Part shown: positions 1 to 64,000 of the stretch, piece after piece
Numbering within the stretch: the first letter of the stretch is position 1
Layout of the letters: each line of letters opens with the position of its first letter
NCBI GenBank assembly: GCA_050084985.1
Contig: JBITNC010000001.1
Location: forward strand, 98,208,001-98,272,000
Source: Nageia nagi
Lineage: Eukaryota > Plantae > Pinophyta
Length of the DNA stretch: 64,000 bases
Direction of reading: 5' to 3'
The notes under the pieces: generated by a model
What the model was told of the DNA's origin: nothing
Database searches by the model: none
Seen by the model: the letters and a program-made list of their open reading frames with translations, nothing else
Position numbers and translations under genes: made by a program

Positions 1-1394
1 TGTGATAGATATTTTAAGTTATGAAAATCCACATTAGCTCCAAATAAATAACAAGGCACATTTTGTTAAAAATCATGCTAATACATAACACAATTATGAA
101 TCCCTTTTTCAACTCAATCAGCATCCAGAATAAGACATTTAGGGTGAAACAGCCATAATGTATACAATTACAAACACTTGAAAATAGGCATGTAATTTAT
201 AATTTGTTCTTTAATATGTTGAGTTAGTATTGTCTATTGTGTATCTTCAATAAAATGTTGAAAAATGCAAATCAAAATGTACCAGCACTTTTCATTCTCT
301 ACAATCAGCTCGATAAAACAGACCAGTGTTACATAGGATACTTGTTTACCACCCTGAAAGGGTTGTATCCTTGTGTCCCCATTTCTGGACACAAGGAAAT
401 TCCATATGAAACATTTCCCACTTTCAATTTTGTTTTCAAGCCAGATAAGTTTTCCCCTCTTTGGAAGAGGCATTCCCCCATTTTGGGAACGTGGTAACAC
501 CATCGAGAACGTCTCCCTACCATTCCCTTTTCGAGGAACAACAAGAAGACGTTCCCAAGAATGTTCCTTGTTGGAGGGGAGTCGTTTCCGAACAGCACAC
601 CCTCAAGGAACGGCCCAAGAACGTCCCAGCCATTCCCGAGAGCAGTCGAGGAACAGCGCAGTCGAAGAACAGCCAAGGAACGACTAGTTGTTCCTCAACC
701 ACTCTTGGGAACGGCTAGGAGTTCCCTCCAAGAGATGGGTGCACCCTAATAACGTCCTGATCGTTCCTAGGACAGCAAGGGAACGACTAGTTGTTCCTCA
801 ACCGCTCCTAGGAACGGTTGGGCATTCCCTCCTAGGGAGGGATGCCCAACCAAAAAAAAAACATCTGGCACTTGAATTTTAAAAAACTCAACTTAAAAAA
901 GCATGGGATGGGTCCCACTAATGTCCCCACTTCCACAAGCCTAATTGCAAGTTAATAAAGCATTGCAAATTGAAAAACATAACCATGTTGTTTGTGTGCA
1001 GCTATGAGAAGAAAAAAACGACGAGGAAAAAGACAACAGTGAGGTGGAGCAAGACTGCCTAAGGTACTTAACTACTTCCTATTTTTCACAATTTGTATTT
1101 TTTATTTAATTATTTATTTACCTTGTTTATTAGATACCAAAAAGTGAAAAAAAAAAAAAAAAATCATTTTCCAAAATCCAGAATGAATGAAAGTGAAGGC
1201 TTTGATTCAAAAAATGAAATGGGGGAGAAAACCCAAATGTCCAACAAGAACAAACACAAAGTTTTGGAGGGGGCAATAGTACCTCCAATTTGAGCATTCA
1301 TCCTTGTTGTTGAAAACCTTTGCCAAAGGAACATATAATTCCAAGAAACTTTTACTTCAATTCGTTATAAACAAAAACCATAGGAAAAAAAATT

Positions 1395-2450
1395 TGGGGA
1401 GGGAGAACTAGGAAATGTCATTTTTGTTCTACTAAATTTAAGAGAAGTTATACTAAAGTTGAGTCACAATGTCACATCTCACAAATAAATTAGAGGTAGG
1501 GGTGAGAGTGTGTCAAAGTATAAATAAATTTCAGTTTGCAGAAACCAATAGGCTTGTGCAAGAGGCCACACTTGAGCATCAAGAATTCCCATATCTAGTT
1601 GACCTAGTCGAGCATCTCCTACTACCCATGCATCATCATCTTCTGTACAACCTTCTTCTTCTAGTTTGTAGAGTCCTACAATGACCCCCTCAAGAAAAAG
1701 AGGGAACATAGCTGATGCATTAAACTTACAAGCAAAAGAAATGGTTGATGATTATGTATGTAACTTTTTTTATGCACATGGGTTGCTTTTCCATCTTGCA
1801 CGCTCACCTTACTTTATGCATTTGAAAAAATAAAGGATGCAAGGCCTTCATATCTACTTCTTGGGGATACTAGACTTTGTATTAGCCTTTTGGAGAAGCA
1901 ATATGCCAAGTACTCTCTAATGATGCAAACATAGGTGAACCGTGGTTGTTCCATAGTCATGGATGGGTGATTAACATTCGTCAACATCCACTCATCAATA
2001 TCATTATGACATGTTCAGATGGTCCTTTTTTTCTTCAGGCTATTGATTACTCAAGGAAAAAAAAGGATGTATAGTTCCAATTGCTTCTATTGAAGGATGC
2101 TATTGAGGAGGTTGGACCTTCCAATGTTGTGCAAGTAATCACTTTTAAGTTTAGTTTTACTTTACATTGTTGTTGTGAATTTAAATGTAAAGGCCAAATT
2201 GAAATCTTATTTGTTTTAAATATTTAATATTTTATTTTTTTTGCTGTCTTGTAAGTCATTATAGAGCAACCCCTATTTGTTAGCATGCAGAGAAATTGAT
2301 AGAGAGCACTTACAAACACATTTTTTGGACCCCATATTGTGTACATTCATTGAATAATGTATTGAAAGACATCGGGAAGATAACAAGGATGAAGAACATG
2401 GTTGCAAAGGGTAGAGACTTGCAAATGTTTCTTTGCAACCGTCACACTTC
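1395..2450 (+). pseudogene. hAT transposase remnant (BED finger / DUF659-type region)
   Basis: Broken frames give GGGTRKCHFC, NFFYAHGLLFHLARSPYF, CSIVMDG, HPLINII..CSDGPFFLQAID, IEEVGPSNVVQVIT and KHIFWTPYCVHSLNNVLKDIGK. Confidence 0.85.
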
Positions 2451-5400
2451 TGTTGGGGTGCTTTTCTTTCCCGCGCCAATCCTTTGAAGATCGTGTGTAC
2501 GATTTACGAGCCGCCCAACAACATAGTTGGGAATGCGTTACCAATTCCCCCGTTTGAAAAGGACTAGGTAACTCCAAGGCTCTTGTTGAAACACCTTGCC
2601 CAACGACCCCAACGTTGTGACGTTGTAAGGTATGTCCGCTAGGTGTGTTTTCTGAATAGGGATAGATAAATAAAAGTGCAGTATCCCTCTTTGGAATCAG
2701 CCTCAATGGAATGGAATGAGAAGTAGCAGTGTGTTAACTAACATTGTTTTATTTGATGTATAGAGTTTATTCAAAATATCTATGTGGATTTAACGATTGT
2801 ATTTGGTTTTGAAAGCATAAATAAAATATTGTAAACTAAGAGACTACACTTGTGAAAAGGAAACAGATACTTGGTCAGATACCAAACAAGTCACCACGAT
2901 GAAGCATTGTCTAAAAAGTTCATCCTTTTCGGATCAGTTTAGGGATTTCATCCAATTCATCTAGCTTTGCGAACAAACAACTATGTTCGAGTTGTTCCAA
3001 AGAGGAGTGGGGAGGAATGCCGATTGCAAGCAATCAAATGGACGTGGTGGAAGAACGTGAGAAGAACAAGAGTTTGGATGTAAACCTCAAGTTTGATGTC
3101 ATAAAATAGGAAACAAATTCAGAATACCTCATCTAGTGCATGCTATGAACCAAGCAATTATCAAGGACTGATTTCCAACACTTTAAAGAATAAAGCAATG
3201 ATACATTCCCTAAAACTCTCAAGTTTTCAAAGGAAGGACGCAAAACTGCCAAACGAGCAATAATAATCCTTAAGAAACAATTCACAACATCACAAATGGA
3301 TAAACAAGCTCAATCTTTGCCTTAACCACTTTGTATTAACTTATAAAAGAGTTGTGCAAGGATACATCAATTTGCTCCTTTTTTACAAAAGTTTCACTTT
3401 TTTCACAAAATGAGCTCTAGTGAAAATGAGACCCCATGCCACTTATTTATAGGCAAAATTAGGTCAAATACTCAAGTGTTGCCCTAATTTCTAGAAAAAC
3501 ACTAAAATATTAATTTAAATGCTAAATTGATATTACAATATTGTTTAGTGGGAGAACAATACTCATCCCACTAAAATATGCTTGAAATAAAATATTTACA
3601 AAAATTGATGCCCTTTGGAGCGGATCTCGAGGCACTTTGCATCAATTTGGCAAAATTTGGAGCTTCAAATAGCCATTCCGGATCTGTTCGTCTGTCTTTT
3701 GAGCTCCTTTCATCAGTCTAGATTTTCCCTTGATGTGATCGTTCTCGCAAATTTTGAAGGAATTCTGAGAAAATGTTCCAAAAAAAAGTGAATTTTTGGT
3801 CTGTTTTTTGAAAAAGATGGGGGGGTCCGAAATTTGGAAAAAAAATTAAAAGTGGATTTGACCTTATGGATGGATGAAAGATGGGATTTTAAGGTTTTGG
3901 GAAGTTTTGAGAGGATTTGGAGCCTTTTTGCATTGGATTTGAGGGTTTTTCATGAGGAAGCATTTTGGAGGCTCCATAAGGTATTTTTGCATTTTTGGAG
4001 TTTTCCACTCATTCCCAATGTTGAAAAGAAAGGCCAAAGGTGGGAAAACTTGGAAAATGAGCACCTAGGCATTTTGGGCATGATTTTCCTCTTTTTTCAA
4101 AAATTTCAAATGCCAAAGTGCTTGAAACCTTATTCCACACATAATCTTCAAATTTCTTTTTTTTTTTTTTGAAAAGGTGAAGATTTTCAGCCTTTAGATC
4201 TTGGATCTTGAGAATTTTGTGTGTTTTTCTTCACTTTTTGGATCAAAATCACTTCTCTTCACAATGGAAATGGGTACCCAAATCAATCATCAAAATTGAT
4301 TTCTAAAATTTTGGATCTTAAGTCACAATTTTGAAGATTTGAAATTTTCTCTTTTTTCTGATTTTCTCCATTTTGGGAGGGCAAATCCATGATTTGAGGA
4401 ATTTTTCTTGTCCAAATCATGCACTTGGAAGACCAAAATGGTGTAGAATTGAATTTTGCACCCCATGAAGCTCACAAATTCCACTTTTGACAACTTTTAA
4501 GCCTCCTTGATGCTAGGCGCAGGTTTTAGGAGTTTAGGCAAGTTTTTGGAAAATTTGAAAAATGAGGGAAACAGGTCAAAACTGCTGCCTAGCTTTTTGA
4601 GGGACTAAACTTGATTTTTTTGCAACATTGCAAGAGGCAATGTTGATCTCTTTCGAATTTGACACCCTAACTTTCTTTCCAATTTTGATTTTGAGAGTTT
4701 TTGAAAAATTTGGAAGATTTTAGAGCTCTCCCATTGGCTGATCCAAATTTTGGGATTTTGAAGGAGTAGATCAATGAATGAGATGCAAAATTGGATTTCC
4801 CATGCACCTAGGACCAAAATTTTCGATTTTTGAGCAAAAATAGGCCCTTCCAAGCTAGGCACAGGTTTTGAAAGAATTAGGCAAGTTTTGGAAAAAATGG
4901 AAAATGATGGAAAAGTCTCAAAACTGCCACCTAGGTTTTTGAGGGGCAAAATTTCATATTTTTGCAAAATTGCAAGAGGCAATGTTGCTTACAATTTGAT
5001 TTGCCACCCTACCTCATTTTTCTTTTTTGATTTGGCCAATTTTGAAAAATTTGGGAAAATTTTGGAGCTCTCTCATTGGCCAATCGAATTTTGATGATTT
5101 GAGGAAGTAGATCTCATTTTTTTTGGAAAACTCAAATCATCAAACTTGTGTGAAATCCCCTCCTATACCCCATGAAGATCAAAAATATCACTTTTTTGCA
5201 ATTTAGGGGCACAAGAAGGGTAGGCGCAGGTTTTAGGGTGTTTAGGCCATTTTCAAAATTTAACAAACCATGGGAAACATGCCAAAACCAGCGCCTAGCT
5301 TTTTGAGGGATATTTTTTATTTTTTCCGAAAATTCCAAGAGGAAAAGTGCCTAAAATTGGGTTTGGCACCCTACCTCATCCTTGGATTTTCATTTGTGCA

Positions 5401-6662
5401 TTTTTGAAATTTTGAAAAAAATGGAGCATTCTTATTGGTTGTCCTTTTGCTCATTTTCCGTTTTTTTTTTCACTTTTGGTGGAGCAAAATTCATCAAAAT
5501 CGTGAACTTAAAAGACCACTTTGATGTAGAATCGTAATCCCCATGCTTCTGAGCTCAAAAATTGCCATTTCGGATCAATCTAGGTGCTCCAAATGGTAGG
5601 CGCAGGTTTTGAAGAGAATAGGCCATTTTTCGAAGTTTGATTGAGGGAAAACTCACAAAACTCCCCTCTAAATTTTCAGGGCTCAAAACTCGAGTTTTTT
5701 TGAAATTTCCAAGAGTAGAATGGCCTTAATTTGTCATTTGACACCACACCTCTCTCTCAATTTTCATTTCAAGCACTTTAAAAAAACTCACTTTTCGGGC
5801 TCAACCCAAAGCTTCTCGGATGCCAAAATGCTCATTTTCTGATTTTACCCCTCAAGGGTGCTCAAACTTGCTTTCCTCATTCATGCCGAGCTATATTGCA
5901 TATTCTCGACCTTTTTCGTCCTTTTTGGGTTCAAACGGTGTATTTCTGACCATTTCCGAGCTCTAAGTATAAATTTCAACCATTTCCAACTTTTCCAAAC
6001 ACTTCCGAGCTTGAACAGTGAGAAAACGATCATTTTCAATATTTCTGGCATTTTGAACTCAATCTTGCAATTTTGGTCAATTCCAAGCTTTCCGGGCTCA
6101 AATCGTGCAAAAACGCACATTTCTACTACACTGACCACTCCTAGGCTCAAAATTGACCAAAATGCGCTTTTTCGTGCTACCAACCATTTTCTGGCTCTTC
6201 AGGCTCAAAATTGACAAAAACGTGCTTTTTGGCTGATAGATGCCCTCTCCAGGCTCAATTTGTACAAAAATGCACATTTTCGTTATCTTAATTGTATCCA
6301 CTGCTCCCAGGCTCAAACTCGACGAAAAATGCACCTTTGGTCATCTTGGCACCTCTGTTGCTCAATCTTGCCAAGACAGCCCCACCTTTGCTGACCTCAT
6401 CTTAGAGCCAAGAAATTCGTGCTCTGTTAATAGCTCTCATATCCTGGTTCCTTGGCTACAAAACTGGCAGCTGGATACTCTAATACTCTTTAGGGTCTTT
6501 GTCGCATGATCCCTTGAACTGCTCCCTAATATCATGTTTTCACTCTTCATACTAAACAATCCGTCGCCCAAAAGCCACTCTCAAGGCAATGTACATCATT
6601 GCCTTTGCAAAAATAGGGTCCCCAAAATGCTACATCTTGGGGTGTGTTGTGCGGACACAACA
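2451..6662 (-). mobile_element. 4.2-kb solo LTR with perfect 5-bp TSD
   Basis: Starts TGTTG and ends CAACA; ACTTC flanks both sides (2446-2450, 6663-6667). No retroviral coding motifs seen inside. A CTATAAATA TATA-like box on the minus strand near 3445-3453 suggests orientation. Confidence 0.8.
4480..5760. repeat. About four diverged ~340-375-bp tandem subrepeats inside the solo LTR
   Basis: Anchor TAGGC(G/A)CAGGTTTT recurs at 4514, 4856, 5221 and 5597, each followed by similar sequence. Confidence 0.8.
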
Positions 6663-7172
6663 ACTTCATTACCCTCTTTCACTCCTGCTGTCCCCCCATG
6701 TTTCTAAAAAATGGGTCTTCATCCTCCATAGTTCCCAGATACACATTTCCGTCCCCGATACTCCATGTAACCTTGCAATAGACTTTAAGGGAGCTACCAT
6801 CTAGAAGGCTCAGTTCATGAGGGCATTATGCTCTAAATGTCAATTTCATGGTAGCATATATTTCTTGCAATGGATACTACTCATGTAACTCTTTGTTAAT
6901 GTTCTGTATTCCTTTTACAAACATATGTTGATTGAGCCTATATATCAGAACTTGATAACATTTATGAGTTACCATAATAAAATTTCTGGCTTAAATGAAC
7001 ACCACAATTCTAAAAATTATATAATTCATTGAAAAACACTGGAAATCCTCTTCAGGGAGTCTAATGAACAAAACTAATCAAAACCTACCCATTATTTTCC
7101 ATAGATAGGAAAAAAAGGTTGAGTCTTGCACAAGATTATTAAGAACTAATAGATTCATAGCTTAATATATAC

Positions 7173-7254
7173 CTGGTATTATTGCATAGAAGAAGCTGAT
7201 AGTCTGACTTGCTAAAGCCAAGTGCTTCGCTGTTATTGACTTTAATCCAGATAC
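7173..7254 (-). CDS. VPS54: VPS54 exon 13 (gene continues beyond position 1)
   Basis: TTAG acceptor, VSGLKSITAKHLALASQTISFFYAIIP, GTATAT donor; 82 nt. No further exon or stop codon recognised in 1..7172. Confidence 0.93.
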
Positions 7255-7939
7255 CTAATGTGAAGCAAAATCAAGAGGCAACAAAGCATTAATGTTAAAA
7301 AAAATTAAATATTCTGTGCATTCAAAATTTCAAATTGAAAAAATCCAACTACAAATTTTAAGCAAGCAACAGCCTAGTTTCCCCTTTTAAATGTCTGAGC
7401 ATATGCAACCAGAATTTGGAATTCAACAGAAGAGCTAGCAATTTTCTTCAGTTGTCATTTCAAGTGCGTTTTGAAATTCTACCAGGAAACCTCAGGTCTG
7501 CATGTGAATTCTGAAAAAACTAGATATTCTCTCAAAACTCTCCATGTTGGAAACAAAAACTTGGAATGATTCTGTACATACAATCTGAATATGTATTTTT
7601 CAAATATCTTATTTTGCTCTTGATTACCACTCATTATTGCAATCATAGTGGGGATGCTATTTTAAATATGAACTTACTTCAAGCGCAATTTGCTAGTTTG
7701 GCTAAGACTTAGCTTATGCTAGCTGACCATGTACAAGTTTATATGTCTTATCTCCAAGCCATGCTGATATATCTGTTATCACTGCTAAATCTGCCTTCTC
7801 TAGATCTATGGTTGCAATTTAATGCATTTGGCAAGGATTATCTACATATTTAAATTCCCCTTATTATCTTGGCTAGAAGTTCCTACACTCATGTTTGAAG
7901 CATATAGTACAAGTTTATGTTGGAGGTCCCAATCTTTTC

Positions 7940-8999
7940 CAAGGGTACCAAGGGACGCGTCCCCCACCCTAAAGACCCATTCTCATCCCCTTCCCATCCC
8001 CTATAGGAGGGGATGTCATAGGGGTCGTTTCCCTCCCATCCCCTTTTGTTAAGGGAGGGGATACCCCCGGGATGCTTCCCAGTTATGGAGACCATCCCCA
8101 AGGATGGCAGCCCACAGGGGATGCTGTGGGGACGGCCAGCAATCCTTGGAAACAGAAAAAGAACTCGGTATTTTTTTAAACTTTGGAAGAACATTGTTTT
8201 TTGACAAAGCGTTCCCCCTTCCTACAAGCCATATAATCAGTATTTGAAAGAACAGAATACCTACAACAATGTCAATATATTGACAAAGCAAATTGATCTT
8301 AGAATATTACCATCATTGTCATCCAGGGAGTTCTAAAGACAAACAAAATGACATATGAGCATCTTTCCCAACCTAAGGCCAAGTAACAAATAGGCCCAAA
8401 TCTTTTAATGAAGAAAACAATCTTTCCCAACCTAAGGCCAAGTAACAAATGGGCCCAAATCTTTAAATGAAGAAAACACTCTCAAGGAATCATGTATTGC
8501 AGCAAATTAAAACATATTCTAAACCATAAATGAATGATGATGTAGACCCTGTAGACATGCAGCAATGATGATTGTACAGAAGGAACACAATGCGAATGAG
8601 ATAACCTGGAAATGTAAATGAAACCACTAATGCTCCAAAATTGAAAGAAACAAGTCAGTTACAGAGTCAAAAATGTGAGACATGCTTAATGTTAAGAGAT
8701 GGGTTTGTAAGTTGAACTCTCAAGAAGATTCAAGCTTTTGTCATCTACTCTGGCTCCCACTTGTAAGAAAAAACTTGTGTAGACTGTAGTTGAGTCTTTG
8801 GGTTGTTTCAGATGTTACATGGGCACATAATCAAAGTCAATTTCAATGACCTAGAAAAGAAAAGAATTTAAAGAGAACTCATATGTTATGAGTTTTTAAC
8901 TCATAGCTAAAGAGAACTAAAATCGGCTTGTCCCCCAGCCGTTTCCTAAAATTGGCTTATCATCCGCAAAAACCTGTCCCCCTGTCCGTGACAACCTTG
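7940..8999. mobile_element. Non-autonomous hAT element (1,060 bp)
   Basis: Ends CAAGGGTACCAAGGGAC and revcomp CAAGGTTGTCACGGAC; perfect 8-bp TSD ATCTTTTC at 7932-7939 and 9000-9007; TCCCC-rich subtermini. Confidence 0.85.
8361..8478. repeat. ~59-bp tandem duplication
   Basis: ATCTTTCCCAACCTAAGGCCAAGTAACAAAT(A/G)GGCCCAAATCTTT..AATGAAGAAAACA occurs twice. Confidence 0.9.
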
Positions 9000-11069
9000 A
9001 TCTTTTCAATTTAACCTTGGTTATGAGATTAGCTTAACATTTTTGCGAATGCTTTCTAACACCAGCTTGAAGCCATTTCATTCAAAAAGCCACATCTTAA
9101 ATTATGTCTTGGAGTGTTTCCAATCAAGATCAAGCTTCTCAAGGTTCTATATTTCTAAGCATGTTCATGAGTGTATTCAACTTTTAAAAAGTAATTTGTT
9201 CTGTGAGATCAATTATGGCAACAAACCTTCATTTTGAACATTAAATGAAACCAGTAAAAAAAAATTCTCACATTTTTTACCAGTATAACTCATTACCCTC
9301 TGTAGTATCTTTGCATTATCATCCATGGAATCTCAATATATTAACTTGTAACAATAACATAGTCATGTGGCTCTTCATTTAGTGTTATCATTTGAAGAAC
9401 TTTATCAGAGATGAAAATTTTTCACACTGTATTGAAGGTTGGGTAATAGGGTCTCTGTCGTTTTCCAAGCAATGAAAGAATGCTAATGCCTCAAACATAG
9501 TGGAATATGTCTGTTGCCTTAAACCTGGGTTCCAGATCAAAACATTCATGTTGCTATTTTTAAAAAAATAAAATTTTGAAAATGCACAAGTTTTAGCCCT
9601 ATTCTATCCTTTTTTTTCTTATCTAAAAGTAACAATATTCACATTGTGAATATCAATTGGCTTCCTGCAAGTAATTGATTTGCTATCCCAGCACCAAGGT
9701 TGCATAATTGAAATTTTTCTCAACATGAAACAATGCAGGTTCCTGTAAGATCTCAAGTGCAAATTACCCAAATTAAATCAAAATACAATCAAACATACAC
9801 CCACATCTGGACTAGGGCATCAAAATCATGCAAATACAAGCCCAGAATGTCGACATCTTACTTAACAAGCGAGAATAACACTCAAATACCCAACATCATG
9901 CACAACAAGAAAATATTGCATCAAAAGCACACAATGAAGAAACAAGAATGATATCCAAGTATGTCATGACCTCAATTAATGATAGAATGTGAAGTACTAT
10001 ATGAACCAGACCCAAAAGGGCTCAACGTTGGCCTCCAAGGAGCCAACTAGTGCATACGAATATGCAAATGTGATCACTTATGGAACAATAGATGGGGCAG
10101 CTACACTCCCCCAAGATCTGAATCCTCTCCACCAAAGGAGCTCTCTCCAAACCCTAGAAACCAACTGAATGGTAGGATTGCAACCTCGGAATACCACCGG
10201 ATGGACTAAGATGCTACACCTTAGCCGTAGATTAGCAAGATCCCTCAGCCTGCTAACCCTCCTAGATGTTGTACCTAGGAGAAGATTGCTTGACGCGGTG
10301 CCAAGACTTGTGTACATTGGATGGTAGGAGAAATAATATCAATATCAGTATATCCATGCAATGATGCTCCAACGCCTAATATAGCTCAAGTCTAGATCTA
10401 GATTATCACCTCGGAATCATCCATGCCTCCCCTATCCAACGTTAGCCTCCTAGGGGCCCTCAAATGCCTCAAACATGTCATAAATGCTCATGTGTGGGGT
10501 TTAGAGTCTCATCATCCGTATCGCAGACAAGACAGAGTTGACTGTATATGATCCCACGCAGCATAAGTATTTAATTGAACTCATCAATATCAAGGATGCC
10601 AAAAACAAAACCACGTTGAACAGCTCAAAGACATTTCTGATCCTAGAACTCACAACCAAGCGACAAATATATTTATGTTTCTCTTCGTATCATCATGTAT
10701 CCAGAAGCTAGCCCTTTTGCTTGGGGCTTTGTGCACTTTAAGTATGCTTCAAGGCATGCATTCTACACGAATGCCATCTTCTAGATATTAGCCCTACCTC
10801 TTTTCAGGACTGTCCCATCTCATAGTTATCTTCTTGGTCTTTCTTTTCAAAATACTTTATCACAGGCCCTAGAACAACCACAGGTTTAAGTTTTCACGTT
10901 AACAAAGTATCTGAAACTGTTTATCTTCTTGAACAAAAGCTGATAGCAATGTACAGTAAAAAAATGGAGCATTGCATTTACAAACTTCTGGTTCCAATGC
11001 AAAACTTGCTGGATATGCAGCAAAAACTTAAAGAGATGACTTTGAGGATTTACTTCAGCTGCACACCCG

Positions 11070-11750
11070 CATTGATGACAGTTGTTGGTTACATCACGTA
11101 TAGATCGCTATACCTCTTTTTGCAGATGACATGACCCTCCTTTCTCAATCTCCTAAGAGCCTTCACAGATAGTTGGATGCACTTGCTCAATTTTCCAAGA
11201 CTAGACAGCTGGAAGTTAATCTCAGTAAAAATAAGGTCCTGATCTCTCAGACCTTTAAGATGCTTTTTCCAGGTTCCAATTCCCCTATAAAGGGTAACTA
11301 GTTGAGATCACTACTGCATACATTTACCTGGGGGTTCAGTTTTCTAGGCCATCTTTAAGCCTGAAATCACACCACATTCACGTTTGTGCAAGAAATATAC
11401 TTCACTCTCCATCTTGGAATGTCAATGTTTTCAAATTCACTTCCAAAACATCCCTTCAATTCAATACACTCATTAAACCCACATTTCTTAACAAATTAGA
11501 GATTTGGAGCCAAGCTTTGAACCTATTGAGTATGCACTTATTGAGAGGGTTCAAACCATCATGTTTCAACGCATGATTCATTGTAAACAAACAGTTCCTT
11601 GGTGTATTGTTGAGAGTGAGTTTGCTAAACAACCACTCCATCTTGAGAGCATATTTAGGCTCACATCCTTCCTTCATAGACTCAGGTTGCTTGGTGATTC
11701 TTCTTTAGGGCACAAGAGGTACCCATTTCTAGCACCATGTTCCATAGAGA
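11070..11750 (+). mobile_element. Non-LTR retrotransposon RT fragment (RTE/RTEX-like)
   Basis: LFADDMTLLSQSPKSLHR*LDALAQF..RQLEVNLSKNKVLI, YIYLGVQF, then IERVQTIMFQRMI..KQTVPWCIVESEF. Confidence 0.75.
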
Positions 11751-11751
11751 G

Positions 11752-12143
11752 GCTTGCTTCGTTAGGTCTCACTTGCCACAAACGATGTAGCCTTAGTATG
11801 CTTCTCCAGTGCATTGGCATCTCTATCAATTTTCCACCATTCAACTACCCACTGGACGCTCCCCTTCACTTCTCCACGGTAAATCCTCTTGATAAATCTC
11901 TATGATGGTCCAACACTTTGCCCTACCCTGTACAGAGACTTTCTTTGCTTGCTTCGTTAGGTCTCACTTGCCACAAACGATGTAGCCTTAGTATGCTTCT
12001 CCAGTGCATTGGCATCTCTATCAATTTTCCACCATTCAACTACCCACTGGACGCTCCTCCTCACTTCTCCACGGTAAATCCTCTTGATAAATCTCTATGA
12101 TGGTCCAACACTTTGCCCTACCCTGTACAGAGACTTTCTTTGC
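11752..12143. repeat. 195-bp near-perfect tandem duplication
   Basis: Unit GCTTGCTTCGTTAGGTCTCACTTGCC...AGAGACTTTCTTT starts at 11752 and 11947; I saw one substitution. Confidence 0.95.
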
Positions 12144-13110
12144 CTGCTCATTCCAAAACAAATCATTGAACAATCAATTAAGAGAAGAGAATGCAGCTTA
12201 GTGGGAAAATTCTTGGGAACTCACCGAAATTTAGATCTCATAAGGAAATGGATTAAAGAAAAATGGAATTTGAAAGGGAAGGTCGAAGTTGCAGCAATGC
12301 CAAACAGCTCCATGATGTTTAACTTCACCTGTACGGAAGATAGGGACAATATTCTATGTAGAGGCACATGGTTCTTCAGCAAACAAGGGCTTTTTCTGGA
12401 TAAATGTCACCCAAGTTTCAATTCTTTTAAAGAGCAGATTAGCTAGCTCCAATCTAGACCAGTCTGCCTGACTTGTCATACGAGTTTTGGCATTACAAAT
12501 TTTTCGAAGGAATTGCAGAATCTTAGACCTGGCCACTAAGGAAAAAAGAGTCAAAAGTTGACTAGAGCAGGGAAAGATGATCCATAGACGCCAACCACAG
12601 GTGGTGGAAGCTGAGAAAATGGAATAATCCAGGGCAGAGCCCCCCACCATCAAATTGACTAGGAGTTCCAAAAAAACTGCAGATGTTGGTATAGACCCAA
12701 AAGGAAGGTCATCCTCTGCTGCCACCCAAGCCAAAGATATTGCCAACAGCACCCAAGGAACGTTGGATTTGATTGGGGGCAAAGCACCCCTTAAACCCAA
12801 CAAGAAATGGAAATCATACTGCTACAGTTGTTTCAACTGCAGCAGACCCAAGTGCTGCAGTCGTTACAACTGCAACAGAGCTAGCTGCTGCAGTTGATTC
12901 AACTGCAGTAGACCCCGCTGCTGCAGTCGGTGAACCACATAGAATAGTTGGTACAGAAGGACTCTGTTGAAACACTTTTGAGCATTGACTGTTTAAAATG
13001 ATTAATCCTGTGTAAACAAGTTTTAAGACCCTGTTCAAAAAACCTCTCTCTGCAAACAGGTGTTGGGACCCTGTTCAAGAAAACCCTCTTTTTACCAAAT
13101 TACCAAAAAA
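11752..13110 (+). mobile_element. Internally deleted L1-type LINE (ORF1 DUF4283 region plus A-rich tail)
   Basis: ORF 12084..12446 SLVGKFLG...IRKWIKEKWNLKGKVEVAAMPN..MMFNFTCTEDRDNIL..GTWFF is typical DUF4283. It is followed by a GCTGCAGT low-complexity tract and ends in ACCAAAAAAAA near 13110. The 5' boundary is inferred. Confidence 0.7.
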
Positions 13111-13952
13111 AATATAGAAGTATTTCATACAAGCTTTATTTTTTCAGTGGTAATGTTGTGAGAGCATTTGCTAGTGGATAACAGTGTATTATAAGCTTAA
13201 GAAAACTATTCTTAGTAATCAAGGGGCACCTCATAAGTGTTTACCACTTGGTAATAGTATACATTCACTAATGTATATATCTAGTCCCCTGTACCTAATA
13301 AGTGTATCTCTGATAATATATTATGCAATAAGTATACACCACGCAGAGACCACCTAGTCTACAAGTGGTGAAATAGCAGTTTGCTCATGTAGTTTCTGAT
13401 TGTGAACTGATGCTGTTTCAATGAAACAGTCTATGATATTAAGAGAAAAAATAGGACTGCCCAATTTTTGAGGTCTTGTAATGAACTCTTCGACTGATGG
13501 CTGGACTACATATATGTTTGAAAAAACAAACTCCTGTACTAAGGACTGGGGAAGAAAAAGAAAAAATATAAACAAAAGATGAAGTCAAAGCTCTACTTTT
13601 TCTAGACTCCTTTTTTAATTTAATAAAAAAATAAAAGATTGAAAACTATTTACTCTTGAGAAAGAAGTAAGAAGTGTTAACCAATCATTAATTATTATGA
13701 AACATCTTGTGCACCTGTACCAACTAGTATAAGTACTTTTTTACCCATATATATAACTAATCGATGCTACCTGGCTATCGTATATCATAGTCTGATATTT
13801 CATAATTCATACGAAGGGGATTATTTAATGTTGTAAGCATGTACTTTGTAAAGCAAAAAGGTATAGTATGATGAATAACAATTTGAATTTCTTCACATCT
13901 TCCACTTTAACGAAGATTAACAACAAACACATAGTCATGAATAAGATAAAAC

Positions 13953-14106
13953 CTGCATGGCACCAGCTCCAAGAACAAGCTGACATGTACGGGTGTTGAA
14001 AAGTTTCAAAATATCAACAAGACGATGTACAACATCAGACGCGAATGCTGGGAGAGAATTACTGATGTCCATATACTCAGAAATCATCTTTAACAAAATA
14101 ATGCCA
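13953..14106 (-). CDS. VPS54: VPS54 exon 12
   Basis: TTTTGCAG acceptor, GIILLKMISEYMDISNSLPAFASDVVHRLVDILKLFNTRTCQLVLGAGAMQ (Vps54 C-terminal domain motif), GT donor; 154 nt. Confidence 0.94.
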
Positions 14107-14362
14107 CTGCAAAATTATGTAAAAAGAAATTGTTGGTTCCCAAAAATATCAGTAGTCATGCAATGCCAAACAATGTAATTCAATCTTATTACAAGTAATA
14201 ATTTTATGCATAACTAAATAAAATGAAAAGATGGAAAGGAACAAAGTTATTAAAATGATCTTACAAAAGAAATAATTATAAAATGACGCAAAGGTTTTGA
14301 ACATAATCATTTCAACAATACAGTCAATGCCTAATGATAACATGGTTCAGAACAATACTAAC

Positions 14363-14751
14363 CAATTTACCATGTGATATCCCACCCCTCTAAAATTAAT
14401 TGTCTTTGCATTTGACTTTTCGCGTCCCTTTCTACCCTTTCCACCTGCCTCTGGTGCCTCCAAATGTCTTAATTGATCTCCAGATGTTGATATTTCCAAT
14501 GAGTCACCACCATGGTTTACTGTTCTTTCCACCTGATTTACTCTTGCATATGCCTCAGATGAGTTTTCATCAGTATTTCCATGCATATAATGATTTGAAT
14601 TCTCTGTATTGGTTAACTCAGTTGCATTATGCTTCTCATTAACAACACTATCCTCATCAAATGTGAGAATATTGACAATAGCTTGAAATTCATCTGGTAC
14701 ATCAATGGTAACCCATGTTTCTTGGTCTAGGACAGCACTGATCTTTGCTAT
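14363..14751 (-). CDS. VPS54: VPS54 exon 11
   Basis: CTGCAG acceptor, IAKISAVLDQETWVTIDVPDEFQAIV...TINFRGVGYHMVN(C), GTTAGT donor; 389 nt. Confidence 0.93.
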
Positions 14752-15011
14752 CTGCAGTATCCAATACAACTACTTAAAACAGACCCTATAAGAAAAACAT
14801 AAGATGATCACAATAATAGAAGAAAAAAACACCCTTTACAAAAGCTATTTTTGTATAGCAAAAGGCTACATTGTCCAACAGCCAAGTCTTGATATTTAGC
14901 AAACACGCTCAACTCTACTCTGAGCAAGTAAAATAATTGTAGTTACAAGAAAATCTCATGCCTTGGTTGATCACAAGGATTGTAAAAATTGAGAGAAGAA
15001 AATACACATAC

Positions 15012-15095
15012 ACGAGAACTATGCTGGTAATCAATAAAAGCTTTTGACTGTGATTGCAAACTCCCTCTAATACTGTATCCCAAACGACCGCCAAC
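15012..15095 (-). CDS. VPS54: VPS54 exon 10
   Basis: GCAG acceptor, VGGRLGYSIRGSLQSQSKAFIDYQHSSR, GTATGT donor; 84 nt. Confidence 0.93.
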
Positions 15096-15240
15096 CTGCT
15101 AATTATAATTTTCTCAAAATTATAATGTTCTTCAAAAAAAGAAGAAAATAAAAAACTAGGTTGTTCAACTTTCATGCAACATGCACAATAAGATGTCCTA
15201 AACTCCTCTAAAAATCCATTACCAATGATGCTGAATATAC

Positions 15241-15412
15241 CTTTTCAGTTGCAGATATAAATTCCTGAGTAATATTGTAGACATTTAAGAAGTCTTGCAA
15301 GCGCAATTTTGGATGAATAAGTGCACGGACACCTAATAGCTTGGCCCAACGCCCATGAGCAGCATCACAAGCTGCAAAGACAGCCTCGGTATTTTCACGA
15401 AGGACATCAGCC
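15241..15412 (-). CDS. VPS54: VPS54 exon 9
   Basis: TTTTACAG acceptor, ADVLRENTEAVFAACDAAHGRWAKLLGVRALIHPKLRLQDFLNVYNITQEFISATEK, GTATAT donor; 172 nt. Confidence 0.94.
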
Positions 15413-16426
15413 CTGTAAAAAGTTACAGTATTGCTATATCATTAACACTCCATGCAAAAAAGTTGCAAATGGAAAATTAATTTAACAGAACATTAATGTT
15501 AATGATGTGAAAACACTAGGAATATAAAGGAACAGAAGACTTAATTCAAGGTTCAACCACATGTACAACTCCTGATACACTCATGGAAGGCATATAATGA
15601 GAACTATCTTTGTACAGAAGTGAAATGATAAATATTAAGTTGTGCCCTTAGTTTATTCCTGTTTTCATTCTTCTAACAATGCAAAGCCAAGCTTTTCTGC
15701 TACACGTATCCATTAGAATAAAGAATATATAGACTGCAAGATGAAATGCAAAAGCCAATGCTTGAAAGTAATTCAATAAGAAATAATACCAAGCTATGAT
15801 TTGCTATTCATGTAACAAGGGTCATAATGGAGCAAGCAAAATTTGTCCAGTGCTAATGATAAGCATTTTTTTTACTCCGTTTTGTCATGTCAAAGTTATA
15901 AATTAATCTTATATTTCCAAAATTGTGTTGGCATTTAATAATAGTATTTATAGTATTGACCTTTCAATGTGGGCCATAGCGATGATATAGAAATGACTCC
16001 ACTTCCTTCATATTTCGCCTGTTAATAAGCAAAAATGGGACCTTGTATGCACTAAAGAACAAAGAGGGTAATGAATTGGCTCCAGTAGGATAAATAGGTA
16101 AGGAAATTTGGAACCCATATATGTCAAGTACTCAAATTTATGTTATATATTTTATACAATGGAACCCATACAATGAATTGGCTGATCTATAAAGTTTGTA
16201 CACAACAGAACTTCAGTAAAATTTGTCTGTCTCTTGTAAGTATGGAATTGATTATGCTGAGAAGAAAGATGCAAGCAATTCTATCATATAAACATAATTT
16301 TTCATATAACAATTATTCTTTCAATCAACATACCAAAATTATTTTGTGTTTCTCTTTACATGGTTTGAAATTGCACCAAACAAAATGTTTTACTGTACAA
16401 TATGTGCTAAAGATCCTTATTTTTAC

Positions 16427-16692
16427 CTGAAGTTTTTGGAAATGTTGGACGGGCTTGCACCTTCATTTGCCTTTCCAAGTAGCAAGTTACCATGAGAGGT
16501 ATTTTGGTGAGGTGAAACAAGAAAACGAGAACCAAGTAAAACATCTGATTCCTGAGCAGCTTCAGCTGCAGCAGCTGCTGCTGCACCAGATGCAAAGGCT
16601 GCAGCAACAGCATCTGCAGCATAGAAACCATCAAGGCCTCCCATAATCCACTCAATTACCTTCTTGACCTCTGCTGCTTGTACTAAATGTAC
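16427..16692 (-). CDS. VPS54: VPS54 exon 8
   Basis: TAG acceptor, VHLVQAAEVKKVIEWIMGGLDGFYAADAVAAAFASGAAAA...SKNF(R), GTAAAA donor; 266 nt. Confidence 0.92.
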
Positions 16693-17024
16693 CTACGTTG
16701 AAACTATAGTATAAGCAATGAACGTAAATTTCTGGTTTCAATATTTCACAAAATAGGTCTGTTTATAAATAATTAGCTTGAAAAGAAACAAGCATAAACG
16801 TAGCAATAACATGTGATAATACACTGCCAATCTCTTTCATAGCAACGTTATATATTTATTTCCAAACACATTGGCAGAGTTAGGAGCCATTAGTTGTCTT
16901 TAATCTCCCTCCATACAGTATTTTTGTTAAAAGGATGTAGGTAGTTTTCTAAACTTACTCAGCTCAAAAGAATGCATTAATAGGGAAAAAAAAACCTCCA
17001 ATAATTTTTCAGACATAATAGTAC

Positions 17025-17113
17025 CTGTACAACTCTGAATATGGCCGCCAGAAGTCGCACAAAACTTTCTGCAGATAGGCTTCTTAGCTTACTTGCTAGT
17101 GAAAGTCCCCCAC
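17025..17113 (-). CDS. VPS54: VPS54 exon 7
   Basis: CCAG acceptor, GGGLSLASKLRSLSAESFVRLLAAIFRVVQ, GTACTA donor; 89 nt. Confidence 0.9.
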
Positions 17114-17262
17114 CTGGACTACTAACTCATTAGCTATGTGACATAACAGTACAAATACTAGAAGTCATACTAGAAAACAAGTTCAAATAAAAAAATTCCA
17201 GAAATTCAAAACGTGCAGATAGCATGAAGAAAATGAAAAACAGAAATTAACACATGGAATAC

Positions 17263-17419
17263 CATCCACATCAGTTTGTCTTTCTCCTGCTATCAAATCA
17301 GAATCAAGGGGACGAGTGAACAGAACAGGAAGCAACTCTGCAACAGTAGTTTTAATGGAACCCTTAATGTCTGCAATCAGTGTTTCCCTATAAACCCTCA
17401 ATACAGCTGGAAGTTTTGC
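17263..17419 (-). CDS. VPS54: VPS54 exon 6
   Basis: TTCAG acceptor, AKLPAVLRVYRETLIADIKGSIKTTVAELLPVLFTRPLDSDLIAGERQTDVD, GTATTC donor; 157 nt. Confidence 0.92.
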
Positions 17420-17964
17420 CTGAACAATCAATAATTTAACAGAATAAAGAAATGCCACCTCTGTCATAAATAGTTTCATATATTACTGAGAAAATATCAT
17501 CCAATGACATCATGGAAATACAAAGTAACAAGGAAGAAGACACTTTTATCTACAACCGTATGAAATAACAGCTATACACCATTTAGAGACTATTGGAATT
17601 CAATTTCATTCTACAGCTACATATATGATAGCACCAAATTCAAAACAGAGAAGATGAACAGAATACAGATGACAATGAATGACACACATCTCATACAATC
17701 AAAAAGCTGCACAGACAGAAAAATAACATGTACTATCCAGTATATATGATTTTAGACATATAAATTAGACAATGCAATAGTCTAGTCACATAATAAAATG
17801 TGCTATCCGGTAAAAATCATTTTCTCTGTGCAAACCTGCCAGCTTAGTCTTGCAGAATACAGACAATTCACTAATTTTGAACCCAGTCAGCATTGCTTAC
17901 AAAATACACTAGCATCGCAAATGATCCAGCAATAAAAGAATTGTGTGACAGTGAAGCCACTCAC

Positions 17965-18039
17965 GGTTCTCAACAGGCCAATGACAAGAGGTAAAAGATG
18001 GTCCCTGAAACCAGAACATGCTTCTTCATCTAATTGAAT
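17965..18039 (-). CDS. VPS54: VPS54 exon 5
   Basis: TTTTGCAG acceptor, IQLDEEACSGFRDHLLPLVIGLLRT, GTGAGT donor; 75 nt. Confidence 0.92.
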
Positions 18040-19136
18040 CTGCAAAATACAGAAATTGTTGTCATCATCATAGCATCAGAAGCACATATGGTCAAAATGT
18101 GCTCACAGACTTATAATATGAATATCAAGGTGATTTATAATTAGGAACATTTTTGCATTCTGAAGAGGCCTGCATAATAGAGGAATATACACCTTTACAA
18201 GTTATTTGAGTTTGTTTTATTATACCAATTCATGAATCTAACCTCATTGATTTCATTGATGCCAATTATCTATAAAAGAAATTCCTTAACATATTATAAT
18301 AATCTGCAACAAAATCAATGCAATTTGCGGAATGTCTGAACTACTAACATAAACTCAATTCAAAGTCATTTTCTATCCAAAATGTAATTCAAAAGATAAA
18401 ATATGAAGCAAAGAAAGAATTGGCAATATGAACCAGTTTATTGTTTCTGATGTTCTTCCAAATCAAGTAAAGAAAACAAACATAATAGCGAATCTAATCA
18501 TTCATAGAATTCACCTTGCCCACAATGCATTTGATACACAATTTCTCCTAAGCCTTGAAGAACAAGGTTTCCACATTATACTACAAAAGCTGCCTGAAAA
18601 ATACACAGGCCTCTCCCTAAGAAGTCTTTCAGAGGAATAAACACAAATTTTAGATGCATCAACGAATTCAAGAAAATATTCCCCAAAAAAGATATGGGAA
18701 TTCAAAAAAAGACTTAAATTTTGGCATTATTCCATATATCAAAAATTTCAATGCATCACATCTTGCCAAAGAAGCATGTTGCTTTTAAAATACTATGTGC
18801 CCATCCTTGACAGCCTCAGACTACATTAGTATATTCAAAGTGAAGGATCTACCAACATGAAAAGGTAACAATAGAACCAACAATTCTCTACGAATACATT
18901 CATTTCCCGATATAAAATATAGGTGGAGGTCAAACATGAAACAAAGGTACTGTGGACTACAGCAGCTCCAGGTGAAAGATAAGTTGCCTTACCCTATTGA
19001 TGTCTTCAGCGAATCGAAAAACATTTAGTACAAGAATTTTTCTGAAAGGCAATTTGTTCAAAGGGTACAAGCAATATAAGTAATTTAGGAAAGGCAATTT
19101 GTTCGAAAGGGTAGAAGCAATATAATTTCCACTAGT

Positions 19137-20690
19137 CTAGGTTACAAAATTTGCCAATTTTCAAGCATCAAATTCGAAATTCAATGAATTTGAAGGGCAT
19201 GGCCCTGACCCTCATGGCCTGTGCTGCCCTAGGGTTTTTCTTTTGATAATTTTTTAATTTTTTTTAATTCACTTTTTTATTTTATAAATTCATTTTCTTT
19301 TTTTCTTAAATTTGAAATATATAGAATTTTTTCATTAATAATTGGTTTTATTTAATTTTTTTAAATAATGAATAAATATAAATTTTAATATTATTTTTAT
19401 TTTAAAAAATTGTTAATCTTAGTATCATATTTATTGTTATTAAGTATTAAAAGTTTTTTAAATGAAATTAAATATATAATTTAAAAATATTTATAAATAT
19501 TAATTTTTTAAATAATAAACAAATATAAATTTTAATTAAAATATTTTTATACAAAAAACAATAATATATTGGATTTTATGCCAAATTTTAATGTTATATT
19601 TTTTGTGTTATTAAATTTTTTATATTTTACTATAGCTTTTTTGAAAGTGTGTAATGTCCCAGAAATGAAATTACAGAAATACAAGTATAGAAAAAATATA
19701 GAACTGAAATATTACTCAAAAGACACCCAAAAATGAGTAACAACCAGCCAAGAGAATATATTAAAATATTGCAAGACAATACATGCACTGGAATAACCAA
19801 AGGCATCCACAAAATAACATCAAAATGCAAATATAACACCTTCAAAATGCCATAAATCTCCTTGGAACTATTTTTGTATTTTTGATATTTTAGGGCAATC
19901 ACACCTTCAATGAAATTGCCAAAGATCCCAACCATGCACCTTCAATGCACTTTGGGGTGAGCAAGACCTTCAATCTTCACTCAAAGAAACTCAAGGGTTT
20001 CAGATTTCAATTTCAATAATATCAATAACATACCCAAAATGGAGTGTTGCATCTCCTTATATAGACTCCAACCCTAATCATGCATTGACCCCTCTAAGCT
20101 AATCTAAGCCATTGATTGGCCTTATTACAAATAAAAGTACTTAAAATAATATTAGAATAACATAAAAGTTTATTATAATTCAACATTGCACTTTTAAGTA
20201 AAAATCCACTAAGTTAAGTAGATTTTCGTGTGTAGGCGCGATATGGAAGACTAGTCCGACTGGCAAACTTCAAGTAGCCATAACTCCTTCATTTCTTGTC
20301 CAAAAGGGGTCATGTGACCACTTAAAACAAATGCCACGAGATGCTCTATCCAATTCTGAAGGTGCAACGGCCACATCTGACATGTACAAGAAGAGATTTG
20401 TGGAAAATCCCAAATACAAGATATTCTAAAAAAATAGGGTCATTACAAAGTGTTATTTTCAACGTATTATTTTTTACTAATTTTTATTTAATATCTAATG
20501 TTGTGATGAACTTTTATTATTATAAAACAATAATAATAATATTTTTTATATAAAAATTAATAATAAATATGAATATTTATTATTTTATAATATTTTAGCA
20601 TATTTTTACCATATCAAATTTAATGTTGAATTTTTGGACCCTAAATTAATGTCAAATTTGTCGAACTTGGACTCAAACCTAGTAAGTTAG
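19137..20690. mobile_element. AT-rich MITE-like element containing a solo LTR
   Basis: Ends CTAGGTTAC and revcomp CTAACTTAC, with similar AAATTT/TCGAA subterminal words at both ends and an extremely AT-rich body. No TSD found. Confidence 0.45.
19650..20447 (-). mobile_element. 798-bp solo LTR with perfect 5-bp TSD
   Basis: TGTAATGTCCC...GGGTCATTACA terminal inverted repeat (10/11); AAGTG at 19645-19649 and 20448-20452; CTATATAAGG on the minus strand near 20055-20064. Confidence 0.88.
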
Positions 20691-22616
20691 GTAGCAATAA
20701 CATAGATACCACTACTAGTTACTCAGAATAATAGCACCAGCATAAAAACAAATAAATTTTATTTATGTCCATTATAACAAGTTACCAACACAGGTCAATG
20801 GGATTCGGGAAATTAAAAAAGGGGGTAAAAATCACTGTTTAAATCCAAAGGGAGACACTAAAATACAAAAGAAAATCAAGTAAAAATATGTATAGCGCAA
20901 ATGTTGTTAGTCAAGTCTGAACTAAACTATAATACGGAGTGGTAGAAGACGCACAGTCAATACTAATCATCCAAAAGGAGCTTATATCTGATGCTGCTCA
21001 TGCAAGAGTGGCCAGGGCTTCGTGGGACTTGCTGGATTGTGATTGGAGGGTGTGCAGAGAAGACTATAAAGGCTCTTCTAGCATTCAAGACTGGCAAGAC
21101 TGTAGAGGGTAAGAAGTTAGTGAGGCATATCTATCAGGACTGTCTGACCTATCTGACCTATGCACGAGAGGAAAGATGGCTAAAGATGTCAAAATTTTAC
21201 AGGTCTCTCCTGTCTTGTCAAAAAGAGGATAGTCTTCAAGACTCGCAGCACTGAGTGAGGGAAGACATCGCCACTTAGATAGCGCATCTTGAGTTTGTTC
21301 TGCTTTAGACACAAATAGAGAAACTTTCTCAAATTTGCCTGTAACTTGTTTTTATTGAATCTATAGAGGTTAAAGGCCCCCAAATTCCTATCTACTTGAT
21401 CGGTTACTTGTCTAACATGGGCGTACCTTTTCAATCATAGCCAGATATACTATCAAGATGTTGTCTGTATATTTAGTTCCCCCTTTCAAACTCATCGGTT
21501 TAGAAAGAAAATGTGCATGAATTTCAGTGAAAAAGGGAGAGAGAAAGAGCCAACAAAACCTTAAAGATATCAATCTTCTTCCAAATTTGCATATGACAAC
21601 TTTGGCTGTTAATTCATTGTCCCACTTGCTTTCATATCAATTACTGAAATCCACATCTTGTGCTATATCCTTTCTATGTTGGATATATTTAATTATTAAT
21701 GCCATATTGAGGACTTTTGCATCTAAGAGTTATCTTCTCCTTTGTTAAAAGCTTCATTGAACTGTATTAGATATGGATGAACATTATCAATGCTCTACAT
21801 CGAATATTGCACGTTCTCTTCATTTTGCATTTGGTCAAGCATGTGGCATCATCTAGCTTCTAAAATCAGTATTTATTATTTAGGGAATTGTTCATAACTC
21901 CCAAAATGGTACCAAAGGTTTAAAGGTGTCCACTTTTAACTTAAAGTTTCTCTCTTCTTGATTGTAGAATCCAAATTTCGAAATTATTCCCATGGATATT
22001 GGCATATAAGTTGATCCATCATGTTTTACAAAAGTGCACTTCAATGGACTTATGGCTAAAATCCATATTTTAAACATTCATTACAACGGACCGATAAGGA
22101 ACCTTAGTTCCTGGGTACCATAACTGCTATGTAATAATTGCTGATTAATTAGATGAAAATATTTAACAATAGGATTGGAATAGAACAATAAGGATAAAGT
22201 ATTTCGAAAAACATCTACTTGAAGTCTCCGTATTAATTATTTTCTCTCAACAACCACAAAGCCACAAGGGCATGAGGGATTTTGAAAATTTTCAATCGTC
22301 TTCTATAAATAATGTTATGGTTGGTATTTTGATGACCATGAATTGGATGACCTTCAACTTTTGTCCCTTCCATGGTTGTGAAGATTCTCATGATGATAAT
22401 AATTCTTCCTCCTTGGATGTGATTATTACTTCCACATATGTTGCAAAGGATTTTGATGACATTTGTGAGGATCCTTGCAATGAGTGTCTAATTAAGGTTC
22501 CTCCCGTGTGCCTGATTCTCCTTTCATGTGTTGAAAACAATATAACCTATATTCCTTCTCCAATTGATTTTGATAGGAGACAAGATAGGGTTAATGATAA
22601 CATTTGATATTCATAA

Positions 22617-25600
22617 TAATCCAAAAAGGGTCATTTTCGAAGTTTAATTTCAGGACTGGAAATTGTCACCATTGGGTTCCATGCTCGGAATCAAACATGT
22701 TTGCAAAATTTGGTGAGCTGACTTGGCAAAAAGAGGACCGTCCTCCATTGGCCACTAGCGGCCCATTCTGGGCACATGAGGACCGTCAGTGGTCCATTTC
22801 TCATGGTCGTTTTCTTGAAATTTGAAGAGTCAAGGGCAGTTCCGAAAGCTGAAACGCTTTCTTCTTCCATTTCAGATCTGATTCAAGGAGATTGTAGGTT
22901 GGAGGAGTGTTTGATGTTGTAACAGTGTATTTCATATTCACACCGATTCGTAATCCCATTTGGGTACCATAATCAAGAAGAGATGTTAAATTGGATATGC
23001 TCCTACACTAGAAGAAACCAATATAAATGTGACTGTGTTAACTTGTTTGAATGCCGATTTTGATGTTATTTTATGTTTTCTGTCAGTTCTACACAATCGT
23101 ACTTTAAATTTCATCATCAAATTTTACCATAAGAGGTTTGTCAGCGACCCTCAACAGACCGCCATTGGCTCATTTCTTCAAGAATTAGGTGCTGAAATTC
23201 TTAAGGGAATATTTGTACTTGATGAACTTCAAAATAGCATAGCTTACGAAGTTTACAGATCAAGTGGTATCAAAGCAAAGTTCAACAGTTTGAATTGGGA
23301 ATGCAAGGTAGAAGATCTCAAAAAGCTGAGTTAATCCCTTCTAACCTTGAGATTGAGAAAAGGCATAGAAGGGCAAGTTCAACGGAAGAGCAAGAAGGAA
23401 AAGCAAAGCAGCCCGAGATAGATTCTGATTTGTGTTCCAAGTTTGAAAAGGAATTCTTGCAATGCAGAGCGATATGAATAGAATCATGGAGTTATTTTTG
23501 AGTAAACAAACCATGGAGAAGCCAAAGAAACCTGAATTTGAGAGAATACCAGATCATGGTGTTGGGTCTTCTCATGCTACTACATAATTGCCATTCAAGT
23601 TAGAGGCCAAAATTGAAATCCCTACTTTTGGAGGAGAGGTAGATGCCAAGAACCTCAACAATTGGTTGAAACAACTAAAGGTATATTTCCAAGTTCAGTG
23701 TGTAGAAAATGATGTTCAAAAAATTTCATTTGCAAGGTTGAAAATGGGAGGTCATGCATAGATTTGGTGGGAGAGCCATGTGGAATCCCTCAAGCACGAA
23801 TTTGAACCACCTATCACTTCTTGGAACGAGTTCAAGAATCTATTGAGAAAGCAATTCTATACTTTGGGTCATCACAACAAGCAACTCATGAAGTGGCAAT
23901 TTCTTTGCCAACAAAGAGAACAATCAATCCAAGACTATGCCACAGAATTTAAAAGGCAAACAAATTTACTTGGGATATCTCTCAAGGATCCTCAAATTTT
24001 GATGAAATATATTGAAGGTTTGCATAGTCATTTGCAAAAAGCTTATTATGTTGTTTAATCCTAATAACTTTGACCAAGTTTATGTGCAAGCTTATTTGGA
24101 AGAAGATGGGAGACAAAGACAACACTATGAAAACTCCAAGAAAAATTCAAACAATAAGGGACATCAAAAAGAAGAAAAATCCCAAGGCAAAGCAAAGACA
24201 AAGGCAAAGGCAAACAACAAGCAAAGAAGACTACCAATACTACAAAGAAGAAAAATGATAGTAGGCATTGTTCTCATTGTGACAAAGATGGACATGTTGA
24301 AGATAAATGTTGGAAGCTTCATCCTAAATTATATCCCCACAAGAAGAAAGAAAAGAAGGATCTGGAAAAGAAGAACACAATGGTCACCAAGAGTGAGGAT
24401 GTTGAGGACAGTTCAGATTCTTATCAAATCAACTGTGCATCAATTCAAACAGTTGGAAATGAGAAGGAGATTGAGGAGAAAAGAATTCAACTATTCCATG
24501 TCAAAATCTGAATTGGTAAGGTAAAAGTTGCTTCTATTTATGATCCTGGTTTTCAAGTTAATTTGATTTCAAAAAGCTTAGTAGATGAATTGAAGCTGAA
24601 GACTTAAACCATCCACATCCATATGCTCTTGGATGAGCACACCACGATGCCAAGCTTCAAGTGACAAAACAATGTAAGTTACAATTTAGCATAAGCAAAA
24701 ATTTTCATGATGAAATGGTAGTGGTGTTGTTCCTTCGGATATTTGTGCTGTTGTGTTTGGGAATCCTTATTTGTGGGATAGAGATGTTATTTACTTCAAG
24801 AGAAAAATTCAGTATAGGTTGATCAAGGAAGGAAAGTCCTATACTATTAATGCCCATAAAGACCCGAAAAGGAATGCCATTAGTGATTGCAAATCAAGTA
24901 AAGAGCCTAGTTAATGCAAGTAGAAAGTTCATAGTGTTGATGGTCATAGTTGCAGACGACAATTCTGTCGGAATAGGACTGCTAGTAGTCCTCTACATTG
25001 AAATTAGACTGGCAATGGCCCTCAACAGGCCACCAACGATCCTTTTACAAGAGAACTAGATGCAAGGACTTCTACAGGAGTTTCAGGTTGTGTCTACAAA
25101 GCCAACAAGACTACCTCCTCAGCTGGATATACAACATGAAATACAATTACTGCTTGATTCCCCCCTTCCATACACAAGGTTATATCGTTAATCAGTTTTG
25201 GAACAAGAGGAGATCATGAATCATATTCAGGAGCTGGTTAATCAGGGTTTGATCAAACCTAGTACATCTCCATGCGGGACACCCATTGTTCTAGTGCCAA
25301 AGAAAGATGGTTTGTGGAGAATGTGCATTGATTATAGAGCTTTGAATAAGATCACCATAAAGAATTGCTATCCATTTCCTCGTATAGATGATCTCATGGA
25401 TCAGTTGCAAAGAGCAAGATACTTCACCAAGTTGGACTTGAGGAGTGGTTATCACCAAGTAAGGATAAAAGAAGAAAACATTTGGAAAACAACTTTCGAA
25501 ACAAGAAAAGGCCTATTTGAGTGGCTTGATTTGTCTTTTGGTTTGTGTAATGCACCAACCACATTTATGAGGGTAATGAATGAACTCCTTAGACCTTTTA

Positions 25601-28403
25601 TTGATTTTTTTTTCTTGTATACTTGGATGATATACTTGTGTATAGTTCTACTTGGGAGGATCATTTGATACATATTAGAAAAGTGCATCAAACTTTACAT
25701 GATGCATAATTGTATTTGAAGAAGAGTAAATGTGAGTTTGGAAAGTCGTCTTTGGTGTATCTAGGCCACATTGTTGGTGGTGGACAACTAAAGATTGATC
25801 CCAAAAAGGTAAGAGCCATTGTTGATTGGCCAAGGCCAAGTAATGTGACGGAGACAAGGAGTTTTCTTGGGGTGTCCAATATTCGAAAAAGTTTATTGTT
25901 AATTTCTCTAGCATTGCTTCACCTTTGCATGACATAACGGGTAAGACACAAAGTTTTACATGGGGAATGAAGCAACAAGATTCTTTTGATTTGCTCAAAC
26001 ACATAATTCGTAATGCACCTATTTTAGCACTCCCTAATTTGTATGCTTTAGTGCAGATTGTCAAGAAGTGGAAGCATTATCTAATGGGAAAGGAGACAAT
26101 TATCCATATTAATCATCAATCATTACAATACCTACAATCTCAATCAAAGTTACAACAAACAAGACATTAGCGATGGATGGGATTTTTGCAACAGTTTCAT
26201 TTGGCACTGAAATACAATAAGGGAAGCCAAAACAAAATTGTTGACATCTTATTCAGACCTCCTATTGCAAGAAAAGGGCTGACAGCAATCCTTCCCCTGC
26301 AGAAAATGGGCCACCATCGATCCTCGACAGGCTGACAGCAATCCTCCAACAAGAGAAATTTGCATTTTTATCAGTGATGTAGTTTTTCCCATTTGTTCAA
26401 GAGTCCTTTGAGGAGACATATTTGCAGGATTCAAACTTTGGAGAGGTGTATTAGCAGCTGAAACATTCTTCTACACCAAATTGTGAAGGTATGGAGGATT
26501 ATATATTGTTGATGGACTCCTTTACAAGTTGGGTTTGTTATGTGTTCTTGAGAATAAAAGAGTTCAGTTGATCGGAGAGGCATATACTTCAAAAATTGTT
26601 GGTCATTTTGGAGTTGGAAAAACAGTTGCAAATCTGCAAAGATATTTTTATTGACCCAAAATGCAAGACCAAGTTGCAAACTACATACGAGGATTTGTTA
26701 TGTGTTGTACCAGCAAGCCAAGCAACAGAAAATTGGGATTGTATCAGCCGCTTCCAATTCCTTATCGTCCTTGGGAAACTATCTCCATGGGATTTTGTAG
26801 ATGGGTTGCCTTTGACTAAGAAGGGTCATGATTATTTGTTTGTTGTAGTGGATCGTTTTAGCAAGATGTGTGTGTTGATTCCATGTAAGAAGACCATTAC
26901 AAGACAAAAAGTTGCAAATCTCTTCTTTACTCATGTATCAGTTCGTTTAGGTTTGCCTAATTCCATTAGTTTTGATAGGGATTCCAAATTTTTAGGCAAA
27001 TTTAAGACTTGTTTATGGGATAATACCACTTTTCATCCTCAAACGGATGGTGAAACCGAAGTGGTGAATAGAACCATTGTTCAACTTTTGAGAGGCTATT
27101 GTGGTAAGAATGCTAAACCTTGGGATGAGCATCTTGTTTACATCCAACATGCATACAATAAGGCAATTTATACTTCTACAAGTAAATCTCCATTTGATAC
27201 ACGTTTTCGTTATCTACCTCTCTCACCTTTTGATTGTGTTTTTGGGCAACAAGAAGATAAAGAAGTTTCACTTGAGAAAGATGAGAAACAAGCTAAAAAA
27301 TTTATTGACAAAATTAAGCAAGTTCACTTGAAAGTTCAAGAGCAACTTGAAGCAAGTCAAAACAAGTACAAGTTAAGACATGACAAGCATAAGATTGACC
27401 ACAAGTTTCAAGTGCGAGATCAAGTTTGGTTATATCTTAGCAAAGATAGGTTGCAAGGACCAAACAAAAAATTGAAACCAATCAAGTATGGACCATTTCA
27501 TAGTATGGTGCAAGTTGGTGAGAATACATTTAAGTTGGATTTAACTCCTTACATGAATATCTATTCGGTTATGAATGTGAAGAACTTGAAGTTATTTGAG
27601 CTATCCATGTTGGTTGAACAAGAAAATGACAATAATCAAGTTTTACCATCAATTGAAGATTTAGCACCTCACACTATGAATGCATTGCTTGAAGATTCAG
27701 TTTTCCAAAAGAAGGTTTGTACAACAAGAAATTTGGTTGATTGGATTGAAAGGACAAATGCCTAATAAAGCCAAATGGTATAACAGTACCAAAGTTGGGG
27801 AATTATTTCCTCATCTCATTCCAAATAGCTTTTTGGAAACAAAAACCCTTCTCATTAGGGAGGTGTGATTCAAACAAGGTCATTTTCGGAATTTAATTTC
27901 AAGAGTGGAAATTGTCACCATTGGTTTCCATGCTCAAAATTAGACATGTATGCAAAATTTGGTGAGCTGACTTGGCAAAAAGAGGACTGCTAGTGGTCCT
28001 TCACAGGCTGCCAACAGCCCATTCTGGGCACATGAGGACCGCCAACGGTCCATTTCTCATGGTCGTTTTCTTGGAATTTGAAGAGTCAAGGGTAGTTTGG
28101 AGGAGTGTTGTTGTTGTAGCAGTGTATTCCATATTCACACTGATTTGTAATCCCATTTGGGTCCCATAATGAAGAAGAGATGTTAAACTAGATGTACTCC
28201 TACACTGAGAGGAACTCGTATAAATTTGACTATGTTAACTTGTGTGAATGTGGATTTTGATGTTATTTTATGTTTTCTATCAATTTTACGCAATTGCACT
28301 TTAAACTTCATAATCAAATTTTCCAATAACAGAACCGTCAACAACCCTCAACGGACCACCATTTGATATTCAGAATAGAATAGCTTACGAAGTTTACAGA
28401 TCA
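22617..28403 (+). mobile_element. Full-length but decayed Ty3/gypsy LTR retrotransposon (possibly CRM-like chromovirus)
   Basis: 5' LTR 22617-23262 and 3' LTR 27866-28403; TSD CATAA/AATAA (4/5); PBS and PPT present. Order is gag (23470-24060), zinc knuckle CSHCDKDGHVEDKC, protease, RT ([20 protein letters not shown]...LDLRSGYHQ), RNase H, integrase (DFVDGLP, HPQTDGETE). Many stops and frameshifts. Confidence 0.93.
23265..23276 (+). promoter_or_regulatory. Primer-binding site (tRNA-iMet) of the gypsy element
   Basis: TGGTATCAAAGC two bases after the LTR end (CA); one mismatch to canonical TGGTATCAGAGC. Confidence 0.85.
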
Positions 28404-28950
28404 AATAATTTGATACTTGAGGACTCTTATTAGATGTTGTGAATGGCATTCATCACAAGAAGTCACGACATTTTACTATGGGTAATGAAAAAAGGAATAC
28501 TCACTTCTATATGTAGAAGAGATATGTTAGAGGGCTTGTCTTCATTATTGGAATAGCCCACTCTTGAATCTCTTATTGATTAGAACAAGTCACACCATGT
28601 GTATCTACATATTCAAAGTTGGATCATTTTGACCCTAGGTTTTTCTTTCATCTTCAGATTTTGGCATACTTCATTTTTCCTAGATAAGCATGTTTTTCAT
28701 TTGGAAAAACATATTGGTGTAGCGAATTCTAAGCATGACTCAACCCTATGCTTTAGGAACGAAGCAATTGATAGAAAGATTTTGTTATGGTTTCAACCCT
28801 AAGCATGTTTCAACACAATGCTTTAGGAATGAAGCAATTGATAGAAGACTCCTAGGAAGAATACCTATTCGTTATGGTTTATAGTAAACTCTATTGGGAT
28901 GATGAATCCTTCACCTCTCCATCAAATATTGCCATCTGTAAGTTTAACTT

Positions 28951-29322
28951 AGGGGAGGGTGTTGGATGTTAAGCTAGAGTTAGCATTAGGTCTTGTGTTT
29001 ATTAACATTTAAGTATATATCAATACTAAGGTCATATGCTTAACTTAAATTGTACATCATTGTATTGGTGATTAATCGACGGTTGAGATTATAACATGAT
29101 TTACAAAGGTTATGGTTAAGTCACATGGATCGGTAGGAGTTCTTGAACCTATTTAAAGGACACTTCCAACCAACACTATAATCACCTTGTTTATCATTTT
29201 CGCCACCCATTATTAATATGATATCCATTAGGGCTTAACTGCCTACCCTCTTATTCTTGTGCTCTTTTTTCACTTAAATCTCTTCTTTATGTGGAATGCT
29301 CAAAGTGTTTGATTCTTCAACA
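28951..29322 (+). mobile_element. PPT plus 3' LTR (28960-29322) of a truncated copia-type element
   Basis: AGGGGAGGG purine tract immediately before TGTTGGA; LTR ends TTCAACA; TATTTAAAGG TATA-like box inside. No partner LTR in the window. Confidence 0.65.
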
Positions 29323-31560
29323 ATATTGCATTATTCTTAAAGATCTAAGGCACACTTAGGTTGTGAAAGAAAATACAATCCTTCATTTGTCACACTTATC
29401 CAAAAAGTAGTGCAACAAACCAAGATCCACCATATCAAAAGCATTTTTAAACCTAGACTTCATACCTTTGATTTTTCTGGGGAATTTCCTATAAGAATCA
29501 AGTCATCCACATAGAGAACAATAATGACAACTTGTCCACCCCTCTACCACACATCTAGAGAACCTTGATTTAAGGGTAAAAGTATCCATTTTCTCATGTA
29601 ATCCCCTTGGTGCTTCAACCCATATAATGACTTCTTTAACCCACCTTCCTCATATATTGGCATTTGCTCCATGTAAATTTCCTTCAAGTCCCAGCACTCT
29701 TCACATCCATTTGGTGTACCTCCCAACCAAAACAAGAAGCCACATCTAACACAAGGTGATTAGAATCCATGTGGACCATGGGAGCAAAGGTCTCATTGCA
29801 ATCAATATCCTCCTAAGAATATCTCTTAGCTACCAATTGAGCCTTATTCTTCTTCAACTCACCCTCAAATATGTACTCTATCTTATAAACCCATTTACAC
29901 CCAACAATATTTTCTCCCTTTGGCCATGGAACCAATTACCATGTATGATTCCTTATCATTGCATCATACTTGTTCTTCATAGTCGTATCTCACTCATGTT
30001 TCCCATAAGCCTCTTTAAAAGTAGAAGGGTCCTCCCCTACCTTAATCTTTGCCATGAGTGCAAAATTTACACAAAGAACCTATCCATGAGACCTTCCTTC
30101 AACATTATGCAAGTCCAATGACTCACGTGGAGCATCCCTCAAGGTAGACCTAATCCACAAAGGCCCCAATGCTCTATCAAAAGACTCTTTTGAAACTACA
30201 TTTATTGAATCAATAGTGAGACCATGATCATCAACCCCATGCTCTCCATGATAAGCCATATCATTACCTCTATCACTATGAGAATCACCATTCCCATCAT
30301 CCAAGTGAATAACACCATCTCCAACATCATCCTAAGAACCAACACTCTCACCATCCAAGTGAAGACCACCATTATCTCCATATTCAAAATCAAGATCCCT
30401 CTCATGTTCATCACCATGCCCACCATGAAGTCTACCACGTACACCATGATAAAAATCATCAGAAGGAGGTTACCTAGAATATGACGAGTACTCCACACCA
30501 AGAAGCTCCAACAAAGTTGAAGAATCTGCATGAGTAGGAAGGGTTCCCTCATCAAACCTCACATCCCTACTCTCAACAATCCTACATGTCGCTAGATCCC
30601 AAAAGCCTATATCCCTTAGATACCTCAATATACCCCATGAAGATGTTCTTATTACTCTTTAGTTGTAATTTGGTTCTCCTTTCATCCAGAATATGTACCC
30701 AAGCATTATAAGCAAATACTCGAGTCTCAAGTGATCCACTCTTGACTTGATCCCTAGTAGGTAAGCAATTCTGTATATAGAAAGTATGTAACCACCTCAC
30801 TCCACAATCTCAAATCGGTATTGCCTTCATGAAGCATACATCTAGCCATTTGAATAAGAACCCTATCTTCCTCTTGACTAACATGTTTTGTTGTGGAGTA
30901 CAGGACATGGTACTCTGCTAAACAATGCCATGTTGCTGACAAGAGGAATCAAAATCATTATTCATATATTCTTCCCATTATCAGTCTTCAAAACCTTAAT
31001 GAATCTATCACGTTGCTTCTCTAACATAGCCTTTAGCATTTTAAAATGCTCCAAAACATCATTCTTAAATTTCAAAAAGTAAACTCATACCTTTCGACAA
31101 TAATCATCAATGAAAGAGAGAATGTATCTAGATCCACCAAGTTAAATTTCAAAAAGTAAACTCATACCTTTCGACAATAATCATCAATGAAAGAGAGAAT
31201 GTATCTAGATCCACCAGGCGAAACCACACTCATAGTACCACACAAATACAAATGAATCAACTCCAACAAAGAAGAAGCCCTATGTGTTTCCAAATTTGAA
31301 ATGTATCCCTATCATGTTTGCCAAGCATACAACCCTCACAAACACCATTACAAGGAGAAAGGGATAAAGGCATACGTTTCAAAAATCTCTTTGGGCTCAT
31401 GAAACAAATTTATCCACAATTCAAGTGTCCAACCTTCAAACACCATAACTTGCTCACATCATCTATCTTGGCAAGCAATGCATGAAAACCCTTTGTTGGA
31501 TTTTGTTTCCAATGAATTTATCAAGCTTAAATAGCTTCAATGAATCAACAACTCTAATAG
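29323..31560 (-). mobile_element. Decayed Ty1/copia pol fragment (GAG-pre-integrase, integrase, RT)
   Basis: Minus-strand motifs: SKLW..KVGHLN, RYILSFIDDY, VLIQMARCML, WVHILDERRTKL..KSNKNIFMGY, LVPRPKGENIVGCKWVYKI, KKSLYGLK, IIVLYVDDLIL. Confidence 0.88.
31065..31216. repeat. Exact 75-bp direct duplication (period 77) inside copia integrase
   Basis: TTAAATTTCAAAAAGTAAACTC...TAGATCCACCA at 31065 and 31142. Confidence 0.95.
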
Positions 31561-31759
31561 CAATGACCCTTCAATTTCTCCTTGATGGAATCTCCTAATG
31601 TCTCTAATACCATGCACAATTATGTAATATTCTTGAGAAATCTAACACCTTGAGCATTCCACACAAAGAAGAGATTAAAGCAAATAAAGAGCACAAGAAT
31701 TTGTGGCAAATGGTTAAGCCCTAAAGGATATCACAATAATAATGGGTGATCAATATGAT

Positions 31760-32160
31760 CCGTAAGATGTGATGTTTGGGCTCATGTTTTGGATGAAAAA
31801 AGAGCCAAGCTTGAAAAAAGTGTGCACAATGCATCTTTTTGGGTTATAATAAGGGCATCCTATCTTCACCACATCCTATCTTCTAGTGGATAGTCAACAT
31901 TTTGACAATAATGATTACACCCTTCTCACATTGAAGGGGATGGTCAAGAGGATCATGCTCCATGCCTTTACAATAACTCCAATTGTCATGATATTTGTGA
32001 TGATGATTAATCAAAAACTATTGATGATTTCAACAAGCAAATCCCATCTTGGTCCAATGAGTATCAAGAAAAGACTAGTATGCCCTATTGGGGCCTTCTC
32101 AACTTTTGGGATACTTACAATCCTCAAAAGATTATTGTCAACGGAAATACTTTCAATGTC
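31760..32160 (+). mobile_element. Small plus-strand copia fragment
   Basis: AHVLDEKRAKLEK and CIFLGY motifs (copia post-integrase SH3-like region), heavily deleted. Confidence 0.5.
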
Positions 32161-33324
32161 ATAAAATTTCTAACAAATATGCGTATGACAACATAATATT
32201 TATTTCACTTTTTTGGATCCATAGAATACAACTCCACACAAGCCACACTGTACAATCAACTTGTCAAGTATATATCCAAGGTACAAATATATCAAATAAA
32301 TTAAATACATGTATCTGGCAAATGCTAATAGATCTCAAATTAAGATACATGTTGAATTATTAAACACTTGATGAGAAACCTAATAATCGCATTCATATTT
32401 TGATTTGATTAGAAGAATGTTATATATGTCAACCTCATCACGTTATATGTTTTAGGGACCCATCGTTTTGACCTCATTGGGCATGTTCCTTATCCCTTCT
32501 GCACCTGTGTTTGTGTGTCTGTCTATATATAGACACACATATATTAATAACATATGACTATATATATGTGCGTATATATATATATGTGGGTGCATGTATC
32601 CATAAGTTTACATGACCTCATAAAGTATGTTTATAGACACACAATGATGGACAGCTGAATGAACTTTATCACAATGAATTCAACTAAACCATATAGTTGT
32701 GTTATTTTAAATATACGCATGATATTACGATTCTTCACCCACTGCTAACCCACCATTGTAGGTTATGCTTTGGTAAATTTCATTGGTCCTTAATTTGTCA
32801 GTGTCAAGTCAAGTGGTATGTTGCACATTGGTTACATACAGGAAAATAGAGGCACAAAATAACATATCCAAGATTCATTTGAAAAGCTCACAGATTTCCA
32901 ACTACACCACCCTATAATAGTCCCTTTATGTGCACCCCAATGAAGAACAATAATTTAGTCAATTTGATCAACTATTGCACCTTCATAAATTTACGTAGAA
33001 TACAGATTTCAAGACATCTTAAAAACACTCGGGATGAAATAGGAATTCAAGTCATCTGAAGCTTTAAATTTTGTCCTTATGGTTTATTCTCTTGGTTTGA
33101 AATTATGCATCTAATGCATGACTAAGAAAACTAGGTTGTTGTCTGGAAGCTTTATTCCGGTTCTCATGTCCCATAAAAAGTCGACTCTTTTTTTACATTG
33201 GTAAGAATAATGTCTAAAGGAAAGAACAGAACATACAGATTTCATGCTTCAACGCCTTAACCTGTTATTATATATTTTCATTTTCTCTGAAAAAAAACAT
33301 TAAGTATAATTCATCAATGGTTAC

Positions 33325-33451
33325 CTCAAAAGATTCATCTTTTCCAGCTACAAGGGGATCCTTCTCTCTTGATTGCAACTTGGTCAAAATAACAGACTCC
33401 ATATTTTTTACATCACCAAGAGCTGCACGCACAAAATCTGCAGCTAGAATG
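33325..33451 (-). CDS. VPS54: VPS54 exon 4
   Basis: TTTTGCAG acceptor, (S)ILAADFVRAALGDVKNMESVILTKLQ...ESFE, GTAACC donor; 127 nt restores phase 0. Confidence 0.9.
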
Positions 33452-34391
33452 CTGCAAAACATCACAAATAGTGAGCAGTCAAAGATTAAGCCTGGTCAAT
33501 GTAACTAAAGTAGGTCCAGTTCTAGAGCAAGTGAAACACATGAACTACAATAAACGCATTTACATAGGTAATCTACAAAAAATTAGTACATTTTTCCAAT
33601 AATAATGACAAAGCATCTTCAAAATAAAGAACTTTGATTTCAAATTATTAACAATAAAGATCAAAGAAAACCAAATTTTGGATTTGGATAAGGAGGCAAA
33701 ATAATGAAACTAAACAACTGCAGAGGATATTGCAAAAAGAAATGCACTTTATAGAAATTCCGGCCAAGTTGCTTGCAGAGTTGAAATCATCTTAGAATTT
33801 CATGCTCCAAATAAGCCAAGAATATTGCACAATCTAGGAGAAAACATTTACACTTTCATGTACAATCCAAATATGCAAGATGCCTTAATCATATGTTTAT
33901 GCATGACACTTACTAAATGCTAAAACTAATCTACTGTTTAACCATTCATGAGTCAAAATGGTAATATATAGTGATTCAGAGTTAGAATCCAAAAATTTAA
34001 ATTGAAGAATTATGTACCTTACTAAAGGGTTAAATATACCTGGAGATCAGCGCATGAATTGACATATCAGAAATGTATTTATAACATTGTTTAATTTGAG
34101 AAAAAAATAGCAGATAATTTAAGATTTAATTTTGTCTACGCACGGGGAAAAAATAAAACTTTATATTGCATTCCTTATATGTTCTTTTTCATAGAGTTTT
34201 GTGCAATTATTTGATGATTATCATTTTATTTATACTTGATTTGGGGGATTAATCCCTAAAAAGTATAATTTGATGAATTGAATACCTCAAGTTATTCAGG
34301 CTCCTGCATTTGAACCTTTGGATTTAATGAAAATAAGGTTAGGGCAACAAATACTAGAAAAATTGATGCTCCAATCCTGTCGAAGTGAGGG

Positions 34392-34868
34392 TTGGTGCGG
34401 AGAATCGAGCATAGGGAGCAACACCCTCATAAAGAAGACTATTGGAAATTCCCTCCAATCGGATGGCTGGCTATTAATTTTGATGGCTCTTTGAAAGGTA
34501 ACGCTGGTCCGGCGGGAGCAACAATAGTGATCAAAGACCATTTGGGAAGGATAAGGATGTTAGTTGTTAAACCATTAGGGCATCATACGAGTCACTTTGC
34601 AGAGGCTAGAGCAGCATTCATTAGCCTTTCCATTATTAGCAGATGTGATTGCGCCAACTGGGTCATCACGGACTATTCTCTGAATGTAATCAATTTGCTA
34701 AAGGGCAACTCTCCACCGGGGTGGGACATTAGTAATATGATGGAGGATTCAAGGCATATCATAGACAATGTAGAGCAGATCAGTATACTCCATGACTATC
34801 GAAAAGTTAATCACCTAGCAGATCGGTTAGCGGACGAGGTGGTGAACTTGGAGGAACGAAAAGTCTAG
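34392..34868 (+). pseudogene. Plant L1-type RNase H domain (RVT_3-like), 3' end of LINE ORF2
   Basis: WKFPPIGWLAINFDGSLKGNAGPAG..IVIKDHLG...AEARA...D.SLNVINLL...HDYRKVNHLADRLA, the characteristic D-E-D-D RNase H pattern. Confidence 0.9.
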
Positions 34869-35603
34869 GAAGCTGATTTCCCGAACCAATATCAGCTACT
34901 CGCAAAGGGAAGACCGGGATGAAGCCAACAAAAGAAGTTAGCAAGAGCCACACTCTCGGGTGGCCGCCAAATTTGAATTTCAAATTTTGGAGGGTGATAG
35001 TGGGTAGGAAGCCTTGGACTAGGTGGCTGAGTTAGGGTGAGCTGGAAACCAAGTGCCAAGTGCAAGTGAGCTAGAAGAGGGAGGCCTAATGGAGAAAAGG
35101 TTCCTTGGTTGATAGTTTCCTTTTAAGTCACATGATTACCGGGTAGGTGAGGTGGATTGTGTGTCAGTATAGGCCAGTTGATAGTCTGAGGTGGATAGGC
35201 GAGCTCCCTCACAGTTCTAAAAGTGCCCGGACAACTTACACAATAGAGAGGAGGAGGAGGTTACATCAACAGATTTGGAGGAGGAAAAAGCAGATGTTTG
35301 TCTTTTCCAAGGCTAGGAAGGACATGAACCCCCATGACATCATTGACCTCCCAATCTAGTAAGTGTTAGTCAAAGTGGCAAGGTGGAAAGCTGAGATGAG
35401 GGGGAACACACGCGGAAACCATCCAATCAAGGAAGATGTCATCGCGTACGGGGTGGCACTTACTTCTGTAGTCACTTCAACACGTTCAAGCCAAGCGAAC
35501 AAGGTTTTTCGAGGAGCTTCAGGCTCGAGGTGATAGTGTGTGGGGTTATTTGATCAAAGAGATGGTCAAAGGCATGCAACAAAAGAATAGGAGGCCAAAT
35601 GCC

Positions 35604-36430
35604 ATGGCACCGAAAGGAAAGGTGGATGCAAACAAACTAGAACCTCGTTTGGAGCCTCACAAGCTCGATGTCTCTCCCATAGTGAGAACTATTCTGGAAT
35701 TGGGGGGGTTGCTTAACTTCCTAGAGAAGTTGGAAGGCCACAATGAAGACATTTACAGGCAATTCCTAGAGAGTTGGAAAGGAGGGACGGTTAAGCTTTT
35801 CAGCATAGACTTCTAGGTGAACCAGAAGCTATTGGTTGAGGTCATAAGGCTATCAGTGATAAGAAAAACGTTGAGGAGAGACAACCACATCCTGAAGACT
35901 GAACTTCCCAAATTCTGTAAAGGAGGCCTAGAGCTACAGGAGAGAAACATGGCATGGTTGCTCGTTTGTCCCTCCCAAAGCTGTGGCCGGAAGTGACATT
36001 AGTCATCATGTAGTTTATAACTCTAGACACCACCGATCTATGGGCAAGGAGCTTTCCTGAATCATCTTAAAGGATCGAAGATGAACGTTTCAGCCTTCTT
36101 GTACGTGGAATTGGACAAAGTGGCCGAGCATTATCAGAAGAGTAATGGGAATGAGGTGTACCATCAGGGGTTAATCCTCATGGTGTTCACATTAATTATT
36201 GGGCAAATGGGTATTATTGATAGCTTCAAATGGGCTAGGTCGGAGGCACCTTCGGCCTCAGCTAGCAAGGAGGAAAGACAGCTCGCATCGTCGGAGAAGA
36301 AGCGAAGAATCAAATTTGAAGACGAAGACTAGCATCTTGCACGTATCGATGGGAGTGGAAGGAGATCCCTACTGTGGAAAGACAAGAGGGTGCCTTTGTA
36401 CGTGGAAAAGTCGGACTCGAAGGCCACTCT
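35604..36430 (+). pseudogene. Extra LINE 3' ORF, copy A (continues at ~43184-43510 after the copia)
   Basis: GCCATGG start; MAPKGK...FLEKLEGHNEDIYRQFLESWKGG...LPKLWPEV..IM*FITLD...FLNHL..MNVSAFLYVELDK..YQK....HQGLILMV. Homologous to 49934-50828. Confidence 0.7.
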
Positions 36431-39400
36431 TGTTAGAATTTGTAATGTAATATTACTCCATTCACTTAATACTTAAAGTATCATTAGATACTTTAAAGTA
36501 TTAAAAGAATAAAAATAAGTGAAAGATTAAAAATAGGTATAAGTTTAAAAATAGGTAAAGGATTAAAAATAGAAAAGGGATTAATTATAGAGTGGGTTTC
36601 TTCTTATAAAAATAGAAGAACCGTCCCCTTCTCTAGTTACACAATTGTAATGCAAGCTTTGCTATAGGTTTAGAGTGTGAGAGAGAGAAGAGATTTTGTA
36701 AGAAAGGTCCTTGAGAATAAAAAGATCTTAGTTAGTGGATGTACTCCCAAGGAGGTAAGAACCACTTTATATCTTGTGTTATTTGTGTGATTGGCTTTAG
36801 TTATTGTGCTATTGTGTTGATGTTGAAAGTGCCTTCTTGAGATCTTGAGTGATTAAAAGTTAATTCAGAAAGATCTTGGGTGATTATTGTGTTGATGTTG
36901 AAAGTATACCCCCCATTCCTTTAATTTTTTTTTTTGAAAAAAAAATCAAAAAGTAAAAAAAAACAATAAGTTTTTATTATTATTATTATTATTATATATA
37001 TATAAAGCTCCTTTTTTAAGTTACCTATTTTAAATAAGGTATATTTTTTTTTAAAGTTCCTTTTTATAAGGTATATAAAAGAAAAGGCAAAAGTTTTTTT
37101 AAAGTAATCTTTTTGTTTAAAAGAGGGGGAGATTTTTTTTTTTTGCCTTCATAAAATTGGGGGAGTTCCTATTTTTAGTTTTAAAGGAAGGAAATCCTGT
37201 TGGATTTAAAAGTTTTTTAAAAGAATGTTTTTTTAGGCTAATTTTATAAGCACGTTTATTTAGCCTAAAATTTCTTTATTTGCTAATTTTACCTTAAGTG
37301 CAAATGATTTTAAGTTTTTTTTAGCATGTCTTTAAGATAAAAAGTGGGGAATTAATTAATCATGTATAGATTAATGTTATGCATAGGTTAATGTTAATTT
37401 TATGCATAGGTTAAGGTTAATTAATTATGCATGGGTTAATGTTAATTATGTTTGAATTAATGTATGCATGAATTAATGTTATTTTATCTTAATGCATGTT
37501 TGACATGTAATGAGATAAAAATTTTAAATACATGTTTTAATTTTTTGTCCTAGTGCATATTTTTGGTAAGTGGATAAAATTTTTGCATAGTTTAATTTTT
37601 TGTCCTAGTGCATATTTTTGCTAAGTGGATAAAATTTTTAAAAATGCATGATCTAATATTTTGTCTTAATACATGTGGTTGGATAAAAGTTCACTTAAAT
37701 ACTTGCTTATGAATGCTATGTTAATTTGCAAATAAGGAATTATTTTAAGTCCATTTTTTAAGTAACAAGAGGGAAAATTCTTCATTTTTTATAATGAACC
37801 TTTGTAAAGAGTTCCATTAGGGGTTGTAACAAAACCCATTGGACTCTTAGGCTCATTTATGGTTACTTAAAATTAATGAACCTTGTGTAAAGAGATCCAT
37901 TAGGGGTTGTAACAAAATCCATTGGACTCTTTGGTTCATACTTATGGATAATGTGGGATGTAGTTTCATTTCTCAAAGCACTTTATTTTTTTTGCACTTT
38001 TACTTTATATGCAAAGTACGCAAACATTGAAAATTGCTTCCCCCTAAAATGAACACATTTGCACGTTTTTTCTGCAACATGACTTGTTTGGGCAGCCATG
38101 AGGTGAGGATAAAGCAGACTGGAGTCTTTTAATCTAACGATCCAAGTGGTGAAAAGTTTGTACTTCTTAATTGCCCCTAAGTCCTCTATTAATCTGGACT
38201 TAACTCCATACAAGTGGACAAGCATGTGTAGTGATACCACATGTTAATTTGGCTAATCCAACATACATCACAACCTTGGAAAATAGCTCGTACTTCTCCT
38301 TATGAAAGTATATCGTTGCCCAAGGAGAATTGGTTGAGGATTGGTAGGGCCTAGGCTCCTTGAGGGCATCCAAATGAAGGGCTAATTTATAAGAAAACAA
38401 CCTCAAATATTCTCTCCCTCGGGTGATATTGAGTAATGATAAAATGTTGGATATTTGGATATTTGTTTATGCATATGTTGATTATCTTTGCTCATGTAAA
38501 GATTAAGTTTGCAATAATGATGCAAATGTTTTATGATCATTTTTTTAATGGATTGTGATGAAAATATGCACATTAGTTTATATAATTGTGAATTTTCTTT
38601 TGTATCCTTGGTTAGATAAAATCTCTTGCTAAATAATGATAGTACACTTGTTGATATCCACAGTTGCAAATTTTTTGATGGAATAGTTAAAAGGTTCGCC
38701 CTTCTCCATGGTTACAAATTTTATGGAGTAGTTAAAAGATTCGCCTTTCTCCATGGTTGCAAATTTTGATGGAGTAGTTAGAAGGTTTTCCCTTCTCCAT
38801 AATTGAAAAGGTTTGCCTTATGCCACTTTACTTCCACTAGTAGAAAATTTATCCATTATGGATAAATACCAATTTACTTCTATTATTGGGAAGTGTATTT
38901 ATGCATTGATGGAGGTTGAATCCTTGTTATGGATTCATGCTACCTTCATCCATCAGTTGCATCTTGACTAGTAGCATGGTCAAGTTGGCTTTTTTATGTT
39001 TTGTACGTCTCTATAGAGAAGTTGACTTATGGCTTTCGATAGTTAAGATGTCATGGTCAAGTAAATTTTATCTTGTGGCATGGTAAATAAGGCATTTGTT
39101 TGAAGGTTTTCGTATAGCTTCTAATCTTGTGATCAAAATGCCTTAGTGATTGATTTGTATATTTGAAACTTCCCTCATGAATGGTGCATTAGTTGTTAGG
39201 GACAACGAAATGACTAGGAGTTTGGAAGTTGGTAAAGGTAATTCGTTTAACATTTCTAAAAGTATGAGTAACCATTTTTTAGATAAACAATTTCTTATGA
39301 TAGCCTATATACTTGAGGAAGATAAGGCAACAACTGCAACTAAACCTTTTTTCAGCTTGTGCATTCATTTTTGATGGGTTTGTTTCTGACTAAGTCGTTT

Positions 39401-42400
39401 AGGGGAGTGTCTTAAGTCTTGACCTTCATCAATGACTTTAGCAGGATAACATTCGGTTATCTTATAAAGCACAAGGATCAAACCTTTGATAGGTTCAAAG
39501 ATTTCAAAACCTTGGTAGAAAATCATTTTGGATTCAAAATCAAAATGTTAAGATCTGATAATGGGGGTGATTATAATAGCAATGAATTCAATTATTTTTG
39601 TACCAAGTATGGAATCAAGAGGCAGTTTACTATCCCTTACACTCCTCAGCATAATGGTATTGCCTAAAAGAAGAATAGATCCATTCAAGAAATGGCAAGA
39701 TGTATGTTGGGAGATCTTCCTAGCTTCTTATGGAGTGAAGCTATAAATTCTGCAATCTACATCTTGAATAGGTGTCCTACAAAAGTAGTTGAAGGTAAAA
39801 CTCCATATGAGCATGGATAAGAAAGAAACCTAACATCTCTCACTTTAGGGTCTTTGGCTATGATGCTTATGCCTTTGTTGTTCCTAAGAAAAGAAAGAAA
39901 TTTGATAAGAGATCCAAAAAGTGTATCTTTGTGGGCTATGACAATCAGCATAGAGGCTACAAGCTATATCAACCTTCTTCTCGTCCAGTTTTTGTATCAA
40001 GGGATGTAAAATTCAATAAACTACCTGAAGATTCTGTTTCTTATGAGAACCTTGATGAGGGTGATGATTCCTTTGTTGCTCCTAACTGGTTGGATGTCAG
40101 TGTGGATTTGTTACCTAAGGAACAAAACTCTCCAACGCAAAGGATAACAAGGAGTATGACTATGAATAAATCTTTATTTGCCAAAATTGATTGCAAGAAT
40201 GAGCCTCATCCTACAAAGAAACTTCAAAGCATGAGTGCTAGGTGAATGCTATGAATGTGGAGTATGAGGCTCTTATGAAGAATCAAACTTGGGATTTGGT
40301 TCCTTATCCTCATGAAAGCAATGTGATTGGAAATAAATGGATTTATAAAATCAAATATAACTCAGATGGAAAGATTGAGAAATACAAAGGAAGGTTAGTA
40401 GCTACGGGTTTCGCTCAAAAATATGGAGTTGATTATGAGAAAACCTTTGCTCCAATAGCAAAGATGCCTACTATCAAGGTAATCCTTGCTCTTTCAATAG
40501 CTTAGGGATGGAAAGTTTTACAACTTGATGTCAAGAGTGCTTTTCTCAATGGTGACTTAAATGTGGAAATCTACATGAATCAACCAGAAGAGTTTGTTGT
40601 TGAAGGCAAAAAATCTTTTGTGTGCAAGTTAAAGAAGTCTTTGTATGGACTTAAACAAGCACCAAGGGCCTGGTACAAAAATATTTCAGGATACTTAGAG
40701 GGCATTGGTTTTTCTAAATGCTTCTCTGACACAGATCTTTCTGTGCTCAACCAAAGAAAAGATTTGATCTTAATTCTTCTTTATGTGGATGATCTGTTGA
40801 TTACAGGGAATAATTTGGTCCTCATACAAAATTGCATATCCAAACTTAAGGCAACTTTTGATATGACTGATCTTGGTCTATTGCACTACTACCTTGGTAT
40901 GCAAGTGTACCAATACAAGGATTGTACTTACCTCGATCAATCAAAGTATATCTCAAATATCTTGCAAAAGTTTGGAAAGGAGGAGTGCAAGCATGCTGCA
41001 ATCCCAGTCTCCCCTGAAATCATTGTCTCTTAGTTCCAACTCTCAATTGGCAGACACTACGACTTACAGACAACTAATTGGTAGTCTTCTTTATTTGACT
41101 ATCTCTAGGCCAGATATTGCCTTTACTGTGAATTTGATGGCTTGCTTTATGGAAAAGCCATATGTTGTGCACTTCAATGTTGTTAAGCAAATTTTGAGGT
41201 GTGTTGCAGGCACTAAGGATCTTGCTCTCAAGTATGACAAGTTGTCCTTGTTTGTTCTCTCAGGATTCTCAAATTCTGACTTGAGGGAGATAGAGATGAC
41301 AAAAAATCAACCTTTGCTTATGTGTTTAGCATTGGTTCAGGTGCTATCTCTTGGGCTTCCAAGAAGCAACCTACTACTGCTCTCTCCACCACTAAGTTTG
41401 AATATCGTGCAATGTCAGTTGCAACCCAGAAAGCCATTTGGTTGAGGCATCTTCTGAAAGAAATAGGGTATAAACAAGTTCATCCATCTCAAATTTCTTC
41501 AGATAATCAGTCAACTATTGCTTTGGCAAAGAATCCAGTTTTCCATTCGAAAACAAAGCATGTAAAAATCCAAGCCCACTTCATCAGAAAGAAGGTTCTG
41601 GATGGTCTTATACACTTGCAGTATTGTCCATCAATCCTAAACTCTACTGATTTGTTCACCAAGCCCCTTCCTGAAGCTCAATTTTATAAGCTTAAGCAGT
41701 CTATTGGATTGGTGAAGTTGCTCTCAAAAAGGGAGTAAATGTTGAATTCTTGTTGAATCCAGTGTAATTTCTTCCTTCTTAATAAAGTTTTTGAACTTTT
41801 GTTTGGTTTGTATACTTTGTTTATACATTCCTTTGTTTGATAACTATAAATATGGACTTGGCATCTTAGTGATGACTTATAGTGTAACTACAGCTTTGTT
41901 CATCTAACTTTGTTTCTCTTGATTTATTCACTAACCGCTTTAGAAACTTTGTGTGCACACTTTGAAAGTTTCTTATGGTAGTGAAGTTGTCCTCAAGAGG
42001 GAGTGAAGGTTGAATTCATGTCTGTGACGAAAACTTCATCCCTAGGAAGCTATTTTTGTTGTATAATGTTGATCTAAATGTCCACCTTTGTGGTTAGTTC
42101 GCTCTATGTGAGGAACTCATGATACATTTTGTTTTGTTATCACTATATGAGGAATCAGTATGTGTTTGTTAGCACTGTTTGGTTATCCATATGTGAGTAA
42201 CTTATATATGCACATATACTTTTTGTTGTTGATCAACACATGTTTCTATATACAAAAAATGACTATAAGTATTGGCTTGCAATCTTTGTGATGACTTATA
42301 GTGCATCATTGATCAGTTTATGGATGACATTCCTTAGTTCATTTATCTTGTGATTGATATAAATGTTATATGATGCATCTAATTGATCTTGTTTATGAGC

Positions 42401-43178
42401 TGCTTGTAGCTTGCAGGTTTTATCTTGAGAATGCAAGTTACTTTGTGTGGGCAAGCTCATGGAGGTTCATATGTCAACTCAGAGTTGATCGACTACACTT
42501 ACAGTGAAACCAGTTGTGGTTAATGATTGTATTGTAAACCATTTTGTTAAATGGTATTGTAATGAGTCTCAAACTAAGATCTTGCTTATTTCTCAATGAT
42601 GTAAAAGTTCTCATCTCTGCTTATATCTCTTTGGAGGAGAACTCTCTCTTACTCTATCTTCTCTTTTTCTCTCTACACTCTATCCCAATATTACATTAAA
42701 GAGGAGTGTTAGAATTTGTAATGTAATATTATGTAATATTTCTTCTTAATGTAAATTCATTTAATACTTAAAGTATCATTAGATACCTTAAAGTATTAAG
42801 GGAATAAAAATAAGAGAAGGATTAAAAATAGGTATAAGTTTAAAAATAGGTAAAAGATTAAAAATAGAAAAGAAATTAATTATAAAGTGGGTTTCTTCTT
42901 ATAAAAAGAGAACCCTCCCCTTTTCTAGGTACATAATTGTAATGTAAGCTTTGCTATAGGTTTAGAGTGTGAGAGATAGAAGAGATTTTGTAAGAGAGGT
43001 CCTTGAGAATAAGAAGATCTTAGTTAGTGGACGTACTCCCAAGAAGAGAGGAACCACTTTATATCTTGTGTTATTTGTGTGATTAGCTTTAGTTATTGTG
43101 CTATTGTGTTGATGTTGAAAGTGCCTTCTTGACATCTTGGGTGATTAGAAGTTAATTCAAAAAGGGTTAATTTCTTCA
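36431..43178 (+). mobile_element. Two-LTR Ty1/copia retrotransposon with no recognisable gag/protease
   Basis: LTRs begin TGTTAGAATTTGTAATG at 36431 and 42707; 3' LTR ends TTCA at 43178; TSD ACTCT/ACTCC (4/5); PPT AAAGAGGAG. Integrase (LRSDNGG, TPQHNGIA), RT (KKSLYGLKQAPRAW, LYVDDLLI) and RNase H (ISWASKKQ, DNQSTI, DLFTKPL) span 39400-41738. Confidence 0.92.
37370..38800. repeat. Clusters of short tandem repeats in the copia 5' internal region
   Basis: TTAATGTTAATT..TGCAT repeats (37370-37500); ~57-bp GATAAAATTTT..GTCCTAGTGCATA units (37515-37670); ~80-bp AATGAACC..CCATTAGGGGTTGTAACAAAA pair (37792-37940); ~46-bp GGAGTAGTTA..TTCTCCATGGTT units (38665-38800). Confidence 0.8.
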
Positions 43179-45555
43179 ACTCCTAAGGAGGCCGAGGATG
43201 TTGAGCATGCGGTGGAGAAGTTTGTGGCAGCTAAAAGCCCTTTGAATGAACAAGAAGGCCTGGTCGGGGACCCTGAGGAGTTCGAGCAAGAAGGGAAGCT
43301 TAGTCTAGAAGGAGAGGACTCGTTGGAAGATACAGAGTAAGAGGAGAAGCTCCCGATCAAAGGAAAGCATGGTGCATCCGAAGTGGAGAAAGGCCTGCAG
43401 TCCACCTATTGGAGTAATATACTCAAAGTGGTTAGTTCGGCGAAGCATCTGCTGGAAGCAATGGGTAAGATTGTTCGTGATGTGGAGGCTGAGGAACGCA
43501 AGAAGTGATGGTGTTTTGTTATGCTTTAGTAGGTTGGTGGGATCGGTGGTTAATCTCTATTATGTTTTGTTGTTGTCTGTTAGGTGTCGAAAGGTTGTCT
43601 TATGTATGCTCGTTTTCTATGTGTTAGTCTTTAAGGATTTTGATTGTGGTTTTTGTCTAGCTATTGGGTGCTATCTAGCCATTTTGTTCTTTTTGAATTG
43701 TCTCTAGTTCAACCTCGTTCATAAGCTTAATTGCTTACCTTAATGGACATTGTAATGGGTTAGGATTCCCTTAAAAATCCGTCCTCCAATACAAGCGAAA
43801 AAAAGATACTAGAAAAGTTGAGACCTATAATGAACAACTTGTCTTCAAAGAGATTAGACAAAATTAAGCACTTCATTTCTTTTTTTTCTGGAGCTATTTT
43901 TGTCCATCTTGGAAATCTCAAACAAACTCAAAACGAAATTTATGTTTGGCCTCCATTGACTAGATATTGCAATTTTAATACAATTAGGAACCTTCCTAAT
44001 CCACAAGGAACAAGGATGCTTTATTTGGTGATATTAAATCTATTGAATTTAGAAGGATATGCATTATAAGATTTTGACAATTGATATGATAGATAGATAG
44101 TTGTCTTTTAAACCCACTGGTTTGTAAGACCTATCAAAGTTTATCCAGAAGTAAATATATATCATTTTAATTATTTGAATGATCATTTCTCATATAAAGA
44201 AAAACATTGAGCAATGCAAAGATATTCCAAGAAAAACAAGAATACTTCCAAGGACAATTGACCACAATCACTCACACCCACCCAATGAAAATACGGCATA
44301 TGACATGATCTTATGCTATTTTAAGTTTGAAAATGAGTTAATTATATATAATTGATTTGTGTACATTGCATGATCTTGCAAACTACCCTTGCTAACAACA
44401 CTAAATTAAACATGTTCCTTGATGCATCTCTTTCGATGTCTGTTGCTTCCCTGTACACCCACAACCAATAGTCCCTTTTGGTTGACACAATGCTGACCAA
44501 TATGTTGTTCGCCTCTTCAACATCAAGTCGTTCTAATTATGTGTACTTCACAATTAACACTAAATATGTCATTCTTATGCCTTATCCACCACTCCAAATC
44601 AACACATACCTCAAGTTCATGCCCTATGAACCATTGGTGTGATGATGAATATAAAACATTACATTGGAGACTTCATTTTGTTTTAGCTCATAAGCCTGCT
44701 TCAATCCCTTTTGTTTGCAAATAGTATGTTTGTCTCCTTGGACTTTCTATTATGAGACTCAACATATATGTTCTTTGTTTACAGTTTCCATATTGTTATT
44801 TGCTAAATTTTTTTGCTATGTCGACCAAAGGTTCTTGGTTTCATATATTAGGAGAGCAATTACTCAAAAGCATCACTATGTGCAAGCATTCTTAAGAACT
44901 TACAAATTAAGAACAATGGTTCAAGTTACCAGAAATTCTTTACTTCATTTTGTTTGTTCATTCGCAACAATGAAAGTAAGTAGAGGAATTGAGTTTAGAT
45001 TGGAAACGATATCAACATGTGTGCCAATTCCAAATATGCAAAAATTATCAGTTACAGAATCACATAGAGGTGGGCTTAGTTTATTTTTCAAGGATGAATT
45101 ACATCTTGTCAATCCAGAAGCTATCAGTTTAGATTGGAAACGATATTCCTTTGTTAGGAGCATGATTAAGTACACCCCATGATGCATATACATATCCCTT
45201 CTGCTATCTATTTAACTATTCAAGAATGTCTACCAACCATATCTCATATTTCGAAAATGTATTTTTCCTATCTAATAGGTAAATATCTTTACATATATAT
45301 TATATTGTAGAGACCTATGGGTCCAGTGGCTTCAGAGAAAACTCGATCCTATGGTTGATGGGTACAAATTGATACTTGTTTTGGGCTAGTACACTTTTTT
45401 GTTTTTTACGCTGCCTTCTCGTTAACCGCCAACTTTAATATATTTAAAAGAAAAAAAGGAATAGAATTGAAAAATTTAAGCAAAAGTTTAAATTACACAT
45501 GAACATTTGTATGTGAGTCTGTAAGGCTTGGAGATTTGGATTAAAGACTTTTTAG

Positions 45556-46259
45556 CAAGGTTCCACCATGAGTTGGGACTCTGGGAGTGGCAGAGAGATG
45601 GAGCATCGGAAGCGCACTTCAGAATTCCACAGTCACGGAGGTCATTTTTAGGGAGTAGCTCCAATTCGGCAAGCAGAGCGGCTAGTAAAAAATCCCAAGA
45701 CTTGTAGATTTTTTCTAGTTTATTGTTTCCAATTCATTATTACTATCAATTTCAAATATAAATCAAGTATGAATTTAAATTACAAAATATAATGATAATA
45801 TTACTTAAATATAAATCTGAAAGGTAGAAATGAGAAATCAAAATAAGCCATAATGTCATTAAGTGACAAACAAGTCTGAATCAGTGTAGTACATAATGTC
45901 AAAATATGAAAATGAGTTATAATGTTATAGTAGCAAAATGCCAAAGGCCCAATATGGCAAAACCATAACCATCAAATATCAAACTATGCTTTTTATTTTA
46001 AGTTTTAACCCTTTTTTTTTAAATCATGTGCAAATTTTTTTAAAGCCGCCAGAGCGACCGATGCTCCAAAATCATCTCAAACACTCCGAAGCCACTTCGG
46101 GAGTGGCTGACCACTCCGGCGGCGCTCCGAAGCATCACCCCCTGCTCCTAAGCTACACCCGCAAATCCGGAACGTCCGGTGTCGCTCCGGCACTCCAAAT
46201 CTACCGGGGCAGCCGAAATGCCTCCGGGAAATCTCGTTGCACACTCTAGTGGAACCTTG
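45556..46259. mobile_element. Non-autonomous hAT / MITE (704 bp)
   Basis: Perfect 11-bp TIR CAAGGTTCCAC; perfect 8-bp TSD CTTTTTAG at 45548-45555 and 46260-46267; CTCCG-rich subtermini. Confidence 0.92.
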
Positions 46260-48591
46260 CTTTTTAGCAATAAGCAAGCCTCACTTGAATAAAGCCTAAA
46301 AAGTTATAAATGATATAATGAAACCTGCTTCATTTGATTTTCATGTCAGAGATGAGAAAACCACTCACAATCAAAGTCTTCATGCTAGGATATGATAATG
46401 ATGTTAGCAAGAACAGGTGGCTCAATCAAATTGCTGACTGAAACCTTGAAGAAACCTCAAGCTCCGTACAGGCATAAACATCCACCAGCATTTGATGCAC
46501 ATCATTTTCAACAACCAAAATTTCAAGCCAGAATTGTTAGCATCATGAATGAAATAACATGGGCCTGTGCATTCACAACTCTTTATGACATCAACAGAGA
46601 CGCATAGTGTCATATGTGAGTTCAGTCTGGAATTTTACAAGGCCACAAACCGTATCACATTTTAAAGATTCAATTGCCATCAAATTTTGAATCTTTCAAC
46701 AGTTGAAATTTGTTCACCACTTGCCTAGTTCAAAACCCACTAATAATAGATATAGCTGATGCTTGTCAAATTTAATCATTTTCAATGAACCAAATTCTGA
46801 ATTCGAATGGCTCCCGTCACATAGACCCATCACTTAAGTAAATAAAAGATCGTGAGCCGCGTATAATATAAGGGATCATTAGTAATACTATACTAAGGTT
46901 AAGACTTAGTAAAATGGTAATACCACCAAATTAATTGACATCACCCCAACCAATCAAAAATTGGCTGAAGGCTTTAAAATATATGAAGCCATGGCTCCTC
47001 TTAAATCTCAACCCACCATTGATTAAATATTAATCAACAATGAGCTTATGCTTTTGATAGGCTCCGCCCATACTTTAATGGCAACACCTAGGTCAACATA
47101 GCAAAATTTCAGCTTGCCACTTAAACCTTCATCCAATGACTAAAATTCGTCAAATTTAGATGGCTTTTTGTGGGTGAAGTTGTAACGCTAAAACATGAGA
47201 TTTTGGGGTTATAGAAGAGATATTTTCAAGAGCTAAAGCCCTAAAATCGGTTGTGGCACAAGGGGGTTCCTTACCCAATGATGCTCATGAATGTAAAAGT
47301 AAATGCCAAAGCAAGTGGGATTCATAGCCATGGCCAACAAAACTTAACTCCCATGCGGTGTCTTTAAAACACACTTAACATCAAGAGGCACTTCAATTTC
47401 ATGGCTAAGGCCGTCAACCAGAGCATTAAATGACAATAACATCAAAGAAGACACGTGGGGATAATGGTGGACCAGTACTATAGTTTCAATTATGTCAGCA
47501 ATACCAAATGAAAACAACTATACACCAACACCTTATAGACTTTTTAATGTGTACTATATTGCATCAGTAGAAACACTGTTTTTGTTTTATTGTAATAAAA
47601 GAATAATATAGTGTACATTTATTTATCTCTTGCATGCCAAAATGGGTAGCGATGAGCTTCAGAATTCTATTTGAGTTAGGAATTAAGAATGTAAAAAGGT
47701 TTCATTCCCATTGTGTAATTCCTCAAACTCTCATATTGCATTGATGTTTGCATTTATCAGTAATAGAAATCAAGTAAGTTCAACCTGATGGCTTTGCCTC
47801 TTGTGTGGATGTGTTGATTGTGGGTTTTGGTTTTATAACTTTTCCCTTTGCAGAAAATCTGAATGTTTTTTATAGTTGAAAGCATCTTTTTGTCTTAGTT
47901 TTGCAAGTAATTTGTTTCACTCTGTTATCCATGGCTGCATATTTGAGATTAAAATAAGTTTCTACTTCTTGTGCATTATCCCTTATTTATCTTTTTCCTG
48001 CAGCCTTTCATTCTCTACCCTTTTCCTTGTGATTTCAATAAGCCTAGGAATAGATTAGTAATAAAATTGGCTCTGTCATGAGGTGATTTCTGAGACCATG
48101 CACATGTCCCACACCTTTGATATCATGAAAACATTGCTTGGTATTAGTTTTAACTGAATATGCCTATCAACATATGGAAAAATAGAAAAACAAAAACAAA
48201 TCAAGCTTTGCAGTGTCAATAATGTTCTAGAATGAAGAGTGAGCTGTCATTCCAGGCAAATTCTATTCTTTATCTCTTTTAAGAACATCAAGGTATGATT
48301 TAGATAACATGCAAGAGCCAAGATATTATTGGAAATATTGGGTTTTCTGAATCGGTTTAATAGTAAATTCACTATATAGAAAAGGCCCTTAATAAGACAG
48401 GATATAAATTTGTGCATATTGTCTATTGATAAGACACAAATCAATAAGAAATTGCACAGTCAATTCAATCCATTCACCAATGCCAATAGCTCAAAAAGGA
48501 ATGCCCTGCTTCTCTAAATTGAAATCCTAGCCAGTCAGTGTAAAAACCTCAAAATCCTATGCAAATAAACATTAGGAGCAATTGTTTGTAC

Positions 48592-48671
48592 CTATTCACA
48601 ACATCCAGTGATGTAGCCAATTGACCACCAAGGTGACGAAAGCAATGTAGACCAACAAGATCATCAGCCTC
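48592..48671 (-). CDS. VPS54: VPS54 exon 3
   Basis: TTTTAG acceptor, EADDLVGLHCFRHLGGQLATSLDVVN, GTAC donor; 80 nt, ends phase 2. Confidence 0.92.
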
Positions 48672-48940
48672 CTAAAATCACAGAAAAATGTTGCATTGTG
48701 CACAAGTTAAACAAAAGCACTGACAAAAGAGGCCATAAATGCAGCCTGATAAAACAAGTCCTATATTGTCAAACAAGGAAACATGTAACAAGTATAGATA
48801 AAAACAACAATAAAATAAACCTCTCCAGTACATCAAAATATAATTTCGATTAGACATGGAAAATGCACTCGCTGGTTAATTTCAATGAATACTTGAGTAG
48901 CAAAACATGAAATAACGTATAAAACCAAGTCCAAACTTAC

Positions 48941-49003
48941 AAGCATGTGTTGCAAATCATCAATAACATCAAGGGCACCTGCACAATCTGCTGCCGCCAC
49001 AAG
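48941..49003 (-). CDS. VPS54: VPS54 exon 2
   Basis: AAG acceptor, translation LVAAADCAGALDVIDDLQHML, GTAAGT donor; 63 nt, continues exon 1 in frame. Confidence 0.92.
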
Positions 49004-49297
49004 CTTTTGAGATTTTAAACAAAAAAAACCGAATCAAAAATTCAGTATCCTATAAATATATGGAAAAATCCAAGTTTATTTGCGAAAGGTATTTTACACA
49101 TACTATGTTATTTCTTAGGTATGCAGAATTCAAACAAGGGCACATCCAACACTTAGCAGCCTACGTTTAAAACTTGAAACCTAAAATTTCAAGGTAAAAA
49201 ACAACATAGTAACTTATATTAAATCAAGTGAATATGCAAAAATATGACAAGTCATAACAGAAACATTATGCTTTTCAGTGAAAAGCAATACGGGTAC

Positions 49298-49600
49298 CAT
49301 GGTTACACGATGTCTCGAGGAGGAGGACAGTAGGAAATTGGGGGACGCATTTTGGAGACAAAGACCAGTTTTTAGTAAACAGCGAAGGGAACTTAAATAT
49401 CTATTAAAAAAATTTAATATATTTAAATTTAATTTAATTTAATAAAATTAAAAAATCATAAATTTAAAGTTTATATTTTATTTAAACATTAAATAAATAG
49501 ATATATAAATAAAATATATTTATTTAATAAACATAATTTAATGTAATAAATCATTTTTATTTATTAAATATGATTAAATTTAAATTAAATAAAAGTTAAT
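49298..49600. mobile_element. One end of a hAT-like MITE
   Basis: CATGGTTACAC resembles the CAAGGTTACAT TIR family and is followed by GGGGAC subterminal words and an AT-rich body. The other end was not found. Confidence 0.4.
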
Positions 49601-49603
49601 TAT

Positions 49604-51105
49604 GGACGATGAATGGGATTTATCTTTGCATGGATGCGAAACGGCTGGATGTGGCCGAAGAACACAAGCGAATGTGTCAAGTCACCTAGCTTCATGTGCA
49701 AGACCAGCTTTGTAGTCTGGAGTGTACCTAGGAAATCATGTCCCAAGATGACTCACATGAATGAAAGGAATGCACTGGAAGCCGATCCAGATTATGATTC
49801 ATGCCTGCACAAAGATTGAACATCTAAAGGGTGGAGAGCATGGCTCTAGAATTTAAGAACGATGGGGTGGAATGATTCGTCATCAGTAGCTGAGGAAAGG
49901 TTTAGAGAGCATATGCAAAAGGCTTTGATGGTAATGGCGGAAGGCAAGGCAAGAGGTTCTAAAGGGGGCACAAAGAATTACGCCCAAAACCATTGAAGCT
50001 CTTGGTCGGTGATGATGTTCAGGTGTTGAAAAACACCGATTATTGTAGTTTCTTGGAACTGTTTGAAGGCTATGATGTCATTGTTTTTCATCAAATGGTG
50101 AATAGCTGGTTGGAGGGATGTGTGATTGTAGGCTCTTTTATGTTCGAGATTTTACCAGTGGTTTTGGCTAAGATTTCGGGTCTAGCAGGTGTAGATTTGA
50201 AAATTCAAAGGGACAAGCACCCACAGCAAACCGAGTTGGATTTCTTCATGTCGAGCGAGAAGATTAGGTGGGATGGGAAGTATATTATGAGGGAAGGCTT
50301 ACCTCAGCCTTGGCCAAAAGTTGCACATACCATCATGAATTATGTTACCATCTCGCCATTCTGAATCATATGCGTTGGAAGAAGAGGGTCAATGTCCCAT
50401 ATTTCCTATTCAAGGAATTGGAAAAGGCTGTAAAAGACTTCCAAAAAGGAAGGACCAAATTTGCATTGCACCAAGGACTATTCCTGGTTGTAGCCAAACA
50501 TATGGCTAAGAAGCAAGGGTGGATGGGGGACCAATATGATTTTATGCCAATTCTGAAGGAGGAGAAGGATGGTGCTGAGTTTGGAATGCAAGGAGGCAAT
50601 CGTAAGCATAAAGTGATGAAGGAGGCTGATAGTGGGAGGCGTAGCTCGATGCGTAAAGGCAAAGTGCTGATGAAAGAGGAATCGAAGGACTCGGAGGAAG
50701 CCACTCCCCCGACATCCTTGATTGCTGGTCAAAGTTCTTTGAAGAAGGTTCGTGTGAGTAGGGGTGTTTTGTTGAAAAAGATAGGGGCACTACGTGGAGC
50801 TATGTTGGCAGGTCTGAATAGATCATAGCCCAGATAGATAAGCTCCAGCAATTTGTGTGTGATGAGTTGGAAGTTTAATTTCTTCGTATGTTGCTTATGT
50901 TTATTTTGGCCGATAAGCGTATAGGTTAATTTACACCTTTGGAAGGCCTTATGTAGATAGGATGCCAACAGGCATAGTAGTTATAGTAATATGTTACAAG
51001 AAGGCTTTTTGTGCCAATTTAGATCTGTATTGCAGAATTCAAAGCGTGATTGTAATCAGGGTTATTGGTTCCCTCCAAAAACCACCTCTAATATTATCAA
51101 AAAAA
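49604..51105 (+). mobile_element. Second, shorter 5'-truncated retroposon carrying the extra 3' ORF (copy B)
   Basis: Broken ORF 49934-50828, homologous to copy A; T-rich trailer; tail motif and A-run at 51052-51105 like copy A. Weak AT-rich TSD AAAAGTTAATTAT / AAAAATTAAATAT. Confidence 0.7.
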
Positions 51106-52919
51106 TTAAATATCACACTTAATATCCAACTGCTACAAGGTTGTACATTACAAAAAACTAAAAGGTGTCTATGATTACAAATTTTAACAAAAATAATATC
51201 CAGGCATATATACTTTTCTATATTGTACTCTGAATTTCCAACATTTGATAGAGATCTAAGAGGATATTTCAATTTCCAAAAGAACTCTTATTTCTAAGAA
51301 TGGTTGATAATGAAGAAACCACCTACATTATAAATATTAACTGGAAGCCATGTATAGTGCAAAAGAGGTAAGCAAAGACTCCCTGCATTATTTGTATGAA
51401 CTGAAGAACAAACCAAATTGAAATTATCAATCATTTTTGGTGTGATCAATTGCATATCCCAAATGACACACTTCATGTTACTACCTAAACTCAAGATTCT
51501 TTTATGATAAAATATTCAATCTTCATTTAAGGTGAATAGCTGGCTGACTGACTGCATTGAAACGTTTTCCCCTGGTGAGACAATGAAGAATCAATGTATT
51601 AATCAAGTTTGGCTACATACGCAGCTGTGCTGATTATTTTATTTTCAATGAATAATAGGAGGAAAGTTACGAAGTATCTTGAATCAAATTATTTCTTTGA
51701 TTAAAATAGCAATTTCAATATTGTCAAGAATATATCTTTTAAAATATTATTAAATTTTAAAAATATATATGTGCTATTAGGTGTATTTTAAGAGATGTTT
51801 CACACAAATGTAAACAACTTCAGTGGTGTTCTGCTGAAACCTAAGCCCTGTATTGTCTCCACTAAACGATGTACTGCACTGAAAAAATGTTTGAGCAGAA
51901 ATGGCAATTTCTATTGAGAATGAATACCTTTTTTTCCAAATACCTCTTACATGGTTCATTTTTGTATGTATTTGATGTTGATTTGGAAAAGAATGTATGA
52001 AAATGAAAATGTGAGATTCTATTTTTTTTCTAGAATTTTTGTGGAGTCTTTTAACTGAATTCAAGTCCAATTCATAAAATAGGCTTGCTGAGTCCAAGCC
52101 AAGCCCAAGTCTCAACACAAATGGTTTGAAGTTTCACAACATATTATGTAGATCCTACAATATGAAGTTTTACATATTATAAATCATAGAATCTAACATA
52201 GTTAAACATAAAAATTCATTTGGCTACACTCAGGATTATAGAGTAACTAATTTGATGACATTGACCTCAATTTCAACTATTTTGTGAACAAAAAGCTTTT
52301 TCAGTGAAATTTATGATGATACATGGTATAAAACTTAACTTTGTAATATTATGAAGAATGTAGAATCAACAGAAAATAGCCAAAAGGTAAGTTCAAATTT
52401 GTTGCCAATTTCCCCCCTTAGATATTCAAGTAGTCAAATATTTAGACATCAAAGAATTGCAACAATTCCACTGTATTCCATTACATACTTTGATTAGTGC
52501 AACTAGCATCTATAAGTGTCTTCACTGGATTTGATTAATGTAACTAACATCCACACTCCATATCATTGTTGCTTACAACATTTTAAAAAAGACATGATAT
52601 TCTTGATACCTATTTGTAAAAGCTCCAATGTATAAAAAAACATATCTGAAACTGTCAATAGATATCCATCTTGAGGCATCTATATTTACATCGAAGTTAC
52701 TAATCTTAAGAGACACTTCGAAATGTATACCTATCATAAATGAATTTTAGATTTCTAAGCTAGTAGCACCTACGGCAAAGATATTATATTGTTATTATAT
52801 TTGAATATTAAACCTTATATCAAAGATACAAGGGGCATGTTTCCCAACCTTGGGGCGGCATCCCTATCATTGTCATATCCCAAACCATGAAAACGGAAAA
52901 GGGAACGTTTCCCCGCGAT

Positions 52920-53240
52920 CATATATTTTGATGAGATGAACTTCGTTGCTCCAAAGATGCTTGAATGTATAGATTCACAACTTCATCAAGTATTTTCCTA
53001 GCATTCTAATATATGTTTTGAAGGTAGATCAATCATATTGGTGGGAGAATTAGAATAATTACCTCCAATTATGTATAAACCTCCATATGTAATTAAAACA
53101 CATGGAAAATTAATGTGGCATTTTCAACAATAGTTCTAAAACAATTTTTCAATCATATGAATAATTAACATCAAAGGTTGTGACAACTTCTCACAAATAT
53201 TAAAGATGCTAATCCGATAAGATGATTAAAAGTTATTGAT
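52920..53240 (+). pseudogene. PIF1-family helicase fragment (Helitron-like)
   Basis: IFDEMNFVAPKMLECIDSQLHQVF..SNICFEGRSIILVGELE*LPPI corresponds to PIF1 motifs II (DE.S) and III (GD..QLPP). Confidence 0.8.
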
Positions 53241-53249
53241 TACCAAAAA

Positions 53250-56200
53250 CATTTCCTTTCCACCCTATCTACATCTGCAACCCTTCGCCTCATTCACATT
53301 TGCAATGCTCTACTTCATTCGCTAGTGCTAGTTTCTCCTGTACGTCTCTTCCTTTTGTCCACTTGCATCTGCAACCATTGCACATTCTTCCACCTAACAT
53401 CTAAGTTTCAAAATTGATTCTTTTCTCCGCAAACTTGCAATGCAAAACTCTTTCCGCTCGCACAAGAATGTGCACGTTCATCGGTCAAGTTTACTCGTCC
53501 TCATGTGTGCTTCCATCGGCTAGATCTGTGCATCCTTACCCAAGTTGTCTATGCACTTTGTTTTGTGCAACTGTGACTGGTCAACCATGACTACACTAAC
53601 TATGGCTATGCAAATAACAACGATGACTGTGACTATGTAGACATGACTATGACTATGTAGACTTGCTTAAGACGATACATACTATGCAACAGCCAACAAC
53701 TACAACTGCCACCCACAATTAGACTTCATGCATCCAAAACAGGCTTCATCACACAACTCAGTAAAACAATTTTGAAAAGCAATCTCCTACCAACATATCT
53801 TCAAATAGATAACATCCCTTCAAAAACTATTGAATACAAAGACTAGCATCATACTCTCCCTGCAAGATCATGTTAACGATGGCAGTCAGCTCATTAAGGA
53901 TCTTCAAGGCAAGATACAGGACCAACAAGCTATTATCATTCAATTATAGAGTGTGCACACAAAACGGTCTCTTCAGAACTCTCCTAATTTCCAATATGAA
54001 TTCTCAAGGATTTCGAAAGAGTAGGTTGCTCTTTTAGTTGAACAAGAACATCTTACGAAAGAATCCACTTAACAAAGTTGGAAATTAGTTGATCAAAAAT
54101 CATGGGTTGATGTAGTGGTTGAGAAGAAGAATCCCCCACCTCTAATTGAGTTTGCAGTTCAAGCTAAGTTTGAAGCGAAAAGAGTCTGCAAAGCTAAGGC
54201 CCTCAATCTTAGGGTTCATAACAATGGATCCGCTTCAAGTAGGCAACACCTTCATTGAAAATACTCGAGTTAACAAACATCAACCTAGAGAAAGCATGGG
54301 TCTCTCCTAATTCCACATCGGTCATACACTTTAAGAATGTCAAAAAGCATTTGAAGGCCTTAGGGGACAAAAGGAAAAATTCAAAAATCTCTACAACAAG
54401 ATCTTTCTCAATGAGAATCTTACATGATTATAGGTTGATGAATAGGTAGCAGTAGCCAAAAAAGCCAACAAATGGAAAATAATTTTTAGCCTACATGCAA
54501 TCATTAGTAACTCTCCTCCTCCAACCATAAGCCTTTACCTACGAAATGACTTTTGGAATGAAAAGGGGGGGGCTAAGGAGTTGGCCACAGCTTGCTAGAA
54601 TTGTAATGGTATGACATGGTTTGCCCTTGGATCCCTTGCAAAAGTGATCAGAGGGTATGATATTATCCTCATATGTGAGACACATGAAAGCCCCAAGCAA
54701 GCCCTACACCCATCACTAGTTACTTTTGGTGGTCTAGGTATTGACAAGGTCAGTACAAGTTGTTGCTCTTAATTGGATAGAATCCATGCCTCAATGATAC
54801 TAGTATCCTCAAATCCCCATTCCAGATTCTTGTGGATTAAAGACTCTTGTGGATTAAACTCCATCATCACCCCTTTCTTCAAACATTTCATTCCCATTTG
54901 CTACTTCGCCCCAAGCATGTATAACTTTGCTATCCACATTGATAGGGACCCATACGAGGAGCTTTCTAAGGACATCACTAGGCATGCAACTATAAGAAAG
55001 GTTATATTGCTAGGGGACTTCAATGCTCAAACTAGCTTTATGCATGTGCCTCTCCATGACATCATAGCAAATGAGATGCAAACTCATGAATTAGATTTTG
55101 ATCACCTTGGTTTTGTTATAACCTCCATAAACACACAAGTTACAACTTACAGGAAACATCTTTTGGAGTTCAAAAAATCCAACAAGCTCATTATTCTCAA
55201 TGGACTATCTTGTTTCCCAAACTTTAGAGGGCGCACCCATTTCCCTCACAACGACGAAGCTAGTGCCCCGAACTATGCTCTTTCTTCCACCACCCTCATC
55301 AAGTTCATTTCTCACTCCAATGTTTATGATCACTCTCCCCCCTTATCGATTACTATGTACTCTCTCTCACTATCTCCACCATTACACCCCCTATTAATCT
55401 ACCACCACCTTCCTCAACTACCTCCACCTGGGTTACAATACAATTTTACTACAACTATTCCACTACCTATAAGGATCATTTGTGTCAAGTTTTTCCTATG
55501 CTTTCATCTCTCCCTCCTGTTGTCGATTGTACTACCTTCTTAGTTAAGCAATTTGGTATGCTACGATAGATTCTTACCCCCACACCATCCACACCCCTCC
55601 TCGCTCCACATGCCACTATCCCATGACCATTTGGTATAATGAGGATTGTAAATATATGCACTAAAGATTGAAACATACCATTCAATACTCTTCTTAGCTC
55701 ACAACCACCTCCTACAAAGCCTAAAAATTGCTCCTTCGAAAGCAAAAACAACTCTTCCTCTATCAATGTAGACTAGATCTCATTCATTCCCTCCAAAACT
55801 CCCCTAAAACCTTATGGTGCCTTATCCTCCCCAAAGATCAAGCCAAGAATGGGATGAGTCTTTCCACTTGGACCAGTCATGCCTCATCCCTCTATACCAT
55901 CCCTAATCAACTTACCATTAGGGTACCTTCCCCCCTACTTCCTGCCACCATCTTTTGTACAAGACATATCAAGCAAGCTACCAGAAAACTTTGCACCAGC
56001 AAAGCAAGAGATTTAGGCATGTTACAAGCGGAATTTCTAAAGCATAGCATCAACTCACTTGTTATGCCCCTTATCGATCTCTTCAACCTTGTTGTCTACT
56101 TCATCTTCCCTCACTCTTGGACTTAGCATATCCTCCACCCAATCCATAAGATGAATACCCACACAAACCCAACAATTATAGGACCATCGTGATTGGACAT

Positions 56201-56960
56201 GTCTTTGCTAAGCTTTATGCCACAAAATTAGGTGTGCTTCTCTCTCACATGTTGGAGGAGGGGAGGCACAATGCCACGAGCCCGATTTTTGGTAAGACCA
56301 ATAGAGAACAAATCATATCCTAGTCCTTGTGACCATTATTAAGGTGTGTTCTAGATCTTCGAGAGTTATTGTTTCTTTGTTGACTTTTGACACAATACCT
56401 TGGCATTTGCTACTTGGAAAGCTTTGGTCAATTGGCATCTCTAGATAGCTTTTAATAGCAATATCACGATTGTATGAGACAATGATAGGTCGGTTTCACT
56501 CTCCACAAGGACTTTCAAACAACATTCTCAACACCATAGGAGTGGAACAAGGTTGCCCCGTTTCTCCAACACAAATTAACAAACATCCTACTTATTCATT
56601 GGGAGTCCCTCACCGCCTCCCATTCCAGAATAAGGAGAGGATACTCAATGAGATCCGAAAGGACATTAGTCTCCCGTATACTAATTGCTCATGGATCTCT
56701 CCTACCAACCCTCTCTCCCCCAAGTTGTCTTTCTATCACAAGCACTTTCTTCAAATATAAGACAGTTGGATAGTCCCTCCAAAATACCTTATAATGCATA
56801 GCCTATGGATCCTAAGTGGACAAACTAGAGCATGTTCCCACCAGCTTCCCGTTGAATCAAATCACCACATGTCGAGGGATGAGCAAAACTGCCTATTTTG
56901 CTCCTTGGGAGAAGTAGAAACCCTTGGGAGAAGTAGAAACCCTATACAACATTAACATGT
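53250..56960 (+). mobile_element. Decayed LINE with APE endonuclease and RT (RTE/RTEX-like)
   Basis: DIILICETH, VILLGDFNAQT, LIILNG (endonuclease); NNYRTIVIGHVFAKLYA, FVDF, TIGVEQGCPVSP (RT); C-terminal RACSHQLPVE...CLFC..GEVE. Probable ORF1 remnant at 53800-54500. The 5' boundary is approximate. Confidence 0.8.
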
Positions 56961-57039
56961 ATGCCTTTCATATAATTTTTCTAGAAGATTTAAAACACAT
57001 CATCTTTGGCATATTGCGTACCTATTTATAAGCTTAAAT

Positions 57040-58100
57040 AAATTTGATTGAAATCAGCTTGTGTCCTTTAAACTTTGGTATAACTAATCTAAATTCATTG
57101 GCAAGTCACCCAAGGTCTTCAATCATTGTGCTTCCAAGACAACATCAAACTTTGCTAAATCAATTACATAAAATCAGAATTTCATTGGATAGTTTTCCAA
57201 CTGTAATTTCATGCCTTTTATCATTCCTATGCACTTCATTACACTCTCATTTGCCATTAATTCCTGAAAATTTGGTAGTGAATCCACTTTTGGTCATGTA
57301 GACACCACTAATTTTGCATCTATGAAGTTATGAATGCTAACTAAATCAACAAGAATCGCCACAGTTCTTCACTTCACTTTGTTGTTCACTCTTGAAAGTG
57401 TGATATTCGGGAATGCCCATCATGGCAACAAGAGAAACAATTTGTATTTCTTCTTGTTTTGAGTCTTATGCAAGGTTTTCAATCACTTAATTATCAATTT
57501 TAACCAAGTGTTTAAGTTCTTCATTCACAAGTTCAATCATATGAATTCTTCCAAAAGATTTCCACTTATGCCCCTTTAGCCACACCTCCTTACCATTGAA
57601 ATGAGGGCCCTTAGAGTATAAGTCTACAATCACAGCATGATCTAGTACCCTTCCCTTTGGCCATCCAACATAGGAATTAATGGGAAATTGGATTTCATGG
57701 TGCTCTTTGTTTCTACCCTTGTTATGAAAAAAAATTTAGAGGCAATTCATGTAGTAAACCAACTCCTAAACACTCTTAATAGGCTTATACTTGTTTAATG
57801 GGTTCCTCAAGAGATGTAGGTTTCAAAGCTTTAACATAGCCTCTAATTGAATCTTTTAGTCCATCAATGTACATGGCAACAAGCCTTCTTGTAGAGATAT
57901 TCCCTACAAGTGAACTAGCTTGTTGGAACTCTTCTAAACAGTAAGCTATTGTCCCTTGTTGCTCCATGGTCTTGAGAGCCAAGATATAATCTTTTGAGTA
58001 TATGCCTCAAAATTCTTATAGAAGAAATCAATAGGATCTTAGTTGATCATTTAGGTCATGGGGGTGTTTGGAGATCCACGAAGGTTCAAATCCCAAAAAC
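57040..58100 (-). mobile_element. Decayed gypsy gag-protease fragment
   Basis: ORF 57785..57982 QQGTIAYCLEEF...MYIDGLKDSIRGYVKALKPTSLEE (Retrotrans_gag), and a downstream AILVD...HNFIDAKL protease-like motif. Confidence 0.75.
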
Positions 58101-58699
58101 ATCTTACAATGATGATGTTGTCATTTGATAGTGACATCATGGATAATGCTGAAGTGTAGTGCTAATATAGTTGTTGAAAGCTTCTAAACATTGGAAAAAA
58201 ATACAACATAATTTTTATAATCTTTACCTAGAAACTGTGTAATTCCCAAACTTAGGCCCGCTTACTCCAACAGCAGTATGGTTGCTACAATTGCCCATGT
58301 ATGCTCCAAGTCTTGTGCTTGAACAGTGTTCCTGGTCTTCCCAAAACATGTTTCAAGTACATACAAATATATTTTGCACACATGTGGAATAATCACTTTT
58401 TCTTTTTTTTTAAACTACTAACAAAGAATACAAGTTGACTTACAATATTTTGTTAATTAACATAAAAAAGGTCGCTGTTTGTCACCAAAATGTTACTTCT
58501 GACTAGAAAAGGCTTTTTAACTGAGTAAAATGCTAAAAATCTCAGTAGAACATCAATTGTTACTAAGCGAAGTTTCTTCTGAATAACAATTATAAACTTA
58601 TAACAGAAACCCAAGCAACAATATGTTGCTATTTTCCACCCATCTGAACTGCAATGAACATAAAACTCTGAAACAAGCCTACAGTTGTCTTGGCCCACA

Positions 58700-60400
58700 T
58701 TTACATGTACTCAACTGGCACAAGGGTTTCCTTTGACTCTCATGTTCTCAACCATTGATATCAAAAGCCAACATTTCATTTGGGCCATAGTCTCTCATCA
58801 ATTTCACCTTGTTTTGAACCCTACTATCTCCAACTTTTTAAAAGGCTATCCTCTGATAATTAAAGGAATACGTTTTGAAACACACTTAAGCATTAAACCT
58901 ACAAAACAGATAGCTTGCTCACTTTTTCTTCAACAATTCCGAATTTTATTCCACATCTAGATCAAAAACATCATAAATCAATGCTATGATCCGCTTGCTT
59001 TGCACATTTCTCCATATGCTTTCTAACAATCCAAATGTTGATTTAAATAAGCATACCCTTAGGATCTCAAAACATCATCCTAAATAGCAATTCTGCATCT
59101 TTTGTAGTCACATCCATCCATGCACTCACATCATATGTCTCTAATCTTGGATATTGCAACTAATATAGAAAAGCTCACATTGTGACATATTTTAAAGTGA
59201 GCAATCACGTTAACCTTCTTGCAAGCAGAACCTTGATAACCTTACCATGCATAAACCTTCTTCCCAATTAAGAATGTAAGAGTGAATTCCAATATTAGAG
59301 TCATCTAACATCATCCTAAATAGCAATTCCACATCTCTTGTAGTCACAACTTTCCTTGCACTCACATTGTATGTCTCTGATCTTGGATATTGTAACTAAT
59401 ATAGAAAAGCTCACATTGTGAGATATTTTAAAGTGAGCAATTACCTTAACCTTCTTGCAAGCAGAATCTTGACAACCTTACCATGAATAAACTTCTTTCC
59501 AATTAAGAATGTAAGAGTGACTTCCAATATTAGAGTCATTTAACATCATTTATTGCTTTGCAATGATGCATGAAGACAATGAATCACTTGAAACAACTGT
59601 TACCTCGGATATCCACAATCACATCTACTTCCTATTCTTAAGAGCATTGCAAGGATTCTGTAAGCCAATAGTAACCGTCTTCAATATTTGATTTTCTCAC
59701 TCTACATAACTCTATAAGCCAGCATCAAAAATGAAAAGTATTGAACTGTACAACAAATATTCAAATTGCATAACTCGGTTTTGATTGCAAGTTTGATCTG
59801 CAACTCATTGGATCAGTCAAGAATCACCAACGTAATTTTAGATTTAAGGAATGTAGCTTCTAAGGAATAATGACTGAAACAGGGAAACACAAGTTCAATT
59901 CAACTTCCTGATGCCTTATTGTTTTAATCAAAACATACCCAACATTATGAAAATTGCTTTGTAAGTACATAGAGACAGTGTGATAGGAAATATGATCCTG
60001 TAACAACATTTTACTTCATTCTAAATACTGACACGTGAATTTTCTTTGTAGTTTAACTACAAAATTCCTTGTGAAACAAGCCATTCTACATCTAAAATGA
60101 CCCACAATCATGACATGAAAATGCATACTTTTATTAAACTCTAAAATAGACAGATGATCTGTCGTGTAGCTTTTTGTTAAGCTCCTTGAATATAGATAAG
60201 TAATCTACAAACAACAATGAGACTATCACCATATATTGAGGCTATTCTGAGAATTATTTTTGTGCTTATCCCAAGTCCAGGACATTCATTGTTCAATGAA
60301 GCACTTCAAAATGTCTTCTACTTCCTAATCTTCCAAAGTCCTGGGTGCATTTCATTTGGAGATCAAGGAAATAGTCCAACATGGAGATAGATATTTTATG
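58700..60400 (-). pseudogene. Possible highly decayed PLS-class PPR gene remnant
   Basis: Scattered minus-strand PPR-like words in broken frames: MSWT, MHGKVIK, KDAELLFRMM, and an E/E+-like KVKLMRDYG..FDING*EHE. Confidence 0.35.
59071..59548. repeat. 236-bp tandem duplication, visibly diverged
   Basis: AACATCATCCTAAATAGCAATTC starts at 59071 and 59307. Confidence 0.92.
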
Positions 60401-60935
60401 ACTTCTGCATGATCAAATATTCAGATACCAAATATATAGTTTAATGATTTTCTTTCTTGAATATAGAGGGAAATTTCTTTTGCCTAATTTGATAGTGGAT
60501 CCCACTTAGTATATGGTGAGGTGACACACATTTCCACATTCTTCATGAAGCTACACAATTCCTTAAGTGTAATATTCAATTGTTTTGGACCTGACCAATA
60601 AGATTAATGAAACTGAGATTACCATTAGCTGCAAATAACAACAGCATATGGTTTATAGACCTAAGTGTGACATTAAAATACATAGGTTTCACCTCACTTG
60701 TAATGAGTGACAACTCATAAACCGAACAATAAGTATTTCAATTTGATCAGACACGTTGTTTAACAGAGTAAAATACATTTCCATATAATTTGACTTGTAA
60801 GAATGTTGTCCACAATCGCAATACCAAATACTATAAATGTATTCTCCTACAAGACAAAGAAAAACTATAATACATAAAATAATTAAGCAGAAAGACATGA
60901 AAGTGAAAAACGAAAAAAGATACAATAATACATAC

Positions 60936-61832
60936 CAATTTCAGTGCAGAAAGGGCTTGATTAACATAATAAATAAGCTTCAATTTTTTATGGAGAGCAA
61001 CCATATCTGCACGCTTCATGTTCAATTCCTGGATTTGTCTAGCAGGCTCCACCAGATCCGCATCCAAGAGTTTCACAGTAGCCTTCAATTCCTGAAGCTC
61101 GCCACATGCCTCCACTATCTTCCCGCTCAAATCCTGCAGCTGGCCCTGCGCCTCAAAAAACGAATCTGACCTAATAGAGATCTCCTTCACCAAGTGCACC
61201 TCCACAATGTCCAAATAATGAGACAACTTCTCCTGCAGCATAACATTCTGGGGAATTGAAGAAAAAGGGCACGCTGCCTGGAAAGTGGCTCCATCTTCTA
61301 GGGCAAAATCCTCCTTAAAATACAAAGACGGAATTTCCCTCAAGCAAGCCACCAGTGCCTCCCCCTGCCCCCGGACTTGCCCCTCTGGCGAAACACCCCC
61401 AATCTGATCACCATTTTCCCTGTTAGAATGCTCCCTTATGTCTTCAAATTTCCCATAGGATTCATAAATGGAGTCCAGGTAGGGTTGGAAGTCGGATTTA
61501 CTTATTTCAGGAAATTGTTTGGACACTGTTACAGGGGCGGTATCAAGGGAACTCACGGAACCCGAAGGCCACCAAGCTGCCCAAGTGGCATCCGAACTGT
61601 ATACACCGGCCTTGCCAAGGTGAGGATTGTTGAGAATGGAAGCCAAGCTTTGGCCCCCATTGTACAGAGCTGAGTCCAGATCGAATCCCGATCGGCTTTG
61701 CGAAAGTAAAGAAGGCGAAGAAGAAGAGGACTTACCTAAAGAAACTGAAAGCGCCCTCTTGCTAATTTCCAAGCTCTTAAATTTCCTGTTACTGTTATCG
61801 TAGGCATCTGTCCTCGACCCTGCCCCATCCAT
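60936..61832 (-). CDS. VPS54: VPS54 (GARP complex subunit) coding exon 1
   Basis: ORF track 60831..61832 encodes ...QSLASILNNP...EALVACLREIPSLYFKEDFALEDGATF...LQEKLSHYLDIVEVHLVKEIS...YVNQALSALKL, matching the plant VPS54 N-terminus. GT donor (GTATGT) begins at 60935; 897 nt, phase 0. Confidence 0.95.
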
Positions 61833-62774
61833 TCTCTGAGCTTAATTGCTTCTTCCCTCCTTGAGATTCGAACACCGGATATACATGCTTCAAGCTTATT
61901 TTATCCCTGTTTGTTGCACCTGGGATTCGAATCCTGGGCAAATGACATGGAAATTCCGAATTTCAGCCCAACAATTCATACCAGATCTGTTCCATAGTCT
62001 GCAAATTTGTCAGCTTCAAAAGAACTTGGATACAAGATTGAAGATCAAGAAGATGTATACATACCGATTCAGTGCTGTAGATTATCCACGATGGATGTGA
62101 TTTAATGAGCTCACCATTTGAAATGTAGCATTCCGAGAGGCGATTTTCCCAGGATCTGCAAGCAACTGATGCAAGTTATTCGTGAAAATTCTATAATTTA
62201 GAGTTGTTTATATGAACATAAGCTCCCTTATGTTTGTAAATAATACCGTCTTTTCACGGTTGAAATGAGTATTCTCTGTTCTTTTGGAATAATGGCTACT
62301 CGGGGTAAATGGTCCTATTAAAGAGAGATTAGGTGCTTAGAGAGTTTAAGTGGGAGCTCAGAGATCTTATTTACTAATTTTTTCTTTAACGATTTATATA
62401 ATTCATTAACACACATATATCAAAGATAAATAATGTATATTAAGGAAGGTTGATAATTTGTTCAAGATGCTTTTTGGTATATTATTAGATTTTGATATAT
62501 GTTTAATTTTACAATCTTACTTTTTTGTAATTTGATAATAAATGACATTGTTTGTTATGTAAGGTATTTTTGATATTATTTTTGATGTGATGAGGTTTGA
62601 CTACCATTGAGGAGATTTCTTTCATCGAAGTAAGCCCTTCTTCTAAAAAGATTTACATTTAGTTTTCAATCATCATTTTATTAGTTCCTTGTAGATAGAT
62701 AGATAAGTCTTTTCAAACCCTTGATTTGTAGGACTCAAGTTGTCAATATATATTTATAATATAATAATATATAA

Positions 62775-62895
62775 TATATAAGCTTAATCATCAAATGTTT
62801 GCATGATGCAAAGAATACAATGCAAATAATATAAAAAAAATAATATATATATATATATATAAGCTTAATCATCAAATGTTTGCATGATGCAAAAA
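62775..62895. repeat. Short duplication with a (TA)n microsatellite
   Basis: ATATATAAGCTTAATCATCAAATGTTTGCATGATGCAAA occurs twice, around a TA run. Confidence 0.8.
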
Positions 62896-63079
62896 GAACC
62901 TACAATGCATGTGGGAGATTGCTCATTATTTGTTGGCCATAGCATGATCGAGCCATGGAGTCCTCACACTTATGAACTCCTCTCCTTCGAGGCAAATTTT
63001 CCTTCAAGGATGTACTACAAAATTAACCAACCCTTATCTCCCATGGAAAGTCTTATAAACAAATAATAACCTCCTTTTG

Positions 63080-63720
63080 CATACCTAGAGTGGACTCTCT
63101 CAAGAATAAGTTCAAATACATGAAAGCAATAGTTGATATTCCTTTTAACCAACTCAATTGCTCAAATATTAATATAGAAATTGCCCATCTTAACTCTACT
63201 GCCCTAATATGCAAATTTGTTGGTCCACACCTATCACCTAAGAACATAAAACATTGGACGAACACACACTAGATAATGAAGGGAGAGTACATGATTAGTT
63301 TCTACACATGTGGATACTTCTTGGCCTCGTTTACCACGAAGCAAGATTGAGATGATATTTTCCAAAGTGGTCCTTAGTTTCACAATAGTGTCAATATATT
63401 CCTCAAACCTTGACATGCTAACTTCGATCTTGAAGAATAAACTCCAACTATAACTCTAATTTAGGTAAGACTTATAACTCTTCCCCATAGATTTTGGAAT
63501 GAAACTAGTCTTGCCAAGATAGGAAATTCCTTAGGTTCTTACATAAGTTCTTATAATCATACTTTGACTCTCAAACATTTAGCCTATGCTCGTATTTGTA
63601 TATATATGGACCTCCATAACCCTCTCCTTGAGAAAATCCAACTCTAGGTGGTGGGTTATGTGAGAGAGAAACCATTGGATTGTGAGCATATCCCATTTTG
63701 TTGTGTACCTACACTAAATA
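63080..63720 (+). mobile_element. Decayed L1 ORF1 (DUF4283) upstream of VPS54
   Basis: ALICKFVGPHLS..NIKHWTNTH, GYFLASF, RDDIFQSGP, IFLKP, VRL..LP..FWNETSLAKIGNSLG, YARIC. Confidence 0.8.
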
Positions 63721-64000
63721 TGAATATTTATCCCGTAGTTATCCCCATGCTTCTCCACCTGAATTGCAACAACCACCACTCATTAATCAACCTCATATAC
63801 AAAAGAGGAAACAACAAGTCCTTACATGATAACTAATCATTAGCAAAGAGATCCCAAATAAACTAATAATTTCCAATCCCTTGAGTCCTTGGATATTTAT
63901 GGTGACCCTGTTACAACAACTACAAGCAACCTTATTAAGCTTGTGACTCCCTTATCTAATGTTTGAGCCCCTTGATATTTTTACTTTCACTATGCCCTCT

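Follow-up and report, generated by a model that had tools for sequence, protein, structure and literature searches.

In the 64,000-nucleotide stretch of Nageia nagi DNA analysed here (the window), the insertion unit at 34367-43805 (copy 1) is best explained as a composite, formed from the 3' end of an L1 element and one short poly(A) retroposon. We put the probability of this reading at about one half. The protein-coding ORF downstream of the L1 RNase H domain would then be a gene proper to short poly(A) retroposons that form a distinct, conserved family, and the locus alone is not evidence of a tricistronic LINE. Related copies, one elsewhere in the window and others in Ginkgo biloba, carry the ORF with no RNase H, and across the Ginkgo copies the pattern of substitution indicates that the ORF is under purifying selection.

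Results

Boundaries and contents of the insertion unit

All features described lie on the + strand. Copy 1 is bracketed by a 16-bp target site duplication (TSD), ATACTAGAAAAATTGA at 34351-34366 and ATACTAGAAAAGTTGA at 43806-43821, whose copies agree at 15 of 16 positions; agreement this close was reached by 1 of 200 shuffled 16-mers compared with the 10.7 kb upstream. Direct reading places an A7 tail (43798-43804) and a single G (43805) immediately before the 3' TSD. GC content is 0.43-0.48 within the unit, against 0.30-0.34 in its flanks, and removal of a nested copia element leaves about 2.69 kb. An earlier note, made from the letters alone, had described a unit of about 2.7 kb enclosed by a TSD and an A-tail and holding an L1-type RNase H C-terminus and a spacer of about 0.7 kb, and each of these elements was recovered. 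The RNase H end and the ORF were laid down together in a single insertion.

The unit begins 22 bp ahead of the C-terminal RNase H of a 5'-truncated L1-type ORF2 (34389-34868, stop codon included). Positions 34389-34865 match profile positions 1-122 of the 123 in Pfam RVT_3 (E 3.9e-15), the stop codon follows at 34866, and the 159 codons contain no disabling change. Neither an APE endonuclease (EN) nor an RVT_1 reverse transcriptase (RT) was found between the TSDs, as expected of a copy that has lost them by 5' truncation. The RVT_3 match is the one feature from which we infer a LINE origin for the 5' part (approximately 34367-35290); of the features of plant L1-clade elements, the RVT_3 RNase H, the poly(A) end and a TSD of variable length are all present. 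A profile search of the other LINE fragment of the window (54.6-57 kb) returned no family ORF.

Between RNase H and ORF lies a 735-bp non-coding spacer (34869-35603) with about 17 stops in the frame of the ORF, which could consist of an L1 3'UTR followed by a retroposon 5'UTR. A junction is possible near the A5 run at 35286-35290, which lies 313 bp 5' of the ATG, a distance within the 5'UTR length range of the short units described below. Comparison of the spacer with the 3' box, the region upstream of the second window copy and the Ginkgo 5'UTRs gave nothing significant. It contains no A-run longer than five and no second TSD, and neither an L1 3' end nor a retroposon 5' terminus is recognisable in it, so that no junction is demonstrated in copy 1.

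A decayed gene split by a copia element

Family-profile and phmmer matches identify 35604-36430 as the N-terminal part of a decayed family ORF. Its ATG at 35604 stands in the GCCATGG context to which the earlier note had drawn attention as a strong one, and four homologues (P0003, P0005, P0006 and P0015), beginning MAPK or MAAK, use the same start. The frame runs for 70 codons to a stop at 35814, with later in-frame stops at 35994-36026 (four), 36330 and 43338. Matches to the family profile cover 35652-35804 (profile positions 23-73, E 3.4e-9), 36051-36197 (positions 159-208, E 7.8e-5) and, weakly and in another frame, 35957-36010 (positions 124-141), which implies two frameshifts. The ORF is thus a pseudogene, with at least six in-frame stops and probably two frameshifts; to judge from the phmmer and profile matches, it is a real former gene and not a chance reading frame. 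The second same-strand ORF of the earlier note survives as a former gene on that strand, and not as an open frame.

The ORF is interrupted by a degenerate Ty1/copia LTR retrotransposon (36431-43178), recognised by its LTRs (36431-c.36935 and 42707-43178, 91.5% identical) and by the domain order rve (39419-39664, E 6e-11) then RVT_2 (40563-41030, E 5e-36). Its 5-bp TSD reads ACTCT (36426-36430) and ACTCC (43179-43183), identical at 4 of 5 positions. AT-rich tandem repeats occupy the place of its gag/protease region. When the copia element and one TSD copy are deleted, codon phase is unbroken across the empty site (…SDSKAT[L/P]KEAEDVE…), in agreement with the read-through that had been claimed.

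Homology to the family is demonstrable for the N-terminal domain only. The region after the copia element (43184-43508, internal stop 43338, final stop 43506) is the presumed acidic C-terminal part, assigned by frame continuity, by its acidic composition and by its location ahead of the 3'UTR box; comparison with the Ginkgo C-terminus detected no homology. A 3'UTR of about 290 nt (43509-43797) follows, ending in the 3'-terminal box of the family (about 43752-43797), as placed by box alignment. Decay is uneven along the unit, with no hits in the 159 codons of the RNase H part against at least six stops and two frameshifts in the about 440 codons of the ORF; under equal decay, the chance of zero hits in the RNase H part is about 0.08.

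A second copy in the window

A diverged member of the retroposon family (copy 2) lies at 49575-51106, where tblastn, the family profile, hhalign (probability 98%), a GC island in AT-rich surroundings and the 3' box coincide. It comprises a 5' region of about 340-365 bp, an ORF at about 49939-50828 with a frameshift, and a 3'UTR with 3' box, and it ends in an A7 tail at 51100-51106. Profile matches cover 49990-50352 (E 1e-18) and 50328-50522 (E 7e-15). The unit is short and no RNase H was found in it; its 5' boundary and TSD are uncertain owing to the AT-rich flank. The 3' boxes of the two window copies align with a score of 14, against -8.3 +/- 4.0 in shuffles (0/1000), and comparison with the Ginkgo box gave 38/1000 and 7/1000 shuffles.

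Discrete poly(A) retroposons in Ginkgo biloba

The protein has no Pfam match and is carried by about 58 G. biloba gene models. There it belongs to a discrete poly(A) retroposon of about 1.7 kb (family elements span 1.5-1.75 kb), with a 5'UTR of 250-306 bp, an ORF of 393-394 codons and a 3'UTR of about 230 bp that includes a conserved terminal box. All five informative copies share one 5' terminus. TSDs were found in three of them (L003, 13/14; L005, 15/15; L011, 15/16), 251-306 bp 5' of the ATG, and the homology between L007 and L011 ends at the L011 TSD. All copies finish with …GGACCTTTCAACACCCCTTCTACCTTAAT and A(n). The terminal box, about 45 nt directly before the A-tail, is kept across copies otherwise 25-35% diverged and is better conserved than the remaining UTR. 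No RNase H was found within up to 10 kb upstream of these ORFs, no RVT_1 or RVT_3 domain was detected by Pfam in the about 58 gene models, and no ORF1-type Pfam domain (DUF4283, zf-CCHC, RRM or Transposase_22) was detected in family members. In every informative related copy, namely the five Ginkgo-type loci and copy 2, the ORF thus occurs without RNase H, while in these and in copy 1 it stands at the 3' end of a poly(A) retroelement. The Ginkgo-type units accordingly begin at a fixed point, carry a single ORF and no RT, and end in poly(A) with flanking TSDs; copy 2 is consistent with an element of the same kind.

Intact ORFs of 394 (L004) and 393 (L007) codons are about 30% apart in DNA, with dN 0.22 and saturated dS. 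Differences at first, second and third codon positions range from 0.21/0.12/0.41 to 0.22/0.14/0.60 in the ORF, second positions differing by 0.12-0.15, against 0.27/0.35/0.32 in the 5' region, where codon periodicity is absent. On these substitution patterns, the ORF is under purifying selection across retroposon lineages. The comparison draws on another species and a diverged subfamily, at 35-51% amino-acid identity.

Relationships of the encoded protein

The earlier note had likened the protein to the 'putative plant transposon protein' of LTR elements, a resemblance that Pfam does not reproduce: neither Transposase_32 (PF20167) nor PMD (PF10536) matched the window pieces or 36 family members, even at E<=10. 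In the ESM Atlas, a Transposase_32 cluster appears at rank 15 with a score of 0.85, which is a weak lead. The top structural neighbour of the N-domain model, and the only notable one, is VANC21, by two methods that are both weak: VIA-align gave Z 5.0 (rmsd 5.0 A, 166 of 215 residues; next match Z 2.8), a Z of 5 being within the chance range, and Foldseek gave a probability of 0.69, TM 0.44 and E 0.2. Confidence in the model itself is only moderate (pLDDT 64.5), and the family protein and VANC21 have no sequence similarity.

Discussion

The family can be pictured as short poly(A) retroposons with a non-coding 5'UTR of about 0.25-0.37 kb, an ORF of about 390 codons, a 3'UTR of about 0.23-0.29 kb with a terminal box, and A(n). 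Having no RT of their own, they would be copied by a LINE endonuclease and RT through target-primed reverse transcription, which would account for TSDs of 14-16 bp. The ORF may be retained through a product that helps its own element RNA, either as an RNP or nucleic-acid-binding protein or by acting on chromatin or against silencing in the manner of VANC/PMD proteins. Within the single TSD pair around 34367-43805, one such retroposon would have come to lie with the final ~0.9 kb of an L1 (the RNase H end and part of the 3'UTR), whether by L1 read-through (3' transduction) into a downstream retroposon copy, by an RT template switch from retroposon RNA to L1 RNA, or by insertion of a retroposon into an L1 A-tail; a later copia insertion would have split the ORF. 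An intact RNase H beside a broken ORF would fit an active L1 reading into a retroposon copy that was already dead.

Several observations favour a composite: the Ginkgo-type ORFs lie on discrete units with a fixed 5' end and TSDs and no RNase H upstream, copy 2 is likewise short, without RNase H, and has its 3' box in common with copy 1, and the A5 run may mark where a 5'UTR of the expected length begins. Against it stand the single TSD pair around both parts, the spacer without a recognisable junction, the origin of the Ginkgo evidence in another species and a diverged subfamily, and the possibility that copy 2 and the Ginkgo units derive from a longer LINE. A heritable three-ORF L1 lineage, as proposed in the earlier note, is a somewhat less probable but serious alternative. 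The ORF would then stand as third cistron after ORF2 (EN-RT-RNase H) and ahead of the 3' box and poly(A), copy 1 would be an ordinary 5'-truncated copy, and copy 2 and the 1.7-kb Ginkgo units would be derivatives with ORF3 alone, either truncated or independent secondarily, in the relation of HAL1 to L1. RNase H, spacer and ORF share one TSD (15/16) and one A-tail, GC content is even with no internal A-tail or junction, and the ORF invariably occupies the 3' portion of poly(A) elements that finish with a conserved box, like the 3' end of a LINE. Such a lineage is, however, not observed in the related copies examined, in which all five informative Ginkgo-type copies share a start ~0.3 kb 5' of the ATG, without scattered truncation points, and the Ginkgo ORFs are unlinked to L1 RT or RNase H, a finding that speaks against the proposal, albeit from another species. 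The lack of an RVT domain in all family gene models, the uneven decay of the RNase H and ORF parts and the second LINE fragment of the window, which has no such ORF, also count against it. Less probable is the fuller form of this lineage, a seed-plant L1 whose third cistron 3' of RNase H would encode a VANC/PMD-like chromatin or anti-silencing factor and whose ORF3-only derivatives would now be the independent, selected 1.7-kb Ginkgo retroposons; no accessory gene, possibly one that counters silencing, would have been described before on a non-LTR element of plants.

The fixed 5' end could also be a transcription start and the '3' box' an mRNA end, if the copies were processed pseudogenes of a host multigene family, perhaps PMD-like, whose mRNAs were often retroposed by LINEs. 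The copies are indeed intronless, with poly(A) and TSDs, and are annotated as genes in Ginkgo. We nevertheless consider this improbable: copies about 30% apart in DNA each have TSDs, poly(A) and an open or near-open ORF with strong third-position bias, which argues that the retroposed lineages themselves are under selection, as in a transposon family; in addition, the terminal box is more conserved than the rest of the UTR, and an intron-bearing parent gene was not seen. Least probable of all is a chance adjacency of an old L1 fragment and an unrelated retroposon copy with a fortuitous 16-mer repeat. In an AT-rich region such as this, a 15/16 repeat is possible in 10 kb, as the shuffling frequency indicates, but the repeat falls exactly at the 5' GC step and, on the 3' side, abuts the A-tail behind the 3' box.

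The analysis brings to light a protein family, conserved, under selection and so far unannotated, that is carried by non-LTR poly(A) retroposons of at least two seed-plant genomes and of which intact members can be studied. The about 58 Ginkgo 'genes' are retroposon copies, some of them fused by gene prediction to PPR, RuBisCO, TIR, kinase or ribosomal-protein models.

Comparison with known systems

Among the closest analogues are mammalian HAL1 ('half-L1') elements, which derive from L1, retain a single ORF and, being non-autonomous, depend on L1 ORF2p in trans (Bao and Jurka). Both are short poly(A) retroposons with TSDs, one conserved ORF and no RT, mobilised by a LINE (presumably, for the present family). 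The HAL1 ORF is, however, L1 ORF1, whereas the family ORF has no detectable relation to LINE ORF1 types and in one copy lies downstream of ORF2, not upstream. Mammalian L1 3' transductions and template-switch chimeric retrocopies likewise place one TSD pair and a poly(A) around a LINE and a foreign transcript segment. The parts of copy 1 share this single orientation, TSD pair and poly(A); copy 1 differs in having no recognisable source A-tail or source TSD, and in that its 'foreign' part is a retroposon with a 3' recognition box of its own.

Plant L1-clade LINEs have a two-ORF structure, ORF1 and ORF2 only, in a survey of 125 plant genomes (PMC5203782); the extra ORFs described there are the primate antisense ORF0 and mammalian antisense ORFs, with no sense ORF 3' of RNase H. 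Copy 1 resembles these elements in its RVT_3 RNase H C-terminus, poly(A), 16-bp TSD and 5' truncation, and differs in the sense ORF downstream of RNase H. SINE/LINE pairs with a common 3' tail (PMC5786205, PMC3747384) offer a possible parallel to the ~45-nt box kept before the A-tail in family copies, although the family element is protein-coding and 1.5-1.75 kb long.

PMDs occur in plant genes as well as on Ty3/Gypsy and MULE elements (PMC5418596), and VANC21, for which structural homology with the plant-mobile-domain protein MAIN is reported (PMC13547354), is described as a sequence-specific anti-silencing DNA-binding protein of the Arabidopsis MULE VANDAL21 (PMC5735166, PMC10398659); the PMD and VANC papers cited here report no PMD on a non-LTR retroposon. 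VANC21 and the family ORF are alike in being transposon-borne accessory proteins of plants and differ in their carriers, a MULE for the former and a non-LTR retroposon for the latter. Accessory genes have been described chiefly on LTR elements and MULEs. Should the family protein prove VANC/PMD-like, transposon-encoded chromatin or anti-silencing factors would extend to non-LTR elements and to gymnosperms, with a bearing on the origin of the plant mobile domain.

Structure of the copy 1 insertion

A single retrotransposition-type insertion, copy 1 (34367-43805), contains both the end of an L1-type RNase H and an ORF belonging to a protein family. Its 5' target site duplication (TSD), ATACTAGAAAAATTGA at 34351-34366, agrees at 15/16 positions with the 3' TSD, ATACTAGAAAAGTTGA at 43806-43821, which comes directly after A7 (43798-43804) and one G. 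A match of this quality anywhere in the 10.7 kb upstream was obtained with 1/200 shuffled 16-mers, and both TSD copies lie at steps in composition, with a GC content of 0.43-0.48 inside the unit versus 0.30-0.34 outside. The RNase H piece (34389-34865) comprises 159 uninterrupted codons with a stop at 34866, and matches the whole of Pfam domain RVT_3 (E 3.9e-15). As the unit starts only 22 bp 5' of this piece, the TSDs enclose neither an endonuclease nor an RT. A 735-bp spacer follows the RNase H stop, with around 17 stops in the ORF frame, and leads to the ORF start at ATG 35604 (context GCCATGG). The ORF is split by a nested Ty1/copia element at 36431-43178 (LTRs 91.5% identical; rve before RVT_2; TSD ACTCT/ACTCC). 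Once the copia and one TSD copy are taken out, codon phase is unbroken (…SDSKAT[L/P]KEAEDVE…), and the frame runs to a stop at 43506, beyond which lie a T/G-rich 3'UTR of about 290 nt and the A-tail. The earlier note had read these parts from the sequence as one unit bracketed by a TSD and an A-tail, with an RNase H C-terminus, a spacer of ~0.7 kb and a second ORF in frame across the copia site, and this description largely stands. Rfam gave no match in the window.

Two features of the copia may be noted: its gag/protease region (36936-39100) is replaced by AT-rich DNA (GC 0.23-0.38) with several tandem repeats of periods 17-55, and its 5' LTR carries an internal duplication of ~47 bp that is absent from the 3' LTR.

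A decayed member of a protein family

Pieces of the copy 1 ORF were searched separately as natural sequences. A phmmer search with 35472-35813 against 1.84 billion representatives returned 15 matches. Short ORFs from public assemblies start MAPKRK… at the codon equivalent to ATG 35604 and are 53-62% identical, while the longer matches are Ginkgo biloba gene models. Searching from one such model retrieved 58 proteins. Almost all of them are Ginkgo models, and a retroelement Pfam domain was absent from every one. Even the nearest Ginkgo members reach only 35-51% identity. The family protein has three parts: an N-terminal domain of ~210 residues, then a linker rich in Ser, Glu and Lys that includes an RKRK stretch, and a C-terminal helix, which is the best-conserved part.

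The copy 1 ORF is a pseudogene. It is open for 70 codons from ATG 35604 and has further in-frame stops, four at 35994-36026 and then at 36330 and 43338. The Ginkgo family profile aligns 35652-35804 with positions 23-73 (E 3.4e-9) and 36051-36197 with positions 159-208 (E 7.8e-5); a weak match of 35957-36010 to positions 124-141 lies in a different frame, so that two frameshifts are probable. The post-copia piece was assigned to the C-terminal part by its frame, acidic composition and position before the 3'UTR, and showed no detectable homology to the family C-terminus with the family profile or hhalign. The proposed second same-strand ORF is thus upheld as a former gene of a protein family, but not as an open reading frame.

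Several Ginkgo models (P0024, P0032, P0038, P0069, P0070 and P0071) join the family ORF to PPR, RuBisCO large-chain, TIR, cellulose-synthase, receptor-kinase or ribosomal L3 domains. These fusions are probably annotation chimeras arising from intronic insertions.

The family also travels as a short retroposon

The same ORF family is carried by short units without RNase H. One of these, copy 2, which the earlier note did not mention, lies in the window at 49575-51106 (+), with a diverged family ORF, an A7 tail and a 3' box in common with copy 1 (alignment score 14 versus -8.3 +/- 4.0 in shuffles, 0/1000). Ginkgo-type members were read on twelve JGI metagenome contigs, representing approximately eight distinct copies. 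All end ~230 bp past the stop in the box …GGACCTTTCAACACCCCTTCTACCTTAAT (…CCTTTCAACACCCCTTCTACCTTAAT), with A(n) or (TAA)n after it. Contig loci L003, L005 and L011 have TSDs (13/14, 15/15 and 15/16) that lie 299, 251 and 306 bp 5' of the ATG respectively, one terminal 5' sequence is common to L003, L005, L007, L008 and L011, and homology between L007 and L011 ends at the TSD of L011. Because of these shared termini, TSDs and this homology boundary, we conclude that the Ginkgo element is a discrete retroposon of ~1.7 kb. Both window copies have the terminal box in a diverged form immediately 5' of A7 (38/1000 and 7/1000 shuffles against the Ginkgo box), which independently fixes 43797/43804 as a true retroposon 3' end. 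The proposed tie between the ORF and L1 RNase H holds within the copy 1 insertion but not in the Ginkgo-type copies, which have no RNase H within up to 10 kb upstream. A search with the L007 5' region matched only P0013, the RNase H piece of copy 1 had no relatives in its length band, and scans of viral and genome contigs gave no match.

Two other arrangements were considered and rejected. At L004, the family ORF precedes an endonuclease-like ORF, as if the two were ORF1 and ORF2; the 3' box and an A11 tail separate them, which indicates that the retroposon inserted into the endonuclease region of another LINE. The Ginkgo 5' end was also examined as a remnant of an RNase H C-terminus, but Smith-Waterman scores were not significant against shuffles and there was no codon periodicity.

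Certain features of the surrounding sequence may be recorded here. At their ends, the JGI contigs (L004 2869-2920; L006/L007; L009/L010/L011) repeat stretches of themselves in inverted orientation, such as T11 with the reverse-complemented 3' box and the same flank; the pattern suggests assembly fold-backs rather than second insertions. At L012, the family copy has a shortened 3' end, with a truncated box and no A-tail; 4.5 kb 3' of it, at 15694-17304 (+), is a region of Ty3/gypsy-like RT and integrase. The window also contains a degenerate LINE fragment at 54611-57300 (+), with ORFs at 54611-54772 and 54773-55543 that look APE endonuclease-like (only a faint Exo_endo_phos_2 match, E 0.09) and are similar, on visual inspection, to the LINE at L004 1459-2868; neither the family ORF nor RNase H was detected near it. 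A 333-codon ATG ORF at 60831-61832 (-), with no Pfam match, resembles the N-terminal end of a VPS54-like host protein and is probably a host exon.

Selection on the ORF and its predicted fold

Although L004 and L007 differ by ~30% at the DNA level, each retains an intact ORF, of 394 and 393 codons respectively; the ORF of L002 is interrupted by one stop and that of L005 by two. For the L004/L007 pair dN is 0.22 and dS is saturated. Differences in the ORF at codon positions 1/2/3 range from 0.21/0.12/0.41 to 0.22/0.14/0.60, versus a flat 0.27/0.35/0.32 in the 5' region, which is therefore non-coding, with the Met as the true start. Intact but diverged copies with this third-position bias show that the ORF was under purifying selection along element lineages.

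The earlier note had found the protein reminiscent of the 'putative plant transposon protein' and Athila-Tat accessory ORFs, and had suggested Pfam searches, for example for Transposase_32. Pfam did not bear this out: even at E 10, no family, including Transposase_32 and the plant mobile domain (PMD), was matched by the pieces from the window, by copy 2 or by 36 members of the ORF family. Sequence searches of the PDB with two family profiles gave no meaningful match, and an ESM Atlas search with copy 2 was uninformative. AlphaFold gave an unusably poor model of the full-length protein (pLDDT 40); a model of the N-domain from 56 sequences reached pLDDT 64.5 and pTM 0.65. Its sole notable PDB neighbour, by both Foldseek (probability 0.69, TM 0.44) and an independent all-against-all aligner, VIA-align (Z 5.0, within the chance range; rmsd 5.0 A over 166 residues; next Z 2.8), is VANC21 bound to DNA. 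A VANC21-like fold of the N-domain is accordingly offered as a lead from modelling and not as an assignment. VANC21 is the anti-silencing protein of the VANDAL21 MULE (PMC5735166, PMC10398659). According to a 2026 paper, VANC21 and the plant-mobile-domain protein MAIN have a common fold (PMC13547354), and PMDs are known both from genes and from elements of the Gypsy and MULE types (PMC5418596).

Origin of the copy 1 locus

We put at roughly one in two the probability that copy 1 is a composite of an L1 end and a separate short retroposon. This reading is favoured because every related copy read is a short unit and because the two parts have decayed unevenly, with no disabling change across the 159 codons of RNase H versus at least 8 in ~440 ORF codons; by our own estimate, equal decay would leave the RNase H part unchanged with a chance of ~0.08. 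If the retroposon began at the A5 run at 35286-35290, its 5'UTR would measure 313 bp, inside the family range.

The same two observations weigh against a heritable three-ORF L1 lineage, which we regard as a tenable though somewhat less probable origin. In its favour, and against a composite, no junction between the L1 and retroposon parts could be demonstrated in the spacer. Neither an internal L1 3' end nor a 3' box gave a significant match there, and the spacer has no homology to the region upstream of copy 2. When the Ginkgo 5' terminus was compared with the spacer and with the start of copy 2, the best single pair stood at 8/300 shuffles before correction for six tests, and an nhmmer profile gave no match.

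Relation to known elements

In a survey of L1 elements across 125 plant genomes, ORF1 and ORF2 (RVT_1 + RVT_3) were described with no sense ORF downstream (PMC5203782). Our non-exhaustive literature search found no account of this ORF family, nor of any non-autonomous plant poly(A) retroposon that encodes a protein. The closest known kind to the short ORF-bearing retroposon is mammalian HAL1.
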